Source: a virus. From it: a DNA stretch of 64,000 nt. The notes under the pieces are model-generated. The model worked only from the letters and a program-made list of their open reading frames with translations, did no database searches and had not been told where the DNA came from. Location of the stretch: the IMG/VR virus record IMGVR_UViG_3300037088_000232; one strand, written 5' to 3'. The position numbers and the translations under genes were made by a program. Of this stretch, positions 1 to 64,000 are shown in pieces. The number at the start of each line of letters is the position of its first letter. Position 1 is the stretch's first letter.

Positions 1-20
1 AATATGAAAAATGCTCTATT

Positions 21-365
21 TTGAATGAATTCATAAAGATTAAAGAATTCGATAGTGAGGAGGAATCATATATTGATGAATATACATGGATCAATGAACA
101 GAGAAATATATGTAATAGACAATTAAAAGATCTTAATGAATTAAAAAATTCAGAGGTTTTCGAAGATAAAAAGAATCTTATATTGAAAATTGAAAAAATA
201 TTGAATGATCTTCAAAAGTACGAAAAAGATTTTTGGGATAATATTCATTCTATTCAAGAAGATATAAAAGAGATGATAAAAATAAAAAATGAATTGAAAG
301 AAATAGATAATCTTATCATATTGAAACAAAAAGAAATTGACGAAATAGAAAAATCTGAAAAATGA
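21..365 (+). CDS. hypothetical K/E-rich coiled-coil-like protein
   Basis: 114-aa ORF; stop overlaps ATG (ATGA) of an unlisted 50-aa ORF at 362-514. Confidence 0.4.
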   Translation: MNEFIKIKEFDSEEESYIDEYTWINEQRNICNRQLKDLNELKNSEVFEDKKNLILKIEKILNDLQKYEKDFWDNIHSIQEDIKEMIKIKNELKEIDNLIILKQKEIDEIEKSEK

Positions 366-512
366 ACCAGAAAGAAGAAATGGATACATTCGAACTTCTT
401 TTACCTGAAATGACAAGGGAAGAACTCGAAGAACGATTAAGAGAATATTATAAGTTGAATCTCGAATTGAGAGAAAGACTTATTGAACTTGAACCAGTAA
501 TACTTCATAAAA

Positions 513-920
513 ATGGATAAAGAATTAGATATAGCGAATTATATTATATTGCTTATAAAAGAAAATAAGTTTTTGTTAAACGAGCAAGATCTGATTTATT
601 CATATAAAATATTCATAGAAACTGAAGAATATGAGAAATGTGGAGTATTGAATGACCTTATAAATTCCAAAAAAATCAATAATGATTTTCCATCTTTTTT
701 TAATACATATTCAACAATTCAAACACAAAAGAATAATATTAAAATAATATTAAAAAAGTTGAATGATTTACCCAAGGATGAAAAGATTAATAATATGATA
801 TTAGAAGCCGAATATGACTTGAAAGAATATGATGATCTTGAAAATGATTTCTGGGTACAAATGAAACTTTTTCCAAAATTATTAAAACAAAAGGTTAAAG
901 ATTTGGATATAAAAGTCTAA
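513..920 (+). CDS. hypothetical protein
   Basis: 135-aa ORF in same frame as the polB fragment but separated by two stops; no polymerase-like motifs. Confidence 0.4.
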   Translation: MDKELDIANYIILLIKENKFLLNEQDLIYSYKIFIETEEYEKCGVLNDLINSKKINNDFPSFFNTYSTIQTQKNNIKIILKKLNDLPKDEKINNMILEAEYDLKEYDDLENDFWVQMKLFPKLLKQKVKDLDIKV

Positions 921-959
921 GTTTTAATTAATAAATTCCAAAAAATAATAACCGAATGA

Positions 960-2393
960 TCTCATGTAGATAGTAGTAAACAAGTAAAATTAAGATATTA
1001 TAAGTGGCCCAATGCCACCAAATATATTACCTGTGATGACGATGACCATCAAAGAGATGGAAAGTATGTTACATGGGATGGGCGATCAGTTAAATCAGTT
1101 CCCACCAAAAATCCAAATCGTTATTCCGTCTATGATTACATAGATGAATTACCTCAGGAAGAACAGGATATTATTTTTCAATATAATGAACCTGATATAT
1201 TTTTCATCGATATTGAAAATGAAATTATAGACAAAAAACCAGCTCCTCATTTAGCTGAAAGTGCCATACAATCCATTTCCATTGTCAATAAAGATAAAGT
1301 TCTGGTAATGGGGACTCAGGAATTATCTGAAGTTATTTCCAAATCCATTGAAGAAGATATAAATAATTATTTCGCCAAATTCGGAACTATTTATCAGTTC
1401 AAATATATTCATTTCAAAAGTGAATATGAAATGTTATTGAATTTCTTTGTGAAATTTGTTCCGAGAATGCCAGTTTTAACTGGTTGGAATTTTACCGAAT
1501 ATGACTGGGTTTTTCTTGTTAATAGAGCTCGTAAACTTGGAATAGATCCGAGTGTAGCTTCAGTAACAAAATTACTGAGAGAACCTTGGGATATGGAAAA
1601 AAAGACATATTGTGAATTACCAGCTCATCGAATGGTTGTTGACTATATGGAACTATTCAAAAAATGGGATACATCCATTAGAGTTAAGGAATCAATTAGT
1701 CTGGACTTCGTATCTGATAATGTTCTTGGAGTTAAGAAAGTTAATTATGAAGGAAGTCTTAAAACCTTATATAATACAGATTATAAGAAATTCGTTTATT
1801 ATAACGCGGTTGACTCCGTACTTGTTCAAAAGATTCATGAAAAGACAAAATTGATCAATATTTTATATGGTATTTCAACTCTTTCGAGAGTAAAAATTGG
1901 GGATTCATACAGTACCTTACCTGTAACAGAGGGAATTTTAAGAAGAAAACTGAAAAAAGAGAAGAATGTTGTTCTTTGTAGATTAGACCGTTCTGAAAAT
2001 GTAGTGGATGTTGAAGGTGTTTTGGGTGGTTATGTTAAAGAACCAGTTAAAGGTATGAGCCATTGGACACCCTGTTATGACTTTAAGAGTTTGTATCCAA
2101 CCTGTATGATAATGTTCAATATCTCTGTCGATAGTTATAAAGGTATCATTTCGAGTGATAAGAAATATGCCATATTCAATAATAAGAAAATTGAAATTGA
2201 ACCAACCGACATTGTTCTATTAAATGGGGCTGTATTCCGTAATGAAATTGGAGTAGTAAATCAGGTTATGAGCCTTATCTATGACGATAGACAGAAATAT
2301 AAAAAATTCATGTTAAAAGATGGGGCTGTTCTGGATGAATTAAAAAGTGAGGAATCTAAATTGATTGCTGAATTGGTTGGGGAATTTGAGTGA
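960..2393 (+). CDS. family-B DNA polymerase (T4 gp43-like) internal fragment: 3'-5' exonuclease domain through motif A; no initiator codon, no motif B/C
   Basis: Exo I FIDIENE (1203-1220), Exo II LTGWNFTEYDWVFLVNRARKLG, Exo III YYNAVDSVLVQKI, motif A DFKSLYPTCMIMFNISV, pre-motif-B DDRQKYKK then stop; frame open from 960 but first ATG is 1308, after exo I. Confidence 0.85.
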   Translation, partial: SHVDSSKQVKLRYYKWPNATKYITCDDDDHQRDGKYVTWDGRSVKSVPTKNPNRYSVYDYIDELPQEEQDIIFQYNEPDIFFIDIENEIIDKKPAPHLAESAIQSISIVNKDKVLVMGTQELSEVISKSIEEDINNYFAKFGTIYQFKYIHFKSEYEMLLNFFVKFVPRMPVLTGWNFTEYDWVFLVNRARKLGIDPSVASVTKLLREPWDMEKKTYCELPAHRMVVDYMELFKKWDTSIRVKESISLDFVSDNVLGVKKVNYEGSLKTLYNTDYKKFVYYNAVDSVLVQKIHEKTKLINILYGISTLSRVKIGDSYSTLPVTEGILRRKLKKEKNVVLCRLDRSENVVDVEGVLGGYVKEPVKGMSHWTPCYDFKSLYPTCMIMFNISVDSYKGIISSDKKYAIFNNKKIEIEPTDIVLLNGAVFRNEIGVVNQVMSLIYDDRQKYKKFMLKDGAVLDELKSEESKLIAELVGEFE

Positions 2394-2617
2394 CCAGTTT
2401 ATAGTCTTTCAACATATTATCGAAAGAATGTATTATACCAGTAGTCATACTTATCACCAGCTTAGATTGTTTTTCTCTTAACCACACAAAAATATTGAAT
2501 GTTTGTTTTACTTCAACGGTACAACAAGCATTCATAACCTTTTCTACAAAATCATCAGATGGACAACATTCTGGTGTTTTTTGAAAAAGGTTTTTTAAAA
2601 AATCATCATTTAGATCT

Positions 2618-2893
2618 TTATTTTTCATCATCAAAGGTTGCTTCTTTTGGGGTTGTTGGTCTTAAAGAATATATATTAATCGAATCAAGAGAATCCTCAT
2701 CAAAGGTGGCTTCCAATGGTACTATTGGCTTCAATATATCAATGTTGATTTCTTTTGTTATAGTAGTGGTAATAATTACTTCTGATTTTGTTGATTTGTC
2801 TCCATCAGCTAATGTTATACTTCCAATAAACATTAACATCAAAAATACTATAATTTTTTTCATAATCTCTTTTTTGTTTTGTCCATTTGACAT
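2618..2893 (-). CDS. small secreted protein (N-terminal signal peptide)
   Basis: MKKIIVFLMLMFIGSITLADG hydrophobic leader; 91 aa. Confidence 0.45.
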   Translation of the reverse strand: MSNGQNKKEIMKKIIVFLMLMFIGSITLADGDKSTKSEVIITTTITKEINIDILKPIVPLEATFDEDSLDSINIYSLRPTTPKEATFDDEK

Positions 2894-2948
2894 CAGATAT
2901 TCAAAAAGGTTACAAAAATTTTTAATATATAAAGAAAAAATCTTTCTT

Positions 2949-4268
2949 ATGTTGTATTCATTCTCAGAATTTTTGAATGAAAGATATGGTCAATTCAATG
3001 ATTCGATAAAATTTACTGATTGGTCAGAATTTAAGGAAAAGTTAAAAAATTCCATAAAAACTGGTTTTAATACTGAAGAAGAACTCGTTAATTTGATGGG
3101 AATGGACTTTAATAAATATACTCAAATCAGAGAGAATATGATTCTTAATTGGAAGGATTCAGTTAGTAAATCTTTATTACATACTGTCGCTCAGATAGGA
3201 CAAAAAATTCCAAAGGAGGGAGCTAGCATTTTTAAAGATCTCAGACAACAAACAGCTATGTTAATTGTTGCCTCTGGTGGATTAGAAAGTAGAAATGTGT
3301 TTGGTGATGTGAATTCTACAAATGGACTTAGATTTTTAAATAGATTTACGGATCTTGAAAAAATTAAAAATACAAACCCTAAAAGTACTAAATATGATTT
3401 TGATCTCCACAAGGATGTCGTGAAAAGATGGGTTGATTTTGATGGTATTCCAGCCTATACGATAACAAATAATTTATCAATTAAGAAAGTTAATAACATA
3501 GTTCAATATGTTTGGTTATATTCCTTCTATCACCATTATAAAATAAAAAAAGATAAACCGAAACTTCCAAAGAATTTATATAGGGGAATAAGGGTATTCC
3601 AAGGATTAAAAGGTAAAGAAATTGAACAATTAAGAAAAGTATCACAAGAACAAGCTAAAGGGATTGATGATAAACATACTACTTGGGTCAAAACTTTCAT
3701 TGATAATTTGATTCAATTTATCGTTGAGAAAGGAATGTCAAAAATATCGGATGGAAAATTCTTATCTTTTACCGAATCAAGGGATATAGCTGCTTATTTC
3801 GCAAATAAAGAGGGTATTATTTTGAGAGTTGATCCGACTAAGGTAAAAATAGTCACTTCACCAAAGACAGAAGAATTTTTTGGAGAAGTAGATTATGTTT
3901 CTGGTAAAAAAGAAAAAGAATATATCATAGAAATTCCAGTAAATTACAAATTTACCATAGATGATATAGAAATTGTGGATGGCGATTATTGGATCGGAGC
4001 AAATAGTCCATTATCGGTTCAATTCTTCGATCATGATGATAAAAAGGCCAACTATGAATTAGATGGAATAAGAATAGAATCTCAGTATGTTTGGAGAAGT
4101 AATACAAGTGGTGGAATCGTATTTAATAATTTAGATTCGAAAGGATATGAAAGTTGGGGAATATCGAGGCGTGAATTTAAGAAGAAATTCAATGTAGATC
4201 CTATGCCAACCGAAGAAAATTTAAATAGAATAAAAGATTTTAAGATATCTAATACTAAAAGATGGTAA
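2949..4268 (+). CDS. CTS-tagged ADP-ribosyltransferase, R-S-E type (T4 Alt-like)
   Basis: Start chosen at internal ATG giving N-terminus MLYSFSEFLNE (T4 CTS-like). Upstream part of listed ORF 2559-4268 is antisense of two minus-strand ORFs. Motifs LYRGIRV (Arg), FLSFTES (S-x-S), EKEYIIEIP (E-x-E + hydrophobics) with Alt-like spacing. Confidence 0.55.
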   Translation: MLYSFSEFLNERYGQFNDSIKFTDWSEFKEKLKNSIKTGFNTEEELVNLMGMDFNKYTQIRENMILNWKDSVSKSLLHTVAQIGQKIPKEGASIFKDLRQQTAMLIVASGGLESRNVFGDVNSTNGLRFLNRFTDLEKIKNTNPKSTKYDFDLHKDVVKRWVDFDGIPAYTITNNLSIKKVNNIVQYVWLYSFYHHYKIKKDKPKLPKNLYRGIRVFQGLKGKEIEQLRKVSQEQAKGIDDKHTTWVKTFIDNLIQFIVEKGMSKISDGKFLSFTESRDIAAYFANKEGIILRVDPTKVKIVTSPKTEEFFGEVDYVSGKKEKEYIIEIPVNYKFTIDDIEIVDGDYWIGANSPLSVQFFDHDDKKANYELDGIRIESQYVWRSNTSGGIVFNNLDSKGYESWGISRREFKKKFNVDPMPTEENLNRIKDFKISNTKRW

Positions 4269-4618
4269 ATTCTATGAAATATCTAAAAATGTTTGAAGAA
4301 TATAAAAATTTAAATCCTAATTTTTATAAATGGTTTGATGAAAGTAAAGTCGTAGATGAAAATAATCATCCATTAATTGCTTATCACGGAACAGGTGAAT
4401 ATTATAAATCAACTATTGATAAAATATTTGATTGTAGTAAAGGGTGTTGGTTTACTGAATCATTAAAGGTTGCTAAAGTTTTTACACACAATAAATTAAA
4501 TCCGAAAATTTTAAAAGTTTATTTGAAAATAGAAAATCCAAAGATTTATGAAACTTGGTTTGATTATATGAATGATGTTAAGGAATGGAAGAGTGAGATA
4601 ATTAATATAAAGAATTAG
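4262..4618 (+). CDS. small ART-fold-like protein (H-G-T / WFTES motifs), possibly truncated
   Basis: IAYHGTGEYY ... CWFTESLKVA; 118 aa; stop/start overlap with upstream gene. Confidence 0.35.
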   Translation: MVNSMKYLKMFEEYKNLNPNFYKWFDESKVVDENNHPLIAYHGTGEYYKSTIDKIFDCSKGCWFTESLKVAKVFTHNKLNPKILKVYLKIENPKIYETWFDYMNDVKEWKSEIINIKN

Positions 4619-4703
4619 AAAAGATTTTATTATGTTTTACCCGAATTATATTAAGAATATTAAAAATGATGGAAGTTGGGATATAGATGATTCTAATATT
4701 TAT

Positions 4704-5438
4704 TCATAACAAATGATAATAATCCATATTATAAAATTCTTCATCATTTTCAATTCCTATGAAATTTCTTCCTGTATTCTTAGCTGCTATACAGGTTGTT
4801 CCAATACCACAAGTGTTATCCAGTACTAATTCTCCGGGATTCGTAAAGGTCAATATTAACCATTCACACAATTTTACTGGTTTTTGGGTTCTATGTACAG
4901 GTGGCCAAGGTTTTTCGAAGTTTAAAACACTTTTCGGATATTTTTGTGTAGTTCCTTTTCTTATATCTGGAATTTTCGAATCAAAATAACCATAATTTTG
5001 ATTTTTTCCTTCTTTGAAAGAAAAAGCGTTACCTTTTGAATGCTGAGGTGTCCCCTCTGTAAATTGTGGATGGTAAGTTGGTTGTTTTTTATAGAAAATC
5101 AAAATTTGCTCATGGTTTCTAAGTATTTGTTTTTTTGCATTTAAAAATCCAGTGACCCTTTCTCCTTTTTTCCATATCAAATCATAACGATACATTTTCT
5201 CATTAGATAAAGCAAGTTTGTGAGCGAACATTCCCTGAGCGAATAAAGCAATACATCCATTCGGTTTTATAATTCGATTGTAGTTCTTCCAGAGTAATTC
5301 AAATGGGATCATAATATCTTTCTTGTTTCTTGTGACTCCGTATGGTAAATCAGCAAGAATCATATCAACAATATGAGTATCAATATCAGGCATTAGATGT
5401 AAACAATTATCGAAATATATTTTATTTATATCAATCAT
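4704..5438 (-). CDS. DNA N6-adenine/N4-cytosine methyltransferase, beta class
   Basis: Motif IV DLPYG precedes motif I DNTCGIGTT (FxGxG) near C-terminus; 244 aa. Confidence 0.8.
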   Translation of the reverse strand: MIDINKIYFDNCLHLMPDIDTHIVDMILADLPYGVTRNKKDIMIPFELLWKNYNRIIKPNGCIALFAQGMFAHKLALSNEKMYRYDLIWKKGERVTGFLNAKKQILRNHEQILIFYKKQPTYHPQFTEGTPQHSKGNAFSFKEGKNQNYGYFDSKIPDIRKGTTQKYPKSVLNFEKPWPPVHRTQKPVKLCEWLILTFTNPGELVLDNTCGIGTTCIAAKNTGRNFIGIENDEEFYNMDYYHLL

Positions 5439-5829
5439 TTAACAACGATTTTAATTTTTGAGATCTAATGAAATTTTGTATTTTTTCTGATATTTCATGA
5501 CCCGAATAACAATGAGATACGAATCCATCTGGTCTATTCATAAAGTCAGTTGTAATTATATAACAAGAATTATACATTTCAGTACCAGCTGCACTTTTTG
5601 TTCCAATTCCGATTATTGTTTCCCCGAATTTTGGTTTTCTATAATTAAATTTCCATGAATCCCAATTCATTTCTTCACAATATTTTTTATTTTCTTGAGA
5701 TAAAAATTCCAAAATTCCATCAATATCTTTTTCATTGGTTTCAAATAAATTACACCAAATATGATTTTTAATATCTGGTTCAACCGATTTCCCAATCAAA
5801 AATTTATCTAAAAAATTCATATCAATCAT
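5431..5829 (-). CDS. member of tandem paralog family (C-terminal KL..IL.D motif)
   Basis: N-term MIDMNFLDKFLIGKSVE, C-term SQKLKSLLND; overlaps neighbours by 8 nt. Confidence 0.5.
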   Translation of the reverse strand: MIDMNFLDKFLIGKSVEPDIKNHIWCNLFETNEKDIDGILEFLSQENKKYCEEMNWDSWKFNYRKPKFGETIIGIGTKSAAGTEMYNSCYIITTDFMNRPDGFVSHCYSGHEISEKIQNFIRSQKLKSLLND

Positions 5830-6193
5830 TTAATATTTTTTCTAATTTTTTGTATCTAATATGATTTTGTAGTTTTGCAACTAAATCAATTCCACGAAAA
5901 ACACGAGTTGCTAATCCACTAACATTAATATTTTCCAGATTAAACTCAGTTGTAAATAATTCACAAGAATGTTCGTGCCATAGTCTAATTCCTAAAATCG
6001 TTTCTCCGAATAGTGGTTTATAAGGTGGTGGGATATAGTCAAAATCCATTTCACGAGAATATCTTTGATTCTCTTCATTTAAAAATTCTAAGGTTTCATC
6101 ATCAATCTCAATAATATCATTTCTAATATTATTAACATCCTGAATCATAGATTCAGATTTTCCGATCAAAAATTTATCCAGGAAATCCATCAT
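5822..6193 (-). CDS. member of tandem paralog family
   Basis: N-term MMDFLDKFLIGKSE, C-term RYKKLEKILND; paralog of 5431-5829. Confidence 0.5.
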   Translation of the reverse strand: MMDFLDKFLIGKSESMIQDVNNIRNDIIEIDDETLEFLNEENQRYSREMDFDYIPPPYKPLFGETILGIRLWHEHSCELFTTEFNLENINVSGLATRVFRGIDLVAKLQNHIRYKKLEKILND

Positions 6194-6509
6194 TCAAAAT
6201 ATCATTGAGTTTTTCAGATCTTATGTAATTTATTAATCTGGCTTCTAATATATCTGTGTCATTTCCAAAAAACACTTTAAATGTATTATTTTGTCTTGAA
6301 TTATATAAATCCACGAATTCTGATAAATAATTATAATTATATTCGGATTTTCCAGTTATAATAGTTATTTTATTCTTGGATATTCCTTTCTTAAATAAAT
6401 TATCTAAAAAACTTAAACCTGTCTCAATAGATTCGGATTTTCTTTTATCCAATTCAAAATCATGATATTCTTTCCAGAAATTATCCCAATTAAATTCATT
6501 TTCATTCAT
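6174..6509 (-). CDS. member of tandem paralog family
   Basis: N-term NEFNWDNFW, C-term RSEKLNDILNDGFPG. Confidence 0.5.
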   Translation of the reverse strand: MNENEFNWDNFWKEYHDFELDKRKSESIETGLSFLDNLFKKGISKNKITIITGKSEYNYNYLSEFVDLYNSRQNNTFKVFFGNDTDILEARLINYIRSEKLNDILNDGFPG

Positions 6510-6777
6510 CTAAAATAGTTTTAAGTGTATTTGATCTGTCTTTGTTTTTTGTTATTGCTTCTGACATAACAAAATAATCATCTAAATCCCAATCAAATAT
6601 TGTAAAATTATTTTTTATTAAATTTGAACTTAAAAGATCAGGACGATTTTTTCCTTTTATACAATCATCCCATAAGTCCCAATTTAGATTATACATATTC
6701 TTATAATATTCTTTATTTATTCGTCTTAGTCTATGTATACTATTTATCAAATTGGGTTTTTTTATCATCCTTTTCAT
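6502..6777 (-). CDS. member of tandem paralog family
   Basis: NWDLWDD motif, C-term DRSNTLKTILDE. Confidence 0.45.
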   Translation of the reverse strand: MKRMIKKPNLINSIHRLRRINKEYYKNMYNLNWDLWDDCIKGKNRPDLLSSNLIKNNFTIFDWDLDDYFVMSEAITKNKDRSNTLKTILDE

Positions 6778-6937
6778 CTAAAATGATTTGAAGTTTATCT
6801 GACCTATCTTCATTGATAATTCTTGATACTATTGAATCAGTAAAAGTATTAATGTCATTTTTTTCTATTAACTGAGGATTGTGATAAGCATCGTTAAGTT
6901 CTTTTTCGATCTCTGTCCAAAATTCTTTTGAAATCAT
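6740..6937 (-). CDS. member of tandem paralog family (short)
   Basis: C-term DRSDKLQIILDE; 65 aa. Confidence 0.4.
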   Translation of the reverse strand: MISKEFWTEIEKELNDAYHNPQLIEKNDINTFTDSIVSRIINEDRSDKLQIILDEKDDKKTQFDK

Positions 6938-7518
6938 CTGACTCTTTCTAACTTATCTTTATCAAATATTGCTTTTCTTCCAAAAACAGCCAATCCGAGT
7001 TGATATGTTTCAAGTCCATCATCAATGTCATGCCATCTGTTCATAAATTCAGATTTTGGTATATATCCGACATTAAATAAAGACGGATCACTAATTAATA
7101 AAAGTTTATCTGTGTATCCAATTACAGCCACAAAATGTCCATCTCCCCAAGTTTCTTTATATTTTCTTTTGAATTTAAAATCAGTTCCCCAAGCTTGTAT
7201 CAAAACAATTACTGGAATGTTCTTATCCACATATTTAATCAGATCATCAATTGTCATATCTTGTTGTAATTCAGTCTTTAGATCATGATAATGAAAAAAT
7301 TTCACTATGTTTTTTACAAGTGTTCCTTCTTCTTCGTTAGTTTTCAAAATTTCAACTAAATCAGATTCACGAAAATTTTCACCATAAAATTCCATTGTTC
7401 TTTCTACTATATCACAACCACAAGTATATGAATAGGCTTGTCTTGTTATTGGAAAATCAATAATTTTGATATTTTCATCATCTTCGAAATCCAATTCATC
7501 AATGTATAAATTTGTCAT
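6934..7518 (-). CDS. papain-like cysteine peptidase, C39-like
   Basis: Cys motif YSYTCGCDIVERTMEFYG, His motif GHFVAVIGY, then ISDPS; 194 aa. Confidence 0.55.
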   Translation of the reverse strand: MTNLYIDELDFEDDENIKIIDFPITRQAYSYTCGCDIVERTMEFYGENFRESDLVEILKTNEEEGTLVKNIVKFFHYHDLKTELQQDMTIDDLIKYVDKNIPVIVLIQAWGTDFKFKRKYKETWGDGHFVAVIGYTDKLLLISDPSLFNVGYIPKSEFMNRWHDIDDGLETYQLGLAVFGRKAIFDKDKLERVR

Positions 7519-7525
7519 AATGTGA

Positions 7526-8410
7526 TTATATATTAAATATTTTCTTGAATGGTTTTAAATTTCCATCTGGATTGTGTTCTTTATATGAGTTATGATCATC
7601 ATAGATAGCGAATACTATCTTATGAAAAACCCCTTTATATTCAGTATCTAATAATTCTTTAAAGATTGAAGCTATCTGTTCGGGTGGATTTCCATAAGCA
7701 CCACAACCAAAAGCGGAAAGAACTAAATCTCTATGTCCATTCTCATGAGCGAATTGAAAAATCCTTCTTATTTTTTGTTTGGTTTTGGAGAAGTCATTTT
7801 CATTCATTCTTCTATTCTTCAATTCTGGTCTTTTTATTGCAGGTACAGATATAAAAGCACATTTGAATGGATGGGAGAGTAAATAATATCCATTTTTTTC
7901 AGAACCACGAAAAACGGTTATATCTTTTGAATAGATTGCACCATAATCACCCAATGGATATTTGTATTTAGAATTTTGTTCTATTCCATACTGATGAGCA
8001 TAATCAACATATTGATAAAGAGATTTAAATAAATTGGTTCTTCTGAATAAATTTTCTTCCTGTGCCGATGAACCATTTATTACACCACCACCGGGATTCT
8101 TATAACTGGCCATATTTAAAACTATCGGATTTTCCATCGTTCTTGCTACATCCAAACAATCAGCATCCATGACCAATATTTCAGTTTTAAAGTCATTTAT
8201 CCCCGTTGGGTCATAAATTGGGCCATTTTCAGTAAATAAAGAGTTCTGGCACACTTTCGAGTTGTCAATGATAACTTCTCCATCCGAGAAGTATTTTCCA
8301 TTCTTAACGATTTTAATCGTGTTTTCCCAAACATCAATCAAAAGTTCTTTTCTTCTGTTAAGATTTGAAGTTTTATAGGTTTGTGCCCATTTTATTGCAT
8401 CCCATTCCAT
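7526..8410 (-). CDS. bacterial-type poly(ADP-ribose) glycohydrolase (macrodomain, DUF2263/TIGR02452 family)
   Basis: PARG signature NPGGGVINGSSAQEENLFRR (GGG-x6-8-QEE) and LVLSAFGCGAYGNPPEQIA. Confidence 0.75.
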   Translation of the reverse strand: MEWDAIKWAQTYKTSNLNRRKELLIDVWENTIKIVKNGKYFSDGEVIIDNSKVCQNSLFTENGPIYDPTGINDFKTEILVMDADCLDVARTMENPIVLNMASYKNPGGGVINGSSAQEENLFRRTNLFKSLYQYVDYAHQYGIEQNSKYKYPLGDYGAIYSKDITVFRGSEKNGYYLLSHPFKCAFISVPAIKRPELKNRRMNENDFSKTKQKIRRIFQFAHENGHRDLVLSAFGCGAYGNPPEQIASIFKELLDTEYKGVFHKIVFAIYDDHNSYKEHNPDGNLKPFKKIFNI

Positions 8411-8428
8411 CCGTGTAGTATTTCTTTT

Positions 8429-8902
8429 TTAAATAATTATTTCATCTCTTATTAATATGGATATAGCGTCTTTCAGAGCTTTACCATCGAATCCTTTAGT
8501 CTGATCTATTTCCACCATATTGTCTATTTGTTCAACTAACATATCAATATGATGGTCATCTAAGATAACATAATTCGTAACATATTTTAGTTCATTTTCA
8601 CCATCGAATGAATTAAACTTATTTAACCATTCTTTAATTTCTAATCCTTTGGGAACTTTAATGGTTTCATCTTCTTTAATCGAAAAATTCGGAGTGATTC
8701 CAAGTATTTCACCTTTAACACCATTATCATATAAAATTTTTGTAACATCGTGTTTTCTTTTCCAATCTGAGGTTACAACTATTTTAGCCCCCGTTTTACG
8801 AATAAGTTCATTGAGATTGTCAATATTTCTCATATTGAATCCCTTGGCACTGGCTGGAATTAACACACCATCAAAATCCAAAAATATAATTTTGTATGTC
8901 AT
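8429..8902 (-). CDS. small HAD-superfamily phosphatase (resembles HAD domain of RNA-repair 'Swiss-army-knife' proteins)
   Basis: Motif I FLDFDGVL at N-terminus, 157 aa, VILDDHH motif III/IV-like. Confidence 0.6.
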   Translation of the reverse strand: MTYKIIFLDFDGVLIPASAKGFNMRNIDNLNELIRKTGAKIVVTSDWKRKHDVTKILYDNGVKGEILGITPNFSIKEDETIKVPKGLEIKEWLNKFNSFDGENELKYVTNYVILDDHHIDMLVEQIDNMVEIDQTKGFDGKALKDAISILIRDEIII

Positions 8903-8904
8903 TC

Positions 8905-9282
8905 TTAAAGAAAGGGAATATCATCATGAGAATTATCCTCAATCGATTCAATAGCCCTTATTCTTTTTTCTTCATCTTCAAGATTCTTTAAATCCTTTTC
9001 TAACCCAATAAGATCATGAACAGATCTTGACAGTGAACTAGCTTTTTTATGAAGTTCATAATCTTTTATGACTTGATCACTTGTACCATCTTTCCAACCC
9101 AATCCATACTTTATACCCCATTCCAAATCTTCTTTTCTCCAACCATTCACATCTTGAAGTGAAAGACTTGTAGATATTCCAATAGTAGTACCTACATCAA
9201 AAAGTGTAGATTCTTCTTTCAACATACTTAAATGATGTTGTAAAATCTCAATAAGTTCTTTAATTGTTATTTCTTTAGCCAT
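8905..9282 (-). CDS. hypothetical protein
   Basis: 125-aa ORF between HAD and ASCH genes with stop/start overlaps. Confidence 0.45.
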   Translation of the reverse strand: MAKEITIKELIEILQHHLSMLKEESTLFDVGTTIGISTSLSLQDVNGWRKEDLEWGIKYGLGWKDGTSDQVIKDYELHKKASSLSRSVHDLIGLEKDLKNLEDEEKRIRAIESIEDNSHDDIPFL

Positions 9283-9740
9283 TCTCTTAGATCCTTTTCA
9301 TAATTTATATACTCAATTTTGTCAAAAGTTGTCTTATCCAATTTAGACCAACCTTGTTTTCCCCTGAATGGAAATGGTTTTATTTCTCTAACATCCTCAT
9401 AAACATGGCACCACAAATCAGGATTGTATAAAGCGAAACAATTATCTTCATCTGTTTTTTGCATTGGTCTACAATCAACTAATCTTCCAATGGCTATAGC
9501 CAATCCACAAAGATCATCTACACAACCAAGATCACAATGTAAAGTGTCAAATATTCTATACAATTGATACTGTCCACAAATATCATTTAATTCCTTTAAT
9601 GAATATGACTTCTTAGAAGCACATATCAATACTTCACCCCTGTATTTAGTTTTCCATACTCTGGTTTCAATTTTCCCACATAACATCAGACTAGCAAATG
9701 GTTGTTTCCAACTTAGTGCTAAAATATCATTTTCTGTCAT
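9267..9740 (-). CDS. ASCH-domain (PUA-like) protein
   Basis: LSWKQPFASLMLCGKIETRVW matches ASCH GxKxxExR core. Confidence 0.55.
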   Translation of the reverse strand: MTENDILALSWKQPFASLMLCGKIETRVWKTKYRGEVLICASKKSYSLKELNDICGQYQLYRIFDTLHCDLGCVDDLCGLAIAIGRLVDCRPMQKTDEDNCFALYNPDLWCHVYEDVREIKPFPFRGKQGWSKLDKTTFDKIEYINYEKDLREWLKK

Positions 9741-9745
9741 AAATA

Positions 9746-10291
9746 TTATAATTTTTTGAATAATTCTCGTTTATGTACCAGATGTTTCGGATATGGTGCA
9801 ACTTGACTGTGTTCATCATACCCCAATTTATTTTTCGATCCACCAGTTAATGGAAATTCAATCAAATAATCCTGTTCCCATATTTCACTTATTCGACCAT
9901 AATTGTTTGGAAAGGAGTTCTTCGGGGCAAATGACTGAAACATTAATAGACCACTATCCATTACCTGAACAGGATCTCCGATTTTTAATTCTTCTTTTAC
10001 TGATTTTTCTGGTTTAGTTTTTGTTTTAATATTTTTATCAGGAAGAATACCAAGATAGAAGTATTTATCATCTTTTTGTTTTACTGTTTCGTAATAGAAT
10101 ACTCCATCCCTTTCATCCCATGCTTCACCACATTGACCAATAATTTCATCATCATAATTAGGCGGACAGTATTCACACAATATATGTTCATAAATTTCAT
10201 AATCTATTTCGTCATTTTCGGATAAGAATTCACTCAAATTGAGTTCGGATTTTTCCCAATCTTGATATGTTTTTATATTTCTTTTTTTCAT
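9746..10291 (-). CDS. hypothetical protein
   Basis: 181-aa ORF. Confidence 0.4.
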   Translation of the reverse strand: MKKRNIKTYQDWEKSELNLSEFLSENDEIDYEIYEHILCEYCPPNYDDEIIGQCGEAWDERDGVFYYETVKQKDDKYFYLGILPDKNIKTKTKPEKSVKEELKIGDPVQVMDSGLLMFQSFAPKNSFPNNYGRISEIWEQDYLIEFPLTGGSKNKLGYDEHSQVAPYPKHLVHKRELFKKL

Positions 10292-10298
10292 AATTATT

Positions 10299-10829
10299 TC
10301 ATTTTAACTTATAATCATCATAACCTTCTTTTTCATAATCAAAAATTACATAATAACTACCAGTTCTATAAAAAATATCTACTTGATTACCCATCCTATA
10401 TTCTTCAAATGGTTCTACCCAACAATAACGAAATAAAGCATTTTTGAATGTGAAATCATAATGTGTGGGATGAATGATTCCTTTATATTGAAATCTGAAT
10501 TCTGGATAATTATTACTTTTCGGTTTACCAAAATCTCCATATTGATTTATCTGACATTCCTTAGCATATTTTTCAATTTCATCAAAATTATCATTAAAAA
10601 TTTTATCTTCTTCTAAATGTGGGTACATGAATGGAAGTCCATTTTTTGAATATTGATTTCTACTATTATCCAGATATTGATTTCTACTATTATCCAAAAA
10701 TTCATTTTTAAATAAAAGTAATTCTTGGGCTTTTCTAAATCCTCTTAGAAACCCATTGACTTCATATATATCAACACAGTCTGGATGACCAGCCATTCTT
10801 CTTATTTCATCATCATCATAAATTTTCAT
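10299..10829 (-). CDS. hypothetical protein carrying an in-frame perfect tandem duplication (LDNSRNQY x2)
   Basis: 176-aa ORF; 24-nt direct repeat at 10651-10696. Confidence 0.4.
   Translation of the reverse strand: MKIYDDDEIRRMAGHPDCVDIYEVNGFLRGFRKAQELLLFKNEFLDNSRNQYLDNSRNQYSKNGLPFMYPHLEEDKIFNDNFDEIEKYAKECQINQYGDFGKPKSNNYPEFRFQYKGIIHPTHYDFTFKNALFRYCWVEPFEEYRMGNQVDIFYRTGSYYVIFDYEKEGYDDYKLK
10651..10696. repeat. perfect 24-nt tandem duplication inside CDS
   Basis: tattgatttctactattatcca at 10651-10672, gat spacer, then repeated at 10675-10696. Confidence 0.8.
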
Positions 10830-10833
10830 AATT

Positions 10834-11418
10834 TTAATTCTTTAGAATTATATTTTTTATATCAATAAATGTTCCACCACCAAAAGCAACTTGAATTCCA
10901 GATTCACTTTTTAATTCCCAATTCATATAATATTCACCATCCAAACAAAATCTACCTATTTTTTCAAAATAATCAGGGGGGTCGAATGAATTATGATATG
11001 TAGTTTTATCCTCAACGGTCAATATAGTATTATCATTTTTTCTTAATACCGAATAAATTCTAAAATCTCCGATATTATTGGAAATTATATTATTAAATTC
11101 ATCAGTACCTTTACTAATCACTATTTTTTCGTTTGTATAGTTCTTTTTTTCTTTTACATTCCCGAAAAATCCTTTTTTGGTAGAAATCCATTCATGTTTT
11201 TTATTTGTATAAAAACTTAAAATTTCAAAGTTCGGATTGTTCTGACTATTTAAATAAGATACTTTCTTTTTTAATATTTGTTGAAAAATATCATACGGTT
11301 TTACCCTCTCTGGAACATAGTACGAATATTCCTTTAAAAATTCTACTAAAATTTCTGGTAAAGAATTATTTGTTAATAATTCATTTAATTCATCTAATTT
11401 TTTATTTTCCATCTTCAA
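10834..11418 (-). CDS. hypothetical protein
   Basis: 194-aa ORF. Confidence 0.4.
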   Translation of the reverse strand: MKMENKKLDELNELLTNNSLPEILVEFLKEYSYYVPERVKPYDIFQQILKKKVSYLNSQNNPNFEILSFYTNKKHEWISTKKGFFGNVKEKKNYTNEKIVISKGTDEFNNIISNNIGDFRIYSVLRKNDNTILTVEDKTTYHNSFDPPDYFEKIGRFCLDGEYYMNWELKSESGIQVAFGGGTFIDIKNIILKN

Positions 11419-11423
11419 TTATA

Positions 11424-11633
11424 TTAAAATTTTTCAAATATCAATTTAGCAGTAGGATAATAGTTAATTGTACCTTCCTCGTTATCCTCAGTAATAGAAT
11501 CCTGTTCTATTGATAGTTTAACTGTCTTATAACCATTAGAAAGAGCATCAAGAATTATAATCTGTAAATCTCGAATATCAATACTTTCTTGGTCAAAATC
11601 GATAATCCATTTATTATCTAATAATTCTCTCAT
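11424..11633 (-). CDS. hypothetical small protein
   Basis: 69-aa ORF tightly spaced between neighbours. Confidence 0.35.
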   Translation of the reverse strand: MRELLDNKWIIDFDQESIDIRDLQIIILDALSNGYKTVKLSIEQDSITEDNEEGTINYYPTAKLIFEKF

Positions 11634-11647
11634 ATTTCATATTTTAT

Positions 11648-12415
11648 TTAACAAGCGTAACAGTATGTACAATGATGCTTACAGGTTTTAAATGTTCCTA
11701 TATCTCCACTTTGGATACATCCACATTCAGTTCTTTGATTTTTATCCTTTGTACTCGTTATCCATCTTTGTTTTCCACATATTCGTTCAATTAATTCAGG
11801 ATCTACACATTTATTATGTTCTATACCATCCAAATTAATTGATTCGGCACAGGTGGCTAATTTCAATCCCCAATCTTTATTGAATTCTATTAATTGTTTA
11901 GAAATTCTAATTTTAACATCATCAGGAACTTCTTTGAATTTATTACCCAATTTTTTATAGGGATCAATATAACTAAATACAAGTTTTTCTGTATAATTAT
12001 GTATTTCATTCCCAATTTTTTCAATTCTTCTTAAAAGTTTTTCTTCTGTTATTTTATCAGAAATAATAATCGGGTCAAATCTCCATATTACACACTCCCT
12101 ACCTATTTTATCTGATAATTCCTTGAAAGTTTCAATTCTTTCTAATATCGGTGGGACTTCTAATTCATATTCTGGATATCCATTTAATGTAAATTGGAAA
12201 TAATATTTGAATGGTAAAGAATCCAGATATTTCATAAAAGGTCTTGGATTCTTCGACCAGAATACAGCCAATTTCACTTTTTCGAAAGATATGGTATATG
12301 TTGACCAAGGATTTACCATATTAACATACCCCTTTTTTATTTTCTCCATGAACCAATCGCCACGGAATGCGGGAATATCTTCTCTACGACTTACTGAAAT
12401 TATATGAGGCTCCAT
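11648..12415 (-). CDS. DUF1848-like protein with C-terminal Cys cluster (putative metal/Fe-S binding)
   Basis: N-term HIISVSRREDIPAF resembles DUF1848 start; C-term CGCIQSGD...CKHHCTYCYAC. Confidence 0.4.
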   Translation of the reverse strand: MEPHIISVSRREDIPAFRGDWFMEKIKKGYVNMVNPWSTYTISFEKVKLAVFWSKNPRPFMKYLDSLPFKYYFQFTLNGYPEYELEVPPILERIETFKELSDKIGRECVIWRFDPIIISDKITEEKLLRRIEKIGNEIHNYTEKLVFSYIDPYKKLGNKFKEVPDDVKIRISKQLIEFNKDWGLKLATCAESINLDGIEHNKCVDPELIERICGKQRWITSTKDKNQRTECGCIQSGDIGTFKTCKHHCTYCYAC

Positions 12416-12420
12416 ATTTT

Positions 12421-12606
12421 TTAAATAAAATGTTCACCACAAGCATACTGTTCAAATATGTGGGTTTTCCAAGGGTCTTTCGGTTTTTTACCATAGACTC
12501 TTTCTCTTGTTGTTTTACCACGACCACAAAGAACACATTCTGTCTCAGTGATTATATAATAGTATTTTTTAGATTTTTTCTTCATCTGATTTTGAATTTT
12601 TACCAA
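12421..12606 (-). CDS. small zinc-ribbon protein
   Basis: CVLCGRG...CGEH Cys pairs; 61 aa. Confidence 0.35.
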   Translation of the reverse strand: MVKIQNQMKKKSKKYYYIITETECVLCGRGKTTRERVYGKKPKDPWKTHIFEQYACGEHFI

Positions 12607-12714
12607 AAATCTTTTTGTGAATTCTGAATATATCGATTATACAATAAACGGCATAAATACCAATTATTACCATTATAGAAAAAATAAGTGTTTGCATTTT
12701 ATTTCATTTAATTT

Positions 12715-12930
12715 TTACCATTTCCATCTTTGACCTTCGAGAGATGGGTCACCCGCGTCAATGGCCATATCTCTTGTTATAATGACATATTTTTCTTCTT
12801 CCTGTTCTCTACAACACTCACCCTGAGTTAGAGTTGCATTGTCCAATTCCGATTCACTTATTTCACTACAATTATTCAATGGTACACCATGTTCATCGGT
12901 AGGTGTTCCACAATAACCACATCTATACAT
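12715..12930 (-). CDS. small Cys-rich protein
   Basis: CGYCG...C..GECC; 71 aa. Confidence 0.3.
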   Translation of the reverse strand: MYRCGYCGTPTDEHGVPLNNCSEISESELDNATLTQGECCREQEEEKYVIITRDMAIDAGDPSLEGQRWKW

Positions 12931-13372
12931 TTTTCAGAATATTTTCAACTTCTTTTATATCATAAGTTATTGGTAATTTTCCAACTTCTTGATGATTAAA
13001 ACGAATATCATCTAAAAAGTTTTCAACTGGTGAATCAACAAAAATCTGAATAAAAGAGGCTGGTTTTGTTTTTTCAAAAAAGGAATATTGTGCTATCTTA
13101 GTAACCTGTAACCATTCCTTAGGAACTTTTGGATGTTCCTTGAACCAGTTATTTATATAATCTTTCAGTTCTGACAAATCATTGATTTTCAAATAATCAA
13201 TATCTGGTTCTTTCCAAGTATCATAATCAGGTGGGAGTTCGCTGTTTGGTTTGAATCCTACTATATCACTTCCTATTGTTTTAGAACTTATATTCTTTAC
13301 TTTTGGAAGCAAGGATACATCTTCAACAACGATTTCTCCATTCTGACCAATATCTATACTTTTTTCAAACAT
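12923..13372 (-). CDS. hypothetical protein
   Basis: 149-aa ORF, overlapping stop/start with neighbours. Confidence 0.4.
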   Translation of the reverse strand: MFEKSIDIGQNGEIVVEDVSLLPKVKNISSKTIGSDIVGFKPNSELPPDYDTWKEPDIDYLKINDLSELKDYINNWFKEHPKVPKEWLQVTKIAQYSFFEKTKPASFIQIFVDSPVENFLDDIRFNHQEVGKLPITYDIKEVENILKNV

Positions 13373-13608
13373 TATTTTCCTTCGTAAGTTACTGTTACTA
13401 ATTTAAAACCCTCCAAAACTGTTAATGTTCCGTTTTTCTTATCATATTGAAACTTAATAAGTTCACTATTTTCATTTTCAACATTAAGAACTTTATTACA
13501 TTCTACTGCAATCTCAAATCCATTAGCAACTGTTTTGGTTTGACTTTTTTTAAATGTTTCTGAATATCTCATCTTATTTTTATTATTTTTTAAATTGATT
13601 TTCATCAA
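13372..13608 (-). CDS. hypothetical small protein
   Basis: 78-aa ORF. Confidence 0.35.
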   Translation of the reverse strand: MMKINLKNNKNKMRYSETFKKSQTKTVANGFEIAVECNKVLNVENENSELIKFQYDKKNGTLTVLEGFKLVTVTYEGK

Positions 13609-13700
13609 TTGGAAATAATGGATAAGTAAGTATTGTAAAAAATTTTACAACTCTTATTCCATGATCTAAATTATACCATATTCTATAATTATCTTTCATA

Positions 13701-14180
13701 TTATTCATTTTTAAAATTAAATGTTTTAAATTTTGTTTCCTCACGAAAATCTTTTTCCATTTCCAATACACAACATTGTACCCTACTTCCTTTAAATACA
13801 TTTCTTGGTAAATGTGTAATTGATCTTAAACCGAAATTCATTATATCTTTTGTTCTTTTTTCACTGTTTATTATTGTTAACCAAGGCATTAAAGCTATGA
13901 TTCTATTACTCATATTCATACAACGATATAATATTTTATAACCCATTTCCATTGGACTAAACGGTGGATTCATAATTATATAATCAAAGTATTCTGTTTC
14001 ATCTATATTCCAAAAATCATCTGGTGCTATAACTTCATTGAATGTTAATCTTCTAAGAGCATTTACTAAATTTCCTTCACCGGGAGTTGGTTCTAAAATT
14101 TTAAGATGATTTTTTAAATTATCTGATTTCATTAACGAAACCATATAATCACAAACTTCGGATGGTGTTTGAAAATCCAC
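13701..14180 (-). CDS. small N6-amino methyltransferase (NPPF class; DNA or RNA target unclear)
   Basis: Motif I ILEPTPGEGNLVNAL then motif IV IIMNPPFS; only 159 aa. Confidence 0.55.
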   Translation of the reverse strand: MDFQTPSEVCDYMVSLMKSDNLKNHLKILEPTPGEGNLVNALRRLTFNEVIAPDDFWNIDETEYFDYIIMNPPFSPMEMGYKILYRCMNMSNRIIALMPWLTIINSEKRTKDIMNFGLRSITHLPRNVFKGSRVQCCVLEMEKDFREETKFKTFNFKNE

Positions 14181-14212
14181 AATATATCTTTTTAGATATT
14201 ATATGAATAAAA

Positions 14213-14959
14213 TTACTTTAAGTTTTCTATTTCCTGAGAAATTTTCCAATATTCTACTTCACTATATTGTTTTCCCTCGAACCAAAATTGTTTTTCATCT
14301 TTATTTTCATAGGCTGGCCCCCCAATTCTGTGTCTTATGCCATTCTTAAAGTATTCATTGGCTCCATACATCCATTCGATTGCAGGTCCATCTAAACGGT
14401 GATATTTTCCGGCCTTGTTGAGGAAAAATTTACTTCCTTTATCAGTTTTTAACATCAAAGTGGAATTTTCTTTTACTATACCATTATCACCATCTATTTT
14501 ATCGGTGAGATATGTTTGACAAAATGAAATTCCTGAAAGTTTTTCTTTTAACCATTCACAAAGTTTTTTTTCATCTATTTTATTGATTTCCCCATCAAAA
14601 GATACGAATTTATTAGAAGTGGTGACATCACCTAATTCTTCTTCAATTCGTTTCCAAATATCCAATTCTTCTTCTGAAATTTTAATTTCAGGTTTTTCTT
14701 CTGATTTCGTATTCTCGACTACTGGAACATTACTTGGAACTTGATAAGCATCTTCTGGTTTTTCATAAACAGAGATGTTATCTGGTATATTAAATCCCTC
14801 AAAGGATCTTTCAACAATCGAAATTCCCGGCTTTAATTCTACTGGTTGCTGGGTAATGGCTGGTGGTGGAGTTTGTTCTGGTTGTACACCTATTACTTTC
14901 TCATATTCTTCTGGTTTGTCAATGACAGGAATATTATCTGGTATTTTGAATTCTTCCAT
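14213..14959 (-). CDS. Pro-rich N-terminus plus C-terminal MORN-variant/DGPA-type repeats
   Basis: HRLDGPAIEWMYGANEYFKNGIRHRIGGPAYEN repeat units. Confidence 0.35.
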   Translation of the reverse strand: MEEFKIPDNIPVIDKPEEYEKVIGVQPEQTPPPAITQQPVELKPGISIVERSFEGFNIPDNISVYEKPEDAYQVPSNVPVVENTKSEEKPEIKISEEELDIWKRIEEELGDVTTSNKFVSFDGEINKIDEKKLCEWLKEKLSGISFCQTYLTDKIDGDNGIVKENSTLMLKTDKGSKFFLNKAGKYHRLDGPAIEWMYGANEYFKNGIRHRIGGPAYENKDEKQFWFEGKQYSEVEYWKISQEIENLK

Positions 14960-14987
14960 TTAATTCAGTATTCTTTTTCCGTATATA

Positions 14988-15572
14988 TTAATTTTTAATC
15001 ACCGAATTTAGTTCGTTTATATAAATGGTTCTACCTAATACTTCTTTCTTTACAGTATCTTTTTCTTCAAAAAATTCATCATAATATTTACAATCGGGGG
15101 TTGTTCTTTCAATCAACATTTTTTTTAGTTTTTTATCTGAAATTGGAAACACAGCTCCCATACTCATAACATGAGAGATATCACTAATATCTTTATTCCA
15201 TTTAGATATAAAATTTGTATGATGAAAATAATTCAATTCTCTTTTGATTCCCTTATACATAAAATCCACCTCCCAGCATTTATTTTCATCTAATTGTTTT
15301 ATTATTTTACATGGATCATCTAAATAATAAATAGGAACTTTTTTATAATAATGAGAATAAACCTCTCTATGACGTGAGTTTTTATTGTTACCAGAGGTCA
15401 GAATTTCTAATATATCTTTCTTTTGACCTTCCCAAGTTCCATTTTTAGCAAAAGCTGAATCGAAATAATCAATAACAAATAATTTGGTTAATTCTGGAAC
15501 AAGTAACAAAGGATGTAGAATATCATCAGCCATTCCACAATATAAAACATTACACGGTCTAACTATTTTCAT
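14988..15572 (-). CDS. hypothetical protein
   Basis: 194-aa ORF. Confidence 0.4.
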   Translation of the reverse strand: MKIVRPCNVLYCGMADDILHPLLLVPELTKLFVIDYFDSAFAKNGTWEGQKKDILEILTSGNNKNSRHREVYSHYYKKVPIYYLDDPCKIIKQLDENKCWEVDFMYKGIKRELNYFHHTNFISKWNKDISDISHVMSMGAVFPISDKKLKKMLIERTTPDCKYYDEFFEEKDTVKKEVLGRTIYINELNSVIKN

Positions 15573-15901
15573 TTTTTACGGTATAAATCAATAAATTCAT
15601 CTATATCACCCTTAAAAACGGCTTTTTCTTTTTTACCATCTGTGGATACAATTTTAACTGCTGTTTTTCTGTTTTGATAAAACTGAACATATAAATATAG
15701 TATTTTACTATCATATAGAATTGATAGGAAAGCAAAATTATCATTAAATCTGATAGTTGCAGATTTTGGAGAAAATTCTTCTACTATAAAATCAATGATT
15801 CTGGTTGTATCAGATTCTAAATGAGATAAAAGTTCACTTTTTTTATATTGTTTTTGGAAAGAGGAAAGTAGTTCTTGTTTGATAAAATCATCAATTTTCA
15901 T
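15569..15901 (-). CDS. hypothetical protein
   Basis: 110-aa ORF, ATGA overlap with downstream gene. Confidence 0.4.
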   Translation of the reverse strand: MKIDDFIKQELLSSFQKQYKKSELLSHLESDTTRIIDFIVEEFSPKSATIRFNDNFAFLSILYDSKILYLYVQFYQNRKTAVKIVSTDGKKEKAVFKGDIDEFIDLYRKK

Positions 15902-15917
15902 AGTCCTTAGTTTATTT

Positions 15918-16493
15918 TTATATATTAGTATTTTTTATTGAAAATATTGGTTTCTCACCAGTATTATCTATTTTAATTTTCATTAATTTGGTATTGAGAT
16001 AATTCCAACATAACGGAGATGTTTCTTTCATGTTGGATATTTTCCCTTTTCCAAATGTCATTATTGCTGAGAATTTAATTCCTATATACTTTTCTGTTTT
16101 TAGAATATTTATAATTTGATCTATTTCATCATCTATAATAGATTTATATTCTTCAAACATATAGTCTTTCCATTGTGTTCGTTTATCATCAACAGTTGTT
16201 GTTATCGGATAAGCGTTATCCAACCCCCTGATAACAGCTTGAGTCATGGTTGGATATTTTAGTATTTTATTTTTACCATATTTGTTTTTATACCATCCAT
16301 CTTGGATTGGAATTTTTCCAGATGTTCTACCAGAGTTATCCGTAAACAAATAAATGTATTCTTTATCTTTCTCAACTAAATCTCTTGAAAAATTATTTAT
16401 CAATGGAACAATCTTTATATTGATTTTCATTCTAAATATTATATTTATTGAAAATATTTGGTCGGTATTGTTCCAAAATACTAACAACTTCAT
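15918..16493 (-). CDS. hypothetical protein
   Basis: 191-aa ORF. Confidence 0.4.
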   Translation of the reverse strand: MKLLVFWNNTDQIFSINIIFRMKINIKIVPLINNFSRDLVEKDKEYIYLFTDNSGRTSGKIPIQDGWYKNKYGKNKILKYPTMTQAVIRGLDNAYPITTTVDDKRTQWKDYMFEEYKSIIDDEIDQIINILKTEKYIGIKFSAIMTFGKGKISNMKETSPLCWNYLNTKLMKIKIDNTGEKPIFSIKNTNI

Positions 16494-16643
16494 TTATTTC
16501 CCATTCATTACATATTTCAATATTTAAAAAAACAAGTTCTACCTGTTCATCTGTTTGTTTATCATCCTTACATAATAATTTAAATTTCAATATATCTTCA
16601 TTCGAAGCGTTTTCCAATATATTCATAATATTTTTTTATTTTT

Positions 16644-16970
16644 TCAACAAGGAAATCCATTATGTAGATTTCCATCTTCATCTGTATAAAAAGATCCACA
16701 GACATGATGACAATTACTTTCACATACAATTTCACTTACTTCTGAATATTCTATGTCATTATTTTTAGCATATTCAATCGCTTCGGATTCATCTTCAAAT
16801 CCATTAGCGTTTGGACAACGGAATATTTCTCCCAATACTTTATAATTTGAAGATGGTTCAGAGTAATATCCAATAGGATATGGTTGACTTCCATTTACAT
16901 TTCTACCGGGTTTTCCTCTATAATATTCTTCCTCATAGATGAGGTCGGAGTTACAATATGGACATCTCAT
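16644..16970 (-). CDS. Cys-rich small protein (probable zinc binding)
   Basis: CPYCNS...CPNANG...CESNCHHVCG...C; 108 aa. Confidence 0.35.
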   Translation of the reverse strand: MRCPYCNSDLIYEEEYYRGKPGRNVNGSQPYPIGYYSEPSSNYKVLGEIFRCPNANGFEDESEAIEYAKNNDIEYSEVSEIVCESNCHHVCGSFYTDEDGNLHNGFPC

Positions 16971-17383
16971 AATTTCTTTTCTTTATTATTATACCAATTA
17001 ATAAATTCAACTATTGCTGAATATACTGATGTGATTTTATATTTTTCTTGTTTACATACTAAACCCACATAATGTTCAGCATCTACATCTTCTCCTATTT
17101 CACATTCATTGTTTATTATAGAAACTTCATAACCCATGTTTTCAATTTTTTCTATCACATTCATCAGTTTATTCCATTCACCATACCACAATTCCATATT
17201 TTCAATTTTATAGAATTCTTTCTTTGGTACATTCACATAGTAATCACCAATTTCTGTCAATCCTACATCAAACATCCAATAATCATGTTCTTTTTGCCAT
17301 TCTGTTTCATCATCGGTTCCAAAATAACCAACTGTCACTTTCTCGTAACCCATGAATTCAGCTATTAAATCATTGTTTTCCAT
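16967..17383 (-). CDS. hypothetical protein
   Basis: 138-aa ORF. Confidence 0.4.
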   Translation of the reverse strand: MENNDLIAEFMGYEKVTVGYFGTDDETEWQKEHDYWMFDVGLTEIGDYYVNVPKKEFYKIENMELWYGEWNKLMNVIEKIENMGYEVSIINNECEIGEDVDAEHYVGLVCKQEKYKITSVYSAIVEFINWYNNKEKKL

Positions 17384-17492
17384 TGTTATTATTTTCAGTT
17401 AAATTTTTATTGTTCCCTGAGATTCATTAAAATTTTTTCTCCAAAGGTTAATTTCCTCAGACATTGAATGAATGATATCATCTTTTTTCTTT

Positions 17493-18713
17493 TCATATCA
17501 TTGGATTATATATTTCTATCATTCTCGTTGTTGAATTAAATATCTCAAAATTCTCATTATTTTTCCAAATAGTTGAAATATTTTCACTTATAAAAAAATC
17601 TATTATTTCATTTGATGGTTTCTGGGAAAATACAATTATTTTTTTAGCATTTTCATATCCCTTTTTTAATAGTTGAAAATAATTATATGCTCTCAACTGA
17701 CCAAGACCCTTGATTGATTGTTCCATTTCATCAGATAAATCATTTGAAATCGTTTTCATTTCATAAAGAAGAACAATATCATTATTTACAGCTAATAAAT
17801 CAAAGGGATTTTGACGAAATTTAAATCCATATTTTTCGAGTAAGAAAGAAAGATCACGAAGATCTTTATGATGATGATCGGTTCTTTTTTCTCTGATTCT
17901 ATTAGATTCAGTTGGATCGATATAAAGAGATGGTAAATTTTTAAAAAATGGTGCTTTTGCTATTTCTTGGGCACTTACAAAATTTATTTTTATTTTCTCT
18001 TTTTTATAACTATCAGATGATATAATGCCATCTTCGGTAATTATAACATGGCCAGTTAGATATATCTTATTTTTTATTTTTTCTATATTACCCAATTGTT
18101 CAGCAATACTTGGTAATATTTTAACTGAATTGTCAGCTATTGATTCTGTTATATTAAGAAGTTGAATAATATAATCAATATCTTTGTTAACCAAATTTGA
18201 TATTCTCTCAAATTCATCGTCTGAGTCATTTTCAGCTTCCAAAGCCAACATTAATTTTTTTATTTCTATTCCCGAAAAAGTACTCACAAGTTTAAGTAAA
18301 ATTCTATATGGGTGACTAATTTCTCCATTTGTGGATTCGAGCCTTAATTGTGATAAAGCATTCTTCCATAATTCTTGATCATTCGGGAATTTTAATATTT
18401 CATTCCCCATCGTTGTTAATTTTGCTGTTTTGTCTGGATGAACAACAATAAATCCTAACAAATCCAAAAATCTTCTAATTTCCCTTGATACAGTAAGATA
18501 CCCCCTATTTTGAATCAATTTTTGATTTTCCTTTTGTAAAAATTCATCTGTTGAAAGAGAAGTTTCTCTATATGTATAAATACCTTTTCTCGTTAACTGT
18601 TCTCCAAACTTTTCGTCTGTTAAAGGATCTCCATTATCTATTAATTGTTTAGCTATTTCTAATGATTTTGTTAATTTTTTTAAATCACTGAATTGATGTG
18701 GAAAATTTTTCAT
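17493..18713 (-). CDS. PD-(D/E)xK nuclease-like protein (restriction-endonuclease-like C-terminal domain)
   Basis: C-terminal PFDLLAV ... DIVLLYEMKT (D...E-x-K); 406 aa. Confidence 0.4.
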   Translation of the reverse strand: MKNFPHQFSDLKKLTKSLEIAKQLIDNGDPLTDEKFGEQLTRKGIYTYRETSLSTDEFLQKENQKLIQNRGYLTVSREIRRFLDLLGFIVVHPDKTAKLTTMGNEILKFPNDQELWKNALSQLRLESTNGEISHPYRILLKLVSTFSGIEIKKLMLALEAENDSDDEFERISNLVNKDIDYIIQLLNITESIADNSVKILPSIAEQLGNIEKIKNKIYLTGHVIITEDGIISSDSYKKEKIKINFVSAQEIAKAPFFKNLPSLYIDPTESNRIREKRTDHHHKDLRDLSFLLEKYGFKFRQNPFDLLAVNNDIVLLYEMKTISNDLSDEMEQSIKGLGQLRAYNYFQLLKKGYENAKKIIVFSQKPSNEIIDFFISENISTIWKNNENFEIFNSTTRMIEIYNPMI

Positions 18714-18715
18714 TC

Positions 18716-19381
18716 TTACCAGTTTATTTTTTCAATATTATGTTCCTCTAAATATATGTTAGTTTTACTAAAATGTTTATTTCCAGTGAATGGTCTACTC
18801 GTATTTAATGGTGAGGGATGACCACAACAAAGAATCAAATTATTTTCATCGTCCATGAACTGCCTAAAATTTTGAGCGAAACTACCCCAAAGTAGATAAA
18901 CTAAATTCTGTCTTTTTCTTAATACTTTTATTACATTATACATGAAAGGCTTCCATTTATCTGTATGACTTCCCGGTTTTCCTTTGACTACTGTTAAACC
19001 AGTATTAATTAAAAAAACACCCTGTCTTGACCAATCAGTTAAATTATATTTTACCTGACCACCGACATCCGATTTAACTTCTTTCATTATATTGATAAGC
19101 GATGGACTGAATCCTGATGTCTTTGTTCCATTACTAAAAGCTAATCCATCGAAACTATTATCGTGATAAATATCCTGACCTATAATCACAACCTTAACTT
19201 TATTAAATGGAGTTTCACGAAAAGATCGAAAAGCTAATTCCATTTTTTCTGGATATATAATCTTAGTTTCTTTTTCTTCTTTTAAAAATAATTTGAGATT
19301 GTTAAAATATTCCGAATGTAGGATTTCATTCAATTCTTCATACCACTCGATTCCAAAATATTTCTTGTAAATTTCGTCCAC
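18716..19381 (-). CDS. ung: uracil-DNA glycosylase, family 1
   Basis: VVIIGQDIYH, GVFLINTGLTV, CCGHPSPLNTSRPFTGNKHFSKTN motifs. Confidence 0.85.
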   Translation of the reverse strand: MDEIYKKYFGIEWYEELNEILHSEYFNNLKLFLKEEKETKIIYPEKMELAFRSFRETPFNKVKVVIIGQDIYHDNSFDGLAFSNGTKTSGFSPSLINIMKEVKSDVGGQVKYNLTDWSRQGVFLINTGLTVVKGKPGSHTDKWKPFMYNVIKVLRKRQNLVYLLWGSFAQNFRQFMDDENNLILCCGHPSPLNTSRPFTGNKHFSKTNIYLEEHNIEKINW

Positions 19382-19434
19382 TTAAATTATATCATGATTG
19401 AGGGGTTTTTGTTTTAAAAATTAATATATAACCA

Positions 19435-20340
19435 TTGATGATAACTACTTTTAATACATTCATATTAGAGAATAATCGTATTGATACTACCACATTATCA
19501 AAAGATGATGTAAAACGAATTATTGAAGAAAACTGTAAAGATTTCGATTATAATGATAAGAAAATTTATCGTGGAATATATCTTGAACAAAACCCATATT
19601 TAATAGATCCCAAAAAATATCATCGCCTTTCCGCAAACGCTGATAATTATTATAATATGATTGTAGATAATTCAATTTTATGGAAAGATTACCCGAAAAG
19701 AAAACACGCTTTGATTGGTACACTTATGTATTATCAAGCCGTACCTTATGGAACTGTTTTTAGAGTAATACCTTTTGATGGTGCCAAATTTGGTGTTGTT
19801 TCACAGGGAGATATGTGGCAATCATTTGATTATTTACAATCCAAAACTGGTATTGATGAATTAAATTATTTCGATATTTTGATTGATGATTTTCATCAAG
19901 CTTTGTTTGATGAAAAGAAACTGAATAATCTTGTTTATAATATATTTGTAAAACAGGTGAAAAAAATAGAAGATGAAATTAAAAAAGATCCTAACGGTTC
20001 ATCGAAGAAAATATCTCAATATTATCGTGGTTCTTATGATGATTATGTTGATTTCGGAAGAACTGGTAAGGAATATTATAAGAAATTCTTTAATTATATA
20101 TCTGACCAAATAGTTACAAAAAATAAATCATTACTGTCTGTTCTTGAAGATTTACTTTCACCAATAAGAAATGGATTTGAAGTTCTCAGTTATAAAGGAC
20201 TTTTGAATAAAAAAGTAAAAACATCTGGAGGTGTTCCTGAAGTATGGACAGATAGTAAATGTATATTAATTCCAGATTCATTGATGTTTGATCTCAATAT
20301 GAGAGATTTAGACATAACCAGTAACGGACTTCGTATTTAA
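19435..20340 (+). CDS. CTS-tagged protein, possible R-type ART (IYRGI motif)
   Basis: N-term MMITTFNTFILEN; KKIYRGIYL similar to 2949-4268 LYRGIRV; other ART motifs unclear. Confidence 0.35.
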   Translation: MMITTFNTFILENNRIDTTTLSKDDVKRIIEENCKDFDYNDKKIYRGIYLEQNPYLIDPKKYHRLSANADNYYNMIVDNSILWKDYPKRKHALIGTLMYYQAVPYGTVFRVIPFDGAKFGVVSQGDMWQSFDYLQSKTGIDELNYFDILIDDFHQALFDEKKLNNLVYNIFVKQVKKIEDEIKKDPNGSSKKISQYYRGSYDDYVDFGRTGKEYYKKFFNYISDQIVTKNKSLLSVLEDLLSPIRNGFEVLSYKGLLNKKVKTSGGVPEVWTDSKCILIPDSLMFDLNMRDLDITSNGLRI

Positions 20341-20349
20341 TTTTTTTAT

Positions 20350-20832
20350 TTGGAAACTTCTTCTTATATTTGTCAAAAATCGAATTATATGAATGATAAA
20401 ATCAAAAAAGCCGTTAAAGAATACCAGTGTCCCGGTTGTATGTGTGGTTCTAATATAACCTGTTATAAGAAAAGTGATTTGAGTGTTGGTTGTAGTGGAC
20501 ATCACGCTGGAACTGCTGTATCTTTCCAAGGTAAGATTTTTTCTGGGATGCCGAAAGGTTTTAATCGTCTTGGTTGTTCCTTCGGTGACGAACAACAGTT
20601 GAAAATAGAAATTTACGAAAAATTCGATGAAGAAGAAGTTTGGATGGGTAATCATCCAATGGGTAAATTCAATGTTCCTTGTTGGAAATATCTGAATGAA
20701 TTCGGACACACATTGGTCAGGGGATTGAGGCCGAGAAAAAATGAACCTTTCTTACATATCTTTCTTGAAGATTGTAGAGATAAAATCGGTGGTATCGAAA
20801 TCACAAAAGAGGAACTGGAAGAAATGGATTAA
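20350..20832 (+). CDS. Cys-rich hypothetical protein
   Basis: CPGCMCGS...C...CSGHH; 160 aa. Confidence 0.4.
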   Translation: METSSYICQKSNYMNDKIKKAVKEYQCPGCMCGSNITCYKKSDLSVGCSGHHAGTAVSFQGKIFSGMPKGFNRLGCSFGDEQQLKIEIYEKFDEEEVWMGNHPMGKFNVPCWKYLNEFGHTLVRGLRPRKNEPFLHIFLEDCRDKIGGIEITKEELEEMD

Positions 20833-20973
20833 TTTTAATTAATCAAAAATGAATGAACCTAAATTTCCACAAATATGTAAAAGAGGGTAATATTGGGGGT
20901 GGTTATTACATCATCCTTATCTTTATCCTTATCATAGTAATATTTATTTTATGAATTATAATAAAAAAAAATT

Positions 20974-21519
20974 ATGGGAACATTAATGTTAATTTTAATG
21001 ATTATTGCCATTGTACTAGCCATTTGGACATCAATAAATATCAACGATTCTATTTGGGGGAGAATTGGCGGGGCCATTATTCTCACACTCCTCTATTGGT
21101 GCGTTGTGGCATTGATTGTGATTTTTTTGACTGAAGTATTCAGAGGAATTGCTAATAAGAAAGAAGTACCTCTCAAAACAATGATTTACGGTATCAATAA
21201 GGAAACAACAATTCGTGGAGGATCATTCGTCATTGGATGTGGAAATATTGATAAGGAATACCGTTATTCTTATTATGTAAAGTATGGTAAAACAAGTGGA
21301 TTTATACTTGATGATGTACGATCTAAAAATACCGTTATCATAGAAGATGAAGAAATTCAACCTTATATTCTTAAAAATAAAGTGGTTATTATCATCAACC
21401 CGAAGTGGAAAAATTGGATTCTTGAAATGAAAAGAACAGAGGTCAAAGATGATGATGAAATTATTGAAATTCATGTACCAAAAGGTACGATTGTTCAAGA
21501 AGTTAGAGGAAAACTATGA
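20974..21519 (+). CDS. membrane protein (2 TM helices)
   Basis: Hydrophobic N-terminal 50 aa; 181 aa. Confidence 0.45.
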   Translation: MGTLMLILMIIAIVLAIWTSININDSIWGRIGGAIILTLLYWCVVALIVIFLTEVFRGIANKKEVPLKTMIYGINKETTIRGGSFVIGCGNIDKEYRYSYYVKYGKTSGFILDDVRSKNTVIIEDEEIQPYILKNKVVIIINPKWKNWILEMKRTEVKDDDEIIEIHVPKGTIVQEVRGKL

Positions 21520-21689
21520 GAAAACTTAAAAATATTTTAGGGGGAATTAATCTACCAATGGGTTTACTTCTTGGTATGTCTGGGAATGCACTTTTTAAAC
21601 ACACACATTTATTCATTTGGATTCCAGTTTTTTTATTGTGTTTGTGTTATTCTGTTTGGTACATTCGTTATATTATTGTAAATAGATAA
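21516..21689 (+). CDS. small membrane protein
   Basis: Not in ORF track (57 aa); ATGA overlap with upstream stop; two hydrophobic segments. Confidence 0.35.
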   Translation: MRKLKNILGGINLPMGLLLGMSGNALFKHTHLFIWIPVFLLCLCYSVWYIRYIIVNR

Positions 21690-21758
21690 ATTTCCCATTT
21701 TCATTTTTTTAATTGAATAATTTTTCCTATATTCGAATATACATTAATAAATCGAATT

Positions 21759-21920
21759 ATGAAAAATATTGCTATTTGTATTTTCTTCCTATTATGGTTA
21801 TTGGTCACAGTAATTTTGACAATTCTTGGAGTTGTCATTGTAGGAATCATTGCTCTGCTGATGATGTCAGATGAGGGTTGGTTTGATATTCCAAACAAAT
21901 TAATCAATAAACTAAATTAA
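21759..21920 (+). CDS. small membrane protein
   Basis: 54-aa ORF MKNIAICIFFLLWLLVTVILTILGVVIVGIIALLMM. Confidence 0.35.
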   Translation: MKNIAICIFFLLWLLVTVILTILGVVIVGIIALLMMSDEGWFDIPNKLINKLN

Positions 21921-21930
21921 TAAATATCTG

Positions 21931-22383
21931 ATGAAGAATAAACAATGGTATAAAATAGTAGATCTTGAGAACGGGAAAATAAAAACCTTATTTCATGGAT
22001 TAAATGGCAGTCGAGTATTACCTACTGGTAAATGGTTAACCGCCACTAAAAAAATGGTGAGTGATGGTAAAGGGACGGAATATTTATCAGGATTCCATAT
22101 TATGGAGAATCTGAATGAATCTATTAGATATCTGAAAAGATTTAAAAACATTCAAAATAAAGCAGTTGTTCTTGTATCGGTAAATAAAGTATGGAAGAAA
22201 GAACACAGTAATTCCAATGTTTGGTTGGCTGAAAAAATAATAATCCATAAAGTTGTTTTTCAGTATCAAAAACCAGAGATAAAGGGAGTGGGTAGTTTAC
22301 TCACACATTATTTCGGAATAGATCCCGGATATTATATGACCTTATCAAATGAAGAAGTCTCAAAATTAAAAAGGATAAGGTAA
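21931..22383 (+). CDS. hypothetical protein
   Basis: 150-aa ORF. Confidence 0.4.
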   Translation: MKNKQWYKIVDLENGKIKTLFHGLNGSRVLPTGKWLTATKKMVSDGKGTEYLSGFHIMENLNESIRYLKRFKNIQNKAVVLVSVNKVWKKEHSNSNVWLAEKIIIHKVVFQYQKPEIKGVGSLLTHYFGIDPGYYMTLSNEEVSKLKRIR

Positions 22384-22400
22384 TCCCCCATCCCATATAA

Positions 22401-22447
22401 AAATCCTTTTTCGTTTTTTATATTTAATATATAACGAAAAAGGATTT
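22401..22447 (+). promoter_or_regulatory. perfect 13-15 bp inverted repeat (hairpin) whose 3' arm covers the AAGGA Shine-Dalgarno-like sequence 7 nt upstream of the 22454 ATG
   Basis: aaatcctttttcg (22401-22413) / cgaaaaaggattt (22435-22447), 21-nt AT loop. Confidence 0.45.
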
Positions 22448-22453
22448 GTATTT

Positions 22454-22804
22454 ATGGAAAATTTATTAACTTTCGAAAAATTCATAACAGAAATGGCTGG
22501 GAAAAAAGGTTTCATGGATGTTTATACCAAAAAATATGATCCAAGTAAAAGGGGTTATGGTAATCCCGATAAATGGAAAGATGCTTTTGATATTAGAATG
22601 GATAGGGATGTGGCTAAAGGAATCTTAGCTAACAAAGATCCATATGATGTACTTGGTATTCCAAAAACAGCCAATAAATACGAAATAAAGAGTGCATATA
22701 GAAAGTTAGCTATGGAGTTTCATCCAGACAGGAATCCAAATAAAGATACCACAAAAATTTTCCAAGAAATACAAGCTGCCTACGAAATGTTAAGAGAAGA
22801 TTAA
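22454..22804 (+). CDS. CTS-tagged J-domain (DnaJ-like) protein
   Basis: N-term MENLLTFEKFITE; J domain DPYDVLGIPKTANKYEIKSAYRKLAMEFHPDRNP. Confidence 0.8.
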   Translation: MENLLTFEKFITEMAGKKGFMDVYTKKYDPSKRGYGNPDKWKDAFDIRMDRDVAKGILANKDPYDVLGIPKTANKYEIKSAYRKLAMEFHPDRNPNKDTTKIFQEIQAAYEMLRED

Positions 22805-22834
22805 GTCAGGTACGAGTGGTCAGTAACAAAAAAA

Positions 22835-22858
22835 CCCAGAGTTCATCTGGGTTTTTTG
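22835..22858. terminator. bidirectional rho-independent terminator
   Basis: cccaga-gttca-tctggg hairpin flanked by A7 upstream and T6 downstream. Confidence 0.7.
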
Positions 22859-22880
22859 TTTTGAATATAAATGTAAAATA

Positions 22881-23069
22881 TTATCTTAATTTAACATTAG
22901 TTGCATTTAATCCTTTTTTTCCTTCGGTTAATTCGTACTCAACCTCATCGTTTTTTTGTATTTGATCCACTAAACCTGTTGAGTGTACGAAATACTCTTT
23001 TCCTGTTGATTCATCTAAGATAAAACCAAAACCTTTGGTTTCGTCAAAGAACTTTACTTTTCCATTCAT
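22881..23069 (-). CDS. cold-shock protein (CspA family)
   Basis: KGFGFI RNP1 motif, VHSTGL, 62 aa. Confidence 0.85.
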   Translation of the reverse strand: MNGKVKFFDETKGFGFILDESTGKEYFVHSTGLVDQIQKNDEVEYELTEGKKGLNATNVKLR

Positions 23070-23187
23070 GTAATTGTATTTATTATTTTTTATTAATTGT
23101 AGAATATTCTACAAGTATTGTATTCTAAATATAAACAAAAGTTTCATTTATATTTACGAAGTTATATATAAACTAAAATTAGGTCAT

Positions 23188-23688
23188 TTATTCCATTTCC
23201 AAAACATTCGATGGAATTAATACATTTTTGTTTATGATAACCCAAGCGATATTATCTCCTTTACCATTCAAATCATCTGGAATTTTAACTACATCATACC
23301 CCTCATTCTTTGCATGTGATACGATAAAATCACATTTATGGGTTTTTGACTGAATATCATATTGAAAAAGTCTACCAGAAGTAATATAATTTTCTAAATC
23401 TGTATCTTCTAATTCATCACCATAAATAATTTCATTTTTCACCATCCAACTATATAAATCATATCCGTCACTTAAATCTAAAATTGAGGCTCCATTTTTT
23501 AATTTAAAGGTTAATATATTATTTCCATAATCTTTGGCTACTGAACGAGAGGTACTGGTGTAAATACCTTTTAATCTCTTATCTGGTTCTATTTCACTCT
23601 CAGTTATATTTTCATTCGTTCCATGATATAAAGTAACTAAAAACAGTTCTGATGATTGTTCCTCGAATATTTTGAATTTCTTAATCAT
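23188..23688 (-). CDS. ART-fold-like protein (H-G-T / S-T-S / E-hydrophobic motifs)
   Basis: LYHGTNE ... IYTSTSRS ... KNEIIYGD; weak CTS-like N-term MIKKFKIFEE. Confidence 0.4.
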   Translation of the reverse strand: MIKKFKIFEEQSSELFLVTLYHGTNENITESEIEPDKRLKGIYTSTSRSVAKDYGNNILTFKLKNGASILDLSDGYDLYSWMVKNEIIYGDELEDTDLENYITSGRLFQYDIQSKTHKCDFIVSHAKNEGYDVVKIPDDLNGKGDNIAWVIINKNVLIPSNVLEME

Positions 23689-24472
23689 TTTTCAAAATTT
23701 TTGTTGTATAAATTGTTGATCCAGATTTAATTTTTTCATATTCTGATTTATCAATGATGAACAATTTTGCTGTTTTTACTATTCTTGAAACTTGAAAATG
23801 TAATCCAACATCAGAAAGATTTGTTTCTCCCATACAAACATCAAATGTACAATCTTTTTGTTCTCTTGAAACATTTAACACATATTGTAAATTCTCTATT
23901 TTCTTATTCCAAAATTCCAATAAACTATCTTTGTTTGAAAATGGTGTTAAATTAAAATGTTCACCCCCACTTGGATTTGTTCTTTTTTGAAGATATATAA
24001 AGAATGTTTTTTTATTTTCTTTACCAATTAACTCGTCTCTTATTCCGATCTCTTTAATATTCGGATCATGGGACAATCCAACTTTTATACCAATATTTAA
24101 TTTGTTTATTCGATTCATTTCAGAACGAAAATACATTCCATGTGAACCCCCATAATCCTTATAAATATTTCTTTGTGCTAATAAAACATGAATCATTTCG
24201 TGGGCCAACACATCTCTTAGTTGTTGTCTTGTAAAACTGAAATTTTTAGATATGCATAATCTGTGAGCGGTCATTGTAATACTATGAGTCGTTCTATTTT
24301 TTAATGCCGTTATGTCAACAAAAGCTTTCGAATTCTTATTTGTGACAAAGACAATTGGAATTTTCTTTATTTCATTGTTAAAACATAATTCATTTACATC
24401 GTCAAATTCATTTTCAACATCATGTTCGAATTGAAAATTTTCATTTAAAAAATCTGTGAAGTCTGTTATCAT
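23681..24472 (-). CDS. CTS-tagged SprT-like zinc metalloprotease
   Basis: N-term MITDFTDFLNE; VLAHEMIHVLLAQ...H HExxH motif. Confidence 0.55.
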   Translation of the reverse strand: MITDFTDFLNENFQFEHDVENEFDDVNELCFNNEIKKIPIVFVTNKNSKAFVDITALKNRTTHSITMTAHRLCISKNFSFTRQQLRDVLAHEMIHVLLAQRNIYKDYGGSHGMYFRSEMNRINKLNIGIKVGLSHDPNIKEIGIRDELIGKENKKTFFIYLQKRTNPSGGEHFNLTPFSNKDSLLEFWNKKIENLQYVLNVSREQKDCTFDVCMGETNLSDVGLHFQVSRIVKTAKLFIIDKSEYEKIKSGSTIYTTKILKND

Positions 24473-24564
24473 ATGAGTATATATAAAAAAGTCAACCCAA
24501 AAATAAACCAGATAACCTCAGATAATCATATTTAGTTATATGGTATAAACCTAAAAATTTTGAT

Positions 24565-24762
24565 ATGACAGATTTAGAAAAATTGAAATCGGTTCTCGAT
24601 GAATTAGATTTGTATTATGAATTGGAAGAATTAAATCCTTTCCTTGAACATTCAAAACAATTCAAATTGACTTTGATTAATCGTTGGAAAGAAGAATGTG
24701 GATATTGCTTCAATTCAGATGGTTCATTTTGTCTTTTCCAACAAAAAGAAAAATCTTATTGA
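24565..24762 (+). CDS. hypothetical small protein
   Basis: 65-aa ORF. Confidence 0.3.
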   Translation: MTDLEKLKSVLDELDLYYELEELNPFLEHSKQFKLTLINRWKEECGYCFNSDGSFCLFQQKEKSY

Positions 24763-24788
24763 TATTTTTTTGTTTCATCTTTTTGTAA

Positions 24789-24796
24789 TACCTTTG
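24789..24796 (+). promoter_or_regulatory. Bacteroidota-type -7 promoter element TAnnTTTG
   Basis: TACCTTTG followed by TAG, 17 nt upstream of 24813 ATG. Confidence 0.35.
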
Positions 24797-24812
24797 TAGA
24801 AAATTACAAAGA

Positions 24813-25616
24813 ATGAAACCTTGTGATATCTGTCTGGAAAAAGTTTGTAAAGGGCCGAATGGTCCGGGAACTTGTAATTGTGAAGAATGTTCCGTAAAAG
24901 ATACTTGTCCAAGGAAACTCCACGCTACCGTCAGAATTACTTTAAAATGTACTCAATCCTGTGGACATTGTTGTTATGAATGTTCTCCCAAGATGGATAC
25001 CCACATGACCATAAAAATGGCCAAAAAAGTTTCCGCTTTTCTTAAAAACAACGAAGTACAAATGGTTAATCTCATGGGTGGTGAAATTTTTTGTAATCCA
25101 CATTGGAAAAAAATTCTGGATTTAATTATTCCCTCAGTTCCTTTGGTTCGTATTGTATCCAATGGAGATTGGATTGAAGGATGTCCTGAATTCGCTGAAT
25201 ATCTCACCAAATTCAAAAACTGTTATGTCAGTATCTCAAAAGATGAATGGCATAACATGAAAAATGTTGATAAAGCTCTCAAAGTCCTCAAAGAAAATAA
25301 TATCCTTTTCAATACTCCTAAACACGAAGAAAAAGAAGAAAATTTAGTTCCTGTTGGTAGAGCTGAATTAAGTGGATTCGGTTTTTATGGAACTTTCGGA
25401 TGTTATTGTCATAATCCAGAAAAACAATATTCGTTTCTCATTGACGAAAAAGGTGATATTTTCAAATGTGGATTTGGTATATGGAATTACGATTCAATAG
25501 ATACTTATGTTGATGGTGGATTCACAACAAGATTTAAAGAATTCAACAAAGTTTTTTACGGAGTATTTATTCCCAGCTGTAGTTCTTGTATCAGATCTTG
25601 TAATAATTTCAAATAA
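24813..25616 (+). CDS. radical SAM enzyme with Cys-rich N- and C-termini
   Basis: CTQSCGHC = CxxxCxxC, LMGGEIF (GGE SAM motif); extra Cys clusters. Confidence 0.65.
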   Translation: MKPCDICLEKVCKGPNGPGTCNCEECSVKDTCPRKLHATVRITLKCTQSCGHCCYECSPKMDTHMTIKMAKKVSAFLKNNEVQMVNLMGGEIFCNPHWKKILDLIIPSVPLVRIVSNGDWIEGCPEFAEYLTKFKNCYVSISKDEWHNMKNVDKALKVLKENNILFNTPKHEEKEENLVPVGRAELSGFGFYGTFGCYCHNPEKQYSFLIDEKGDIFKCGFGIWNYDSIDTYVDGGFTTRFKEFNKVFYGVFIPSCSSCIRSCNNFK

Positions 25617-25620
25617 AAAA

Positions 25621-25646
25621 CCCCATTCAGATTTCTCTAAATGGGG
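25621..25646. terminator. hairpin terminator (mainly for minus-strand flotillin gene)
   Basis: ccccatt / aatgggg 7-bp stem; A-run 25611-25620 gives T-run on minus strand. Confidence 0.55.
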
Positions 25647-25729
25647 TCTTAAATCCCGTTTCACCCGTTTGTGGAGTCGTTTTAACGGAAGCGAACTCTA
25701 CACCTCTCCTTGACAAAGTAATGACTACT

Positions 25730-28057
25730 TTATTTTGATGTAGTTGGTGGAAGAGTTTTCTGATTTGGTGTCTGATTTGGTGTCATTAGTTTAGTAAGAA
25801 CACCTGACAGTAATCCACTATCACCGTTTGTTACCAATGTATCAGGTACTATTTTCACACCTCCTTGTGCTATTTTTTCAGCGACTTGAACTTGAATAAC
25901 TCCTTCTTGACCAATAGCTGATTTTTGTTTTTCGTAACCTTCTGCAGTGGCTCCCATCTTTGCCTCGATGGCTACCCCCTCAGCTTTACCAATGGCCTCA
26001 ATACCAGCGGCCTCTCCTTCTTTCTTCAATTTTGTAGATTGACCTTCTCCTTCAGCGAGTTTAATTGTCTTTAATTTGACATTCTCGGCCACTTTTACAT
26101 CAATTTCAGAAGCAACCAATTCTGGTTGTTTATTAGCTTCGGCTGTAGTTTTCTCCATAGAGATACGAGATTGTTGAGCTTTCTGTTGTTCAAAGTACAT
26201 TGCCTGTTGCTGTTGAGCGATAATTCTTTCAGTCTGAGTTTTCATCAAATCCTCTGGTAACTGAATTTGACAAATAAGAACACTTACTAATTCGACATGG
26301 TATTTCACCAATTCCTGACGAGCTCTATCTTCAGCCTTCTGTTGTTCTTCATGACGATTTTGCATGAATGCCATGGCTGATGTTGAAGATGCTTGATTAC
26401 GGAATGACGAGTCAATCATCGGGTGGATGACATGCTCGACTAAGTTCTGGATTGAACCAATTTTTGCTACCATATAAGGTGCTTGGTCAGGACGAATCCT
26501 GATAACAACCTTAACGGATACACTGATTTCAAAACCATCATGAGATACAACTTTCAATGGATCAAAACGAGTTTCTTTCGAATCATCCCAATCAATTGTA
26601 ATGTTAGTGGTATCAACCACATATGCGATATAAGCTCTACGGTTCAAGTAATAAATCCCCGGACCAGCTACTTCCTGTTGAATACCTCTGAATCCCTTAG
26701 GAACTACATATCTTTCGATTCCGATATCCAATCTTTTTTCGATTCCACCTGCTGTAACACTATCGTCTTGAACTCCTTCGGCACTTGGTGTAATAATTGG
26801 GGAAGATTCCTTTTCTTTCTCAGCTCTTGCAACATCATCAACCATTTCTTTTACCTGAGGTGGTTCATCTCCGACATTTGATACAAGAACGGCCACTTGA
26901 CCACGCTCAATTACAGCGACATCATCAAGTTCGACACTAAACATCAACGGATTGATATAGTATGTACCCGGCTTCAACACATCAAATTGAGGTCCACGTT
27001 GACCACCATTCTTTAAGAATGTTGTTAAATCTTGGAAATTATTATGTCCTTCAATTGGTTTAGCTACATATTCAGTTTCAGGTAAAGGTTTACCATCACG
27101 AGCGACAACGATACCAATTTTTTTATCTGGAATAACAATAGTTTCTTTAATTTCGACTTTGAATAAAGCCACATTGATACGATATTTACCCGGAAGTAAT
27201 ATGGTAGTCTGAGGCCCTTTTTCTCCACCGTTATCTAAGAAAGTTTTTCCATCTTCAAAATTCTTTTGACCATCAATATATTTGGCTAATAAACGACCAT
27301 CACTGATAGGTTTACCGTCTTGAGCGGTTACGATACCAATCTGTCCTTTTTCAATAACTGTGATTGGAACTGGTGTTACTTTAAATAAAAGAGTATTGAT
27401 ACGATAGTTACCCGGAGGTAAAATTTGAATTTGAGGACCTTTCTCACCACCATTCTTTAAAAAAGAGGCGGCATCTTGAAATAAATCACAATCAACTACT
27501 TTACCAAAAATACGACCAGATGGTACTGGTTGTCCATCAATAGATTCTACTATACCAATTTGATTCTCAGCAATAACTGTAACTGGAACTGTCTTTACAT
27601 TAAAAAGTAAAGGATTAATACGATAGAGTCCCGGTGGTATGATAGGAATTTGAGGCCCTTTTTCACCACCATTGGTTAAGAATAATTCTCCGTCTTGAAA
27701 CAAATTACATTCAATTGGTTTAGCGAAAATTTTCCCAGATGGAACAGGATCTCCATCCGATGAAACAACTAAACCGATTTCATTTGTACCAATAACTGTG
27801 AAATCCTGTTTCTTTCTTTTATAAATGAAAGGGAATAAGAAGTACAAACCCGGACCCATTGCCCTTGCTTGAACTCCAATTTGTTTACTCATGGCAAAAA
27901 CTCTGTTTTTCGGCATCTGTGCACCCATCCAGCGTCTTTCCAATACTTTAATTTCTTTACCACCCACAATAAGGATTGAACTCCAAATCAGGACAATAAG
28001 AAAGATGACAGCTATAGAAATACCTGCTATCATCAAATAAAATAAAACTGTAGCCAT
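25730..28057 (-). CDS. flotillin/SPFH (band-7) family membrane protein with four internal ~77-aa repeats and C-terminal A/E/G-rich flotillin tail
   Basis: N-terminal TM; repeats IGIV..DG.P.P.G...AK.I....FQD...FL.NGGEKGPQ...PG.YRIN.LLF (approx nt 26857-27787); AEGEGQSTKLKKEGEAAGIEAIGKAEG tail. Confidence 0.7.
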   Translation of the reverse strand: MATVLFYLMIAGISIAVIFLIVLIWSSILIVGGKEIKVLERRWMGAQMPKNRVFAMSKQIGVQARAMGPGLYFLFPFIYKRKKQDFTVIGTNEIGLVVSSDGDPVPSGKIFAKPIECNLFQDGELFLTNGGEKGPQIPIIPPGLYRINPLLFNVKTVPVTVIAENQIGIVESIDGQPVPSGRIFGKVVDCDLFQDAASFLKNGGEKGPQIQILPPGNYRINTLLFKVTPVPITVIEKGQIGIVTAQDGKPISDGRLLAKYIDGQKNFEDGKTFLDNGGEKGPQTTILLPGKYRINVALFKVEIKETIVIPDKKIGIVVARDGKPLPETEYVAKPIEGHNNFQDLTTFLKNGGQRGPQFDVLKPGTYYINPLMFSVELDDVAVIERGQVAVLVSNVGDEPPQVKEMVDDVARAEKEKESSPIITPSAEGVQDDSVTAGGIEKRLDIGIERYVVPKGFRGIQQEVAGPGIYYLNRRAYIAYVVDTTNITIDWDDSKETRFDPLKVVSHDGFEISVSVKVVIRIRPDQAPYMVAKIGSIQNLVEHVIHPMIDSSFRNQASSTSAMAFMQNRHEEQQKAEDRARQELVKYHVELVSVLICQIQLPEDLMKTQTERIIAQQQQAMYFEQQKAQQSRISMEKTTAEANKQPELVASEIDVKVAENVKLKTIKLAEGEGQSTKLKKEGEAAGIEAIGKAEGVAIEAKMGATAEGYEKQKSAIGQEGVIQVQVAEKIAQGGVKIVPDTLVTNGDSGLLSGVLTKLMTPNQTPNQKTLPPTTSK

Positions 28058-28191
28058 TAATTTGTGTATTAAAATTGCCTACTCTTTTCACCATTTTCGG
28101 CTTACTGGTTGAATATTATATCATCGGAAGCCGAAAAAAGTTTTAAAAATTGTTTTAATATATACATAATAGAAAATAATATATCAATATT

Positions 28192-29013
28192 ATGAGAATA
28201 AAAAATTACAAAGAGTTCATAACGGAAAATGTTGATTCTGATAGATTAGGAACAGAATTAGAGATAGAAGGAATATCTAATAAAGAAATCGATTTGATAA
28301 ATAAATTAAAAAGAATATCTGAAAAATCAAATGTTGAAGGTAGCCACAATATCTTTTTTGAAATCCCAATTGTAGTTGGTAAAAGAAGTGGGAAAGATGT
28401 AATATGTAATTATTTTTATCTTCATGATAATCCATATTGGCATGAAAATTATCTGGTATTTCATGTAATGTATAATGAAAGAAAATATAAAAATCCAAAG
28501 ATATATGATAAAGAATTCGATTTCAGTTTAATGAACTATTTCGATATTAAAAGAGGGGTACATTCTCAAAGACCTTATAAGAAAGGTCAATTCCTGAAAC
28601 CAGTAGCTATGAAATTTCAATTTGATCAGGACTTCTTGGAAAAAATATATGATTCAGCTTCTAAACTGAATATGGAGTGGATAAAAAAATGTGAGGAAGT
28701 TCAAAAAGAAAGTCGTGATTGGAGTAGACTATGTAATCAAGAGAGAAAACCTGAAATTAGTTGGGAAAGACAATTATATCATACGAAATGTCAGATTTTT
28801 TATCATAAAATATTAAATGTACAAGAAGATTTAACAGACATTAGACGATTAGAAGAAATGGAAAAAGATGGTGAAAAAGTTTACACTGAAAAAATGAGAA
28901 AAGAAAATGATTATATGAAAGGTATTCTGGATGATATATTAAAAGATCCTGATTCCAATCTGTCCAAATTAATAAAGAAAGATAAAGAAAAGAAAAGAAA
29001 TATTAATTTATGA
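28192..29013 (+). CDS. CTS-tagged hypothetical protein
   Basis: N-term MRIKNYKEFITEN; 273 aa. Confidence 0.45.
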   Translation: MRIKNYKEFITENVDSDRLGTELEIEGISNKEIDLINKLKRISEKSNVEGSHNIFFEIPIVVGKRSGKDVICNYFYLHDNPYWHENYLVFHVMYNERKYKNPKIYDKEFDFSLMNYFDIKRGVHSQRPYKKGQFLKPVAMKFQFDQDFLEKIYDSASKLNMEWIKKCEEVQKESRDWSRLCNQERKPEISWERQLYHTKCQIFYHKILNVQEDLTDIRRLEEMEKDGEKVYTEKMRKENDYMKGILDDILKDPDSNLSKLIKKDKEKKRNINL

Positions 29014-29312
29014 AAAATAAAAATAGGATTCCCAAATCTTTTACCTTAGGTGGACTAAAATTTAAAGTCGAAACAAAAGAGAAGGTAAAACCAGCTGGTG
29101 GATCGTCTGATCCATTTGAGTGTATTATTCAAATATCAAAAACAGTAAAAAATTCAAAATGTTCTGAAGATTATCAAAGACAAACATTTTATCATGAATT
29201 AGTACATCAGATTTTTATCGCGTTAGGTGAATTGAAACTATCTGATAAAGAGAAACTTATACAGAGATTTTCTTTATTATTGGATCAATTCGAACAAACC
29301 AAAGAATTTTAA
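29010..29312 (+). CDS. small HExxH-motif protein (possible minimal zincin)
   Basis: FYHELVHQIF; ATGA overlap with upstream gene. Confidence 0.3.
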   Translation: MKNKNRIPKSFTLGGLKFKVETKEKVKPAGGSSDPFECIIQISKTVKNSKCSEDYQRQTFYHELVHQIFIALGELKLSDKEKLIQRFSLLLDQFEQTKEF

Positions 29313-29335
29313 TTTTTTTATTCCCGAAAAAGTAT

Positions 29336-29343
29336 TAATTTTG
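29336..29343 (+). promoter_or_regulatory. Bacteroidota-type -7 promoter element TAnnTTTG
   Basis: TAATTTTGTAGT 20 nt upstream of 29363 ATG; same 12-mer upstream of 31066. Confidence 0.4.
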
Positions 29344-29362
29344 TAGTGTAAAAATCCTATCA

Positions 29363-30262
29363 ATGGACACAAAGAAACTACAAAAACAAACTGCTGATAC
29401 ATTCAAAGAAAATTTCGGTTACACACCATTTTCTGAGCGTTTAAAAGATATTACAAATGAATTCTTTGAACTGATGAAATGGAATGATATAAAGAACATC
29501 AAGGAAGAAACAGGTGACTTGATGGCTTCTTTAATCATGTTGGCTGAGGAATCAGGATGGAATTTTGAAGATTTAGTTAAAGATACTCTCATAAAAATAA
29601 ACCGTAGAAGGGAACAATATAAGACACTTGGTAGGAAAATAAAAGTGGCTCTTTACGGTGGAGCTTTTGATATGATCCACGATGGTCATATTCAAACAGC
29701 TAAATTCGTTTTGGATACCAGTAATGAATTCGATGAAGTATGGATTTTACCATGTTTTCATCATATGTATAATAAAAGTATGGCACCGGCCGAACATCGT
29801 TTGGAGATGGCTCGAATAGCCGCTGAGGTTGACAAACGAATCAAAGTGTTCGATTATGAAATCAGAAATAAATTTTTCGGGGAAACCTTCTATTTTGTTA
29901 AAAGGTTAAAGGAAGAAACCAATCTTACAGAGATGTATAATTTTTCTATGATTATCGGTCAGGATAACGCCAATACATTCGATACATGGGTAAATTATCA
30001 GGAACTTGAAAGAATGATGAGATTTGTCATTATACCACGAAAAGGGGTCGAAAGGATGGGGAACATTGATTGGTATCTGAAACCCCCTCATATCTTCTTA
30101 AATAAGGAAAAAACGGGTATTATCGAAGCATCATCAACCGAATTAAGGAAGATGATGAAAAGCTATTGGAAAACACCAACCGAAAAGAAGAAAAATCAAT
30201 TATTGGAAAAATTAGATGTCAATGTTTTTGATTATATTTTAAGGAACAATCTATACCACTAA
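29363..30262 (+). CDS. MazG-like NTP pyrophosphohydrolase fused to NMN/NaMN adenylyltransferase (NadD/NMNAT-like)
   Basis: N-term MazG-like EETGDLMASLIMLAEESGWNFEDL..KINRR; C-term LYGGAFDMIHDGH ((H/T)xGH) and ASSTELR (ISSTxIR). Confidence 0.65.
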   Translation: MDTKKLQKQTADTFKENFGYTPFSERLKDITNEFFELMKWNDIKNIKEETGDLMASLIMLAEESGWNFEDLVKDTLIKINRRREQYKTLGRKIKVALYGGAFDMIHDGHIQTAKFVLDTSNEFDEVWILPCFHHMYNKSMAPAEHRLEMARIAAEVDKRIKVFDYEIRNKFFGETFYFVKRLKEETNLTEMYNFSMIIGQDNANTFDTWVNYQELERMMRFVIIPRKGVERMGNIDWYLKPPHIFLNKEKTGIIEASSTELRKMMKSYWKTPTEKKKNQLLEKLDVNVFDYILRNNLYH

Positions 30263-30996
30263 ACATAATTCGATATTCTGTAAGAGGTGTGAGTTTGTTT
30301 TAATAACACATTATTATCTTTTAAATTATAAAATAATACCTTCTCATTAATATTCACATTCTCCCTTTTCGACAATAAGATATTTTTCAGGTTCAAGAAT
30401 GTATTACAATATATATCCATGTTGTTTTCATTTCCGAAGGCGAATTGATCCCAAATCCAATCATTTATCACCCTATTCCCAACAAAAGGATCTAATCTAA
30501 GATATAAAGCATTATTCTGAATAGAATCTTTTATTTCCGTTTCATCAATAGAATTAAACACATAAGGTTGGATAATACTACACTCCATTTTTTCTCCAAA
30601 GTTTAAATCAAATCTGGTTCTGATAACCAGATCATACTTAATCCCACTTCTTTTTTGATATTCCAATCTTAATCTATTGACATTGTGTAATTTATAAAAC
30701 ATGGGAAACATACTCGGAAGAATATCTTTTATTTGATTATCATTTAAAAAATTTGAAAAATCATTCAATTGTTCTTTCATATCTGTGAAGTTCTCGAATT
30801 TACTGTTGATTGGTTTATATAAATTCAAAATATCAGATACGGAAATATCTTTCTCGATCCAAGTTGATATAAACACATCCGGACAAAATGGTTCTATGAG
30901 TGTTTTGTATATCGAATCGTAAAAATATTTGTAATTATCTGGACATTTGCCACATATAAGTAGAGCCGTTTTCATTATTTTTATATATTTTATCAA
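30259..30996 (-). CDS. hypothetical protein
   Basis: 245-aa ORF, ATGA-type overlap with 29363-30262 stop region. Confidence 0.4.
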   Translation of the reverse strand: MIKYIKIMKTALLICGKCPDNYKYFYDSIYKTLIEPFCPDVFISTWIEKDISVSDILNLYKPINSKFENFTDMKEQLNDFSNFLNDNQIKDILPSMFPMFYKLHNVNRLRLEYQKRSGIKYDLVIRTRFDLNFGEKMECSIIQPYVFNSIDETEIKDSIQNNALYLRLDPFVGNRVINDWIWDQFAFGNENNMDIYCNTFLNLKNILLSKRENVNINEKVLFYNLKDNNVLLKQTHTSYRISNYV

Positions 30997-31036
30997 TTTA
31001 TGTTTGTTGAAATTTTTTTATTTCACAAAAAAGCCG

Positions 31037-31044
31037 TAATTTTG
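31037..31044 (+). promoter_or_regulatory. Bacteroidota-type -7 promoter element TAnnTTTG
   Basis: TAATTTTGTAGT 22 nt upstream of 31066 ATG; TTTG about 30 nt further upstream. Confidence 0.4.
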
Positions 31045-31065
31045 TAGTCATAAAAATCAAAAACA

Positions 31066-31455
31066 ATGGAACTTCCCGGAATTTATAAAAGAGAAATCAT
31101 TGAAAAAGAGATTCGGAATAAACAGACCAACAGGAATGGTGGTTATCCGATGTATTTCAAACTCTATAAGGAGTTTAACCAGAAAATGAAGTCTGATTTT
31201 GTATTAATAAATTTCAAACCATTAATGAGGTTTAAAATTCGTTGTCAGATTACACTTCAATTCCTTTTCAAACCCCTGTTATCCCTGTTCCATACAGTAA
31301 CCAATTACGAAAGTAAATTCAAGCTTGTCGATGGTTCATTGGATAAAATCGAATCTTTTTCAAAAGAAACCACAATATACTTTCTCAAAGTGATTCCCAT
31401 TTTGTATATGGTATCGAACAAACCAACAGATAAAGATCTCGAAATCCTTAAATAA
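31066..31455 (+). CDS. hypothetical protein
   Basis: 129-aa ORF. Confidence 0.4.
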   Translation: MELPGIYKREIIEKEIRNKQTNRNGGYPMYFKLYKEFNQKMKSDFVLINFKPLMRFKIRCQITLQFLFKPLLSLFHTVTNYESKFKLVDGSLDKIESFSKETTIYFLKVIPILYMVSNKPTDKDLEILK

Positions 31456-31766
31456 TGGATAATATTATAGTAATCGGAATCGGACCAATTGGTAGTGCAC
31501 AACTCCGTACTCTTGAAATCGTTGGAAAGTTGGATGGTGCCGAAATCGAAATTATCCATGTTGAAAATTTAAATGAATTAAAAGAAAAAGGAATAGTCGG
31601 AGATCTGGTTATCAGTAATGAACCAATCATGGAATTAAGATCACTTCCACCTTTACCAGTAATAAACATTTCTGATTATAATTTTTTTACTGATAGTAGA
31701 AAAAGTAGATATCAGAAAAGAGAATTCAGGAAGCCAGCCACTCCCATAAAAAAGAGAAAGAAATGA
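31455..31766 (+). CDS. hypothetical protein
   Basis: 103-aa ORF, overlaps flanking genes by 1-4 nt. Confidence 0.4.
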   Translation: MDNIIVIGIGPIGSAQLRTLEIVGKLDGAEIEIIHVENLNELKEKGIVGDLVISNEPIMELRSLPPLPVINISDYNFFTDSRKSRYQKREFRKPATPIKKRKK

Positions 31767-32639
31767 AACACGAGAAACGAAAAGTAGCTCTCATTTCTGT
31801 ATTTGCGGCCATTTTTCTAACCACATTTAAATTGGGGATAGGAACTTGGACAAACAGTTTGGGTATTTTATCCGAGGCACTCCATTCGGGATTGGATTTA
31901 GTCGCCGCTTTGATTACCTTATATGCTGTCAAGGCGTCAGTTAAAGAGGCCGATAAGGATCATCATTATGGACATGGTAAGATTGAAAATTTTTCAGCCC
32001 TAATTGAAACATTCCTTCTGTTTATAACCTGTTTCTGGATTTGTTGGGAATCTATTCACCGATTAATCAATGGAAATGTTGATATAAAGATAAGTGTATT
32101 CAGTTATATCATCGTCATAACATCTTTGGAGATCCCGTAAACTTCATAGGACAGCTAAAAAATACAACAGTCCAGCATTGGAAGCCGACGCCATTCATTT
32201 TTCAACAGACATATGGAGTTCATCGGTTGTTCTTTTCGGTTTGATATGTGTGACGATAGGTAAGTTGGTTGGTATGAGATGGTTGTTCTATGCTGACTCC
32301 GTTGCCGCTTTGTTTGTCGCATTGATTGTTATTCATGTATCATACCGACTTGGAAGAAAAGCCGTAGATTCTTTACTTGATAAAGTACCCTTTGATGTAG
32401 CTAAAGATATTGAAGATGTCATAAAGAATTATGGAGATGATATTAAATGTTATCATGGATTTAAAATAAGACAATCTGGACATATCTACTATGTTGATGT
32501 CACCATTCATGTTGGATGTATTACATTGGTTGAGGCACATGAAATATCTGATGATTTAGAAGAAAAAATAAAAAAGGTTCAACCCTTTACTGATGTGACT
32601 ATTCATGTTGAACCACACAATCATCATTCTAAAAAATAA
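31763..32639 (+). pseudogene. cation-diffusion-facilitator (CDF) metal efflux transporter split by a frameshift near 32118-32140
   Basis: ORF1 31763-32140 has TM1-3 and HHYGHGKIE; ORF2 frame (TTG at 32178) reads LHRTAKKYNSPALEADAIHFSTD (CDF signature) back to a stop at 32118; C-terminal cytoplasmic domain intact. Confidence 0.65.
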
Positions 32640-33098
32640 TCAATATCCCCCGTTCCAATTAATTTTTGGAAAGTTATCTGGTTCATTTAATATCTTTTTT
32701 AGTGTTCTTTTTCTGTTTTCATTGATATTCTGTTCATCTGAATCCTCACCTAAACACGGCCTTATATATTCTAAAAATTTAATTAGATTATTGATATCAT
32801 CGATTGTTTCTAATCTAATTTGTAATTTTACTTTTCTGAAACGACATCCTAAAAATTTACTCGATGTTTCTACTTCACCGATATTATCCGATTGTTCATG
32901 TAAAATTCTATCATTTTTCTTATCATATCCTCGAATTATAATTTTACTCTGGGGATCTAATTTATCACTCAGAAAAGAATCCAAAATTTTATCTTTGAAT
33001 GGTATATCCCTTGAAAGAAAGTTATTGATAAATTGATTTAATTCTAATTCTTCTTCACTTTCGGTTGTGGTTATATTTTTCCCCGATTTTCGTATCAT
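32640..33098 (-). CDS. hypothetical protein
   Basis: Start placed at internal Met (MIRKSGKN) to avoid a 70-nt overlap. Confidence 0.35.
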   Translation of the reverse strand: MIRKSGKNITTTESEEELELNQFINNFLSRDIPFKDKILDSFLSDKLDPQSKIIIRGYDKKNDRILHEQSDNIGEVETSSKFLGCRFRKVKLQIRLETIDDINNLIKFLEYIRPCLGEDSDEQNINENRKRTLKKILNEPDNFPKINWNGGY

Positions 33099-33478
33099 TT
33101 TTTCAATTCCTTCAATTTTTTCTGAGCTTTTTTCAATTGGTTTTGGGCTTGTTCTATTTCCCATTCTCTATGACTTATCTCGGCATTGATTATATCCTGT
33201 TTCTTTTTTTCAATGGCCTTTTGAACCCTTTCCTTTTCTTCCAGAATGATACCATTGGTACAATGTAATTCTATCAGTTCTGGAATACCATAATCAGGAT
33301 AATTATTCGACCACCAAGTAACTTGACTTCTTGCAGGGCCTATCCTTGGATATATCTTAGCTTTCTTTATATCATCTACCCAACTATCTCCACTACCACT
33401 ATATCCCTTAGTCCTCAGCCATTTTCCGTCTTTACTTCTGACGGCATAGAATTTTAAATCAACTTCGATGTTTTTCAT
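33095..33478 (-). CDS. hypothetical protein with K/E-rich C-terminal coiled coil
   Basis: 127-aa ORF. Confidence 0.4.
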   Translation of the reverse strand: MKNIEVDLKFYAVRSKDGKWLRTKGYSGSGDSWVDDIKKAKIYPRIGPARSQVTWWSNNYPDYGIPELIELHCTNGIILEEKERVQKAIEKKKQDIINAEISHREWEIEQAQNQLKKAQKKLKELKK

Positions 33479-33891
33479 AATAATTTCAAATGTCCTGTTA
33501 TTTCATCTATTGTTTCTGGATAAGATGGCCCTATTGCAATACAAGTATTCGTTGGAACACCATCAAATTCGGTCAGACCAGAGTCCGTAATCAAAGAACA
33601 AGGTAATCCTTTATCTTTGGATTTTTGATATAAATCAAGTAATTCTGATTCACTATCACAACTAACAACAACTTTTGTGAATATACCATTCAACCATTGA
33701 TCCCAAGGACCATCCCCTCTATATCGAAAGATAATCATCTTCCATTCACCAGTTTCCAAATTTATTCTGTTTTCTTTTTCACATAAATCCAAAAAGGCTT
33801 TAAAAGAGGCATGAGCGCCCTGAGATACCATTTTACCTTTTCTCATATTGAGGTCTTTCCTCATAACAATTACTTGTTTCGGTTTTTCCAT
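33475..33891 (-). CDS. pth2: peptidyl-tRNA hydrolase, PTH2 family
   Basis: DLNMRKGKMVSQGAHAS ... LITDSGLTEF..IAIGP....IDEITGHLKLL matches PTH2 along full length. Confidence 0.8.
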   Translation of the reverse strand: MEKPKQVIVMRKDLNMRKGKMVSQGAHASFKAFLDLCEKENRINLETGEWKMIIFRYRGDGPWDQWLNGIFTKVVVSCDSESELLDLYQKSKDKGLPCSLITDSGLTEFDGVPTNTCIAIGPSYPETIDEITGHLKLL

Positions 33892-33947
33892 AAAAATTTA
33901 TATTTAGGTTAACTTACGAAGTTAACAAATTTTTTTGAATTAAAAAA

Positions 33948-34265
33948 TTATCTACAAAACCATTGATCTTTCGGAATATCATTATATGAATTAAATTCAT
34001 ATTCAACACCACCTATTTTTATTGTTACATTATATGGAATGAATTTAAAACAGATTGATTTTTCACCCATATCAATAATATCTTGATAGTTAATATCTGG
34101 AATGATATACTTAGTAAAAGATTGACCTTCAATTTGTTTATGTAAATATTTATCATCAATAGTAAATGAATTATCGAAAAGAAGTACACCGACCCCCTTT
34201 ACATTGTTATTTTTTTCGATAATCTTTAAATGTTCTTCTCGTGTTTGATTTATTTGTGTTGTCAT
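33948..34265 (-). CDS. hypothetical protein
   Basis: 105-aa ORF. Confidence 0.35.
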   Translation of the reverse strand: MTTQINQTREEHLKIIEKNNNVKGVGVLLFDNSFTIDDKYLHKQIEGQSFTKYIIPDINYQDIIDMGEKSICFKFIPYNVTIKIGGVEYEFNSYNDIPKDQWFCR

Positions 34266-34486
34266 AATTCTTCTAAAATTTCTTTTAATTTTTTAAATCT
34301 TTCATCATTAATAAACTGTTCGTTCCATAACTCAACCATTTGGTCACAAGTTTCAGAGTTCATTACTATAAAATTGGCTTTACCTCCAGTTTGTCTACCA
34401 ATGAGAAAAGTATTCTTCTCAGCATATTGATCTTTATATATTGGAATATTAAATACACCAGTTAATTCATCGCATTTTTCAATCAT
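34262..34486 (-). CDS. hypothetical small protein
   Basis: 74-aa ORF, ATGA overlap. Confidence 0.35.
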   Translation of the reverse strand: MIEKCDELTGVFNIPIYKDQYAEKNTFLIGRQTGGKANFIVMNSETCDQMVELWNEQFINDERFKKLKEILEEL

Positions 34487-34697
34487 CTTTTTCTGTATCT
34501 AATATTTCATCAAGTCTTTCTGACCTTTTATGATTAACGAAATCTTCAATCTTCATTTCTTTTCCATCACTACCAGTTACACCACCATAACCAATACTAC
34601 CACTGCATGTACCGTCAGGATGAACTATTTTTTCTTCTCTGATTCGAGTTATTTCTTCCCATTCTTTTTCAATCGAATTTTCTATTTCTTCTTTCAT
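34479..34697 (-). CDS. hypothetical small protein
   Basis: 72-aa ORF. Confidence 0.3.
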   Translation of the reverse strand: MKEEIENSIEKEWEEITRIREEKIVHPDGTCSGSIGYGGVTGSDGKEMKIEDFVNHKRSERLDEILDTEKDD

Positions 34698-34706
34698 ATT
34701 TCTATT

Positions 34707-35795
34707 TTATTTTTTCATTCTCCATTTATCATTCAATAATGAACTTTCATAAAAATCAGCATCCACTGTAAATCCTGTTAACCATTTAATAACTCTGACA
34801 TCCGCAGTTGTCAATTTTTCCTTGATAACTAAAATATTTCCTGAAATTCTTGAACAATCATCCGATGGAAATTCACATATACCTTTTTTCTTTAAGATAC
34901 ATTCATGATTAGTTTTCATCTTAATTTCAAAATCAAAAGGAATCAAATGTTTAATATCAGTTGGTTGATTATTTTTAAAACCAAAACATTTATCTTTCAT
35001 CACACATTTTTCACAATTCATTTCAGTGGGACGATAATAATGAGCATTGTAATCTCTTTCTAAATCGTGTGTATAAGATATTAAACAGGATGTTTTTCTA
35101 AATATTGGAATATTGTATAAATCTGATAACTCATCAAATATCTGTTGAACATCATTAGAAATTGATTTCTTATGTCCAAATTTAAATCCGGGATATGGTT
35201 TCAAATCTATATTGCTTTCTTCCCAATATTTTACTACCTCAGGAATACCTTGTAATCCAGAATAACCAATTGCAATATTAAAATCTTTAGCAATACTGAA
35301 TACATTTTTAATAGTTTCAAATGAATCGTTTATTCCATAACAAATTGGCCTAAATTCAATGGATTTATGATATTTATATTTTCTAAAATTTGCTACTCGT
35401 AAATTATATGATAATCGTTTGTTTGAATATCTATCAAACTCATGATCAATACCAAAAGTTGAAAAAGCCAAATGTAAATCAAGATTGATATCATTCGGTA
35501 AATCGAAATCTAATAATTCACCCTTTGTAATTATAACAACCGGACCTTTATGATTTTCTTTTTCTAATTTATGTAAATACTTTAGTGTTTTGTCTCTTTG
35601 AATCAATGGATCACCATAAAATAAATTAATTGAAATGGGTAGATTGATGAAATTTTTATTGATTTTGGATGGTAGACATGAATATTCGAATTCAGTATTA
35701 TTCTGGGATACTCTACAAAAGGCACAACCCAAACAATTCTTAGTATTTCGACCTATACAACAAAACGATTTAGATATGTATAATTCATCTATCAT
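34707..35795 (-). CDS. Cys-rich protein, possible Fe-S/radical-SAM-related enzyme (non-canonical motif)
   Basis: N-term SFCCIGRNTKNCLGCAFC; further CEKCVMKDKC and CEFPSDDC clusters. Confidence 0.3.
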   Translation of the reverse strand: MIDELYISKSFCCIGRNTKNCLGCAFCRVSQNNTEFEYSCLPSKINKNFINLPISINLFYGDPLIQRDKTLKYLHKLEKENHKGPVVIITKGELLDFDLPNDINLDLHLAFSTFGIDHEFDRYSNKRLSYNLRVANFRKYKYHKSIEFRPICYGINDSFETIKNVFSIAKDFNIAIGYSGLQGIPEVVKYWEESNIDLKPYPGFKFGHKKSISNDVQQIFDELSDLYNIPIFRKTSCLISYTHDLERDYNAHYYRPTEMNCEKCVMKDKCFGFKNNQPTDIKHLIPFDFEIKMKTNHECILKKKGICEFPSDDCSRISGNILVIKEKLTTADVRVIKWLTGFTVDADFYESSLLNDKWRMKK

Positions 35796-36001
35796 AAATC
35801 TAAATTATCTGGAAATTCAAAATTATATTGGTATCCATCTTTCAATTCTTTATCATCCAAGATATTATCTAACTTTTCTTTTCTTTCAAAATTTAAAAGT
35901 GATTCTTCATCGGTGAATGTAATCCCTTTATAAAATACCATAAAAAACTTCTTTTTCTTCGTGAAAAGAAATGAATCGTTTATTTTATCTTCTTCTGTCA
36001 T
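35792..36001 (-). CDS. small protein with RKEKLDNILDD motif
   Basis: 69 aa; motif shared with the 5431-6937 array. Confidence 0.35.
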   Translation of the reverse strand: MTEEDKINDSFLFTKKKKFFMVFYKGITFTDEESLLNFERKEKLDNILDDKELKDGYQYNFEFPDNLDL

Positions 36002-36082
36002 GTTATATCATATTCTGGAACTTTTGTAATTCTAACAATAGAATTATTTACCCAAATACCTTTATTTTCTGGGAGTTCTTTA

Positions 36083-36196
36083 TTATCTTAAAATATTATC
36101 TAATTTTTCTTTTCTTGTATAATTTTGAAATTCTTCTTCGTTATCAAAAAATTTTCCATCATAAAGAATTGAAATATTTGATTCCCTTTCACTCAT
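36083..36196 (-). CDS. 37-aa mini-ORF, partial duplicate of 35792-36001 (ends RKEKLDNILR)
   Basis: Translated by hand; 27-nt near-identical DNA repeat (35861-35888 vs 36091-36117). Confidence 0.3.
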   Translation of the reverse strand: MSERESNISILYDGKFFDNEEEFQNYTRKEKLDNILR

Positions 36197-36392
36197 AATA
36201 TCATTATAGGAAAAAACAGAAAGATTGTTTTACTTATTCAGTTTCTCTTTGTATTCCAAAAATGTTCTTTCCAACATTTTTATAGCTTCTTGTTTATCAC
36301 AATCAGTTTTGAGATTTACCTTAGATAAGGATTCAACTATTCTTACTGAATATATGAATTCAAGGGTTAATTCGGTATCTTTTTGAAGTTGT

Positions 36393-36914
36393 TCAATTGT
36401 TATGTCCATTACAATTTGTTATTTTTTCTATGTCTTTGATATATATATTAAAATAACTATCTACTATGATATTAAAAAATTCATTAAATTGTTTAGTATA
36501 AGTAGAAATAGTAGTTATATTTTTATCAATCCATTTAAATTCGTTAATTTCTTCTGAATAAGAAACATTTTCGAAGATAACTGAATGGTTATCTTGCTTT
36601 ATGTGGGGTCTACCATGTTTAGAAACAAAATATTTTTCAATTAATGGATCTCTATCACATTTGAAATCAATAAGAATATCATTATAAAAAATCAATCGTA
36701 TATTCAATATATCAATATTTAGCATCTTGTATCTTTGACATACAAATTTTCTAACAAGAGGGCAATCCGTAGAATCTGTTATTTCTTTAATACATGGATA
36801 TTTAGAAATAACAAAATCCACTTTCGTTTTGTTTAATTTAAAATCACCCAATCCCGTTTGTGATTTTGTAGTGATACAAAACATTAATAGTAATATAATT
36901 AATAAAGTCCTCAT
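36393..36914 (-). CDS. secreted protein (signal peptide)
   Basis: MRTLLIILLLMFCITTKSQTG leader; 173 aa. Confidence 0.45.
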   Translation of the reverse strand: MRTLLIILLLMFCITTKSQTGLGDFKLNKTKVDFVISKYPCIKEITDSTDCPLVRKFVCQRYKMLNIDILNIRLIFYNDILIDFKCDRDPLIEKYFVSKHGRPHIKQDNHSVIFENVSYSEEINEFKWIDKNITTISTYTKQFNEFFNIIVDSYFNIYIKDIEKITNCNGHNN

Positions 36915-36978
36915 TCTTTTTATAGATGAAAACTAATTACTGGTTTAACATTTTAATATATAAAGCGAAATAAATTTA

Positions 36979-37176
36979 GTGTTTATGGATAAATTTTCAG
37001 ATTTACTCAAGGAAAATTCCGAATGGTTGGGTCATAAGGAATTAAAAAAAATCCAAAAACTTCCACAAAGACAGGATTCACTATCTGAACAAATGCAAGA
37101 TTTATATCATGTAGCCAATCATTTTGGATTATATGACGCGGCTGATTACATCCGTAAAAATTTCATTGAAAAATAA
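36979..37176 (+). CDS. small protein, weak CTS-like N-terminus
   Basis: MFMDKFSDLLKEN. Confidence 0.35.
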   Translation: MFMDKFSDLLKENSEWLGHKELKKIQKLPQRQDSLSEQMQDLYHVANHFGLYDAADYIRKNFIEK

Positions 37177-37188
37177 AGGATAATTATT

Positions 37189-37437
37189 ATGAAAAGATTT
37201 ACTCAATTTGTAAAAGAAGAAAAAGAGTACAGAGCAAAAGCCAGAACTGATAGATTTCATTTCGGAACTGAAATAACTGGTGTTGAAGTGGAACTCATTT
37301 CTGATTTGTATGGTAGTGAGGTTTCTGATACTGAAGTAAGAGTGGTAAGTGAGGGAACAATTTGTGTAATAGCTGGTGATACCATAGAACAATTTAAGAA
37401 AGAATTACAAGATGTAATTGATAAATACAAAATATGA
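37189..37437 (+). CDS. CTS-tagged small protein
   Basis: MKRFTQFVKEE; first of four overlapping CTS genes. Confidence 0.4.
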   Translation: MKRFTQFVKEEKEYRAKARTDRFHFGTEITGVEVELISDLYGSEVSDTEVRVVSEGTICVIAGDTIEQFKKELQDVIDKYKI

Positions 37438-38027
37438 AAACATTTACTGAATTTTTATTGGAAGCTAAGGGGGGTAAGAAAGTAATAGCTTATCACTTAT
37501 CTAACCAATTGGAACATATGTTAAAAGCTGATTTCAAAATGGACCATAGTAGTGATATTTCCATATTTGGTCGTGCCATTTATTTTTCCAGCAGTCCAGA
37601 TATAAGATTTTATCCGATGAGGGGAGGTAAAAAAATATATACTTGTAAATTTGAAATAACATTGGAAGAACCTTTATTGGACATGAATCGTGAGATACCA
37701 GTATTTGAAGCGAACCGTCTTTTAAATGATTTTCGTATCATATTAGAGAATAAGAATCCAACATATTTGAGAGAATTACAGAATTATAATTTTGAAAGTG
37801 AATTTAAAGATACTATTCAGATGGGAGAATTTTTTGATACCATATACACTCGTCATGTAGAATCAAGTAAGTATTTCGATTATTTCATACATAATTATTT
37901 GAAATACAATTCATTTCAATATTTTCAAAATTCTTTAACAGATTATATAACTGAAAAAGAGGATTATGGCATATCATATGGAGTATATGATAAAAAGAAT
38001 ATAAAATTCATAGATGGACCATTTTAA
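37434..38027 (+). CDS. CTS-tagged ART-fold-like protein (H / S-S-S / E motifs)
   Basis: MKTFTEFLLEA (7 of 11 identical to T4 CTS); VIAYHLSN ... IYFSSSPD ... KFEITL. Confidence 0.4.
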   Translation: MKTFTEFLLEAKGGKKVIAYHLSNQLEHMLKADFKMDHSSDISIFGRAIYFSSSPDIRFYPMRGGKKIYTCKFEITLEEPLLDMNREIPVFEANRLLNDFRIILENKNPTYLRELQNYNFESEFKDTIQMGEFFDTIYTRHVESSKYFDYFIHNYLKYNSFQYFQNSLTDYITEKEDYGISYGVYDKKNIKFIDGPF

Positions 38028-38454
38028 AACATTTAAAGACTTTTTACTTGAATCTACCAACATAAAAACCAAAGAAGAATTATTTGGTAAAAAAATGTAT
38101 CATGGTACTACCTTAGAAACTTGGAGAGAATTGGAGAAAAGTTATTTATTTGTAACAGATGAAGAAGAACATGCTCAATATCACGCTATAAGTCGAACAG
38201 AGGGAATGATACATAATGGGGATAAGGAATACGATAAATTAACGGCTGTCGTGTTTGAAATTGTGATAGATGAAGAAATATTAAATTTAGAATGGGTAGT
38301 TGATGATGATGATGGGAACAGATCATTTTTTGAAACATGGTTAGATTCTTACAATGCAGTAGGAACATTTGTAATTATGGGAATTGATTCAAGTAAATTT
38401 AAAGAAGTATTCAAAGAAAAAATAACAAAAGAAACATCAATAAGATATTTATGA
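38014..38454 (+). CDS. CTS-tagged ART-fold-like protein (H-G-T)
   Basis: MDHFKTFKDFLLES; KMYHGTTLETW ... LFVTDEE ... VVFEIVI. Confidence 0.4.
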   Translation: MDHFKTFKDFLLESTNIKTKEELFGKKMYHGTTLETWRELEKSYLFVTDEEEHAQYHAISRTEGMIHNGDKEYDKLTAVVFEIVIDEEILNLEWVVDDDDGNRSFFETWLDSYNAVGTFVIMGIDSSKFKEVFKEKITKETSIRYL

Positions 38455-39350
38455 AAAATTTTAGAACATATGATGAATTTCTCTTGGAATTTCAGAAAAA
38501 AGATGTTTCGTTGTTAGAGACTTTGGATGACTATTTTACCATCGGATTTGAAATTGAAATGGACACTGACCATAGAAGAATTAGAAGTCTACCTACTCCC
38601 CCAAAAATAATAACCAATGAATCGAAGAAATTAAATGTATTATCGATTCAGGATAGAAGAAAAGTGATGGATATCAAAAATAATTTTCCAAATTTCTTCC
38701 GAAAATATTTCGATATTTTGGAATATCATTATGAAGGGACAGTTTCATCTGGAATGGAATTTGTAACTCCACCATTTCATAGCTTACAAGAATCTAAAGA
38801 ATTCATTAAAATATTTTTCGAAGATTTTGAAAAACAAAATAAATGGTTTTTTAATGATAAAACAAGTATTCATATTAATATCGGTACAAAAAAACCGAAA
38901 TCAAGATGGAATGTTGTTAAAGGTGTTATGATGTTATCGGATGATTATACATTTAAAAACATTGAAGCTCGAAAAACCTGTGGATATTGTAGTAGTTTAA
39001 AGACTGAGATTTTTATGATGATAATAAACAATGATAAAAATTATCAAAAGACATCTAATAATAGAAATATAACTGACATGAATAAGAATCAAATAGAGAA
39101 CCTTATTGAACAAATTATTCAAAAAATATTTACATCCACTCAAAAAACTTATAATATTAATTTTTGGAAATTATTCAATAAAAACTATGTAGAATTTCGT
39201 CAAGTTGGTGGAGAAAATATAAATGAAAATATTGTAATTAATAAAATGATGTATTTTGTTTATTGTGTTTATTTAATGACCAGTTCATATAAGAAAGATG
39301 AATATATTAGAAAATTATTCAGCTTCGTAGAAAAAATTAGAAAATTTTAG
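38451..39350 (+). CDS. CTS-tagged glutamine-synthetase-like amidoligase (Amidoligase_2-like)
   Basis: MKNFRTYDEFLLE; GFEIEMDTD, SGMEFVTPPF, TSIHINIG motifs. Confidence 0.5.
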   Translation: MKNFRTYDEFLLEFQKKDVSLLETLDDYFTIGFEIEMDTDHRRIRSLPTPPKIITNESKKLNVLSIQDRRKVMDIKNNFPNFFRKYFDILEYHYEGTVSSGMEFVTPPFHSLQESKEFIKIFFEDFEKQNKWFFNDKTSIHINIGTKKPKSRWNVVKGVMMLSDDYTFKNIEARKTCGYCSSLKTEIFMMIINNDKNYQKTSNNRNITDMNKNQIENLIEQIIQKIFTSTQKTYNINFWKLFNKNYVEFRQVGGENINENIVINKMMYFVYCVYLMTSSYKKDEYIRKLFSFVEKIRKF

Positions 39351-39380
39351 ATTGATTGATTATAAAGGTAAGGGACATCA

Positions 39381-40283
39381 TTAATCTTTTTCCTTAACTA
39401 TTTTTTCAACATCTTTTTTCTTTAATTGTGGCATTTCCTTTCTCTCGGTGAATTCACTATGAGGACTTGGAATTTTTTTAATGTTTTTAGCTAGATATTC
39501 AGTTGGACTTAATTTTTTCTTATCTTTATGAAAGATTTTTTCATAGAGATCTTCAACCATTTTAGTTTTATCCTTACCTGTTCTCCAAGGATCTTCATCA
39601 GCCATTTTTTTAATTATCTTTTGAAGTTTATCTGGTAATTTTTCCTCTTTTGCTAATTTATAAAGATTGTACTTCTGTTCACCAGTTTGATCTTGAGTTC
39701 TGGATTGATATTCTTTTAAAATAGCATTCAAAATAGGTAGTGCCTTTTCTATTGGAAGATTAATTTTGGTACATTTAATTTTACATTTTGGGTTTAGGAT
39801 AAATACAGAACCCCATCGGTGATGACCATCAATAATATAGTTATCTGAACTGATTAAGATATCTCTGTCATTATACTTACCTTTAATAACATCCTTGACG
39901 AATTCTGCGTTACTTAGAATCCTTGATATAATTTGGTCCAAGTAAATGGTTGTCTGACCGGGATTGAGTTTCTTAGCCCTTATTTTGACCTTTTCTCCCT
40001 CTATGTCATTTTCTTCAACTTCTTTTAAAAATTTAGTTCTATTGGATTCAACTTCTAAGAAATCACCGATTTTTTTCTTCATGTTTTGAAGATCCACCTT
40101 ACCATCCTCGCTCATTACTCCCATTTGCTTGAGTACATCGTTGTATTCTCTTTGATTTATCTTCTTGTCTAACATTTCTTTTATTTGAGTATATCTTATC
40201 ATAAAAACACTGATTAGTTTTATTAGAATATATATTGTTTTCCAATTTGGAAAATTTTTGGAAAAATTATAATATATATACAA
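39381..40283 (-). CDS. ParB/Srx-fold (ParB-like nuclease domain) protein; true start may be the internal Met near 40199
   Basis: ISSDNYIIDGHHRW (DGHHR motif). Confidence 0.5.
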   Translation of the reverse strand: MYIYYNFSKNFPNWKTIYILIKLISVFMIRYTQIKEMLDKKINQREYNDVLKQMGVMSEDGKVDLQNMKKKIGDFLEVESNRTKFLKEVEENDIEGEKVKIRAKKLNPGQTTIYLDQIISRILSNAEFVKDVIKGKYNDRDILISSDNYIIDGHHRWGSVFILNPKCKIKCTKINLPIEKALPILNAILKEYQSRTQDQTGEQKYNLYKLAKEEKLPDKLQKIIKKMADEDPWRTGKDKTKMVEDLYEKIFHKDKKKLSPTEYLAKNIKKIPSPHSEFTERKEMPQLKKKDVEKIVKEKD

Positions 40284-40369
40284 ATGTTAAAAAATGTTAA
40301 AATTTTTTAAAACAAATATTGAAACCTGTGATATAACAGGTATAAAAAATAATAAAACAAATAAAAATT

Positions 40370-40618
40370 ATGAAAAAGTTAATTGCAATTTTAAGTATTT
40401 TAATGATTGTTTCTTTTACGGCTTGTAACAACACAGTCAAAGAGGAAGCTGTGGCTAAAGCAAAAACAGATTCTATCAGAGTTGATTCTATTAAGAAAGA
40501 TTCAATTCAGAAGGTTTTAGTTTTAACTCAAAAGGCTGATTCTATTAAGAAGGCTGATTCTATTACCAAATGTACAAAGAAATGTACAAAGAAAACAAAG
40601 AAAGTTGTGAAGAAGTAA
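40370..40618 (+). CDS. small lysine-rich lipoprotein with DSIKK repeats
   Basis: Signal peptide + lipobox FTAC; repeats DSIKKDSIQK/ADSIKKADSI, CTKKCTKK. Confidence 0.5.
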   Translation: MKKLIAILSILMIVSFTACNNTVKEEAVAKAKTDSIRVDSIKKDSIQKVLVLTQKADSIKKADSITKCTKKCTKKTKKVVKK

Positions 40619-40636
40619 TTCTCAATAAACTTTAAA

Positions 40637-40670
40637 GAAAAGGGATGTCGTTGACACCCCTTTTTCTTTT
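40637..40670. terminator. bidirectional rho-independent terminator
   Basis: gggatgtc-gtt-gacacccc stem followed by T5CT4; A-run on other side. Confidence 0.65.
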
Positions 40671-41550
40671 ATAATTGTTCCTTACATTTCAATAAATTCT
40701 GTTCTTGCTCTTTTGTTAATTGAGGATATTCCAGATTTAATTTTTTCATTCTCTCAACCAAAATTTTCGAAACAATAAGTCGTGATGTTTTTTTATGATT
40801 GGCCGGAACAACATACCAAGGACAATCATCGGTGGATGTTTCATTAATCAGATCTTCATAACATTTCATATAATCACCCCAGAACTGACGCTCTTTTAAG
40901 TCAGATTCCGAAAATTTCCAATTCTTAGATTTATCATCAATCCTCTCCAGTAATCTTTCTTTTTGTTCTTTTTTGGATATGTTCAAGAATATTTTTATAA
41001 CGACTGTTCCATTTTTATGAAGCATCTTTTCAAAATTTCTTATCTGTTCATATCTTTCTTCAAAGATATCCTTATGAATCAAAACGGTTGGAATTCTCTG
41101 AAATTTTATCAGATCATGAACCTTAACTACGAGAACTTCTTCATAATAGGAACGATTAAAGATACCAATGTGTCCTCTCTCTGGTAAACTTTTGTGAGCT
41201 TTCCATAAGAAATCATGATTCAATTCCTCTGAAGTGGGTTGTTTAAAACTATAAACCTGAGTTGCTTGGGGATTAAGACCCGACATTACATGCTTAACGA
41301 TTCCGTCTTTACCAGCCGTATCAAGCGCTTGAATAATTAATAGTATTGAATATTTACCATCAGCATATAACTTATCCTGTAAATCAATGAGGCTTTTTAT
41401 GTTCCCCTCTATTTGTTCGGTAATATCGGAATCGACATCATTCAAATCAATATCATTTAAATTAATATCAACTTTTCCCTTACCGTTTATTTCAAATTGT
41501 TTTATATTCATATTTTTTCCTCTAAAAATTGTTTTATATCGAGCATACAT
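40669..41550 (-). CDS. ppk2: polyphosphate kinase 2 (PPK2) family nucleotide phosphotransferase
   Basis: Walker A DTAGKDG, IFNRSYYEE, KIFLNISKKEQKERLLER, PWYVVPANHK. Confidence 0.85.
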   Translation of the reverse strand: MYARYKTIFRGKNMNIKQFEINGKGKVDINLNDIDLNDVDSDITEQIEGNIKSLIDLQDKLYADGKYSILLIIQALDTAGKDGIVKHVMSGLNPQATQVYSFKQPTSEELNHDFLWKAHKSLPERGHIGIFNRSYYEEVLVVKVHDLIKFQRIPTVLIHKDIFEERYEQIRNFEKMLHKNGTVVIKIFLNISKKEQKERLLERIDDKSKNWKFSESDLKERQFWGDYMKCYEDLINETSTDDCPWYVVPANHKKTSRLIVSKILVERMKKLNLEYPQLTKEQEQNLLKCKEQL

Positions 41551-41709
41551 TGTAATAATTGATTTGCTTTTGCACCGGCTTCAATTCTATCTGGAAAATT
41601 TATCCTCTCATTATCAGCAATTTCGTGTAATTCTTTTGCCCTTTGTTGCCATATTTTTAATAAATCTTCTTTACTCATAATCAATCAACTTTAATTTATT
41701 CTAACAAAA

Positions 41710-42003
41710 TCAATCAATTTCGATTTCTGTTATTTCACCGAAATTATCAACAATCCATTTGTATGCTTCATCGAATGATTTCCATTCACCTAAATCTGGG
41801 AGATTTAAATTTGGGAATGTTTCTTCGTTTACAATAGTCCAATCAGAATCATAAGCCTGACCCCCTTCAAATGGATCGTGCCAAATGCTGTAAGTCTTTT
41901 TGTTGGGTTTCTTACCATGATTTTCTTCCTGAATGGTGAATCCATCACCTTCATAATCATTCGGATTTTTGGTTAATTTATATTTCCAGATTTTCATGAA
42001 CAA
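41710..42003 (-). CDS. hypothetical protein
   Basis: 97-aa ORF. Confidence 0.4.
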   Translation of the reverse strand: MFMKIWKYKLTKNPNDYEGDGFTIQEENHGKKPNKKTYSIWHDPFEGGQAYDSDWTIVNEETFPNLNLPDLGEWKSFDEAYKWIVDNFGEITEIEID

Positions 42004-42217
42004 AAAAGTTTAAATGGAGTTTATAATAATTTGATATATTCACTTCTTATATGCTCGAGCACTTCTTTTATATCATCTGAATCTATTGCTTTAATTTGAG
42101 CATCTAAATGTTTTACGATATCGGTAAGTTTTACATATTTTATATGTGTTCCTGCCTCCAACATTATCTGAAACTTGAAAGTATCTTCCATAAGATTATT
42201 TTTTATTTTTTAAAATG

Positions 42218-42664
42218 TTATGATAGTATAGTTTTTACGATTGAACCAATAGTTTTATTATCTGCACGACCAGAAAAGAATTTGGTGGCCACACCCATCA
42301 CCTTACCCATATCACGAATTGAAGTGGCTCCAGTTTCAGTTATGATTTCTTTCACTTTTTCAGTGATTTCTTCAACTGATAATTGTTCTGGAAGATATGT
42401 TTTATAGACTGTAATAAGAAGCATTTCATGATCAACCAAATCCACTCTACCCCCTTGAGCATATTGAGTAGCGGATTCTGTACTCTGACTAACCATTTTC
42501 TGAATAACTTTCATTACTTGTTCATCAGTCAATAGTTCTTTACCATCTTTGGCTTTTTCAACCTGAATAGTAGATTTAATCAATCTAAGAGCCTCTAATT
42601 TTTCGTTTTCTTGTCTTAAAATTGATTCTTTGATATCGGAATTAATCTTCTCTTCGAGATTCAT
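42218..42664 (-). CDS. GatB/YqeY-domain protein
   Basis: LRLIKSTIQ..., KTYLPEQLSVEEI, IRDMGKVMGVATKFFSGRADNKTI. Confidence 0.65.
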   Translation of the reverse strand: MNLEEKINSDIKESILRQENEKLEALRLIKSTIQVEKAKDGKELLTDEQVMKVIQKMVSQSTESATQYAQGGRVDLVDHEMLLITVYKTYLPEQLSVEEITEKVKEIITETGATSIRDMGKVMGVATKFFSGRADNKTIGSIVKTILS

Positions 42665-42833
42665 TTATTAGTTTTTTAATTAAAATTATTAATATCCAAA
42701 ATAATATTCCAGATATAGTGAATAAAACTATGGACATAATGTAATCCTGTACAATGAACAAACAAATACTCATTAAAAATTCGAATAACATCGTAACAAA
42801 AACTATTATTGCTACTGGTATTTTCATTTTCAT
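42642..42833 (-). CDS. small membrane protein
   Basis: 63 aa, two TM segments. Confidence 0.4.
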   Translation of the reverse strand: MKMKIPVAIIVFVTMLFEFLMSICLFIVQDYIMSIVLFTISGILFWILIILIKKLINESRRED

Positions 42834-43261
42834 TACCCGATAGCTTTAAAAGTTTGTTTCCAAAAGTATCTTTTCTTCACGAAAATTTCAGATTTAGGTA
42901 ATTTCAGTGTAACACCATCAATATATTTACCATCAATACTTTCAACCTTACAAATCATTTTACCAAATTCATCACTATCCCCAACTATTTTTAAATTGAT
43001 ATAACTCAACTTGGAAGATGAACTGGTCATTTGACCCACATTTACATTTGTTGTTGAATCCTGATAAGTAAAATAAGCATCCCCACCTCTTGTAATTGTG
43101 ACAAGTAATCCCATAAAAATCCCAATTGGAATAGACCACCAACTAATTACGAAGGCCAAGAAAAACATGAAAATGAACCAGAATCCGAAGAATAGAAATA
43201 AACTCACATATAAATTGAATTTACATTCTCCAATACATTCTTTAATTTTATCCTTTTTCAT
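42833..43261 (-). CDS. membrane protein
   Basis: TM hairpin near N-terminus; 142 aa. Confidence 0.4.
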   Translation of the reverse strand: MKKDKIKECIGECKFNLYVSLFLFFGFWFIFMFFLAFVISWWSIPIGIFMGLLVTITRGGDAYFTYQDSTTNVNVGQMTSSSSKLSYINLKIVGDSDEFGKMICKVESIDGKYIDGVTLKLPKSEIFVKKRYFWKQTFKAIG

Positions 43262-43463
43262 TTTTCGTAGTTATTTTATGATGACAAACCCCATAACCAA
43301 TCCAGTAAGAAATAAATACTGCAAGGATAAAGGCTCCGGCAATTTTAAAAATAGTTCCGAATGTCATGATGACGAAGGCGTGGCTCAATAACCAGAAGAA
43401 ACCAATCACGAATAATACGAATAGTACTATCGCCCAAATGATAATTTTAGTTTTTGTTGTCAT
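43248..43463 (-). CDS. small membrane protein
   Basis: 71 aa, two TM helices. Confidence 0.4.
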   Translation of the reverse strand: MTTKTKIIIWAIVLFVLFVIGFFWLLSHAFVIMTFGTIFKIAGAFILAVFISYWIGYGVCHHKITTKNEKG

Positions 43464-43496
43464 AATAATTTATTTTTGTTAAATTAATTTTTATTT

Positions 43497-43967
43497 TTAA
43501 AAATCTGAAACTGATGTCGAATCCGAATTGAAATCGGTATCGGGAGTATCGGGTGTATCGGGTGTATCGGGTGTATCAGGAGATATGTCTGAGGGTTGTT
43601 CATCTTGTGGTGATGGTGGAGTATCCATTATATCATGTAATTCCTGACCAATCATGGCACCGGCCATATTACCACCCAAGGCTGTCCCCAATAAAGCATT
43701 ATCTGTAAGTGCACCTATTGCCATAGAAGTAGTGAATCCATCATCCTCTTGTGGGGGTGAAAGTGGATTTATTTGGGGAGGAGGTGGAAGTGGGTTTGTG
43801 TGGCTGGGAAATTTTTTAGTAGCGTAAGGATCTGTATAGAAAGGTATAGGTGGATGTTCAGGGAACGGTTTAGCCGATTCTCTCTTTCGTATTCTCGAAA
43901 CCCAAATACAACCAAGTACAATAAGTACTACAATGATACCGATAATAATTAATATTGTTCCTACCAT
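43497..43967 (-). CDS. membrane-anchored Pro-rich protein with (DTP)n repeat
   Basis: N-terminal TM, PLPPPPQINPLSPPQ, DTPDTPDTPDTPDTD. Confidence 0.45.
   Translation of the reverse strand: MVGTILIIIGIIVVLIVLGCIWVSRIRKRESAKPFPEHPPIPFYTDPYATKKFPSHTNPLPPPPQINPLSPPQEDDGFTTSMAIGALTDNALLGTALGGNMAGAMIGQELHDIMDTPPSPQDEQPSDISPDTPDTPDTPDTPDTDFNSDSTSVSDF
43536..43580. repeat. five tandem 9-nt repeats (gtatcgggt-like) encoding DTP repeats
   Basis: ggtatcggg agtatcggg tgtatcggg tgtatcggg tgtatcagg. Confidence 0.8.
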
Positions 43968-43979
43968 TTGAATTTATTT

Positions 43980-44195
43980 TTATTTTTTATTTTTCTTTTC
44001 ATACCAAGATTGAGTGAACTCTTCATCCCAAAATAAATCAAATCCACCCAAATATCCTTCTGGATTTACTGTAACTTTCATGAAAGCCTTACCTTTACTT
44101 GTTTCTGTTGGAATGGCATAAGTTCCAGCTGGGACATCATTACCATTGAATTTTTTCTTGAGGTAGGTTTGTGCCTCGATCACTTCAGTTAACAT
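43980..44195 (-). CDS. hypothetical small protein
   Basis: 71 aa. Confidence 0.35.
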   Translation of the reverse strand: MLTEVIEAQTYLKKKFNGNDVPAGTYAIPTETSKGKAFMKVTVNPEGYLGGFDLFWDEEFTQSWYEKKNKK

Positions 44196-44257
44196 AAATA
44201 TTTCATTTATAATTATTACAATAATAAGTAAAAAATCTCAATAAAAAAAATATAATC

Positions 44258-44506
44258 TTAATGTTCATATAATTTTCTCATTCTGTATTCCTCAATTTCA
44301 TGCCATAATTTTTCCAATTCATCATCAGTAGCATCTTCAACACACTCTTTCCATTCTTCATATTTCTTTCCAGTTCTCGAAGAAACCAAAGGTGGAAACC
44401 AAGAGAAATCTGCACTTAATAATTCCACCCATGTTGGTCTGTCGGATCTTGTCATTGATCCAACCCACCTTTTACATCTGGTTTTTAATGATTCTCTTTT
44501 GTACAT
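44258..44506 (-). CDS. hypothetical small protein
   Basis: 82 aa. Confidence 0.35.
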   Translation of the reverse strand: MYKRESLKTRCKRWVGSMTRSDRPTWVELLSADFSWFPPLVSSRTGKKYEEWKECVEDATDDELEKLWHEIEEYRMRKLYEH

Positions 44507-44513
44507 ATGTGTT

Positions 44514-46007
44514 TTATAAAATGAACCAATTTGGTTCAGTTAATGCCTTAATTGTTAACTGACTACCAAGTTTTGTAATACATTCATGGTAAGCGTGTTC
44601 ATAATGCCATCCAGCCTTATGTCCTATTTCATGAATGAGAAGGTCTAACATGGTTTGTTTGATATAACCATCTTCTGATGGTGTCCACATTGACTTGGTT
44701 ATCTTTGGAACATTAAATCGTAGGTTATTACCACCGAAATCAGCCACTGTTGAAGCATCAGATGATGATATGAACTCAACACTCAGATCAAAGTGTAAGA
44801 ATTCTTTAGATATTTTCTTAGCGAATTCAGCTATTTTTTTCTGATCGTCTGAGGGATTTACCTTTTTACTTTCGGTGATACCTACTTTATATTTCTGAGA
44901 AGTTGTTTCAAGGAGATCGAAACCTTTTACTTTTGTCCATTCATCCTTATCCATTTCCCTACCATAAATAACATTGTGTCCGTTACTAATGGCTTCGTCC
45001 ATACTTCTTGGATCTAATGGATTAGCGATAAGAGCATTTTCTCCGAATCGTTTAGTAATAACATCCTGAACGGTTTCTTTTGTTACTCTATCAGATGTAG
45101 TTCCAGTTCTTACCCAGATACGACTACTTTGTTCTTCGGTAATTTCTTCATGAGTATGATTTAGGATTTCACCATAAAGAACTTTCAGGTACTTACCATC
45201 CACTTTATCCCTATCATTAGAAAGGGGAACTTTCTGTTGAATATCAATTGAATAATCACATTCGATTTCACAGATAGGAATACCCATTTCATAAATATAA
45301 GCTGAACCGTTCTTATTATGAATATGAACAGCGGTTTCCCTTGTAACATTCCTCATTCTATCACCCTCTTTCAATTCAGTTGGGAGTTTAGTGGTGAAGA
45401 TTTTATGAGGTTTCTGATAAGACAAGGTTTTCCATGTACCCTTCGCGACTGTTCCCATCCAATCATGACCATCTACTTTTTCAATACCAGCCCCCATATT
45501 TCCGACAATGATATCAACTTTAATATTATCAGGAACAAGGATACTATCACAGTATTTACAACATTCAACGAATTCTTCGTGTGTCATTTTTACGGTTACA
45601 AAAACCATACTACCCTTTGGTGTCTTGTTTTTAGTAAGGGTCTTAACACCCTTTTTAATATCGAACTCAACACAACCCGTAGTAGTTAAAATGGTGGCGG
45701 AATCACAAAGACACAATACCTGTTTTTCACCGAAATTGAATCTTCCTCTTTTCTTGACATCACTTCTTTTATATGTGTCTTTGAAAAGAGTATAAGCATC
45801 GGATAAATCACGAAATCCAGTAGGTGAATCATCATTGACCTGAATAAAGGCCTTTCCTCGTTGCCAATCCAGATGAATATCACAGGTTGTAATGTTTTCA
45901 TCGATTGCGTTTTGAAGAAGTTCACGAATGATAAACCATTTCGGTTTACCTTCTTGAAGTTGGCGTAAACCGTCAACATCAACTTCGAAAATATTTGTCG
46001 TTTTCAT
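44514..46007 (-). CDS. protein with GHKL/Bergerat-ATPase-like N-box and C-terminal HExxH zincin motif
   Basis: IIRELLQNAIDE and VNDDSPTGF near N-terminus; DLLIHEIGHKAGWHYEHAYHE at C-terminus. Confidence 0.35.
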   Translation of the reverse strand: MKTTNIFEVDVDGLRQLQEGKPKWFIIRELLQNAIDENITTCDIHLDWQRGKAFIQVNDDSPTGFRDLSDAYTLFKDTYKRSDVKKRGRFNFGEKQVLCLCDSATILTTTGCVEFDIKKGVKTLTKNKTPKGSMVFVTVKMTHEEFVECCKYCDSILVPDNIKVDIIVGNMGAGIEKVDGHDWMGTVAKGTWKTLSYQKPHKIFTTKLPTELKEGDRMRNVTRETAVHIHNKNGSAYIYEMGIPICEIECDYSIDIQQKVPLSNDRDKVDGKYLKVLYGEILNHTHEEITEEQSSRIWVRTGTTSDRVTKETVQDVITKRFGENALIANPLDPRSMDEAISNGHNVIYGREMDKDEWTKVKGFDLLETTSQKYKVGITESKKVNPSDDQKKIAEFAKKISKEFLHFDLSVEFISSSDASTVADFGGNNLRFNVPKITKSMWTPSEDGYIKQTMLDLLIHEIGHKAGWHYEHAYHECITKLGSQLTIKALTEPNWFIL

Positions 46008-46441
46008 TTCCTGTTTTCATTAAAGTTTTCAAATAGTTTCCAGATATTTTTTGCACCTGTGGTGTTTTGTGTATGTATAAGAATTGTAGGACAATCCAAA
46101 TCGTTATTAAGTAAATAATTAATTAACCATTTTGCACATTCATGTCCTGTTCCCTCTACTACGGTATAATCAATCCAACCAGTAAATATTGTGAATGTTC
46201 TGTAATGATAATAATGTTCATCTTTAAGATCGTGATCAAAAGAAATCATTTCTGGTAATCCTCTTTTTTCTATCATCTCAACAAACTGTGGAAAACTTCT
46301 GACGATTACCCAATCAAGATCTTTATATCTTTTATCTCTTGTCAAATCATAAGCACTGTCTAATTCGAAATCAACGGGAACATCTGTACCCCCATTAAAC
46401 GGAAACCTATCATCATCGAGAAAAAGATTATACATCTGCAT
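46004..46441 (-). CDS. hypothetical protein, receiver-(REC)-like pattern
   Basis: LFLDDDR ... DWVIVRSF ... EMISFDHDL ... ILIHTQN; weak. Confidence 0.25.
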   Translation of the reverse strand: MQMYNLFLDDDRFPFNGGTDVPVDFELDSAYDLTRDKRYKDLDWVIVRSFPQFVEMIEKRGLPEMISFDHDLKDEHYYHYRTFTIFTGWIDYTVVEGTGHECAKWLINYLLNNDLDCPTILIHTQNTTGAKNIWKLFENFNENRK

Positions 46442-46495
46442 GTACTATTAACATTGATAGTACAAAGGTACGAAGAATTTATGGAATAAAAAAAT

Positions 46496-47275
46496 TTATA
46501 CTGAGGTTTCTAACACTATCATGAGGTTATAATCATCATATTTAGTAAGAATATACTGTTCAAAAACAAAAATCTCAATATCGGTTGTGGTCGAGATGGT
46601 ATTAAAGTATCTTTTTGGAAATGTATATGTATAATCAGGTTGTTCTATATTATCAGAAATCTTCAATCTCCATTTTTCACCCATATATAATTTATTCTTC
46701 TCAACAGTGATTGTAAGAATGTCATTTTCCTTTACATCAATCGTTGACATTTTCTTTATCTTTTCATAATTAGCATTGGATAGATTAAAATTAAATAAAG
46801 CAGTTGATGTGTCCATTAGACGATTAATATCATCCATATTAATGTCTTTCCCGACAATTAGATTATCTCCAGCTATCAATGTTGTATCGAAAATATCTTC
46901 ATGATGGATTCTCCACGAATCAGCAAATCCGGGAGCTGTATTACTTACAGATATTTCACAACTTACCGAATCATATTCTAAAAACTGATTTATGGTATGA
47001 TAAAGCTTTATACCATTCTTTGCTATATATGAAACTGGTTCTGGTATATCTGTAATAAAACTAAAAATTTCATCATATTTGAAAATATAATTTTTAAAGG
47101 CATAAATATTTTTGAAAGTTTTTCCGACAAATGAAAAGAGTATTAAACTGTCTTTTTCGAATTTCATTACGACAATTTTCTTCTCATGAATCTTAGCCAA
47201 ATCCTTTATCTTATCTAATAATTTCTTTAAATTTGATTGTGAAATTTCAAATTTAATATTCTCACTTTTAGCCAT
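46496..47275 (-). CDS. hypothetical protein (replication-module neighbour)
   Basis: 259-aa ORF immediately downstream of primase. Confidence 0.4.
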   Translation of the reverse strand: MAKSENIKFEISQSNLKKLLDKIKDLAKIHEKKIVVMKFEKDSLILFSFVGKTFKNIYAFKNYIFKYDEIFSFITDIPEPVSYIAKNGIKLYHTINQFLEYDSVSCEISVSNTAPGFADSWRIHHEDIFDTTLIAGDNLIVGKDINMDDINRLMDTSTALFNFNLSNANYEKIKKMSTIDVKENDILTITVEKNKLYMGEKWRLKISDNIEQPDYTYTFPKRYFNTISTTTDIEIFVFEQYILTKYDDYNLMIVLETSV

Positions 47276-47323
47276 TATATTCTGAAATATTTTTTACTTT
47301 ATACATTTTAATAGGATAGAAGT

Positions 47324-48541
47324 TTACAAAATGATATTATCCCATTGAGACGGATCAGTCTTTTTTGTTTTTTTCTTAGTAATATCTTCCAAATAAATCA
47401 TATCAAATCTATCTCTTGAAAAATAATTTTCCAGATTCAAATCAAAATAAATATTTGGATTATTCAGTAAAATAACTAATTGATTCATATCTTTTATGTT
47501 ATTGAGGGTATTGAGATAAACATAATCCCCCTTAGCTAAATCATCAATAAGTTTTCGCCACAGAAAGACGGATTTTCCCTGTTCTAACATTTTCTTAGCT
47601 TTTCGTAATCCCGGTTCATCATTATCAAAAACAAATCGAAGTTCCAGATTGTCATTCTGAATAAGATCTATATTTGTATCCAATCCAATTAACGATATAG
47701 AATTAGGAAAAAAAACACTATCCAAATAACCCTCGAAGGCGTTTATTGGTTGATTAAAATCAACATTCAATATATTGAATAAATGGGATAGTTTATTATA
47801 TGATATTGATTCCAGTTCATCCAAGGAATCAGTCGTGTTCTTATAGTTATACAAATATTCAAACTCATATTCCTTATAAATTCTTTTAGTTTTATCGTCT
47901 TTCAAATTTCTTAATTGAAAACCAAGTAACTTGTTTCCTCTTCGGTTTAATATAATAATGACAGACTCAGCCCATCGATTAGTAATGTGGTAGATTCCTT
48001 GAAGAATATTACTATAATTCTGAATTTTTCTTTTTTTCAAATAATCAAAAGCAAATGAACCTTTTTTTATTGGTGATATATTAGTAAGAAAACACCCCTT
48101 ACGAGAATTTAAAAAATCCATGTATTCTTTAGCATCTAATAATCTGTCTAAGTTTTCAACAGCGAAATCTTCTTTCGAAGTAAAGGAAATATTTTGACTT
48201 ATGTAATCATAAATTTGAAGTTTTTTTTCTGGATCTAATTTAATACCAAAATGATCACACCATTTAGTAAAAAACATACTACACGATTGTTCATTATAGC
48301 ACTTCACATACATATTTTTTAAATATAAATGTGAACGCTTGGCATTCATTTTATCATGACTATCTCCACATACTGCACAGGCCATTGAAATTTCCTTGGG
48401 CGTTTGTTCATTGGGTCTTATTTTTAACATTTTTTTTTGAGAATTAGAATGAACTTTATCTAAGACACTTTGAACAATATTTACAATGTAGTTAATGTCT
48501 AATTCTTTTTTATTGGTGTTTTCAAATAATTCATCAGCCAT
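47324..48541 (-). CDS. DNA primase, T4 gp61-like (zinc ribbon + TOPRIM)
   Basis: ISMACAVCGDSHDKMNAKRSHLY..VKCYNEQSC (compare T4 RCPVCGDSKTDQNKARGWYY..HCYNCNY); TOPRIM AFEGYLD and RFVFDNDEPGLRKAKKMLEQGKSVFLWR. Confidence 0.8.
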   Translation of the reverse strand: MADELFENTNKKELDINYIVNIVQSVLDKVHSNSQKKMLKIRPNEQTPKEISMACAVCGDSHDKMNAKRSHLYLKNMYVKCYNEQSCSMFFTKWCDHFGIKLDPEKKLQIYDYISQNISFTSKEDFAVENLDRLLDAKEYMDFLNSRKGCFLTNISPIKKGSFAFDYLKKRKIQNYSNILQGIYHITNRWAESVIIILNRRGNKLLGFQLRNLKDDKTKRIYKEYEFEYLYNYKNTTDSLDELESISYNKLSHLFNILNVDFNQPINAFEGYLDSVFFPNSISLIGLDTNIDLIQNDNLELRFVFDNDEPGLRKAKKMLEQGKSVFLWRKLIDDLAKGDYVYLNTLNNIKDMNQLVILLNNPNIYFDLNLENYFSRDRFDMIYLEDITKKKTKKTDPSQWDNIIL

Positions 48542-49593
48542 TGTAATCTTTCTTCTATATTTTCTTTATAATTTATTCTCAATAAGAATATACCATTTTT
48601 TTCACAAAATGTTGTTTTTATTTGGTCAGTTATCTTTGTTATTTCAAATCTATCTTTCCCACCGAAATGATCTATTGGTGTAAAATGTTGTTCCCCATCA
48701 TATTCAATACAAATATTATAGTCAAATAGGAAAAAATCAAATTTTAAATATTTTTGAAATATACATTTATTAAATTTTTTCTGTATTTCAAATTTAATAT
48801 CATTATCTGACAAAAATTTATTTATAGTTTTTTCACCGTTACTCAATTTACATTTTGGACATCCACGGCCTTGTATGTGATTATTTGGTACTTGCTTAAA
48901 ATCACCATGTTTAAGGCATATTATAATTACCTTCTCGTTTGCTCTAATATAATTTACTTTTGAATAATCATAAAGATTACCGTGAATATCTTTTGATTTT
49001 TTGATAAAATCATCAGTTGTTACAATATTACAAAATGGACATCCAGAACCACTTAAATGATGTTTGGGATCTTGTAAAAATTCTCCGTGTTTCGGACAAA
49101 TTATTTTTACCTTTTTTTTGTTATTGATAAAAATCGTTTGAGAATAATCATAAAAATTATTATGTACTTTTTTAGCAATTTCTATATATTGTTCGGTGGT
49201 TTTTCTACCCATTTTACTACAAAACGGACATCCATGACCTTTCATATGATGTTCTGGTATTTGTTTAAATTCTCCATGTTCTTTGCATAATATATTTACC
49301 TTTGTATCCAAATTGATATAATTCACTTTTGAATAATCATAAATATCTCCATGAACTTTAATGGATCTTTCAATAAATTCTTCGATTGTTAGTTTTTTAT
49401 TATTTGAACATTTAGAACATCCACGACCTTCTATATGTCCTGATGATAATTGTTCGAACTCTCCATGTTTCTTACAAATTATTTTAACTTTAGAATAACT
49501 ATTTTTATAAACAGTTTTAGAATAATCATATTTATCACCGTGAGCCAATTTACATCTTTCAATAAATTCTTCTTGGGTTAAACTTTTTCCCAT
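48499..49593 (-). CDS. homing-endonuclease-like protein: 4-5 tandem Zn-finger-like repeats + C-terminal Vsr/DUF559-type nuclease motif
   Basis: Repeats YDYSKV.Y.....KV.IIC.KHGEF.Q.P..H..G.GCP.C; C-terminal FDFFLFDYNICIEYDGEQHF; 43-nt overlap with primase 5' end. Confidence 0.5.
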   Translation of the reverse strand: MGKSLTQEEFIERCKLAHGDKYDYSKTVYKNSYSKVKIICKKHGEFEQLSSGHIEGRGCSKCSNNKKLTIEEFIERSIKVHGDIYDYSKVNYINLDTKVNILCKEHGEFKQIPEHHMKGHGCPFCSKMGRKTTEQYIEIAKKVHNNFYDYSQTIFINNKKKVKIICPKHGEFLQDPKHHLSGSGCPFCNIVTTDDFIKKSKDIHGNLYDYSKVNYIRANEKVIIICLKHGDFKQVPNNHIQGRGCPKCKLSNGEKTINKFLSDNDIKFEIQKKFNKCIFQKYLKFDFFLFDYNICIEYDGEQHFTPIDHFGGKDRFEITKITDQIKTTFCEKNGIFLLRINYKENIEERLQWLMNYLKTPIKKN

Positions 49594-49889
49594 TTCACAA
49601 AATTATATTTTTTACATCCATATCAACTTCTTTAAAATGGTTGAGAAGTAACCATTCAATAAGTTTAGAATGATTTCTGATATGTTGTTCATTTAAAATA
49701 TTCACAATATCGGGATTGATTGTGAATGTCGTTCTTATTTTTTTATTTTCTTGTTTCATAATGATTGTTTATTCTTATATATAAATATTTAAAAGTCAAA
49801 AGTCGTTATTTTTGAATTATTTTTACATTATTTTATAAATAAAACAAATTTTATAATATTTAGTATAAAGCTAAAAACAAAATTTATTT

Positions 49890-50072
49890 ATGAGACATAA
49901 ATTACAAGATGAAGATAAAAGAAAGGGATTGTGTGTTACAATCAATCCAAAATTGTATGATTTATTAAATAAAGAATCAGAAGATAATGGAGTTAATAAA
50001 TCGAAGATAGTGGAAAATCTTATAAGGAAATATTTGAATGAAAAAGGTATAAATACTAACGAAATAATTTGA
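49890..50072 (+). CDS. small putative DNA-binding protein (ribbon-helix-helix-like)
   Basis: 60 aa, KSKIVENLIRKYL. Confidence 0.25.
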   Translation: MRHKLQDEDKRKGLCVTINPKLYDLLNKESEDNGVNKSKIVENLIRKYLNEKGINTNEII

Positions 50073-50118
50073 ACCATTATTAGGTAATATATAATTAAAA
50101 AAATAATAAATAACAATT

Positions 50119-50604
50119 ATGGATATTTACACAAAATGGAGTCCTATTATGGACGCTCTAAAAGTAACAGACGAAAAAGTTAGAAAAATTATGGCTGAAT
50201 ACGCTGAATTTCATCTTAAACATGAAATTGAAAATTTAATAGTAACAAAACTTGGTGAGGATGATATTGCTCAAAACTTATTACCAGTTTCTTTAAAAAT
50301 TCTATCTCAATTAAATATAAAGGATAAAAATGTTATATTGAAAGAAGGATTACCAACTTTAAGTTTCGATGTTGAGGTTGATAGTGCTCAAATAACAGCA
50401 ATTAAAGAATCTTCTTTGGATAGTTCAACCATCGTTCAACAGTTAGAAAGGATATTAGTTGATAAATTAGTTGACTATATAAACAAAGAATTAGAAACTA
50501 AAAATAATTTGTATCTTACAACCATCGCTCAATCAATAAGTATCATTTCAACAGAGGAATGGACACCAAGGATGTATTTACATTCTCGTATACATATTGA
50601 CTAA
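50119..50604 (+). CDS. hypothetical protein
   Basis: 161-aa ORF. Confidence 0.4.
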   Translation: MDIYTKWSPIMDALKVTDEKVRKIMAEYAEFHLKHEIENLIVTKLGEDDIAQNLLPVSLKILSQLNIKDKNVILKEGLPTLSFDVEVDSAQITAIKESSLDSSTIVQQLERILVDKLVDYINKELETKNNLYLTTIAQSISIISTEEWTPRMYLHSRIHID

Positions 50605-50945
50605 AAAATAATCAAAAATCTTATGACAAAGGATGAAATGGAAAAAGAAATAGAAAAATTAAAATCAGAAGGAATATTATCTGATGCTCCTCCGATTCAT
50701 AATGAAACACCTGACAACTGAGGAATATATTAGATTCACAAATGAAGAAATTCAGAATATGATCGGGGATTCAAATTTAATTAATTGGACATATATTTTG
50801 AACAAATCAGAAAAATTAAAAAAATGAAAACACTCGTATTCATGTTGAATAATTAATATATACAAATAAAAAGTATTGATAATATGAAATTCACAGATAA
50901 AATGAGTCAAGAATGTACTGAAACATTAAAAAATAAAATAACAAT

Positions 50946-51215
50946 ATGATAACGAAAGAAGAATCAATTAAAAAAACTAACGAATTTATTTATTTGATAG
51001 AAACGGCTAATATGGACCAATCCCAATTTTTGAAAAACATGATTGAAGATATTGAAACTTGTAAAAAAGATTTCGTAGATTATGATGAATCTATGATAGG
51101 TGGGAATGAAGAAAATTTATTAGGGGTAATGGATATGGGTAGTAGATTAGAATATTTATTTTGCGAAAAATATAATGTATTTACTAAATCTGTTCCTAAA
51201 AATAAACACAAATAA
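50946..51215 (+). CDS. hypothetical protein
   Basis: 89-aa ORF. Confidence 0.35.
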   Translation: MITKEESIKKTNEFIYLIETANMDQSQFLKNMIEDIETCKKDFVDYDESMIGGNEENLLGVMDMGSRLEYLFCEKYNVFTKSVPKNKHK

Positions 51216-51216
51216 A

Positions 51217-51408
51217 ATGGAAGAAGAATATGAAATAATTAAAGATTCCGCTTTATCGGAAAAAGAGATAGAAGAATTAAGAGAAGTCTTTAAACGAGAA
51301 TATGCTAAAAAGAAAGGGTGGGACCCCAATAATCTAAGCCTCGAACAACTCAATGAAATATGTTCAGACGGTAGGTGGCAGACAGGTAATTTTTTAATAA
51401 AATCTTAA
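51217..51408 (+). CDS. hypothetical small protein (start at internal Met directly after upstream stop)
   Basis: MEEEYEIIKD...; listed ORF 51175-51408 would overlap by 41 nt. Confidence 0.3.
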   Translation: MEEEYEIIKDSALSEKEIEELREVFKREYAKKKGWDPNNLSLEQLNEICSDGRWQTGNFLIKS

Positions 51409-51455
51409 ACTTATTCCCTTTCTTTTTCTATAATAATTGAAGGGAAAACACAATT

Positions 51456-51779
51456 ATGGATATATTAGAAGATATACTCGATGAAAACAAAAAAGATAAA
51501 GAATTAAAGCACGGTTTGGATTTTAAATCCAAGTTCAAAGTCATAGACACAAGGCAGGGATTTCATGTAAATTTCAATTATTTATTTAAAAGAGGATTAA
51601 CCCCAGAGGAAATTATATTCCTTGAAACTGTCTTTTTCAAAAATACTATTAATGTTAGTGATGTATCTGGTCTGGAATTGAGTGATTTCAACATGAATCG
51701 TCAATATACCGCTGTATTTACATTGTATTATTATGATGATGATACTTTTGATTTCTTCTTGCACCATACGGTGAAATAA
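51456..51779 (+). CDS. hypothetical protein
   Basis: 107-aa ORF. Confidence 0.35.
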   Translation: MDILEDILDENKKDKELKHGLDFKSKFKVIDTRQGFHVNFNYLFKRGLTPEEIIFLETVFFKNTINVSDVSGLELSDFNMNRQYTAVFTLYYYDDDTFDFFLHHTVK

Positions 51780-51794
51780 AATAATAATTAGATA

Positions 51795-52247
51795 ATGCTA
51801 AATAATGTCTTAGAAAATTGGGATAAAAAATTTTTAGATCTCGCCTCTTTTATAAAAAAATGGAGTAAGGATAAATCGACACAGACATCGGCTGTCATTA
51901 TAGATCCTGAGAGTAATGCAATTCTGTCAATCGGATATAATGGATTTCCTCGTGGTGTTGATGATTCAATTAACGAAAGATACGAAAGATCGGTAAAATA
52001 TAAGTACACCGAACACGCTGAAAGGAACTCTATTTATAATGCGGCTCGTAATGGAATAAAACTACGAGGTTCTGTTATGTATATTGAATGGTATCCTTGT
52101 TGCGATTGTGCAAGAGCAATTATTCAATCTGGTGTTTCAACTATCTTTTGTAGTAAGCCTAATTTCGAAGATGAAAGATGGGGTGAAGATTTCAAAATAA
52201 CTCAGGTTCTTTTTGAAGAAAGTGGAGTTCAAGTAAATTATATTTGA
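51795..52247 (+). CDS. dCMP deaminase (cytidine/deoxycytidylate deaminase fold)
   Basis: Zinc motifs YTEHAERN and PCCDCARAI (H-A-E / PC-x-x-C). Confidence 0.75.
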   Translation: MLNNVLENWDKKFLDLASFIKKWSKDKSTQTSAVIIDPESNAILSIGYNGFPRGVDDSINERYERSVKYKYTEHAERNSIYNAARNGIKLRGSVMYIEWYPCCDCARAIIQSGVSTIFCSKPNFEDERWGEDFKITQVLFEESGVQVNYI

Positions 52248-52302
52248 CAGGTTGAAAATTGATTTTTTTATTTTAATATATAAAAAGAAAAACCAATTAG
52301 TC

Positions 52303-52887
52303 ATGAACAAGTTCATTATGAATTTTGATTCCTTCATTAAAGAAAATAAAAAAACAACTATAGCCGAATTACCAGAAGAAGTGACCAAAAGTGCAAAGAC
52401 CATAGTAGATGGTAATTTTGATCATGCTTTAAAGAAAACTTTTGATGGTGATATGATAAGATTTAAAGTTAATCCCGAAGATTTTAATTATGTTGATCCT
52501 CAACAACATCTTGAACTGGAATTGGGAGAAGGTCCATCAAAGAAAAGAAAATTCGATGTTACTCTAATATTTGTTCAGGCAATTGAAGCTACCGAAAGAG
52601 AAAAAGAAAAAAGTAAAGATTCATCAGGTCATTCTAAAGTCGGTGGAGAACTTATTTACAAAATAGAATTTAAACCAAAGGAATTATCTGATGATGAAAA
52701 TACAGAACATGAACAGGAAGAAGAAGATGATGTTTGGAATAAACCAGATCCAGATGATGAAGATTTAATTCCAGAAGAACCAGAAGAAGAGGGAAAACCC
52801 GTATCATCTGGTAGAAAGAAAGTTCATATTGAAGATTTAAATACTTTTTTCCAAACGAGTGATGGTGACGATGATTCTGAACTTTGA
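52303..52887 (+). CDS. CTS-tagged, highly acidic protein (D/E-rich C-terminal half)
   Basis: MNKFIMNFDSFIKEN; EHEQEEEDDVWNKPDPDDEDLIPEEPEEEG. Confidence 0.45.
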   Translation: MNKFIMNFDSFIKENKKTTIAELPEEVTKSAKTIVDGNFDHALKKTFDGDMIRFKVNPEDFNYVDPQQHLELELGEGPSKKRKFDVTLIFVQAIEATEREKEKSKDSSGHSKVGGELIYKIEFKPKELSDDENTEHEQEEEDDVWNKPDPDDEDLIPEEPEEEGKPVSSGRKKVHIEDLNTFFQTSDGDDDSEL

Positions 52888-53284
52888 TGATTATTTAAGT
52901 ATAAATGAGAATTCTGAGAAGATAATCGTTGGTTATCATGTAGCTCCATCGAAATTAGATTCCAAAATTTTAAAAGAGGGTATTAAAAAGATACCAAAAG
53001 AAAGATATTCCAGACTTGGTAAAAAAGAAATGTCACCAATAAGAAATTATTTTTGGTTGGATTTGAAATATGCTGAATGGTTTAAAGAATTCAATGAAGA
53101 AGATGGATATAATCCACAAGAGATGACAATATGGAAAGTCGATTTATCAGGTTATGATTTAATTAAGGATGAAGAAGCAAGTGATATGAGTGAATGGAGT
53201 TCTCAATTTTCAAAAGGTGAAGATGGTAAAGCTGTTTATGTAGAAAGAAACATACCACCAGATAGAATTATAGATGAAGTTTAA
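52859..53284 (+). CDS. CTS-like small protein, ART-fold-like (H variant) weak
   Basis: MILNFDDYLSINE; IVGYHVAP ... QEMTIWKV. Confidence 0.3.
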   Translation: MMVTMILNFDDYLSINENSEKIIVGYHVAPSKLDSKILKEGIKKIPKERYSRLGKKEMSPIRNYFWLDLKYAEWFKEFNEEDGYNPQEMTIWKVDLSGYDLIKDEEASDMSEWSSQFSKGEDGKAVYVERNIPPDRIIDEV

Positions 53285-53288
53285 TTGA

Positions 53289-55268
53289 TTATTTAAGTTT
53301 TGAAAAACGACCCAGAGTGGTTTGTTTCTTTCCCTGATATTCCTCATGTCTCTTAATTTCAGCTGTAGCTGATACCACATCACCTACTAAAATATCATTA
53401 ATAATGAGATTCCCCTGTTCGTCTTTTTGTCTACCTTGTTCAGTAGGTTTTACAATGAACTGAGAACCAATAGTACCAAACTTAGTATAAATATTTCCTA
53501 TCTGGTCTTTTAATTTATATACATTTGACCAATTCCATTCTGTTTGGTATCCACTGATATGAACCACTTCAAGATTTTCAAGTCTTGATTTTTCTCCAAC
53601 TGTACCAACATATTCTGATTCTTTCTTACCACCAGAGAGAGCTTCTTCAGCTTCTCTTCTTTTCCTATCTTCCTGAGAGAGTTTACCGAAGTACCAAGAA
53701 CAAGCACCTGTAATGTAATACAGGAGATGTTTCTGAACGGCACCGGCCTTAATCATGTTACTGGCGTTAAAGATGAAGTTATTATCACGATTGGCGTGAA
53801 TGAAATCAATAACCCATTGTAATTCTTCATCGGATGTGGTTTCTAATCTCTCATTGTATATTGTGACAAAATCAGACCATCTATTAAAATCTTCTTGATA
53901 TTCTGATGAACTTTTACCATGATAATTTCTTCTGTCAGGGGGGTTATGAGCGTAATCAACATCATCTTGTACTCTACCTGATGTTGATTTAACTTCTTTT
54001 TTATTATAATATTCTTCTTTTGGATGATCAGGGTCAGCGAGATAATCTTGGTCTCTTTTTTGATTAATCTTCTCAGCTGTTGCTTTGGACATATATCCAT
54101 TCTTTTTGTAGAACCAATAGAAATACTTGATTACCTCATTAGTTGAGATCTCCACATCAAATTTTGGACCCCAACCACCACTAAATCCTTCATCCCAATC
54201 ATCACCACCACCATCGAAATCACCGTAACTTTCATCAAGGAATGAAATATCGGTTAAATAGGATAATACCTTTTCATAATCATATCCCAAATAGTTACGA
54301 ATACATGAACCCCCAACCCTGAGGATCTCACCTGTCTTTATTTTCTGAACAAAAACAGTCTTGTTTCTGTATATGGTTCTTTTACAATGATCACAATATG
54401 AATGACCTATCATCTGGTCAGGAACTAAACTAATTGGAACTTGTTGACCCGGAGCATTTTTCAAAAGTCCGTCTTTGTGATCAATAGTACCCAAAATTAA
54501 CCATTCATCCTCAGGTTTAAGGACGGTAGCCATTTTCAGGTCATATACTTCAACTTCTTTGGATACTACTCTCCAAGGTTCAAACAATTTATTATCTTCA
54601 TCATCATTCCAAACTTCCATTCCCAATTTTGACTTTTTTTGTTTTTCAATAGAATCTTTATTGAGAAAATTACATCTATCGGTGGCTTCGTTTATATCTG
54701 TATAAACAATCACCACCCTATCTGTTTCTTCTGGTTTTTCTTTCTTTGAAACGGTTTTCCTGTCGTATGATAATCCTCTTTCACTTGGATGACAACAGGC
54801 GAAATATTTTTTCTTTTCAATAAGAGTAAGTGTGGGTTCGGGGACTTTAATAAACTTGGATACTTTCGCTATTCTTCTGAATATTTTTTCAAATGTTTTT
54901 TTCTTATCGTCACTACTTTTGTGTGTATCACTACCAACAGGAATCTCAATCCTCTTTGTTTCTACGGTATAGAATAATTTTATATCTTTACCCTGATTGT
55001 CATCAACTGGATTTTCAGAATCAAGAATTTCTTGAGTAGAAAAGGTCACGAATGCATTAGTCTTTTCGCTTACACATCCCCAATGGTCAGGAATTCCTTT
55101 ACTCTTTACAACCCACCATCCATTCTGATGATAGAATCGAGTACCTATTCCGACTTCTTGATTTTGGGCTTCTTCTTTGAGAAATGTAGGGTAATCACTC
55201 ACGATTCTATCTGACTTTTCCATGTTGGTAGGGATTTGAACTACAAAAATACTATATTTCTCTAACAT
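53289..55268 (-). CDS. large hypothetical protein
   Basis: 659 aa, G/D-rich segment GGGDDWDEGFSGGWGPKFD; no recognised motifs. Confidence 0.45.
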   Translation of the reverse strand: MLEKYSIFVVQIPTNMEKSDRIVSDYPTFLKEEAQNQEVGIGTRFYHQNGWWVVKSKGIPDHWGCVSEKTNAFVTFSTQEILDSENPVDDNQGKDIKLFYTVETKRIEIPVGSDTHKSSDDKKKTFEKIFRRIAKVSKFIKVPEPTLTLIEKKKYFACCHPSERGLSYDRKTVSKKEKPEETDRVVIVYTDINEATDRCNFLNKDSIEKQKKSKLGMEVWNDDEDNKLFEPWRVVSKEVEVYDLKMATVLKPEDEWLILGTIDHKDGLLKNAPGQQVPISLVPDQMIGHSYCDHCKRTIYRNKTVFVQKIKTGEILRVGGSCIRNYLGYDYEKVLSYLTDISFLDESYGDFDGGGDDWDEGFSGGWGPKFDVEISTNEVIKYFYWFYKKNGYMSKATAEKINQKRDQDYLADPDHPKEEYYNKKEVKSTSGRVQDDVDYAHNPPDRRNYHGKSSSEYQEDFNRWSDFVTIYNERLETTSDEELQWVIDFIHANRDNNFIFNASNMIKAGAVQKHLLYYITGACSWYFGKLSQEDRKRREAEEALSGGKKESEYVGTVGEKSRLENLEVVHISGYQTEWNWSNVYKLKDQIGNIYTKFGTIGSQFIVKPTEQGRQKDEQGNLIINDILVGDVVSATAEIKRHEEYQGKKQTTLGRFSKLK

Positions 55269-55275
55269 AAAAAAA

Positions 55276-55812
55276 TTATTTGGCTTTATTTTTTACCAAA
55301 GAAACTAAATTTTCCAAAGAATCAGATATATCACTTTTCTCACCGTCAGTAGTTTTTTTCCAATCAACTTCACGAATAGTTTTTGTTATATTTCTGATTT
55401 GTTCTCTTATGAATTGGAGTTTCCTATATGTCTGAGTATCAGATTCATTTAATAAATTCTCTTTCATTTCTGGTAATTTATCTGGTAAATCGTATTGAAT
55501 AATAAGAATTTTACGTTTTTCATCAGCAAGATCTGATTTTATTTCATATGAATAATCCCAATCTACTATTAACATGAGTGCATTCTTTTCAGTAATTGGA
55601 ATCAAATTACTTTTTTTATATGGTTTAACAGAATAACCTTTAAGAAGTGCGGCATATTCACCACTACAATAATCTAATGGAATACTAATTTCTTGTTTTG
55701 TTTTATTATTGAAAATGATATAAAAAGCTTTGCATTTGGATATTTCCAACAATTTGTCAACATCTTTAACAAGATCTAATTTTTCATTAAATTTTTTGAA
55801 TCTTATAATCAT
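55276..55812 (-). CDS. hypothetical protein (weak CTS-like N-term MIIRFKKFNE)
   Basis: 178 aa. Confidence 0.4.
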   Translation of the reverse strand: MIIRFKKFNEKLDLVKDVDKLLEISKCKAFYIIFNNKTKQEISIPLDYCSGEYAALLKGYSVKPYKKSNLIPITEKNALMLIVDWDYSYEIKSDLADEKRKILIIQYDLPDKLPEMKENLLNESDTQTYRKLQFIREQIRNITKTIREVDWKKTTDGEKSDISDSLENLVSLVKNKAK

Positions 55813-56552
55813 ACATATTTCAATTTATTTAAACCGTAATAGTAATCAACAACTCTTGCTTTGATTACACCCATTGTTTGAGCATTCCAAGATGTAGTTG
55901 CATGTGGTCTTTCCAATAAGGCTGTTAACCATATTATATCACCTCTTTTAACAGATTTTACTTTTAATTCGGTAGAAAAAACAGGTCCACCACTAACAGA
56001 TTCAAGTTTCTTAATCTTTTCTGGATCAGTTATGATTCCAGTGACTTGTAAAATTTTTACTGGTTCTTTAACTTTTTCAATTTCACCATCTTCGAGTTCT
56101 TGAAATACCATGATATCATCGGATAAGGGATCAAATTCCTTGGTCTTGTCGAATTTCTTTATTTTATCCTCTTTAAAATCAGCAAATTTTGTTGTTATAT
56201 TATTATCTTTATCTTCTTCTACCGCTTTATCAAGAGCTAATAAATTTTTATATACTTTTCTTCTCATTCTCTTTTTCTTTTCTTCTTCTATTGGTGTTTC
56301 TTTCTTTTTTCTCCTTCTTCTTTGATTAAAATAATCACTCTTAACATCCTTTATTTCTTCTGTTCCTAATACCTTTTTATCTCCGTTCCAATCACCGATA
56401 CTACTAATACTGGTAATACTTCCACTACTATATTTACCACTTGCTATAATAGGTTGTTGACGGTCATCCGCGTGTATACCCCCACTACCACAACCAACAA
56501 CATCACGATAATCTTCATTTATAAATTCATTGTATGTCAGGATATTCTTCAT
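55809..56552 (-). CDS. CTS-tagged hypothetical protein
   Basis: MKNILTYNEFINE; 247 aa; K/E-rich middle. Confidence 0.45.
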   Translation of the reverse strand: MKNILTYNEFINEDYRDVVGCGSGGIHADDRQQPIIASGKYSSGSITSISSIGDWNGDKKVLGTEEIKDVKSDYFNQRRRRKKKETPIEEEKKKRMRRKVYKNLLALDKAVEEDKDNNITTKFADFKEDKIKKFDKTKEFDPLSDDIMVFQELEDGEIEKVKEPVKILQVTGIITDPEKIKKLESVSGGPVFSTELKVKSVKRGDIIWLTALLERPHATTSWNAQTMGVIKARVVDYYYGLNKLKYV

Positions 56553-57017
56553 TTATTTCCTTATCTTATTTATTTCTTCAACTTTCATTACCTTCTCACC
56601 AACACCAGAATCGATACAACTTTGAATTTCACTTTGTAATTGTTTTATATTGGAGAAACCTTTTACACTTGATGGTAAAGATTTCTTCATCATCATATTA
56701 CTCAAAGCATTACCCATACCAGAACTTTGCCATCCAGAGAAAAATGAATATCCAATTGAATCATCTGACCTCTGATTAACAGCCAAAGTGTGTTTATTAT
56801 GATAAATATCTTCTGTTCTAAATTTAAGCAAAAGTATACTTTCTTTAGTTTTAGAATCTAATTTTTCAATGGCAGCGTCTTTCATGAAATCTAAAACTTC
56901 ATCTGGAATGGTACTATTGTTTTTTCTTATCCAAATATATGCATCCATAATTTCTTTTCTGAAAGAATCAACTGGAGTTGCATTTTCATTCAATTCAAAT
57001 TCTTTAATGTGTTTCAT
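56553..57017 (-). CDS. CTS-like hypothetical protein
   Basis: MKHIKEFELNEN; 154 aa. Confidence 0.4.
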   Translation of the reverse strand: MKHIKEFELNENATPVDSFRKEIMDAYIWIRKNNSTIPDEVLDFMKDAAIEKLDSKTKESILLLKFRTEDIYHNKHTLAVNQRSDDSIGYSFFSGWQSSGMGNALSNMMMKKSLPSSVKGFSNIKQLQSEIQSCIDSGVGEKVMKVEEINKIRK

Positions 57018-57033
57018 ATATTGATTTTATTTT

Positions 57034-57654
57034 TTATTTACCCTTGTATATATTAATTATTTTTATCTGGTTATCATTAAAAACTATCCAATCCCATCTT
57101 TCATCTGATGACCATTCTATTTCATTCAAATAATGTATGGAATCATAACCCTGTTCAATTAAATATTGTTTGTAATCAAGTGTTAATTTCTTTTTATCAA
57201 ATGTGTTATCTTCTAATAGAAAATGATTCAATGAAATTATTTTATTTTCTCTATCGAATGGTGTTATATTACTATATGTTCTATATAATAAGTAATTCTT
57301 TTCAATGAATTCCTTGTCAACATAGTCATTTTCACCTCCCCATTTCAGCATATCCCTCACTAATTGACTTTCTCTCTTTTTTAAAATCTTGTTAACCTTG
57401 ATTTCAACTTCATAAACAACATAATTGGGTGGTTTTGAGAATAATCTTTCGGCCATTTTTTTATCGGGGGTGAAGTGAATTCCAAGAAAATCCATTAAAT
57501 GTACAACATTTCGGCTACTTCCTAATTTTTCATTTGAAAATTTATCGAATACTATTCCACTTCCATGATATAATGGACCAACTATATTGTTTTTTTTTTC
57601 AAATATGTAAAATTTCGTTACCATTTTATTTCCAATCTTGGTTTTAAATCCCAC
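57034..57654 (-). CDS. ART-fold-like protein, H-G-S paralog A
   Basis: GPLYHGSG ... VVHLMDFLGIHFT ... YVVYEVEIKV. Confidence 0.4.
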   Translation of the reverse strand: MGFKTKIGNKMVTKFYIFEKKNNIVGPLYHGSGIVFDKFSNEKLGSSRNVVHLMDFLGIHFTPDKKMAERLFSKPPNYVVYEVEIKVNKILKKRESQLVRDMLKWGGENDYVDKEFIEKNYLLYRTYSNITPFDRENKIISLNHFLLEDNTFDKKKLTLDYKQYLIEQGYDSIHYLNEIEWSSDERWDWIVFNDNQIKIINIYKGK

Positions 57655-58202
57655 ACTTTTAATACTTTTATTTGTTCTGATTTAAAGATAATCCAATCAA
57701 ATCTTTTAATGTCTGGTGATTCTATTTCATTTATATACTTAATACAATCATATCCTTGATTCATTAGGTGGTTTTTATATTCCAATGAAATTTCTTTTGC
57801 TTTTCCATCTGTTAAATTAAATAATTGATTCATTAAACAATTCTTTGTTCCAAAATATGGTAAATCAAATATGTTTTTTGATGGAAAAATTGATAAATCG
57901 ATTATCTTTTTTTCAAGTCCAAACTTCAACATTTCTTTGACTAAATTACCCTCTTTTATTTTCAAGAATTTGTTATATTTCAATTCTATTTCGTAGATAA
58001 TATAATCAGGTGGATTTGTAAATCTTTCAGCAACAGTATCATTTTCAGTAAAATGAATCCCAAGAAAACTTAATAAATGACCATCTTGACCCAATCTATT
58101 AAAGTCAAAGATATCAAATTTACGGCCAGAACCATGAAATAATGGATGTTCATATATTTTAGATTCATTAATGAAACTATTATAAGACAACAGGTTTATC
58201 AC
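57618..58202 (-). CDS. CTS-tagged ART-fold-like protein, H-G-S paralog B
   Basis: MINLLSYNSFINE; HPLFHGSG ... FLGIHFTEND ... YIIYEIELK; clear paralog of 57034-57654. Confidence 0.45.
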   Translation of the reverse strand: MINLLSYNSFINESKIYEHPLFHGSGRKFDIFDFNRLGQDGHLLSFLGIHFTENDTVAERFTNPPDYIIYEIELKYNKFLKIKEGNLVKEMLKFGLEKKIIDLSIFPSKNIFDLPYFGTKNCLMNQLFNLTDGKAKEISLEYKNHLMNQGYDCIKYINEIESPDIKRFDWIIFKSEQIKVLKVWDLKPRLEIKW

Positions 58203-58911
58203 TATTCTTGGATTTTATTTTTATGTAGAAAGAAACATCATCCTCGGAATCATCAATGTATGCTTCTATCTTTTTACCCCAAGGATATTTATTACACCAT
58301 TCAACAAAAGTATTAGTTAGATCATCGGAATTTTTCATATTATCTTTTAATAATTCTTTTGAAATGACTTTTCTGAGTCTCATAGTTGTTAAGATGATTA
58401 TTCCTTTACTGGTCTTATCTTCAAAGAAATATTTTAGATCTTTTTTGATTTCATGTAATAAAGTTAATGTTTTAGTGGATGCTATTCTCAGTACCCCACT
58501 TATCATAGCTAAACAACTATATGATTTTATTTGTCTCAATTCATTGTCTTTTATATTTAATTGTCCAGTTTTATAAATAACATCTTTTAGATCATTATAA
58601 AAACCATATTCTAAAATACCATTCCTGATACCGAAATAAAAAGATAATTTCTCATTACTGATTTTACCATATGTTCTGAATGTATTCTTAACAGAATCTT
58701 TAAATTCAAATCCATCTAATACATCTATTGGTTTTTTTATCCACTCGGTTCTAAAAAAATAAAGGAAGTTTCCAGTATTCAAATAATTTCCAGATTTAAT
58801 AAATGAAAATTTCATTTCATCTAATGTGTGTAAAAACATATAGAATCCGTAACGACCATCTACGGGTGATCCCTGATTTTCCTTTATATATGTTAAAAAA
58901 TCCTTTATCAT
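58180..58911 (-). CDS. CTS-tagged hypothetical protein
   Basis: MIKDFLTYIKEN; 243 aa. Confidence 0.4.
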   Translation of the reverse strand: MIKDFLTYIKENQGSPVDGRYGFYMFLHTLDEMKFSFIKSGNYLNTGNFLYFFRTEWIKKPIDVLDGFEFKDSVKNTFRTYGKISNEKLSFYFGIRNGILEYGFYNDLKDVIYKTGQLNIKDNELRQIKSYSCLAMISGVLRIASTKTLTLLHEIKKDLKYFFEDKTSKGIIILTTMRLRKVISKELLKDNMKNSDDLTNTFVEWCNKYPWGKKIEAYIDDSEDDVSFYIKIKSKNSDKPVVL

Positions 58912-58922
58912 GAATGTATATA

Positions 58923-59387
58923 TTAATTTACAAAGTTGGCTTCTACTTCCTGCATCAAATCATCTAAATCATAAAAATCATCATCATCTGGTTCAAATTC
59001 AAGATTTCTTTCATCAAAGAATTTCCAGAATCCATAAGATGCACTATAAAATTTATCATCTATTGACGATTCATGTTCTATTTCTTGGGGATAGGTGAAA
59101 CAACCATGATATTCTTTTCCTTTATATTTTAAAGTTCCATTGACAATTATTTTTTTATCCTCATTTTTTGTAGAGTCATAATCAAATTCAAAATGTCCTT
59201 TTTCATAATATTTTTGTATCTTTATATCACCCTGATTCTGAAGTATTTCTTTTTCAAAATCCGTTAAAGAATCTTTACCGTGTTTGTTTATTTTATCCAA
59301 TATTTTATTTATATTTTCTTCGTGATATTCAAACATTTTAAATTTTGTTATCATATGATTTTTCATAAATATTTTTTCTCTTTCCAT
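58923..59387 (-). CDS. hypothetical acidic protein
   Basis: 154 aa; weak CTS-like MITKFKMFEYHEE after internal Met. Confidence 0.35.
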   Translation of the reverse strand: MEREKIFMKNHMITKFKMFEYHEENINKILDKINKHGKDSLTDFEKEILQNQGDIKIQKYYEKGHFEFDYDSTKNEDKKIIVNGTLKYKGKEYHGCFTYPQEIEHESSIDDKFYSASYGFWKFFDERNLEFEPDDDDFYDLDDLMQEVEANFVN

Positions 59388-59398
59388 TGAAAGTTGTA

Positions 59399-60955
59399 TT
59401 ATATATTTTTATCAACTACCCATAAGTATTTAGCTGGTATGCTCTTTCCTTGTATGTAACAATTACCTGTAAATAAACTCATTTGGTCTTTATATAATAT
59501 ACCTAAATTCAAATCATCTGTATTTATACCCACAATCGCATATGGTTCTTTATCTGTTTTATCTATCTGCTTCCATACTTTTAATTCCTTTATTAATGAA
59601 TATAAAACCTCTTTGTTCGTAGACATATAGATTCTCGGTGGGTACTTGTGTCGAATATCTTCCGACTTGGATTTTAAACCATGTTTCAAAATATCATTTA
59701 ATCTGGACATTGGACAAGCATGATATAATGTATCTGGAATTAATACATACCCCTTACTCCACTTCGGAGAAATACTTAATGTATGTGTGTTCTTAATCCT
59801 TGTCATTGATGCCCTTGAATACCAACCAAATTTGTTTATGTATTTCAATAACTTGTCAATAAACTCTTTATCATCTAAATCTTCATACCACTTGTAAATA
59901 TCTTCATATTTATCATGACCTTTATAAATACCCCATATCGTTATGGATTCACCACTTATACCTTCTGGTCTGTCAATGTTAATTTCAGGAAACCTTTTTA
60001 TTAACTTGTTATACATAGTCTGACCATCTATCGATTCATTATTCTTCTCTAATAATACAAATTCAAATTCTCCAAAATTGATTATCATTCTATGATGATT
60101 TTCATAAATATTTTTACTCTTTCCATTGAAAGTTGTGTTTTCACCAGTTGCTATTTTTATTCGTTTAGGATTTGTTACCACATATTCATCAGCGAACTGT
60201 GCTCCAGTGTCCGCATTCCTGATTATTTTACAATGAATACTACTATCTGGAACTCGATTTAAACCCACACCTACATTCTCCCCATCTTCTTCCTCAATAA
60301 TTGTCGCTTTTATAAAGCATGGATATATGTAACCCTCTTGATTGTCGTATTTACTTTGAATTTCTTCCAATTCCTTATTCAATTCAATATCGTATTTTTT
60401 ATCCAAGTGTACAAATTCACTTAGTTTTGGACTGATTTCATCTATGTTCTTCTTACCTATCCAAAACAATAAATCCATCAATGTCTTTGATACTTCTTTC
60501 CAATTATCTGATTTCACCCAACTACTTAAATTATAATAACCAGTAGACTTACCATACTCCTTTTCTATGAAAGATAACATTCCATCCCATACCGACATAT
60601 CTACCGTCTTTAAAAATTCAATCTTGTCTTTTTCTATTTTCTCGTTATATTTCTCGTTAACCTCATTCCTTTCATTGTAATACGATCTTGGATAACATTG
60701 TGAATAATGTGTTGCAACATTCAGGTTTGAAAACCAAAAAGCATATTCAGCACCCATCTGACCAGAAGTATCATTCATACCATATTTGAATTCTGTGAAT
60801 TTATAAGGGCTTCCATGATAAACTACCAATGGTTTACCATTTTTATCCACTATTTTACTGGTCTTTTTATTCGGATGTTCCCAATCACCAAACCAATCCT
60901 TAAACTCTTTGGAATGAATGATTTTCTCATATGTTTCTTTGTCTAACTTCATCAC
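59399..60955 (-). CDS. hypothetical protein with N-terminal H-G-S segment
   Basis: 518 aa; LVVYHGSPYKFTEF near N-terminus. Confidence 0.4.
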   Translation of the reverse strand: MMKLDKETYEKIIHSKEFKDWFGDWEHPNKKTSKIVDKNGKPLVVYHGSPYKFTEFKYGMNDTSGQMGAEYAFWFSNLNVATHYSQCYPRSYYNERNEVNEKYNEKIEKDKIEFLKTVDMSVWDGMLSFIEKEYGKSTGYYNLSSWVKSDNWKEVSKTLMDLLFWIGKKNIDEISPKLSEFVHLDKKYDIELNKELEEIQSKYDNQEGYIYPCFIKATIIEEEDGENVGVGLNRVPDSSIHCKIIRNADTGAQFADEYVVTNPKRIKIATGENTTFNGKSKNIYENHHRMIINFGEFEFVLLEKNNESIDGQTMYNKLIKRFPEINIDRPEGISGESITIWGIYKGHDKYEDIYKWYEDLDDKEFIDKLLKYINKFGWYSRASMTRIKNTHTLSISPKWSKGYVLIPDTLYHACPMSRLNDILKHGLKSKSEDIRHKYPPRIYMSTNKEVLYSLIKELKVWKQIDKTDKEPYAIVGINTDDLNLGILYKDQMSLFTGNCYIQGKSIPAKYLWVVDKNI

Positions 60956-61125
60956 TTTCTATATATAAAAATAAAAAGATAAAATGAACAACGATCAGAT
61001 TAAATCAAAAATAATGAAAAGAGTTTTGGAATTAACAGAGGAATTAAAAAATCATATTCATTCAGTGAATATCGAATTCAGTCCAGACGATAAGAAAATA
61101 ATTGTGGATTTTAATATATAAATCT

Positions 61126-61659
61126 ATGATTGTAAATTTTAAAGTATTTGAGGGAATGAAAGAATCAATACCAGATGAATTAGCCATCTGGTTTATGGAT
61201 TTCTTTGCACAACAAACTATAAAGTTTATTGAAGATGTAAACAAAATACCTTCAAATTTGTTTCAGGAAAGTTATAACTTAGTTAAAGAAATGACAAAAA
61301 ATACTTTAGTTTATAGGGGAGAATCAAGAGATTATGAAATAACGAAACCAATTAGATTTTCACCTAAGAACAACGCTGGTATATCTTGGTCATACGAAAA
61401 GGAAATTGCCATGGGTTTTATTGAACCAGATTCGGAAGATATGTTTTCTTACTTATATACCTTAGACTTAAAAGATGTTAAATATCCAGTATCTTTGGAT
61501 TTGGTTATGGATAAAATAACTGAAAGACAAAAAAAATTAATAACAAATCCAATAACCAGATCACAAATCTCTGGATGGTCTGAATATAATTCAGAAAAAG
61601 AAATATTAGTGTTTGATACTTTTTATTCAGATATATTGAAAATAGAGGTTATATCTTAA
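61126..61659 (+). CDS. ADP-ribosyltransferase, R-S-E type (second Alt-like)
   Basis: Start at ATG 61126 (listed ORF uses TTG 61102); LVYRGES, GISWSYEKE, EKEILVFD with Alt-like spacing. Confidence 0.5.
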   Translation: MIVNFKVFEGMKESIPDELAIWFMDFFAQQTIKFIEDVNKIPSNLFQESYNLVKEMTKNTLVYRGESRDYEITKPIRFSPKNNAGISWSYEKEIAMGFIEPDSEDMFSYLYTLDLKDVKYPVSLDLVMDKITERQKKLITNPITRSQISGWSEYNSEKEILVFDTFYSDILKIEVIS

Positions 61660-62455
61660 CTTTTTCTTTCCCCTTATTTGAAGTATTGAAAATATAATAA
61701 TCAACAGCGACATCAAGATCTTTCTCTTTAAAGAAATCTGTCATATGTCTTACAGTATTTTCATCATCATCGGAGAAACCTACTTTTAATTTAGCTCCGA
61801 TTTTAGTGGCAAAATTTTGTAATCTAATCAAGAATGAATCAATGGCCAATTCCTTACCCTCTTCAACATTTTGGGTATTCTCAAAGTCCAATCCAAATCT
61901 ATTTCTAAAATATTGAGACATAATACCAATAAACTCACAAGTATCCAAATAAGAATGAATGGTGGAATCTTTTGAATTAAAAAGTTTTTGAAATTTCTCC
62001 AGATTTTTTTTCATTTTTATTCTTTGTTCTGGAGTCAAATAATTACAAATCAGCCATTTAACAAAATGTTTTATTGTTTCTGGTTCATGACCACGAGCGG
62101 TAATAATAAGAAAAATATTACCATTGATTAATGTTTTGATAAAATCTTGAAAACAGGGACCAAAATTACCCCTCAAAACAGATTTCTTAGCATCTTCGAG
62201 AAAAGATTTATTACCCCTTGGCCCTGTATCTCTAAATTCTTGAAATGTCAATACAAAATCATTATTCCTGTTTCTCCAATTTTCATTTGTTCTTATTTTG
62301 GCAAATTCTTCTGGTAGTATATCTTTTGGAATCCATTTGCCTTTTTTTAAGACTTCGATATGAATTGGAGTGGGCATATGTAGAATGTTGTTATCCCAAT
62401 CAAATATCATGTATTTCAATGTCAATGATTTATAGGCATTAAATTTCTTTATCAT
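61649..62455 (-). CDS. HAD-superfamily hydrolase
   Basis: Motif I IFDWDNNI, motif II LIITARG, motif IV GFSDDDEN. Confidence 0.5.
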   Translation of the reverse strand: MIKKFNAYKSLTLKYMIFDWDNNILHMPTPIHIEVLKKGKWIPKDILPEEFAKIRTNENWRNRNNDFVLTFQEFRDTGPRGNKSFLEDAKKSVLRGNFGPCFQDFIKTLINGNIFLIITARGHEPETIKHFVKWLICNYLTPEQRIKMKKNLEKFQKLFNSKDSTIHSYLDTCEFIGIMSQYFRNRFGLDFENTQNVEEGKELAIDSFLIRLQNFATKIGAKLKVGFSDDDENTVRHMTDFFKEKDLDVAVDYYIFNTSNKGKEKVKI

Positions 62456-62486
62456 AATATATTATATCAAAAAATAAGAAAAATGT

Positions 62487-64000
62487 TTACACCCAATTAA
62501 GATTTACAAAGTTTTCAGCGTAAATATTCTTATCCGCATTATCTGCCAATATCAACTTATCGGCATTCCTGATAATATTTTCATTCAATGTATTATTAAT
62601 TTCATCAGTAGGAATAACATCGTTAAATATTCTGAGATTCGTATATTTTATATTACTTCCCAAAATTTGAATATCAACATCATGATCAAAACTAAATGGA
62701 TCAAATCCATCATAAAATGTTTCGTTTATCGTCTTGAATGTTGTATTTACTGAATGAAGTTCTGTATTATTAACTGGTTTAAACCCACTACTTATTAATG
62801 AAGTATAACCAGTTGTATCCATCCAAGAAATAGTTTCGACCTGATAACTGTTAGGTTCAATGAAAGTAATATCATAATCATTATCTCTCTGGTATAATTT
62901 CAATTCAACTACTCTTTGTCTGTTATCTAACATGACAACTAATCCATACCAAATATTTGTTAGTAATGACAGATTTTGTAATTTATAAAATGAATTGTTG
63001 ATTTGGAAATTGATATCTTTTTTGAAATACCAAATTCTATATCCCAATTTATTTGTTTCATCAAAATTATTCAACAATTGGAAATTAGTAGTCTGGTCTA
63101 TGTCATATTGTTTCCAAGCATTTCTGGCTGGATTCAAAGCATCCCAACCATTATTAAAATTAAACCATAAAGTGAAACTTCTGTTATCTGATACCTTAAC
63201 TGAGTTATCTGTTTTTTTGTATAAAACACATTGTTTACTGATGGCATCTTTAAAGTTATAATAATTCACCGCATAGTTTATATTCCCATTCCAAATGTCT
63301 TGCTTTACACGAATTACCTTATTATTCACAATATATCTCATTACATCGAAGGTAAATGGTTTGAATTGATCTTTATTTGCTATTTTGTCGGAATCTTCTT
63401 TAATTTCCTGACCAAATAATTCTTCCATTGTTGTACTTCTTGTAAGATCTCCCAATTTGGCTTTACTTTCAGCGGAAAGATTAAGAATATTGGCTTTCTG
63501 TTCGTATTTTTCTAACATGACTTTATAATATATTCCAGCGTTCATAACATCTCTGTATACATTTGAACTTGAAACATAATATAACCTATTTAAAGGACAG
63601 AAAAAGATAATATCATCTTCACTTGGACGGCGATGAACACCGAATTTACTTTTGAATTCATCTTTTAATATATGAATTTCGAATTTGTCAAATAAATCTA
63701 AATAAACCGTATTTGCTCTTGGTTGATTTTCTGGAAATTTATTTTCTGGAACAATTACTCTTATAGTTTTTACATCAATAATATTCTTCAACTGGTATTC
63801 GTGTAAGATATAATCTATACCATTTCTATCTGGATCTGTCAAGTGGTAGTCAACATTCCATCCAAATAATTGACTTACTTGATTGGCTAATGAATTATAA
63901 TAGGCCGTTATTGCATCTATATTATACGGTTGCCAAAAAGTAGAAGAGTTGGCTGTATTTTCAGCCGTTAAAGCACCCTCCACATTAGCGTCTGGATTAC
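62487..64000 (-). CDS. large N/Y/W-rich hypothetical protein (possibly virion structural); 5' end may lie beyond window
   Basis: Frame open to window edge (listed start is GTG at 63983); 498+ aa. Confidence 0.4.
   Translation of the reverse strand, partial: NPDANVEGALTAENTANSSTFWQPYNIDAITAYYNSLANQVSQLFGWNVDYHLTDPDRNGIDYILHEYQLKNIIDVKTIRVIVPENKFPENQPRANTVYLDLFDKFEIHILKDEFKSKFGVHRRPSEDDIIFFCPLNRLYYVSSSNVYRDVMNAGIYYKVMLEKYEQKANILNLSAESKAKLGDLTRSTTMEELFGQEIKEDSDKIANKDQFKPFTFDVMRYIVNNKVIRVKQDIWNGNINYAVNYYNFKDAISKQCVLYKKTDNSVKVSDNRSFTLWFNFNNGWDALNPARNAWKQYDIDQTTNFQLLNNFDETNKLGYRIWYFKKDINFQINNSFYKLQNLSLLTNIWYGLVVMLDNRQRVVELKLYQRDNDYDITFIEPNSYQVETISWMDTTGYTSLISSGFKPVNNTELHSVNTTFKTINETFYDGFDPFSFDHDVDIQILGSNIKYTNLRIFNDVIPTDEINNTLNENIIRNADKLILADNADKNIYAENFVNLNWV

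Follow-up and report, generated by a model that had tools for sequence, protein, structure and literature searches.

A family of small genes in a probable huge phage of Bacteroidota, defined by a shared C-terminal motif on variable bodies

Short targeting or docking peptides are represented by the cargo-loading peptides of encapsulins, the capsid-targeting sequence of T4 internal proteins and the motifs of the clamp-tail or SSB-tail type. Another kind of short recognition element is the double-glycine leader, with hydrophobic residues at positions -4 and -7 from the cut. Concerning the expansion of accessory genes in large phages, Bacillus phage G contains a zinc-ribbon expansion of about 35 copies (PMC7824862). 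Most genes of huge phages are small and lack known relatives, and handles to sort them are few. The locus considered here lies in a 64,000-nucleotide stretch of viral DNA (the window, IMG/VR record IMGVR_UViG_3300037088_000232), which probably belongs to a huge phage of Bacteroidota (contigs of 597–736 kb, including JGI 3300036884 Ga0334813_000005, 28% G+C). At least ten small genes of this window constitute a new gene family, and not five copies of one gene.

The features of the locus are summarized in Table 1. The five minus-strand ORFs reported in the initial annotation, with mutual overlaps of 8–38 nt, were all found in the block at 4704–8410, and the co-orientation proposed for this block was confirmed along with its tight packing and its stop-start overlaps. 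In the order MTase/A/B/C/D/E/C39, the successive overlaps amount to 8, 8, 20, 8, 38 and 4 nt: the stop of gene A overlaps the MTase start (ATGATTGA), the start of gene B falls within the final motif codons of gene C, and the start of gene E overlaps the C39 stop (ATGA). The JGI gene callers place the start of gene D at a later ATG, which yields a 64-aa product and abolishes the 38-nt overlap; the 91-aa form is favoured because the alignment of D with a protein of a related phage begins at residue 23, before the later ATG. Inside the block, no sigma-70 promoter or terminator stood out above the shuffled background, and no RNA family was found in the region.

Table 1. Positions of the genes and motif copies considered in the window.
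Feature	Position	Strand	Remarks
N6/N4 DNA methyltransferase (MTase), beta-class by motif order	4704-5438	minus	last gene of block; translationally coupled to gene A
Gene A, 132 aa	5431-5829	minus	ends in ...IRSQKLKSLLND and stop; motif at 5434-5466
Gene B, 123 aa	5822-6193	minus	ends in ...IRYKKLEKILND and stop; motif at 5825-5857
Gene C, 111 aa	6174-6509	minus	motif at 6189-6221, then GFPG and stop
Gene D, 91 aa (or 64 aa, ATG at 6696)	6502-6777	minus	ends in ...DRSNTLKTILDE and stop; motif at 6505-6537
Gene E, 65 aa	6740-6937	minus	motif ...DRSDKLQIILDE at 6773-6805, then 10-aa tail
C39-family cysteine peptidase	6934-7518	minus	stand-alone; without signal peptide
Microbial-type PARG	7526-8410	minus	context gene upstream of C39
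J174, 174 aa	32640-33164	minus	motif ...NRKRTLKKILNE at 32682-32714, then 13-aa tail
I74, 74 aa	34262-34486	minus	motif variant ...ERFKKLKEILEEL and stop, at about 34268-34300
H72, 72 aa	34479-34697	minus	motif ...KRSERLDEILDTEKDD and stop, at about 34494-34526
F69, 69 aa	35792-36001	minus	motif ...ERKEKLDNILDD at 35852-35884, then 19-aa tail
G37, 37 aa	36083-36196	minus	motif ...TRKEKLDNILR and stop, at about 36086-36115

The coding scores of the ten ORFs that carry the motif lay between +0.25 and +0.64 bits per codon in frame and below zero in each of the five remaining frames, similar to those of the MTase, C39 and PARG genes, which supports, at the level of codon usage, that the small ORFs are real-looking genes. 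Among the contigs compared from several samples, in which polymorphism was sought for an estimate of pN/pS, the array was identical. Recoding of stop codons was also considered. Reading TAG as sense raised the number of ORFs of at least 100 codons only from 98 to 114 and left the longest ones unchanged, while reading TGA or TAA as sense inflated the ORF count as chance predicts, and both options were rejected. The fact that TGA terminates motif ORFs exactly at the start of the next gene also counts against recoding.

The identities given earlier to the genes that flank the array, a C39-like peptidase and a DNA methyltransferase, were correct, with Pfam matches above the cut-offs. The MTase matched PF01555 (N6_N4_Mtase) with E 1e-29 and 104 bits (cut-off 26.7). 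Its DLPY (residues 30–33) lies near the N-terminus and its GIG (about residues 210–215) near the C-terminus, so that the DPPY-like motif IV precedes the FxGxG-like motif I, an order that assigns the predicted enzyme to the beta class. The C39 gene matched Peptidase_C39_2 (E 7e-12) and C39 (E 9e-10), with 46.5 bits for PF13529 (cut-off 24) and 39 bits for PF03412 (cut-off 22). Its Gln27, Cys33, His128 and Asp144 match the active site in an alignment with the ComA peptidase domain (PEP) and are invariant in 28 homologues; judged by these residues, the peptidase is predicted to be catalytically intact. The nearest non-phage homologues of this peptidase are stand-alone chromosomal genes of Bacteroidota, in unrelated contexts and without such arrays, and lipoprotein signal peptides are present in three of the four that were aligned. 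A search with the C39 protein in IMG/VR gave no confirmed relatives. The PARG gene matched PARG_cat_microb (E 1.5e-26), and its position upstream of C39 is kept in relatives. Beside MTase and PARG, the region also holds ART-PolyVal, HAD_SAK_2 and PTH2, enzymes of the counter-defence type.

The feature common to the ten small ORFs is a C-terminal segment of about 20 residues with the consensus phi-phi-N-x2-R-x2-[KRT]-L-x2-[IL]-L-[NDE]-[DE], in which N, R, L and L show no variation across the 13 copies (those of the ten window ORFs plus three in the related contig L074). The regular expression R..[KT]L..[IL]L[ND][DE] gave 7 matches in the six-frame translation versus 0.02 expected from 100 shuffles, all of them on the minus strand and 0–19 aa from a stop. 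The degenerate DNA form of the motif gave 4 matches versus 0.00 in dinucleotide-preserving shuffles, and the motif HMM recovered the ten window ORFs at E ≤ 1e-3, every match being C-terminal, in frame and on the coding strand. So, the motif previously noticed in five ORFs is genuine and far beyond chance by the three approaches. The motif ORFs are grouped in two clusters, at 5.4–6.9 kb and 32.6–36.2 kb, and two flanks outside the window (about 4.5 kb and 8.4 kb) were also scanned and contained no further copies. In the second cluster, the recurrence of KLDNIL at 35792–36196 was real and corresponds to F69 and G37, which are paralogous by phmmer; J174, I74 and H72 add three copies to those noted before. 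The stop of H72 overlaps the start of I74 by the same ATGATTGA found between gene A and the MTase, and there is no peptidase near this cluster.

The family is thus defined by a motif that lies near the C-terminus, in frame, above chance, and is conserved as amino acids. The codon of the invariant Leu is TTA in five copies and CTC, CTT or CTA in the other five, that of the motif Arg is AGA or AGG, and that of Ile is ATT, ATA or ATC; since these codons vary synonymously, selection acts on the peptide and not on the DNA. Two AlphaFold2 models place the motif, with low confidence, in a long C-terminal helix of A (residues 110–131) and C (residues 85–107); their pLDDT values, 50 and 47, were too poor, so they were not used for fold searches. 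The invariant N, R, L, I/L and L, at positions i, i+3, i+7, i+10 and i+11, fall on one helix face, and the conservation moment peaks at 90–110 degrees (permutation P = 0.07, suggestive only). It seems reasonable to interpret the motif as an amphipathic alpha-helix. Its last N/D-D/E codons (AAT GAT or GAT GAA) contain an ATG, which is the start of the next gene in five of the ten window copies (A, B, C, D, and E if D has 91 aa) and for both C-terminal copies in L074.

Outside the motif, the relationships among the array proteins are uneven. A and B are full-length paralogs (41% identity, z = 33), and after removal of the motif they were the only pair still significant. C resembles A and B only in its last 30 residues or so (hhalign probability 86%, E 5e-6), and a profile of A, B and P0091, a B-like protein of L074, aligned with C over only 28 C-terminal columns. 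D and E share the motif alone with the other array proteins. The only pairs found by phmmer were A-B and F-G37. The claim that the array consists of five paralogs stands therefore for A and B over their full length and for C over its C-terminal portion, and fails for D and E, as there was no similarity extending over the bodies of all five genes. The N-terminal recurrences reported earlier were present: FLDKFLIGKS in A and B, and NWD.FW in C, D and the middle of A. At the nucleotide level, the first 15 nt of gene A (ATGATTGATATGAAT) coincide with those of the MTase gene at 14 of 15 positions, and about 40 nt upstream are also similar, which suggests a duplication unit that may have run into the next gene. 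The N-terminal half of gene C matched phrog_19 (DnaB-like helicase) with E 3.5e-4 over 48 residues only, and Pfam KaiC with E 0.045 and 13.5 bits, below the cut-off of 26.6. Its identification as a DnaB/RecA/KaiC P-loop ATPase was rejected: KITIITGKS lacks the Gly at -5 of the Walker A GxxxxGK[ST], and no PDB helicase was matched.

Concerning the distribution of the family, homologous arrays in related phages were found only in part. In L074, with a C39 80% identical and an MTase 52% identical to those of the window, the C39-MTase interval contains just two genes: a 135-aa protein with two motif copies, one internal and one terminal, the first module of which aligns with gene D, and P0091, to which B is the closest array protein. 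In another relative (ENA ERZ1426829), C39 directly abuts the MTase, without array, and the neighbouring genes include products of 66, 72 and 83 aa. With two genes in one relative and none in another, the array can be seen as a variable insertion in a conserved C39-MTase junction. When the A/B profile and protein C were compared to 5.8 billion proteins, only A, B and C themselves were recovered, and P0091 was the only addition among 1.84 billion representative proteins. The A/B family had no confirmed relatives in JGI metagenome contigs, and blastn and tblastn against GenBank phages found nothing. None of the motif proteins reached a curated cut-off or a convincing E-value in Pfam, PHROGs or NCBIfam, and neither C nor the 13-sequence motif profile had a convincing match in PDB. 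The degenerate DNA pattern gave 60 single matches in IMG/VR; these were treated as chance because no locus had several strong copies and many fell within long ORFs or in another reading frame.

The interpretation that we favour, in which our confidence is evenly balanced, is that of a lineage-restricted, fast-changing family of small, mostly acidic accessory proteins, each with a variable N-terminal body and a constant C-terminal docking helix. Both the docking role and the biological role are what we infer for the family. The helix would most likely be a common element for protein-protein docking or oligomerisation, which either bundles members of the family into a complex or fixes different heads to one shared partner. 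The motif ATG that doubles as the start of the next gene indicates stop-start coupled products of one unit that ends with the MTase. Interacting subunits would be expected to show fusion of modules in one genome and stop-start coupling, and both were seen. The array would grow and shrink by tandem duplication, fusion or fission inside the conserved PARG-C39-MTase backbone. As enzymes of the counter-defence type abound around this backbone, host takeover or anti-defence is the likeliest category of function, a placement based on gene neighbourhood.

Other interpretations were weighed against this one. The proximity of the C39 peptidase had been taken as a hint that it processes the small proteins. 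According to this alternative, which we consider quite unlikely, the small proteins would be substrates of the peptidase and the helix a recognition element like that of a double-glycine leader; a cut after [ND][DE] would trim the tails of C, E, F, H and J and split the two-module protein of L074. Such processing would be consistent with the predicted integrity of the peptidase and its alignment to the ComA double-glycine peptidase domain, with its place immediately 5′ of the array in two phages, with the location of the motif at the extreme C-terminus or before short, unconserved tails, with the fusion of two modules in one relative and, by analogy to double-glycine leaders, with the hydrophobic character of positions -4 and -7 relative to the putative cut. 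However, the putative site contains no GG, GA or GS, the motif is C-terminal instead of an N-terminal leader, and no N-terminal leader of 15–30 aa ending in GG, GA or GS was found in A–E. Nor is the genomic association of peptidase and putative precursors conserved: the second cluster lacks a nearby peptidase, one relative has C39 beside the MTase without array, loci of other phages and bacteria with 55–66% identical C39 genes have no motif ORFs, and the bacterial C39 homologues, some of them lipoproteins, stand alone in unrelated contexts. The comparative data are against the processing claim, adjacency in two phages being its sole support. It is decidedly improbable, in turn, that the helix serves as a tag by which different cargo proteins are loaded into the capsid or onto another phage structure, to be delivered to the host. 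One short terminal peptide common to unrelated bodies would agree with it, as would the nearby ART-PolyVal domains, of a kind characteristic of effectors predicted to be injected (PMC5512222), but no structural genes lie nearby, one motif copy of the L074 135-aa protein is internal, and nothing ties the motif to any capsid protein.

A nucleic-acid-level cassette at gene boundaries, from which translation of the downstream gene (re)initiates or at which small genes recombine and are shuffled, would account for the motif codons that provide the next ATG and for a 58-nt direct repeat (62–72% identity) that extends over the 3′-terminal parts of genes C, D and E. We regard it as very unlikely, as the variation at invariant residues is exclusively synonymous, including the first-position change TTA/CTN, so that conservation follows residues and not nucleotides. 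Moreover, the motif is invariably in frame and on the coding strand, the ATG in the F69 motif opens only a 4-codon ORF, no minus-strand ORF of at least 35 aa starts within the J174 motif, the final motif codons of H72 contain no ATG, and the repeats have diverged too far to recombine efficiently by homology. That the C-terminal peptides arrest the nascent chain or otherwise regulate termination and reinitiation at the stop-start overlaps is extremely improbable: a constant C-terminus and a variable N-terminus beside a stop that overlaps a start are the usual signature of arrest peptides, but here the distance from motif to stop ranges from 0 to 19 residues, one copy is internal, and the proteins, of up to 174 aa, are long and have full coding bias. 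It is also highly improbable that the ORFs are decaying fragments, for instance of a DnaB/RecA-type ATPase gene, or non-functional relics of duplication. The weak matches of gene C to phrog_19 and KaiC and the shortened FLIGKS version in A and B could be read in this manner, but the Walker A motif and a PDB helicase match are absent, the coding bias is intact, the array does not differ among the contigs compared, and the motif is under peptide-level purifying selection and is kept in a relative with only 52% identity in the MTase.

A broader proposal is that the helix is an addressing tag that would bring changeable small effector heads to one machine, be it the capsid, for injection, the neighbouring C39 peptidase, for processing, or a hub protein of the host. 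We consider it unlikely; it would imply modular "plug-in" counter-defence effectors in huge phages, with a tag whose final codons double as a start. Returning to the interpretation of a variable body with a constant docking helix, a searchable helix on ten or more otherwise unrelated proteins offers a testable grouping, and its partner, once identified, would show at one stroke how an entire group of dark-matter genes acts. The locus also illustrates an evolution by tandem duplication, fusion or fission, and insertion into a conserved peptidase-MTase junction.

Compared to the ComA, LahT and PCAT-type systems, the locus has in common an intact C39 gene beside genes of small proteins with a conserved amphipathic helix, but here the helix lies at the C-terminus, with N/D-D/E instead of G-G at its end, there is no ABC transporter, and the association with the peptidase is kept neither in relatives nor in the second cluster. 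The combination of a variable part and a conserved helix, distributed over separate genes in the window, doubled in the L074 protein and located beside a DNA methyltransferase, recalls half- and full-size HsdS, which carry a variable region and a conserved helix one or two times in a polypeptide, by analogy only: the Pfam matches included no Methylase_S, target-recognition domains are much larger than the bodies seen here, and the MTase is of the beta class (PF01555), unlike the HsdM of type I systems. With accessory expansions of large phages such as phage G, the array shares small, co-oriented and packed genes restricted to one lineage, a variable copy number, and an origin in which tandem duplication had at least some part (A/B, F/G37); it differs in that most bodies are not detectably homologous and the shared element is a helix of about 20 residues and not a whole domain. 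Finally, the sequence matches none of the encapsulin, T4, clamp or SSB-tail peptides, one copy is internal, and the element is known here from sequence, but as in those short targeting and docking peptides, a constant terminal peptide is carried by unrelated proteins and its conservation lies on one helical face.

The region between the C39-like peptidase and the beta-class DNA methyltransferase (MTase) contains five small, mutually overlapping minus-strand ORFs (A–E), as the initial annotation had proposed, and the overlaps between consecutive ORFs from C39 through MTase are 4, 38, 8, 20, 8 and 8 nt. In the MTase, DLPY lies close to the N-terminus and the GxG motif close to the C-terminus, which is the beta-class order. 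The codon-usage score of A–E was +0.25 to +0.45 bits per codon in frame and negative in the other five frames, with the same pattern as the annotated neighbour genes; the standard genetic code fits.

Coordinates of the array block, of the other motif-bearing ORFs and of neighbouring genes
Feature	Coordinates	Strand	Remark
PARG	7526-8410	minus	first in transcription order of 4704-8410 block
C39-family peptidase	6934-7518	minus	downstream of PARG
ORF E, 65 aa	6740-6937	minus	first small ORF after C39
ORF D, 91 aa	6502-6777	minus	after E
ORF C, 111 aa	6174-6509	minus	after D
ORF B, 123 aa	5822-6193	minus	after C
ORF A, 132 aa	5431-5829	minus	after B, before MTase
PF01555 DNA methyltransferase (MTase)	4704-5438	minus	last in block
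J174	32640-33164		motif HMM
I74	34262-34486		motif HMM
H72	34479-34697		motif HMM
F69	35792-36001		motif HMM
G37	36083-36196		motif HMM
PTH2 peptidyl-tRNA hydrolase	33475-33891	minus	among orphan genes
HAD_SAK_2 phosphatase domain	8429-8902	minus	among orphan genes
DUF1848 protein	11648-12415	minus	among orphan genes

The C-terminal motif common to the array ORFs exceeds chance. The expression R..[KT]L..[IL]L[ND][DE] gave seven matches in the six-frame translation of the window versus 0.02 in shuffled sequence, all on the minus strand and 0–19 residues ahead of a stop, and a degenerate DNA form gave four versus 0.00 in dinucleotide-preserving shuffles. An HMM built from seven copies retrieved ten ORFs at E ≤ 1e-3, with the motif C-terminal in every one; they are A–E, J174, I74, H72, F69 and G37, in two clusters, and the last two bear out the recurrence already noticed at 35792-36196. 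Together with three copies from a related contig, the consensus is phi-phi-N-x2-R-x2-[KRT]-L-x2-[IL]-L-[NDE]-[DE], where N, R and both L are invariant (13/13).

Some other ORFs recall the family. The one at 24775-24924 (-), whose end SFFVIFYKGITKR is similar to the N-terminal portion of F69 (FFMVFYKGITFTD; phmmer E 1e-3), stops ahead of the motif and may represent a family member cut short. The plus-strand ORFs 21-365 and 513-920 contain internal strings, KIEKILNDLQKYEKDFWDNI and KIILKKLNDL...NDFW, reminiscent of the motif followed by an NWD.FW element, and were not picked up by the motif HMM. Three ORFs (9238-9504, 2366-2824 and 992-1105) of IMGVR_UViG_3300036715_004481, an unrelated AT-rich viral contig of 23% G+C, carry, close to the C-terminus, strings of the RK[EQ]KL... 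type with weak scores, which may be compositional chance.

The proposal of five diverged paralogs held for one pair. Full-length identity of A and B is 41% (Smith-Waterman z = 33), but C aligned with the A/B/P0091 profile (P0091 being a B-like protein of the related contig) through no more than its final 28 columns (hhalign probability 86%, E 5e-6), and no pair except A-B stayed significant when the sequences were cut from the motif Arg onward. Among all 900 ORFs from the six-frame translation of the window, phmmer paired only A with B and F69 with G37. What unites the family is thus a C-terminal helix, shared by bodies that are largely unrelated, or diverged past recognition. AlphaFold2 models of A and C placed the motif in a long terminal helix (residues 110-131 and 85-107, respectively) at low confidence (mean pLDDT 50 and 47). 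The invariant residues, at i, i+3, i+7, i+10 and i+11, fall on a single helical face; the helical periodicity of conservation was only suggestive (P = 0.07).

A search of 5.8 billion proteins returned only A, B and C themselves, and P0091 (124 aa, E 2.6e-17) was the one addition when 1.84 billion cluster representatives were searched exhaustively with a profile. The 1.6-kb contig of P0091 carries a C39 fragment and an MTase 80% and 52% identical to those of the window, with two genes only between them: P0091, ending in IRSKRLKMILND, and a 135-aa protein in which the motif occurs twice, once internally (NENRSKKLKDILDE) and once at the end (NKNRSKILKNILDD). The first module of the latter protein matches D over 75 residues (36%, E 6e-4). 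A second relative (C39 68% identical) has the order PARG, 66-aa ORF, C39, MTase, and its C39 overlaps the MTase start with no gene between. A and the MTase agree at 14 of their first 15 nt, and the ~40 nt before are also similar, apparently a trace left by tandem duplication of a unit that extended a few codons into the next gene. Given this trace and the difference between relatives, the array is a variable insertion and expansion within a conserved PARG-C39-MTase backbone. In the sampled population it is invariant, and the only differences occur near 4.6 kb, in the intergenic stretch between convergent genes. There (4613-4690), two indels of ~62 and ~66 nt distinguish otherwise identical strains, as seen when the window is compared with contigs L001 and L003; the first alters the C-terminus of the plus-strand ART-PolyVal ORF 4262-4618 (118 aa here, 143-169 aa in other contigs).

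A nucleic-acid boundary cassette and nascent-chain arrest peptides were considered as readings of the motif. Among the ten copies in the window, five encode the first invariant Leu by TTA and five by CTC, CTT or CTA; the Arg codon is AGA or AGG and the Ile codon ATT, ATA or ATC, so that all variation at invariant positions is synonymous; these codons indicate conservation at the peptide level. C, D and E carry direct DNA repeats across their 3′ ends, with an identity of only 62-72%. The last two motif codons, AAT GAT or GAT GAA, necessarily include an ATG, which produces the recurrent stop-start overlaps ATGATTGA and ATGAATGA and serves as start codon for the gene that follows in A, B, C, D and E (in E only with the 91-aa start of D), as well as in both C-terminal copies of the relative. 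This role looks secondary to the peptide, because the ATG opens no gene in F69 and J174, and H72 has none in its last motif codons.

A capsid-loading tag was likewise considered. That the small proteins are C39 substrates, as had been suggested, is possible, the adjacency of peptidase and array being the sole argument for it; the suggestion found no support, since no Gly-Gly-type leader is present in the small proteins, the second cluster lies among a radical-SAM-like gene and PTH2 with no peptidase, and motif ORFs are absent from the bacterial C39 loci compared and from a phage-like locus with a 66% identical C39. Decay from an ATPase was considered on account of a weak match of C to the DnaB-like phrog_19 (E 3.5e-4) and a sub-threshold KaiC match, but C has neither an intact Walker A motif nor a PDB helicase match.

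The peptidase is a stand-alone enzyme. Its residues Gln27, Cys33, His128 and Asp144, invariant in 28 homologues, correspond in alignment to the catalytic ones of the ComA double-glycine peptidase domain. Outside phages, the closest homologues (about 55-60% identical; 52-57% for P0007, P0009 and P0024) are single genes in unrelated neighbourhoods of Bacteroidota chromosomes, so the host is probably a member of this phylum. Lipoprotein signal peptides occur in three of four aligned bacterial homologues and in none of the phage copies, which points to their loss and to a cytoplasmic or virion role. The window is nearly identical to a 597-kb JGI metagenome contig, and the proteins that it encodes recur on contigs as long as 736 kb. 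Its 28% G+C, mostly orphan genes, family-B DNA polymerase, several ART-PolyVal proteins and lack of tRNA and ribosomal genes suggest a huge phage; the window contains no gene for capsid or terminase. The polymerase gene is short (1308-2393 (+) and 856-2331): in a 361-aa ORF the exonuclease domain is accompanied by no more than the first third of the polymerase domain, and the JGI call, like a related contig, gives 491 aa. It may be split or truncated.

Among the neighbours, HAD_SAK_2 is known from RNA-repair proteins. A 125-aa ORF (8905-9282 (-)) with no Pfam match ends in HDDIPFL, like the acidic DDDIPF tip by which bacterial SSB proteins recruit partners. An Rfam DUF805b RNA match (RF02914, 44 bits, above the gathering score; 28076-28110 (-)) closely precedes the start of a 775-aa ORF (25730-28057) with an SPFH/Band 7 domain. 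The window holds at least two separate ART-PolyVal ADP-ribosyltransferase genes (4262-4618 (+) and 59399-60955 (-)), and another contig has three more (L079, 11504-15422) within 8 kb of the window's right end; with PARG, they suggest heavy investment in ADP-ribosylation conflict.

The best explanation is that the small proteins are real, fast-evolving accessory proteins with a variable head and a constant predicted docking helix. Net charge is negative in 8 of the 10. They would work together through this helix, bundling with each other or binding one common partner, which fits the one-face conservation, the stop-start coupling and the two-module fusion in one relative. They constitute a new orphan family of unusual shared-helix architecture. 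A role in host takeover or counter-defence is favoured because the genes around them, encoding DNA methyltransferase, PARG, several ART-PolyVal proteins, HAD_SAK_2 and PTH2, are of kinds typical of phage-host conflict (PMC5512222, PMC7824862).

Follow-up and report, generated by a model that had tools for sequence, protein, structure and literature searches.

ADP-ribosylation of RNA and DNA has only recently been recognized as a bacterial weapon and an anti-phage mechanism, as exemplified by RhsP2, CmdTAC and DarT. The erasers of such modifications differ in the linkages they address: bacterial PARGs take ADP-ribose off the 2'-OH of RNA and off phosphate ends such as the 5'-phosphate and protect cells against an RNA-targeting ART toxin (PMC11833690), while DarG/TARG1-like macrodomains and NADARs clear it from thymidine and guanosine. 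In Deinococcus radiodurans, the operon DRB0100-DRB0099-DRB0098 encodes a ligase, a PARG and an HD-phosphatase/polynucleotide kinase, which are proposed to repair ADP-ribose-blocked ends (PMC11833690). In jumbo phages, standalone HADs of the SAK family are predicted to act in RNA repair as linear phosphatases (PMC7824862), and a phage neighborhood combining a sirtuin with a SAK-HAD has already been described (PMC9503650).

Here, we analyzed a locus in a 64,000-nucleotide stretch of viral DNA (the window) that encodes an ASCH-like protein, a near-orphan protein, a SAK-type HAD and a bacterial-type PARG. As in the D. radiodurans operon, a bacterial-type PARG and a predicted end-processing phosphomonoesterase are encoded on one strand. 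However, the phage phosphatase belongs to the HAD_SAK_2 rather than the HD type, no ligase or polynucleotide kinase flanks the genes, and most phage relatives carry an unrelated gene for a protein of 121-138 aa between HAD and PARG. We regard the likeness to the Deinococcus operon as an analogy, not as orthology. The HAD belongs to the same family (PF18143) and has the same ~160-aa standalone architecture as the jumbo-phage SAK HADs and, like the SAK-HAD of the sirtuin neighborhood, resides beside an NAD/ADP-ribose-handling enzyme, with a PARG macrodomain as the partner instead of a sirtuin. An earlier note on this DNA considered the gene combination undescribed in phage. While the exact four-gene combination was not found in the literature searched, its components and its theme are known from the SAK-HADs, the sirtuin neighborhood and the Deinococcus operon cited above.

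Gene organization of the locus

Four ORFs on the minus strand fill positions 7526-9740 and are transcribed in the order ASCH, near-orphan, HAD, PARG, within a much longer array:

9740..9267, minus strand: ASCH-like ORF, 157 aa, first of the four to be transcribed
9282..8905, minus strand: near-orphan ORF, 125 aa
8902..8429, minus strand: HAD ORF, 157 aa
8410..7526, minus strand: PARG ORF, 294 aa
6934..7518, minus strand: C39-like cysteine peptidase (Peptidase_C39_2, 7.3e-12), 7 nt downstream of PARG
4704-5438, minus strand: N6/N4 DNA methylase (N6_N4_Mtase, 1.3e-29), an array anchor conserved in the clade
11648-12415, minus strand: DUF1848 protein (DUF1848, 1.1e-84), an array anchor conserved in the clade
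4704..13372, minus strand: co-directional array of at least 20 uninterrupted ORFs, including the four, with all junctions between -38 and +18 nt

The first 16 nt of the near-orphan gene coincide with the end of the ASCH gene, and gaps of 2 nt and 18 nt separate near-orphan from HAD and HAD from PARG, respectively. The earlier note's description of four co-directional genes with near-zero spacing or overlap was thus accurate, while its gene order was inverted: all four are transcribed from the minus strand, which puts PARG last rather than first. Equally tight spacing extends over at least 20 genes, no minus-strand terminator-like site was detected close to the four genes, and promoter-like sites were not enriched over shuffled sequence (95 vs 108.7 +/- 11.1). 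Nothing in the sequence therefore delimits the four genes as a unit, and the four-gene "cassette" is an arbitrary slice of the array. More generally, tight spacing within a long co-directional phage array is no evidence of an operon-level functional unit. The C39 peptidase gene follows PARG in one other clade member only (contig SJ5PGvIC), and PADLOC defense models matched neither the four genes nor this peptidase.

The PARG protein is identical on a 736,551-bp contig, and the phage measures ~737 kb. A megablast search with positions 6900-10300 against 50,697 phage records returned no match; the phage has no close cultured relative. A tRNA scan of the window found none. The locus is part of the densely packed, PolB-proximal auxiliary arm of the megaphage genome.

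Domain assignments of the four proteins

The PARG matches PF10021 at 1.5e-26 (94 bits, cut-off 23.5) and TIGR02452 at 2.7e-43 (148.4 bits, cut-off 50; residues 27-275), and residues 203-249 yield a weak Macro-domain match. The family signature, GGG-X6-8-QEE with two catalytic glutamates, is intact in the form GGG-x7-QEE (G107-G108-G109, VINGSSA, Q117-E118-E119). Its GGG and QEE residues are invariant across 26 homologs and are aligned to the GGG...QEE of Thermomonospora curvata PARG (TcPARG); likewise, the diphosphate loop A233-F234-G235-C236-G237 is invariant in the family and aligns with the TcPARG GCG. The closest solved structures, those of TcPARG (3sig; 2e-24) and D. radiodurans DRB0099 (5zdf; 3e-21), share the catalytic loop and the macrodomain diphosphate loop with the phage-encoded protein, although the alignment spans the catalytic core only (residues 94-273 align directly to TcPARG). 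A Pfam scan of the ~125-aa N-terminal extension seen in some PARG homologs gave nothing informative. Judged by its sequence, the phage protein bears every hallmark of an active bacterial-type PARG (macrodomain, DUF2263/TIGR02452), as had been recognized from the raw letters. Because such activities have been demonstrated for Deinococcus and Streptomyces relatives, we infer that the enzyme would remove ADP-ribose held by ribose-ribose O-glycosidic bonds or on terminal phosphates; candidate substrates are poly-ADP-ribose, 2'-OH-ADP-ribosylated RNA and ADP-ribose-capped 5'-phosphate ends.

The HAD matches PF18143 (HAD_SAK_2) at 1.6e-22 (80.8 bits, cut-off 27.5) and phrog_1818 at 3.7e-20. Motif I (D9-F-D11-G-V) and motif IV (D115-D116) are present, and D9, D11, G12, V13, D115 and D116 are invariant. 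These matches mark it as a standalone HAD_SAK_2 ('Swiss Army Knife' RNA-repair) protein with the catalytic aspartates expected of an active Mg-dependent phosphomonoesterase; the likeness to SAK RNA-repair HAD domains noticed earlier was correct. In an AF2 model (pLDDT 90), the protein appears to lack a cap domain. Weak Foldseek matches of this model (TM 0.39-0.55, best E 8.7e-4) were obtained only with cap-less HADs (AQ2171, lipin/Pah, MDP-1, Scp1, Pnkp1 and T4 PNKP) and do not set phosphatases of polynucleotides apart from those of proteins or lipids. Macromolecules are the typical substrates of capless HADs, and the phage enzyme would strip terminal phosphates from polynucleotide ends. According to precomputed Pfam annotation, no RNA ligase, polynucleotide kinase or Tpt1 is encoded in the annotated part of the window or flanks HAD-PARG, and no ligase or kinase family occurs within 6 kb of PARG. 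Likewise, no RNA-repair partner of the HAD, a cyclic phosphodiesterase included, was found next to the gene or elsewhere in the annotated window sequence. Among the families listed for other phages, an RNA ligase is adjacent to HAD_SAK_2 in just 2 of 41 lineages.

Neither the Pfam nor the NCBIfam ASCH models matched the first protein of the four, the Pfam model not even at E <= 10; in its family, only two of 30 members reached Pfam ASCH, at 6.6e-4. The ASCH assignment therefore rests on profile-versus-PDB and structure comparison. A profile of the 30-sequence family matches the ASCH domain of human TRIP4/ASC-1 over its full length (6.4e-8), and the AF2 model (pLDDT 94) retrieved TRIP4 ASCH as the top Foldseek match (5e-9, TM 0.61-0.68), followed by EOLA1 and ZmASCH, with ASCH proteins making up all of the top 20. 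On this profile and model evidence, the protein has the ASCH beta-barrel fold, as the earlier note had proposed. It belongs to the highly conserved phage family phrog_3193 (3.8e-18), with 275 homologs that are 50-73% identical.

The phage protein shares the beta-barrel with TRIP4/ASC-1, EOLA1, ZmASCH, TthASCH and YqfB, being best matched by TRIP4 ASCH, and its own conserved Lys, Glu and Arg are located on the signature strand. The canonical signature is G-x-K-x-x-E-x-R (bioRxiv 10.64898/2026.02.27.708502); here it reads G22-K23-I-E25-T26-R27, with K-I-E-T-R invariant, so that the distance from Lys to Glu is one residue shorter than the canonical one, and in the HMMER alignment the canonical Lys of TRIP4 falls into an insertion relative to the phage family. 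This strongly conserved phage ASCH family, with its shortened signature motif, escapes the Pfam model. Further invariant residues of the family are C40, C111, H112 and Y114, and in the literature searched no such Cys, Cys-His and Tyr are described for characterized ASCH proteins. In other phages, the neighbors of the ASCH gene are replication-module genes, e.g. those for an N6_N4 MTase, an SNF2 helicase and VRR-NUC. The best explanation is that ASCH is a widespread phage replication-module protein, acting as a nucleic-acid binder or as an N4-acylcytidine-type amidohydrolase.

The near-orphan protein yielded just seven matches among 1.84 billion representatives, and its only Pfam match, DUF7900 at 0.012, is below the cut-off. 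The ORF is a real gene, with positionally matching orthologs, 69% and 41% identical, in two related phage lineages, where they follow ASCH and precede HAD.

Conservation within and beyond the megaphage clade

The order ASCH...HAD...PARG recurs in ~12 related megaphage lineages, in which PARG is 61-76% and HAD 48-71% identical. It is embedded in a wider synteny comprising the MTase, a 439/444-aa gene and PolB throughout, and DUF1848 in most lineages. Based on crude ORF calling in the fetched loci, HAD is located upstream of PARG in all clade lineages, with 0, 1, 2 or 4 genes in between (four unrelated ones in L283), and ASCH is found 0-8 genes upstream of HAD (8 in L286) and is absent from L010. 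The near-orphan gene was found in three clade lineages and is absent from the others. Genes inserted between members of the trio are small, unrelated and variable in number. Most relatives carry p123, the conserved 121-138-aa gene between HAD and PARG, which this phage lacks; neither Pfam scans of p123 and of the other genes that separate HAD from PARG nor a profile search of p123 against the PDB gave anything informative. Only HAD-(p123)-PARG stays compact in every relative. In L286, the most divergent one, the upstream flank is remodeled and the MTase inverted, and HAD-p123-PARG is still contiguous.

Outside the clade, we scanned viral and bacterial neighborhoods, taking the best 80 loci with 6-8 kb on each side. 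Among 77 PARG-seeded viral loci, none contained ASCH and one contained a HAD, 4.7 kb from PARG (L088). The best 80 viral loci seeded with HAD_SAK_2, all of them from outside the megaphage clade, contained no PARG within 8 kb and one ASCH (L172). The 22 ASCH-seeded viral loci contained neither PARG nor HAD, the best 80 bacterial PARG loci neither HAD nor ASCH, and the complete trio occurred in none of these four sets. Pairs outside the clade are thus single, chance-level cases. The immediate neighbors of PARG are heterogeneous in 32 other phage and 49 bacterial lineages, as judged from the top 25 neighbor families (25 of 51 for phage PARG). Metallophos genes flank PARG in four loci (L042, L064, L087 and L088), which raised the idea of a recurrent pairing between PARG and a phosphoesterase. 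Their density is unremarkable: 2.4 per 100 kb around PARG compared to 1.9 around unrelated HAD_SAK_2 loci in other phages, so no specific enrichment can be claimed.

These observations bear on the possibility that the four genes constitute a dedicated operon, in which ASCH would recognize modified nucleic acid, PARG would remove ADP-ribose and HAD would trim phosphate, reversing DarT/ART-type defenses. Such a unit could account for the tight spacing and overlap and for the order ASCH > near-orphan > HAD > PARG, which is kept wherever the genes occur in the clade; in addition, ASCH domains bind nucleic acids, and TRIP4 ASCH-dsDNA structures rank among the top fold matches of the phage protein. 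We nevertheless consider it very unlikely. Equal spacing is a property of the whole array, ASCH can be missing or far from HAD and the near-orphan gene is confined to three lineages, the genes do not co-occur beyond the clade, where ASCH keeps company with replication genes, and PADLOC recognizes none of the four. Moreover, PARG-type enzymes are not known to erase base ADP-ribosylation of the DarT type (PMC11833690), which argues against the reversal of DarT envisaged in the earlier note. The notion of one operon-like functional cassette thus found no independent support, given an order restricted to the clade, variable insertions and the lack of outside co-occurrence. As gene order is kept among relatives, even if adjacency varies, and as the domain assignments stand, the underlying idea is not refuted either when measured against the refuting conditions set in the earlier note.

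Because the genes travel together only in one related phage group, they appear to be ordinary syntenic neighbors rather than a new four-gene system. On balance, we lean towards the view that the locus contains ordinary accessory enzymes that are neighbors by shared descent, with HAD and PARG perhaps working together and with ASCH and the near-orphan protein as passengers. The latter two are most likely functionally independent.

Possible roles of PARG and HAD during infection

If HAD and PARG do work together, our best guess is that they share one clean-up of ADP-ribosylated or phosphorylated RNA and DNA ends during infection. The damage could originate from host ART or nuclease defenses, or arise as a side effect of the ART-PolyVal enzymes that the phage itself encodes. 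A role in cleaning such nucleic-acid ends is plausible by analogy to the D. radiodurans PARG operon. However, the HAD-PARG linkage is seen within one clade with conserved wider synteny and therefore may reflect inheritance alone, and the up to four unrelated genes that separate HAD from PARG (L283) count against tight coupling. A stronger version, in which HAD-(p123)-PARG would be a phage module that de-ADP-ribosylates and heals nucleic-acid ends against host ART or nuclease damage, and hence the first PARG-type phage counter-defense, possibly with ASCH as an upstream reader or eraser, is a long shot that draws on the same analogy.

Alternatively, PARG might be an eraser for the phage's own ART-PolyVal paralogs, limiting self-modification or timing host take-over, with HAD, ASCH and the near-orphan protein unrelated to this task. 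As the earlier note had it, the phage carries several ARTs: ART-PolyVal matches are found at three sites in the window (~4212-4709 on the plus strand, 23188-23688 and 59399-60955 on the minus strand), amounting to at least three genes of this type, one of them ~3 kb from PARG. ART-PolyVal genes are also close to the locus in the relatives L011 and x2MM9GfG, and writer-eraser pairs are general in ADP-ribosylation systems (PMC8120803). On the other hand, the PARG signature goes with ribose-ribose or phosphate-linked ADP-ribose and is not tied to Arg- or Asp/Glu-linked mono-ADP-ribose, the typical phage ART product (PMC8120803, PMC11833690). In addition, no ART is among the families listed (25 of 51) for the genes immediately next to PARG in 32 further phage lineages; looking for ART-PolyVal around other PARGs with jackhmmer recovered direct orthologs only and is too insensitive to count. 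Taken together, we view an own-ART eraser as a minority possibility, if a credible one.

PARG and HAD might also act on soluble NAD-derived molecules, such as ADP-ribose-1''-phosphate, ADP-ribose oligomers or ADPr immune signals, thereby quenching signaling or recycling NAD. Aravind and colleagues have proposed that the Macro and NADAR domains of jumbo phages break down soluble derivatives of ADPr, with Nudix or phosphatase steps acting next (PMC7824862, PMC9503650). Consistent with such a role, PARG neighbors in other phages include NUDIX (2), NAD synthase (1), Tpt1/KptA (1) and Metallophos (3-4 loci), bacterial PARG neighbors include TIR, ARH and Macro genes, and the window further encodes cREC_REC, PPK2, a CTP_transf_like + MazG protein and YqeY. 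These NAD-related window genes are, however, tens of kilobases away, the Metallophos density near PARG is no higher than near HAD_SAK_2, and the macromolecular substrates typical of capless HADs also speak against small soluble ones. We therefore rate this alternative as improbable and retain accessory enzymes inherited together, with a possible HAD-PARG cooperation, as the preferred reading.

Should PARG and HAD cooperate, megaphages would be equipped to erase ADP-ribosylation of RNA/DNA and would offer a natural test case for the in vivo role of bacterial-type PARGs. Irrespective of this, PARG-type macrodomains are a widespread feature of huge phages, with 139 confirmed viral stretches on contigs of mostly 100-500 kb. 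Homologs in the phage collection are almost confined to huge phages (Bacillus phage G, Lak phages and LR7565xx records), and the nearest cellular relatives of the phage PARG are encoded by MAGs of Spirochaetia, Bacteroidota and the like, at ~45-50% identity. The PARG-type gene of Bacillus phage G, gp114, has been left unannotated.

Layout of the four genes within the minus-strand array

The four genes studied here lie on the minus strand between 7526 and 9740. An earlier, sequence-only note had described them as an operon-like cassette, and its coordinates, co-directionality and near-zero spacing were accurate. It also had the members right, but the order in its title was reversed with respect to transcription, which runs from the ASCH-like gene through the unknown and the HAD to the PARG:

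9740..9267, minus strand: ASCH-like ORF, 157 aa
9282..8905, minus strand: near-orphan ORF, 125 aa
8902..8429, minus strand: HAD ORF, 157 aa
8410..7526, minus strand: PARG ORF, 294 aa

Following the genes 5' to 3', the ASCH-like and orphan ORFs overlap by 16 nt, while gaps of 2 nt (orphan/HAD) and 18 nt (HAD/PARG) separate the remainder. Equally tight junctions, all between -38 and +18 nt, run through an unbroken series of 20 or more minus-strand ORFs (4704 to 13372). A consensus scan revealed no minus-strand terminator-like site near the four genes, and promoter-like sites were not in excess (95, compared with 108.7 +/- 11.1 in shuffled sequence). Because neither spacing nor terminator-like or promoter signals set the four genes apart, the "cassette" is one segment of an extended co-directional array, not distinct from its surroundings. 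Other members of the array are:

5431-6937, minus strand: five tandem small ORFs (65, 91, 111, 123 and 132 aa), just downstream of the following gene
6934-7518, minus strand: C39-family cysteine peptidase, 7 nt downstream of PARG, recurring there in only one related contig
11648-12415, minus strand: DUF1848 protein

All five small ORFs share the C-terminal motif R-x-x-K/T-L-x-x-I/L-L-N/D-D/E (e.g. ...IRSQKLKSLLND, ...IRYKKLEKILND, ...RSDKLQIILDE), the two longest also share an N-terminal FLDKFLIGKS, and the group appears to be a paralogue family that has expanded locally. The DUF1848 protein (Pfam, 1.1e-84; PADLOC model 'RTasDUF1848', DRT-associated, 1.4e-40) represents a defence-associated family carried by a phage; it is 73-78% identical in the related contigs L010 and L011, where identity was measured, and serves as a conserved regional anchor in most lineages.

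Domain assignments and the source element

PARG matched PF10021 (microbial-type PARG catalytic domain; 1.5e-26) and TIGR02452 (2.7e-43), both far over the curated cut-offs. Across 26 aligned homologues, G107-G108-G109, Q117-E118-E119 (GGG-x7-QEE) and A233-F-G-C-G237 do not vary, and the catalytic loop can be matched position by position to those of the nearest solved structures, the PARGs of T. curvata (3sig, 2e-24) and D. radiodurans (5zdf, 3e-21). Assignment to the DUF2263/TIGR02452 family, proposed from a GGG-x-QEE signature, thus held in every sequence comparison made, and the protein carries, as far as sequence can tell, every catalytic feature expected of an active bacterial-type PARG. 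Some homologues of about 435 aa (P0027, P0034, P0081 and similar; 44-46% identical to the window protein) are extended at the N-terminus by a conserved segment of about 125 aa (MAVxLEFINLxxPIE...YPGGF...WYD...RDGAM), which had no match in the Pfam scan.

The HAD matched PF18143 (HAD_SAK_2; 1.6e-22) and phrog_1818, with invariant motifs I (D9-x-D11-G-V) and IV (D115-D116), bearing out the suspected resemblance to RNA-repair SAK proteins. Structural neighbours of its AF2 model (pLDDT 90) were weak and all cap-less HAD phosphatases (AQ2171, lipin/Pah, MDP-1, Scp1, bacterial Pnkp1 and T4 PNKP); all catalytic hallmarks predicted for an active cap-less HAD phosphomonoesterase are present. SAK-family HADs are predicted to remove terminal phosphates during RNA repair, and jumbo phages encode them as standalone proteins (PMC7824862). 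The window HAD is a member of HAD_SAK_2, but without the RNA-repair gene context behind the family's name. By their sequences, PARG and HAD are further members of known families (DUF2263/TIGR02452 and HAD_SAK_2, respectively).

The ASCH-like protein had no Pfam or NCBIfam match, and the ASCH call therefore needed testing. The protein belongs to a very conserved phage family, phrog_3193 (275 homologues, most 50-73% identical). A profile built from 30 family members matched human TRIP4/ASC-1 along the whole of its ASCH domain (6.4e-8), and the top 20 Foldseek matches of an AF2 model (pLDDT 94) were TRIP4 ASCH, EOLA1, ZmASCH and TthASCH (best 5e-9, TM 0.61-0.68). These matches establish the fold as ASCH. 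The call is thus sound as to fold, although the Pfam ASCH model misses the phage family and the signature is a variant: in G22-K23-I-E25-T26-R27 the Lys-Glu spacing is one residue shorter than in the canonical G-x-K-x-x-E-x-R with its catalytic Lys/Glu (bioRxiv 10.64898/2026.02.27.708502). Residues C40, R91, D97, C111-H112 and Y114, also invariant in the phage family alignment (A1), hint at a possible enzymatic or metal-binding site. The 125-aa protein is a near-orphan, with 7 matches among 1.84 billion representative proteins; since orthologues (69% and 41% identity) hold the same position in related phages, its ORF is a real gene.

A PARG identical to that of the window occurs on a metagenomic contig of 736,551 bp and a JGI contig of 597 kb. 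PARG relatives in the phage collection come almost only from huge phages (Bacillus phage G, Lak megaphages, LR7565xx records), and in IMG/VR 139 stretches were confirmed to encode PARG, most of them on contigs of 100-500 kb, alongside a few giant eukaryotic viruses. The window itself also encodes a family-B polymerase, SprT, UDG, cREC_REC, PTH2, YqeY, PPK2 and a CTP_transf_like + MazG protein. Because of the identical PARG on the 736,551-bp contig, the huge-phage relatives and this gene content, we infer that the source element is a megaphage. In the cultured Bacillus phage G (JN638751.1 66154-66984), the annotation of the PARG homologue gp114 (35% identity, 96% query coverage) goes no further than 'gp114'; 3.4 kb downstream of it is another macrodomain, gp122 ('Appr-1-p processing').

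Macro domains have been reported in 56% of jumbo phages (PMC9503650); the PARG type was singled out neither in that survey nor in a 2021 jumbo-phage survey, the word "PARG" occurring in neither text, and our literature search found no paper describing a phage PARG.

Conservation of the neighbourhood within and outside the clade

Within the clade, comprising about 12 distinct related lineages that share wider synteny with the window phage (PARG 61-76%, HAD 48-71% identical), the order (DUF1848)...ASCH...(orphan)...HAD...(p123)...PARG...MTase...PolB is kept in all lineages, ASCH being absent in L010, but adjacency is not:

Variation of the gene set across the clade (L-numbers, x2MM9GfG and SJ5PGvIC are related contigs)
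No gene between HAD and PARG: this phage, L010, L279
One gene: L014/15, L280, L281, L286/7, x2MM9GfG
Two genes: L011, SJ5PGvIC
Four genes: L283
ASCH: 0-8 genes upstream of HAD; absent in L010
Orphan: three lineages
C39 peptidase downstream of PARG: two lineages
p123: L011:7628-7999, L281:909-1274, L280:613-984, L286:10464-10832 and others

Most relatives have a conserved gene, p123 (121-138 aa), between HAD and PARG; this phage, L010 and L279 do not. The p123 product has invariant W, FTDD and GF residues (alignment A8) and an acidic, coiled-coil-like tail, and had no Pfam or PDB match. In L286, the most divergent relative, the upstream flank is remodelled, with DUF1848 lost, an MT-A70 methylase and a homing endonuclease inserted and MTase inverted, yet HAD-p123-PARG is still contiguous. 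The set has been inherited together within one phage clade.

Outside the clade, profiles built from our own alignments were run against all ORFs in each locus set. In the 8-kb flanks of 77 further viral PARG loci, which represent 32 lineages at 70% identity, there was no ASCH and one HAD, 4.7 kb away (L088). The best 80 HAD_SAK_2-bearing viral loci contained no PARG and one ASCH within 8 kb, 22 other ASCH-bearing viral loci neither PARG nor HAD within 8 kb, and the best 80 bacterial loci with the nearest cellular PARGs neither HAD nor ASCH within 6 kb. Conservation of the neighbourhood therefore holds inside one clade, for order only, and no association is seen beyond it. The earlier proposal is thus partly supported: the observation is confirmed and the domain identities are right, but a four-gene functional unit is not supported, since recurrence outside shared synteny was found in neither the viral nor the bacterial loci scanned. 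A full four-gene system, despite the order kept within the clade, appears highly improbable.

Immediate neighbours in the Pfam scan were heterogeneous for all three families. Those of PARG in other phages included, among the families listed, Metallophos (3 loci), NUDIX (2), YqeY (3), Tpt1, NAD synthase and HAD_2; bacterial PARGs had, among those listed, ARH (2), Macro (2), TIR (2) and restriction or helicase genes. HAD_SAK_2 neighbours in other phages included, among those listed, RNA ligase (2), NAPRTase, PPK2, NUDIX and replication genes; ASCH in other phages sat beside replication-module genes (N6_N4 methylase, SNF2 helicase, VRR-NUC, DUF1064, HTH regulators). Action of PARG and HAD on soluble NAD-derived metabolites or signals strikes us as quite improbable.

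Three calcineurin-like metallophosphoesterase genes flank PARG on both sides in two mutually related viral contigs (L087:6479-9645, L088:6504-9627), and one lies directly downstream of PARG, 16 and 5 nt away, in L042 and L064. As Metallophos density near PARG (2.4 per 100 kb) is indistinguishable from the background around unrelated HAD loci (1.9), we make no claim of a recurrent pairing.

Possible roles of PARG and HAD

For the window PARG and HAD, the activities considered are inferred from what has been published on related enzymes. PAR is hydrolysed by bacterial PARGs, which also take ADP-ribose off the 5'-phosphate termini of RNA and DNA; among hydrolase classes, they alone were found to undo 2'-OH ADP-ribosylation of RNA efficiently, and they shield cells against an ART toxin that targets RNA; in D. 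radiodurans, PARG shares an operon induced by damage with a ligase and an HD-phosphatase/polynucleotide kinase (PMC11833690). ADP-ribosylglycohydrolase and phosphatase pairings are known in host systems, and a phage neighbourhood of sirtuin and SAK-HAD is on record (PMC9503650). On balance, we lean towards accessory enzymes, each ordinary on its own, placed side by side by common descent, with HAD and PARG as the only plausibly cooperating pair. During infection this pair, accompanied by p123 in most relatives, would clean nucleic-acid ends that bear ADP-ribose or phosphate, and the ASCH protein and the orphan would ride along independently. That HAD-p123-PARG is a counter-measure against nucleic-acid ADP-ribosylation is a putative role to which we give little weight. 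Reversal of DarT modification, raised in the earlier note, is unlikely on known specificities, because base-linked ADP-ribose is handled by DarG/TARG1-like macrodomains and NADARs (PMC11833690).

The same note had pointed to many ARTs of the phage's own, and the window indeed encodes at least three ART-PolyVal-type ADP-ribosyltransferases:

about 4212-4709, plus strand
23188-23688, minus strand
59399-60955, minus strand

PARG might serve as an eraser for these enzymes; given what bacterial PARGs are known to act on, we consider this unlikely. The copy nearest PARG is a 118-aa ORF in the window (4262-4618); other assemblies of this phage give it 165-169 aa. A shift of about 62 nt between the window and contig L003 arises at some point from 1588 to 7526. 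The RNA-repair/NAD-themed genes (cREC_REC, PTH2 peptidyl-tRNA hydrolase, YqeY, PPK2, CTP_transf_like + MazG) and a split cation-efflux gene pair lie away from the four genes, at 46004-46441 (minus strand), about 33.5 kb, 42.2-42.7 kb, 40.7-41.5 kb and 29.4-30.3 kb.

Follow-up and report, generated by a model that had tools for sequence, protein, structure and literature searches.

A Pth2-family peptidyl-tRNA hydrolase with a beta-hairpin insertion, encoded in the genome of an apparently huge uncultivated phage

The 64,000-nucleotide stretch of viral DNA analysed here (IMG/VR record IMGVR_UViG_3300037088_000232; hereafter, the window) includes an ORF for what is probably a catalytically competent, stand-alone Pth2, a phage copy that would keep tRNA recycling from limiting translation. 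Pth2 would cleave the ester bond of peptidyl-tRNA, and that of N-acyl-aminoacyl-tRNA, released from ribosomes, and a phage with its own copy would avoid a shortage of recycled tRNA while its AT-rich genes are heavily translated during infection. Pth activity is both limiting and essential in bacteria, and the bar minigenes of phage lambda kill Pth-deficient hosts. We infer both the enzyme activity and the physiological role of the window protein; the tRNA-recycling role is proposed on the basis of family, fold, active site and conservation, together with the linkage of Pth2 to tRNA arrays in related phages.

The family assignment is unequivocal in Pfam, where PF01981 (PTH2) matches the 138-aa ORF from position 2 to the last of its 115 profile positions (E = 5.6e-32; 110.8 bits, gathering cutoff 23), confirming the full-length PTH2 match reported by a first-pass annotation of the same sequence. 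Of the two motifs quoted there, the C-terminal GHLKLL is present but GKGK is not, the sequence reading RKGKMVSQGAHAS. The protein also passes the cutoff of NCBIfam TIGR00283 (arch_pth2; 108.6 versus 82) and, at 110.9 bits, misses the equivalog cutoff of 126 for NF003314/PRK04322, a shortfall consistent with a putative divergent phage/bacterial subfamily carrying a hairpin insertion. Its PHROGs family, phrog_1866, has the label 'unknown function'. Among proteins of solved structure, the best match is Methanocaldococcus jannaschii Pth2 (MJ0051; PDB 2zv3; E = 1.4e-28, 46% identity), followed among PDB sequence matches by the enzymes of Pyrococcus, Sulfolobus, Archaeoglobus and Thermoplasma and by human Bit1.

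The residues K20, D103 and T107 align with K18, D86 and T90 of Sulfolobus solfataricus Pth2 (1xty), which we take to be the catalytic residues of the Sulfolobus enzyme; Fromant et al. (2005, Biochemistry 44:4294) are reported to have identified them by mutagenesis. An alignment of 98 close homologues shows no variation at any of the three positions, nor does one with ten relatives and 2 archaeal enzymes (Table 1). The first-pass annotation had named the absence of catalytic residues on alignment as one observation that would overturn its assignment, and the alignment, now made, retains every one of them.

An AlphaFold model of the protein, built from a 99-sequence alignment, has a mean pLDDT of 95.2 and a pTM of 0.88. 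When this model was compared with the PDB by Foldseek, the top 14 matches were all Pth2/Bit1, the TM-score relative to the target being 0.81-0.89 for the crystal structures among them. All matches with E <= 0.001 are Pth2/Bit1 structures, apart from one weak match to the unannotated protein 2gax. On this modelling evidence, the window protein can be predicted with confidence to have the Pth2 alpha/beta fold.

Table 1. Positions, in the window, of the Pth2 gene, its catalytic and inserted segments, its neighbours and other genes discussed in the text
Feature	Position	Strand	Remarks
Pth2 CDS, 138 aa	33475..33891	-	ATG start, TGA stop; from ORF list and sequence
Lys20 codon	33832..33834	-	Opposite Lys18 of 1xty; invariant
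Asp103-Thr107 codons (D-S-G-L-T)	33571..33585	-	Opposite Sulfolobus Asp86-Thr90; D103, G105 and T107 invariant
Beta-hairpin insertion, residues 38-54, between helix 1 and helix 2	33730..33780	-	From alignment gap and model
127-aa ORF downstream of Pth2	33095..33478	-	Start overlaps Pth2 stop (ATGA)
152-aa ORF, third of co-directional run	32640..33098	-	Start overlaps stop of 127-aa ORF; called on identical contigs L001-L003
56-nt AT-rich spacer upstream of Pth2	33892..33947		Small inverted repeat GTTAACTT-ACG-AAGTTAAC
J-domain protein	22454..22804	+	
Cold-shock domain protein	22881..23069	-	
YqeY/GatB-like protein	42218..42664	-	Pfam YqeY, E = 1.4e-41; 8.3 kb from Pth2
ADP-ribosylation set	23188-23688, ~4212-4709, 57034-58190, 59399-60955, 7526-8410	-, +, -, -, -	ART-PolyVal / PARG

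Compared with the solved enzymes, the protein has an insertion of about 20 residues (a 19-residue gap relative to 2zv3), which in the model leaves the C-terminal end of helix 1 and forms strands at residues 38-44 and 48-54. The insertion is found in all close homologues and in the bacterial relatives, its sequence being variable. When the family profile is compared with the PDB, it splits into two stretches on each solved Pth2, 1xty excepted, and no hairpin form was found among the solved Pth2 structures; the recent entry 24bt, a 127-aa peptidyl-tRNA hydrolase, is without the hairpin as well. The hairpin might contribute contacts with tRNA or between the protomers of a dimer. A bolder proposal is that the hairpin-bearing Pth2 proteins of bacteria and large phages constitute a functionally distinct subfamily, in which the hairpin alters recognition of the tRNA or substrate (for example, N-acetyl-aminoacyl-tRNA produced by GNAT toxins, or phage-encoded tRNAs); the phage copy would then genuinely act against defence or protect the tRNA pool, instead of being a simple spare Pth. 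We regard this proposal as improbable.

Pth2 is a real and maintained gene: the identical protein is encoded on 18 contigs from several samples, the largest of 444,681 bp, and homologues with 55-71% identity lie on phage contigs of up to 618 kb. As far as the alignments indicate, the gene is under purifying conservation. A protein-database search returned 4750 Pth2 relatives (E <= 1e-5), the best of which (55-71% identity) come from metagenomic contigs of up to 531 kb, and at least 506 stretches in IMG/VR encode a relative, on contigs of up to 618 kb. In GenBank phages, tblastn detects Pth2 in 34 records, many of them annotated as peptidyl-tRNA hydrolase already. These records comprise jumbo phages of Ralstonia, Xanthomonas, Agrobacterium, Sinorhizobium, Stenotrophomonas, Pseudomonas and Salicola, four huge metagenomic phages, and mycobacteriophages; RsoM2USA, XacN1, Atu_ph07, SCTP-2, Myrna and Baka are among the named phages. 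No GenBank phage protein exceeds 55% identity to the window protein. The 34 GenBank records and the at least 506 IMG/VR stretches contradict the initial description of Pth2 as unusual in a phage. PTH2 has been described in a survey of jumbo phages, with a proposed role in ribosome rescue (Iyer et al., 2021), ORF188 of RaK2 was noted as a Pth2 in 2013, and Pth2 is routinely named in several phage genome papers. The literature thus already covers the family, its occurrence in large phages and the role proposed for it, and the window protein adds one member. A search of the open literature found no report of an experimental test of any phage Pth2.

The source genome appears to be that of a huge uncultivated phage of ~736 kb, with a DNA polymerase closest to that of a 735-kb phage. 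The 127-aa protein encoded next to Pth2 recurs, identical, on a contig of 736,551 bp. The DNA polymerase fragment at 1308-2393 (+) is 66.8% identical to that of a 735,411-bp 'uncultured phage' (LR756501/LR756503) and 40-42% identical to those of genomes of 634-642 kb; an identity of 66.8% to LR756501 indicates a different phage of similar size. Megablast of window positions 25000-45000 against GenBank phages gave no match. The 735-kb and 634-642-kb genomes belong to the Mahaphage clade, for which Bacteroidetes hosts are predicted (Al-Shayeb et al., 2020), and by analogy with these relatives, the window phage may also infect Bacteroidetes. The window has a GC content of ~29%, and ORFs read with the standard genetic code cover 87% of it. 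Recoding of stop codons was considered and rejected on the basis of this coverage and because none of the longest ORFs gains length when stop codons are recoded. In addition to DNA polymerase B fragments, a primase-like protein and an HNH homing endonuclease, the window encodes UDG, a DNA methyltransferase, dCMP deaminase, PARG and several ART-PolyVal proteins. Genes for ADP-ribosylation are unusually dense, with at least five for ART-PolyVal proteins and one for a microbial PARG-type glycohydrolase (Table 1).

Within the window, Pth2 is gene 6 in a co-directional run on the minus strand, which extends from ~36001 down to 32640. A scan for promoters and terminators around Pth2 performed no better than on shuffled sequence (31 promoter-like sites versus 29.8 expected). 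Pfam and PADLOC returned no match for the small proteins around Pth2, including the products of the 127-aa and 152-aa ORFs, and PADLOC-DB returned none for Pth2 or six neighbouring proteins. The 127-aa protein comes from a small family (32 members); its model is confident (pLDDT 94), and a search of the PDB gave no significant fold match, the best (E = 0.013) being a phage neck protein. On contig L176, from a related phage, the gene for the 127-aa protein again adjoins Pth2; in more distant relatives the two are not adjacent, and the arrangement looks like lineage synteny and not a functional pair. A 127-aa ORF also follows Pth2 in locus L007; its relationship to the window's ORF was considered and rejected, the two not being homologous.

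Polyphosphate kinase 2 (PPK2; 40669-41550, -) and a fusion of MazG with an NMNAT-like cytidylyltransferase (29363-30262, +) flank the accessory region. In L007 and L176, a CTP_transf_like gene is found no more than ~4 kb from Pth2, and the 304-aa product in L176 is similar in size to the 299-aa fusion in the window. A cation-diffusion-facilitator gene (Cation_efflux plus ZT_dimer; 31763-32639, +) is interrupted by a +1 frameshift, located in a run of TTT at ~32125-32135, and reads as two ORFs. The same split is present in three independent assemblies (L001-L003), indicating that it is not a read error; it may reflect a pseudogene, a phase-variable gene or a programmed frameshift. A radical-SAM protein (24813-25616, +) weakly matches prokaryotic viperins in PADLOC (pVip, E = 1.4e-5), and its gene adjoins SprT-like and Band_7/SPFH genes. 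The genes for cold-shock, J-domain and YqeY proteins, which the first-pass annotation had combined with Pth2 into a translation-related set, do exist (Table 1), but the case for a module is weak, as they lie 8-11 kb from Pth2, on both strands and with many unrelated genes between. YqeY is the only one of these context genes that recurs near Pth2 in other phages.

The surroundings of Pth2 in related phages were analysed using 160 Pth2-centred loci, in which ORFs were called, compared by all-against-all BLAST and clustered; viral counts refer to the 80 best IMG/VR loci, dereplicated to 58 lineages. No conserved protein partner of Pth2 was found, as no neighbour family occurs in more than 6 of the 58 viral lineages. 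The commonest viral neighbours are RNA ligase PF09414 (6 lineages), HD_4 hydrolase (6), YqeY (5, at distances below ~4 kb), homing endonucleases (5) and RlaP (4), and one viral locus has TyrRS and PNKP near Pth2. The largest neighbour 'cluster' proved to be the antisense ORF of Pth2 itself, and spurious Arg-rich ORFs arose in genomes of high GC content.

tRNA genes are a far more frequent neighbour. At least one tRNA gene is found no more than 5 kb from Pth2 in 32 of the 58 viral lineages; in 14, the number is five or higher, with a maximum of 20. Of the 329 tRNA genes in the 80 best IMG/VR loci, 313 have the orientation of Pth2. The median distance from Pth2 to the nearest tRNA gene is 434 nt, and in 13 loci this distance is less than 30 nt. 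In many uncultivated phages Pth2 lies inside same-strand arrays of 11-20 tRNA genes, for example in L033, L037, L049, L065, L074, L076 and L085 (Pth2 at ~5001-5430). Suppressor-type tRNAs (amber or opal; anticodon CTA or TCA) are encoded in twelve loci, and tmRNA in one (L085). The tRNA density around Pth2, as calculated for Pth2-centred loci only, is 0.42 per kb, which would far exceed what a whole phage genome could sustain. The 64-kb window includes no tRNA gene, and none was found near Pth2 in its closest relatives (L016, L017 and L019); the argument from tRNA arrays therefore draws on phages less closely related to this one.

Pth2 is also widespread in cellular genomes. In a set with one genome per GTDB species, at least 555 stretches from bacterial and archaeal assemblies encode close Pth2 relatives, the 80 best of which include many from Kofleriaceae/Haliangiales, Chitinophaga, Bacteroides/Phocaeicola and Clostridium, at 45-55% identity. 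The characterization of this protein as archaeal/eukaryotic-type is thus incomplete, its distribution not being confined to those groups. Chromosomal bacterial Pth2 proteins with the hairpin are 126-143 aa in length. In Bacteroides ilei (L118, 3613-5396, +), a hairpin-type Pth2 gene overlaps the end of hisS, with groES/groEL ~2 kb downstream, and the hisS-pth2 arrangement in Bacteroides looks like a housekeeping context. In Clostridium oryzae DSM 28571 (L102, 4506-5423, +), one 305-aa ORF has an N-terminal GNAT and a C-terminal Pth2 domain, whereas related Clostridium species have a stand-alone 143-aa Pth2 starting at the internal MDRRTKQ. The C. oryzae ORF may be a real fusion or the result of a lost stop codon, and as a general clue to function the fusion was rejected, being found in C. 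oryzae only.

The main rival to a role in tRNA recycling is counter-defence. Pth2 could free peptides from tRNAs on stalled or split ribosomes after cleavage by anticodon nucleases, or could hydrolyse the N-acetyl-aminoacyl-tRNA made by GNAT toxins of the TacT/AtaT/ItaT type. The ribosome-rescue version is that already proposed for jumbo-phage PTH2 (Iyer et al., 2021), and for the second version there is a bacterial precedent in that Pth reverses acetylation by TacT (PMC9241777). The RNA-repair genes found within 5 kb of Pth2, namely those for the PF09414 ligase, HD_4 and RlaP (the nearest ~400 nt from the start of Pth2) and the PNKP-TyrRS locus, would suit such a function, as would the single GNAT-PTH2 ORF of C. 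oryzae and the abundance in the window of conflict-type genes, the ART-PolyVal and PARG genes included. However, each of these associations occurs in ~10% of lineages at most, a figure that refers to Pth2-centred loci only, and the window itself has no RNA-repair gene adjoining Pth2. The GNAT-PTH2 ORF is confined to one species whose relatives have a stand-alone Pth2, the search of PADLOC-DB was negative for Pth2 and its six neighbours, and hisS-pth2 in Bacteroides resembles a housekeeping arrangement. Taken together, counter-defence is a doubtful explanation, to be kept in view behind tRNA recycling.

A further reading is that Pth2 is a passenger gene with little phage-specific function, either taken up from a lineage of bacterial hosts or passed between huge phages. 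Relatives bearing the insertion, with 47-54% identity, are found on chromosomes in assemblies of Bacteroides, Phocaeicola, Chitinophaga, Clostridium and Kofleriaceae/Haliangiales, and in a rough neighbour-joining tree, viral and bacterial sequences are intermixed. The DNA polymerase of the window is nearest to that of the 735-kb phage, in a clade with predicted Bacteroidetes hosts. Pth2 is considered accessory and patchy because the closest huge phages by polymerase, the 735-kb and 634-642-kb phages in GenBank, gave no tblastn match to it, and the neighbours of Pth2 vary between lineages. In the same tree, however, the window Pth2 belongs to a clade of 15, made up of 13 viral sequences, the window's own and one from a 'Promethearchaeota' MAG contig; this clade is nested in a larger mixed viral/bacterial clade, and the two archaeal enzymes lie outside. 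The nearest relatives (55-71% identity) are all viral or metagenomic and this clade is mostly viral, which suggests that the gene has long resided in phages; the active site shows strict conservation, and the recurrent placement in tRNA arrays argues for a selected function. We consider a passenger gene unlikely, and less probable than counter-defence. The MAG contig in question (L096; JAFGOA010000025.1, 'Promethearchaeota archaeon', 37.7 kb) encodes a Pth2 64% identical to that of the window and has RNA ligase, HD_4 and other neighbours in common with huge-phage loci in IMG/VR; a phage origin, with misassignment to an archaeal MAG during binning, is probable.

Least probable of all, and very unlikely by our estimate, is a function in host shut-off or another non-canonical activity, in which Pth2 would attack host aminoacyl- or initiator tRNA or the hairpin would extend it to a new substrate or to binding without catalysis: the clade-specific hairpin was found to have no precedent in structure or biochemistry, and Bit1, the human Pth2 homologue, has a moonlighting role, but the active site is canonical, the hairpin form occurs in a bacterial housekeeping context, and nothing in the sequence (Pfam, PADLOC) suggests toxicity or an immunity partner.

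The window Pth2, for which tRNA recycling is the role preferred here, can be set against five known systems. Archaeal Pth2 (2zv3, 1xty) shares with the window protein the fold, the Lys/Asp/Thr active site, an identical C-terminal ITGHLKLL and, bar one insertion, the length. Of the two, only the window protein has the ~20-residue hairpin, and it is, moreover, phage-encoded and not the sole cellular Pth. E. coli Pth (Pth1) catalyses the same reaction on the same substrate class as the Pth2 family, whereas its fold and catalytic residues are unrelated; Pth1 is monomeric and Pth2 dimeric, and no similarity to Pth1 was found in the window protein. Bacterial chromosomal Pth2, as in Bacteroides ilei, Chitinophaga, Clostridium and Kofleriaceae/Haliangiales, has the hairpin in common with the window protein; the bacterial genes are in housekeeping-like contexts, whereas that of the window is among small uncharacterised genes. 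Pth2 is thus not foreign to bacteria, the hairpin-bearing clade being common in assemblies of Bacteroidota, Kofleriaceae/Haliangiales and Clostridium.

The remaining two systems are those of other phages. Pth2 of mycobacteriophages (Myrna gp36, Baka gp70 and cluster C phages) belongs to the same family, with 49-54% identity, and is annotated as peptidyl-tRNA hydrolase. It spans only ~113 aa and so is without the hairpin, and it lies inside tRNA arrays, unlike Pth2 of the window. A study of tRNA arrays in cluster C mycobacteriophages likewise placed Pth2 within them (Morgado and Vicente, 2018; PMC5966550), and the finding of Pth2 with same-strand tRNA arrays in more than half of the sampled lineages generalises that observation. 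The jumbo-phage PTH2 proteins of RsoM2USA, XacN1 and Atu_ph07 (Iyer et al., 2021) are full-length relatives from the same family with 43-55% identity; those of RsoM2USA and XacN1 match over ~129-134 aa, which implies that they have the same insertion. The window protein differs from them in its source, an uncultivated phage of ~736 kb akin to the 735-kb phage. Overall, the window Pth2 matters little at face value, and represents one more case of large phages with their own translation-maintenance enzymes.

Follow-up and report, generated by a model that had tools for sequence, protein, structure and literature searches.

A proposed five-gene phage operon encoding proteins with T4-like N-terminal tags, including a predicted ADP-ribosyltransferase-fold protein and a glutamine synthetase-fold ligase

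Gene content of the locus

The window, i.e., the whole 64,000-nucleotide stretch of viral DNA analyzed here (IMG/VR record IMGVR_UViG_3300037088_000232), carries on its plus strand a run of four genes at positions 37189 to 39350. As the original prediction had it, the four open reading frames overlap by 4, 14, and 4 nucleotides according to the ORF list, and every motif quoted in that prediction is present in the translations. The run starts one gene farther upstream, with p0 at 36985 to 37176 (plus strand), and the products of genes p0 to p4 (36985 to 39350) are all tagged at the N terminus. It is proposed that the five genes, all for small proteins, make up a single operon with translational coupling. 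A promoter-like element, TAATATATA, is located on the same strand at 36954 to 36962, 22 nucleotides 5' of p0. It is found in 17 copies in the window, compared to 4.2 ± 2.2 expected; nearly all copies lie 5 to 38 nucleotides 5' of an ATG, with 7 of them ahead of tagged genes; apart from the operon, an MCP-derived gene is also preceded by the element. It presumably serves as a promoter; a scan for sigma-70 promoters and intrinsic terminators yielded nothing exceeding chance. A megablast search of 20 kb of the window against GenBank phages returned zero matches, and scans of p1 to p4 against Pfam, PHROGs, and NCBIfam gave no usable match.

p0 (63 amino acids [aa]; tag MDKFSDLLKEN in the ORF list) has no match in the family scans. 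It is kept as the opening gene, with its tag, in the related contigs L002, L003, and L004. Another tagged small protein, p1 (82 aa; 37189 to 37437, plus strand; N terminus MKRFTQFVKEE in the ORF list), has an ortholog in L003 only, among the related contigs compared. Its weak matches to PIN_10 (E value of 0.019) and PHROG 3151 IPI (E value of 0.087) are both unsupported; a relationship to T4 IPI was considered and rejected, as the latter match is backed by neither BLASTP against T4 IPI nor tblastn.

p2 (197 aa; 37434 to 38027, plus strand; N terminus MKTFTEFLLEA, tag MKTFTEFLLE) is predicted, from a structure model of moderate confidence, to have an ADP-ribosyltransferase (ART) fold similar to that of the ART-PolyVal domain and to be an NAD+-using transferase. 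In its family, H21 and Y50 are invariant, and the near-invariant E79 is a candidate catalytic acid; the residue originally taken as the third acid of the ART motif, E74 in FEITL, varies among E, K, and S. Comparison of p2 with PF18760 and PF00644 gave no Pfam match at an E value of ≤10, and one p2 homolog matches PARP with an E value of 0.02. The structural matches of p2 include the PARP-like pseudo-enzymes PARP13, TASOR, and RCD1. In the ejection protein gp28 of cyanophage A4 (PDB 9k3a_B), a 1,071-aa multidomain protein with lytic transglycosylase and M23 domains, the matching α+β domain was left unassigned by its authors and has no known ART activity.

p3 (146 aa; 38014 to 38454, plus strand; N terminus MDHFKTFKDFLLES) belongs to a family with 27 representatives and the conserved pattern YHGT...YLF...DDD, with H30, Y44, and D97 as the conserved positions. 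This “YHGT” domain adjoins ART-PolyVal in the proteins P0079 and P0069 and GNAT in P0060 and sits within the 1,704-aa protein P0073; p3 reads, at the sequence level, as a second domain from the polyvalent-protein repertoire. It is possibly ART- or Tpt1-like. The original prediction assigned the ART fold to two proteins: the fold test bore this out for p2, whereas for p3 there are the motif pattern and three weak Tpt1/KptA matches. The weak signals include those to Tpt1 in the PDB (E value of 0.39) and to PF01885 (E value of 0.19); a Tpt1 match with an E value of 0.0084 falls on the N-terminal domain of P0006, not on p3. The acid in VFEIVI, proposed earlier as the third acid of the motif in p3, is not conserved across the family. 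Searches of p3 against ART families, p2, the ART-PolyVal paralogs of the window, and Pfam (hhalign and hmmsearch) gave nothing significant. Iterative HMM and phmmer searches over about 4,000 ORFs of the window, LR756501, and IMG/VR loci did not connect ART-PolyVal with p2 or p3. When the p2 and p3 families and the ART-PolyVal paralogs of the window were compared with each other by hhalign and hmmsearch, with and without the tag, nothing aligned apart from the tag or the YHGT tetrapeptide.

p4 (299 aa; 38451 to 39350, plus strand; N terminus MKNFRTYDEFLLEF, tag MKNFRTYDEFLLE) has the catalytic fold of glutamine synthetase (GS) and GCL, of the carboxylate-amine ligase type, and resembles Amidoligase_2. 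The GS-like amidoligase of the original prediction is thus upheld by the fold, by a profile link to PF12224, and by the conserved ExE, GxE, HxN, and ExR positions. In 35 sequences, E34, E36, G101, E103, H141, N143, R174, E248, and R250 are invariant; these would correspond to the metal- and ATP-binding residues of GS, and p4 is predicted to act as an ATP-dependent carboxylate-amine ligase. It has no direct match to PF12224 or any PHROG, and its profile finds only noise among PDB sequences. The link is made by the family profile (A1), which aligns with protein P0036 at 97.8% probability; P0036 passes PF12224 in the overlapping region (26.4 bits at a cutoff of 22 bits). In relatives, the ligase is fused directly to a YHGT-type domain (P0006) or to a ParB/Srx domain (P0005 and L004). 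P0006 was rejected as a fusion of p3 with p4, its N-terminal YHGT domain not being a significant member of the p3 family (E value of 0.2).

At least three related contigs (L002 to L004) have p2, p3, and p4 in this order. In the more distant L001 and LR756501, neither p2 nor p3 accompanies the ligase, which there follows an unrelated repeat protein, so the pairing of p2 and p3 with the ligase is clade specific. The operon is met by a convergent, syntenic gene for a tagged ParB/Srx-like protein (273 aa; 39381 to 40202, minus strand; tag MIRYTQIKEML, motif DGHHRW) that matches PHROG 2859 (E value of 1.6e-15) and ParBc_2 (E value of 0.09). It is conserved after p4 in L002 to L004 and L104 to L106, with lengths of 259 to 273 aa. 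Radical-SAM-like, PPK2, and ParB-like genes are also found near the operon.

Domains known from polyvalent proteins are found on other tagged genes of the window, namely, four copies of ART-PolyVal, a SprT-like zincin, and DnaJ. Two tagged ART-PolyVal paralogs (57034 to 57624 and 57618 to 58202, both on the minus strand; tags MVTKFYIFEK and MINLLSYNSFINE) score 41.2 and 31.0 bits against PF18760, for which the cutoff is 31.2 bits. A tagged ART-PolyVal-like protein (23188 to 23688, minus strand; 28.2 bits) neighbors the tagged SprT-like zincin (23681 to 24472, minus strand; 33.5 bits), and the tagged DnaJ-domain protein is encoded at 22454 to 22804 on the plus strand (71 bits). The window contains no structural genes.

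The N-terminal tag and the head module of relatives

All four of the initially noted genes open with a tag of the M-K-x-F-x-x-F-(L)-L-E type, and inspection of their N termini agrees with the CTS-like motif originally ascribed to them. The strict form of the motif, [FY]xx[FY][ILVF]xE, was scored in 104 greedily called genes of the window. It occurs 19 times, 12 of these within the first 16 residues (binomial P value of 3.6e-9). Tagged genes make up 12 to 17% of the genes in the window, so the cargo set would be very large if the product of every one of them were packaged. The first 39 nucleotides of the tagged genes are a mere 41% identical; the tag is therefore conserved at the protein level, and a nucleotide-level repeat as its origin is ruled out by the same figure. 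It lies outside the folded domains: residues 1 to 11 of p4 and 1 to 13 of p2 are modeled with pLDDT values below 50, and the conserved domains begin past the tag in the family alignments of p4, p2, and p3 (A1, A2, and A6). The Glu of the tag is invariant in 35 p4 homologs (E13) and near-invariant among p2 homologs (E10), and the hydrophobic-x-E junction is retained internally in the fusion proteins P0006, P0005, and P0044.

The tag closely resembles the propeptides of the T4 internal proteins IPI, IPII, and IPIII and of Alt, which are likewise 10 to 13 aa long and end in [ILV]-x-E. IPII and IPIII begin with MKTYQEFIAE, which fits the strict motif, and IPI begins with MKTFKEF, compared to MKTFTEFLLE in p2. 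When 108 kb of T4 was scanned for the strict motif, N-terminal copies were found in IPII, IPIII, and one other ORF only. The motif is also present in gp23 as FGSFLTE, whose last residue, E65, is where gp21 is known to cleave; gp22, gp67, and gp68 lack it.

A second set of matches to the tag comes from relatives of the window phage, which have a T4-type portal, Gp23 major capsid protein, and S77-like protease. In LR756501, a related 735-kb phage with at least 66 N-terminally tagged genes, an 811-aa protein is encoded between the genes for Portal_T4 (236 bits) and Gp23 (91 bits). It consists of an S77-like protease domain fused to a scaffold with about 14 tandem Y.EYIAE (YSEYIAE) repeats. The assignment of the protease domain draws on an E value of 6.6e-5, the GEFDHPD and VSSRAAG motifs, and the syntenic position; the Peptidase_S77 match (22.9 bits) is below the Pfam cutoff of 27 bits. 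About 40 full-length homologs of this protease-scaffold protein in IMG/VR have 9 to 16 repeats apiece, and the combination of S77-like protease and scaffold core is also found in 48 IMG/VR relatives. The link between tag and protease-scaffold protein is thus drawn not from the window's own genome but from relatives, in which p4 shares only 41% identity with that of the window. In one case, a p2 homolog adjoins a T4 gp13-like neck gene.

Because the tags are nearly identical to the capsid-loading signal of T4, the operon proteins are probably capsid cargo. The phage behind the window would be a T4-related member of the Mahaphage group with a huge genome of about 736 kb, and its tag, aromatic-x-x-aromatic-[ILV]-x-Glu, would be a propeptide of 10 to 13 residues that targets proteins to the capsid as in T4. 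Through this tag, each protein might dock onto the prohead's scaffolding core, which in relatives contains tandem copies of the tag motif fused to the S77 prohead protease. The protease would then cut past the conserved Glu, just as FIAE in the internal proteins and FLTE-65 in gp23 are cut by T4 gp21, and the mature enzymes would remain in the head and enter the host along with the DNA. On balance, the favored reading is that the operon proteins are effectors processed by the prohead protease and packaged in the capsid. With the tagged ParB/Srx-like neighbor included, the module p0 to p4 would in effect be a polyvalent protein divided among genes that each carry their own tag.

Comparison with known systems

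The original prediction saw no characterized precedent for an injected ART-fold protein paired with an amidoligase. Injected ARTs are in fact known, namely, T4 Alt and the ART-PolyVal domains of polyvalent proteins, whereas no report was found of a GS-like amidoligase as capsid cargo. Like Alt, p2 combines an ART fold with a capsid-type tag; however, Alt is of the R-S-E type and p2 is of the H-Y-acid type found in PARP and ART-PolyVal. T4 also differs in having only a handful of tagged genes instead of dozens per genome, in having scaffold proteins other than tag-like repeats fused to a protease, and in lacking a GS-fold ligase in the predicted cargo. In phiKZ, 201phi2-1, and SPN3US, many head-internal proteins are similarly cut by a T4-related prohead protease at x-x-E and then ejected into the host, but their propeptides mostly exceed 100 residues and end in [S/A/G]-x-E, whereas the tags described here are short and T4-like.

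GS-like carboxylate-amine ligase folds are known in phages from the Amidoligase_2 genes of the phiEco32/LUZ24-like group (PHROG 2443). Those genes are usually located beside a γ-glutamyl cyclotransferase (GGCT) gene; p4 has no GGCT or amidotransferase neighbor, carries a capsid-type tag, and sits among ART-fold genes. Outside phages, an ART is paired with an ATP-dependent amino acid ligase in Legionella, where the mART SidE, delivered into the target cell, is regulated by the glutamylase SidJ. Unlike p4, SidJ has a kinase fold rather than a GS fold, and the route of delivery is type IV secretion; the comparison does not imply homology.

Phages and conjugative elements encode polyvalent proteins with ART-PolyVal (PF18760), DdrB-like ParB, and zincin domains (Iyer et al. 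2017, PMC5512222); these proteins are predicted early effectors delivered with the DNA, as is proposed here. Their domain repertoire recurs in the window: besides the ART-PolyVal-like p2, there are four paralogs that Pfam detects, along with a SprT-like zincin and a ParB-like protein. The term amidoligase does not occur in that paper. Instead of 2 to 15 domains in one polypeptide, p0 to p4 are separate ORFs with their own starts, stops, and tags, and fused versions (P0006, P0005, P0044, P0079, and P0073) are found only in relatives.

Possible roles of the tagged proteins

Two explanations, both unlikely and to about the same degree, dispense with injected effectors. The tag might target the prohead and be cleaved there while the proteins act in the capsid or the producing cell, as filler, scaffold accessories, or modifiers of DNA or head proteins, or persist as dead ART and GS folds kept for structural reasons. 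The T4 internal proteins are indeed mostly abundant, small, and nonenzymatic, the catalytic acidic residue of p2 is uncertain, and pseudo-enzymes are among its structural matches. Nevertheless, all the conserved GS-type positions are intact over 35 p4 homologs, H21 and Y50 of p2 are invariant, and the accompanying tagged ART-PolyVal, SprT-like zincin, ParB, and DnaJ proteins make up a set predicted to be active in the invaded cell. Alternatively, the motif might be unrelated to capsids and instead work in the cytoplasm as a common signal, be it for recognition by a chaperone or protease, for regulated stability, or as a preferred kind of translation start in an AT-rich genome, with the operon encoding an intracellular pathway, e.g., of nucleotide, NAD+, or DNA modification. 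Such a role would fit the lack of structural genes in the window, the radical-SAM-like, PPK2, and ParB-like genes close by, the very large number of tagged genes, and the preference of AT-rich genomes for N termini rich in K, F, I, and N. Codon bias, however, does not explain the fixed spacing and the invariant Glu of the motif; the motif also coincides with the T4 CTS, the gp23 cleavage site, and the 9 to 16 repeats of the relatives' protease-scaffold protein and is retained at internal domain junctions of fusion proteins.

A considerably more plausible alternative, though still short of an even chance, concerns the pairing itself: the adjacency of the ART-fold and ligase genes might reflect mere operon packing of unrelated cargo with separate targets and no functional coupling. 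Overlaps of 4 nucleotides are common among phage operons, the domains of polyvalent proteins are functionally independent (PMC5512222), and p2 and p3 are absent where the ligase follows the repeat protein in L001 and LR756501. Against this, p2-p3-p4 keep their order in the three related contigs or more, and the YHGT-type or ParB/Srx domains are joined straight to the ligase. Given this conserved order and these fusions, the enzymes probably act on one shared host target or on each other, as judged from gene order and domain architecture. In a more specific and rather improbable version, p2, p3, and p4 would be coinjected as a composite system that combines an ADP-ribosyl- or phosphoryl-type mark with ATP-dependent amide ligation on a single host macromolecule, or in which the ART is gated by the ligase in the manner of a metaeffector. 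If so, it would be an injected two-chemistry effector of a kind that has not been described for any phage, and the capsid-delivery system around it would use a T4-like tag to address well over 60 enzymes in each genome.

Should the tag prove to function as a capsid address, the injected proteins of uncultivated huge phages could be predicted from an N-terminal [FY]xx[FY][ILV]xE motif matching the scaffold repeats, and the motif might also serve as a portable tag to load foreign proteins into large capsids. The injected repertoire would then be far larger and more enzymatic than that of any model phage, comprising ART-fold proteins, a zincin, a DnaJ protein, ParB/Srx proteins, and a GS-fold ligase. 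These proteins would be concrete candidates for early host-takeover or antidefense enzymes, among which the ART-ligase module is a specific pair open to testing.

Operon layout and genomic setting

The operon comprises five tagged genes, p0 to p4, on the + strand. The original prediction of four overlapping tagged ORFs is borne out by ORF calling and slightly extended: p1 (37189-37437; 82 aa, N terminus MKRFTQFVKEE), p2 (37434-38027; 197 aa, MKTFTEFLLEA), p3 (38014-38454; 146 aa, MDHFKTFKDFLLES), and p4 (38451-39350; 299 aa, MKNFRTYDEFLLEF) overlap by 4, 14, and 4 nt, and a fifth tagged ORF, p0 (36985-37176; MDKFSDLLKEN), lies 12 nt upstream of p1. They are followed by a convergent ParB-like gene (39381-40202, - strand; N terminus MIRYTQIKEML), which matches PHROG 2859 (E value of 1.6e-15) and, weakly, ParBc_2, and is called with a length of 264 to 273 aa on further contigs of this phage. 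The order p0-(p1)-p2-p3-p4 with the ParB-like gene is conserved on three related contigs (L002 to L004). The p4-like ligase is fused to a YHGT-type domain on L003 and to a ParB/Srx-like domain on L004 and in the homolog P0005 (weak matches to SbnI, E value of 0.005, and ParB_N, E value of 0.015), and in more distant relatives it is preceded by an unrelated repeat protein instead.

The window has a GC content of ~28% and is ~93% coding (code 11). An identical p4 protein is encoded on a 736,551-bp contig. The only GenBank phage matches are four uncultured genomes of 634 to 735 kb, which fall within the Mahaphage clade, whose hosts are predicted to be Bacteroidetes (PMC7162821); a megablast search with 20 kb gave no nucleotide-level match to these four genomes.

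The module is flanked by a small lipoprotein-like gene (40370-40618, +; MKKLIAILSILMIVSFTAC, with DSI[KR] repeats) and a gene for a signal-peptide protein (36393-36914, -), both of which are positionally conserved in L002 and L003. It is also adjoined by a polyphosphate kinase 2 gene (40669-41550, -; PF03976, 230 bits). Elsewhere, the window contains radical-SAM-like genes (34707-35795, -, and 24813-25616, +) and a gene for a 775-aa protein (25730-28057, -) whose C-terminal part is an SPFH/Band 7 domain (82 bits); this gene resembles one close to the module on a related 56-kb contig. A 361-aa ORF (1308-2393, +) covers only the exonuclease-domain end and the polymerase-domain start of a family-B DNA polymerase and may represent a split or interrupted polB.

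Domains of the operon products

p4 was predicted to be an amidoligase with the glutamine synthetase (GS) fold, and the modeled structure supports this, with an indirect profile tie to a known family. Direct family-library scans of p4 gave no match. A profile of 35 p4 sequences aligns with P0036 (97.8% probability), which in turn passes the Pfam Amidoligase_2 cutoff (26.4 bits versus 22) in a region overlapping that alignment. The AlphaFold2 (AF2) model of p4 is good (pLDDT, 85.5; pTM, 0.86). Residues E34, E36, G101, E103, H141, N143, R174, E248, and R250 are invariant in the 35 sequences and probably correspond to the metal- and ATP-binding ExE, GxE, HxN, and ExR positions of the superfamily. 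Whereas known phage amidoligases have a gamma-glutamyl cyclotransferase alongside, p4 has no such neighbor.

Among 14 p2 homologs, the segments YH.S, FG.AIYFSS.P, and C.F.I.L.EP are invariant. AF2 modeled p2 with moderate quality (pLDDT, 75.6; pTM, 0.72); the top match of this model among viral models is a "PolyVal ADP-Ribosyltransferase" (E value of 4e-7; TM score, 0.57 to 0.59), and ART-PolyVal-like and large polyvalent proteins come next. One homolog weakly matches a PARP profile (E value of 0.02). The proposed ADP-ribosyltransferase (ART) fold is supported by structure and viral-model matches. E74, originally named as the catalytic Glu, is not conserved. H21 and Y50 are consistent with the H-Y-acid configuration that PMC5512222 describes for ART-PolyVal, and E79 is near-invariant.

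p3 has three homologs by indexed search and 27 representatives by exhaustive profile search. Its domain is found C-terminal to ART-PolyVal (P0079 and P0069), N-terminal to GNAT (P0060), and within the 1,704-aa protein P0073. Family invariants are Y29-H30-G31-T32, D97, W109, S112, and G117, with Y44 and L45 near-invariant; E81, previously suggested as the ART-motif Glu, varies across the family. Profile comparisons of p3 with ART families gave no significant match. Weak matches of the family profile to PDB entry 8tfz (E value of 0.39) and of one member to PF01885 (E value of 0.19) both point to the NAD+-binding lobe of Tpt1/KptA. A third weak match of this type (NF002013, E value of 0.0084) belongs to the ligase-fused YHGT domain of P0006, whose membership in the p3 family was non-significant (E value of 0.2). 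p3 may plausibly adopt an ART-like fold carrying an H-Y-D triad.

No informative similarity was found for p0 or p1 in family scans. A weak PHROG match had suggested kinship between p1 and the T4 IPI family; BLASTP gave it no backing, and it was rejected.

The N-terminal tag and the head module of relatives

The strict tag motif, [FY]xx[FY][ILVF]xE, occurs 19 times in the 104 window genes (greedy calling), and 12 of these occurrences lie within 16 residues of the start codon (binomial P value of 3.6e-9); admitting looser variants gives ~17 tagged genes. Tagged genes share only 41% identity over their first 39 nt, which places the selection at the level of the peptide. AF2 models the tag as a low-confidence N-terminal extension (residues 1 to 11 of p4 and 1 to 13 of p2). 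Its Glu is invariant in the 35 p4 homologs (E13) and near-invariant among those of p2 (E10). Tags are kept in orthologous operons of related contigs (e.g., MITYSEFILEN, MVHFKTYTQFLLEN, and MIISYNDFLFEF), and the fused-domain relatives P0006, P0005, and P0044 still contain the hydrophobic-x-Glu junction internally.

In T4, internal proteins and Alt are loaded into the prohead via a 10- to 20-aa N-terminal capsid targeting sequence (CTS), later removed by the prohead protease gp21 (PMC5694885, PMC10229621). The recorded N termini are MKTYQEFIAE for IPII and IPIII, MKTFKEF for IPI, which differs at one position from MKTFTEF of p2, and MELITELFDE for Alt. A control covered 108 kb of T4 with 840 Met starts; at the N terminus, the strict pattern picked out only IPII, IPIII, and, beyond these internal proteins, a single small ORF of 76 aa from the uvsW.1 region (AF158101, about 114,210, +; L115:6210; MLLEFKQFLYEASIDE). 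The pattern also matches FGSFLTE of T4 gp23, ending at E65, the known maturation site (65-residue propeptide).

The head module was sought with T4 head proteins across the whole 735-kb genome of the related phage LR756501, which encodes Portal_T4 (236 bits) and Gp23 major capsid protein (MCP; 91 bits) homologs. An 811-aa ORF (73901-76336; L010:24901-27336) sits between the two, an arrangement also seen in T4. Its N terminus is Peptidase_S77-like (E value of 6.6e-5; 22.9 bits, under the 27-bit cutoff), with GEFDHPD and VSSRAAG corresponding to GELNHPP and VSSRGLG of T4. The C-terminal part of the ORF is a tandem array of KYSEYIAENLDKSID with ~14 copies; this repeat unit is the tag motif itself. 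Full-length IMG/VR homologs, about 40 among L024 to L103, whose adjoining portals are 55 to 100% identical to that of LR756501, have 9 to 16 repeat copies each, mostly YSEYIAE, YAEYIAE, or YSEYLAE (general form, Y.EY[ILV]AE). None of T4 gp22, gp67, and gp68 contains the strict motif, in contrast to this repeat-built scaffold-like region. At least 66 of ~972 LR756501 genes carry an N-terminal tag (e.g., MIKKYNTYINE and MKTFNQFINE), suggesting a very large tagged proteome; three of them are paralogs directly upstream of the portal (62965-66169). On another contig, a T4 gp13-like neck gene adjoins a p2 homolog.

By these repeats and the T4 comparison, the tag in this clade is a single unit of the repeat that forms the protease-linked scaffold, and it matches the T4 protease site. 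The tagged proteins of the window would then be capsid cargo, bound by the scaffold and trimmed by the protease. This specific comparative argument, in which protease and scaffold come from relatives rather than from this genome, favors a capsid-targeting role for the tag.

The element TAATATATA occurs 17 times in the window versus 4.2 expected, a four-fold excess, and almost always 5 to 38 nt upstream of an ATG (e.g., at 2923, 19422, 22425, 28156, 36954, and 52274 on the + strand and 58917, 57047, and 7527 on the - strand). One copy lies 22 nt ahead of p0; a mini-MCP gene and six gene starts bearing the strict tag are likewise preceded by a copy. Many of the genes that follow the element are tagged, and it is likely a shared phage promoter class, possibly a late one. 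A 569-aa ORF (2559-4268, +) has an internal tagged start, MLYSFSEFLNE, at 2949, 17 nt past such an element; this may be the true gene start, or the ORF may yield two products. The mini-MCP (50119-50604, +; 161 aa; E value of 7e-14 to the LR756501 MCP) matches the N-terminal propeptide region, sharing KW.PI.DAL...EYAE and the conserved ...AEYAE... site, and the C-terminal strand, and could represent a capsid-protein paralog that has been truncated, or a decoy.

Relation to polyvalent proteins

Other tagged window genes encode a SprT-like zincin, a DnaJ domain, and four ART-PolyVal (PF18760) paralogs, all on the - strand (23188-23688, 57034-57624, 57618-58202, and 59399-60955), two of them above the Pfam cutoff; in three of the four, a clear N-terminal tag is directly followed by (L/F)(Y/F)HG(S/T). 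Polyvalent proteins, predicted to be packaged and injected, have the same domain repertoire (PMC5512222). No mention of an amidoligase was found in that paper, and a literature search found no paper tying huge phages to capsid targeting tags. The system is best described as a putative combination, in a huge phage, of T4-style CTS cargo with the effector domains of polyvalent proteins, encoded as separately tagged genes, in which the GS-fold ligase would be a predicted, previously unreported cargo type.
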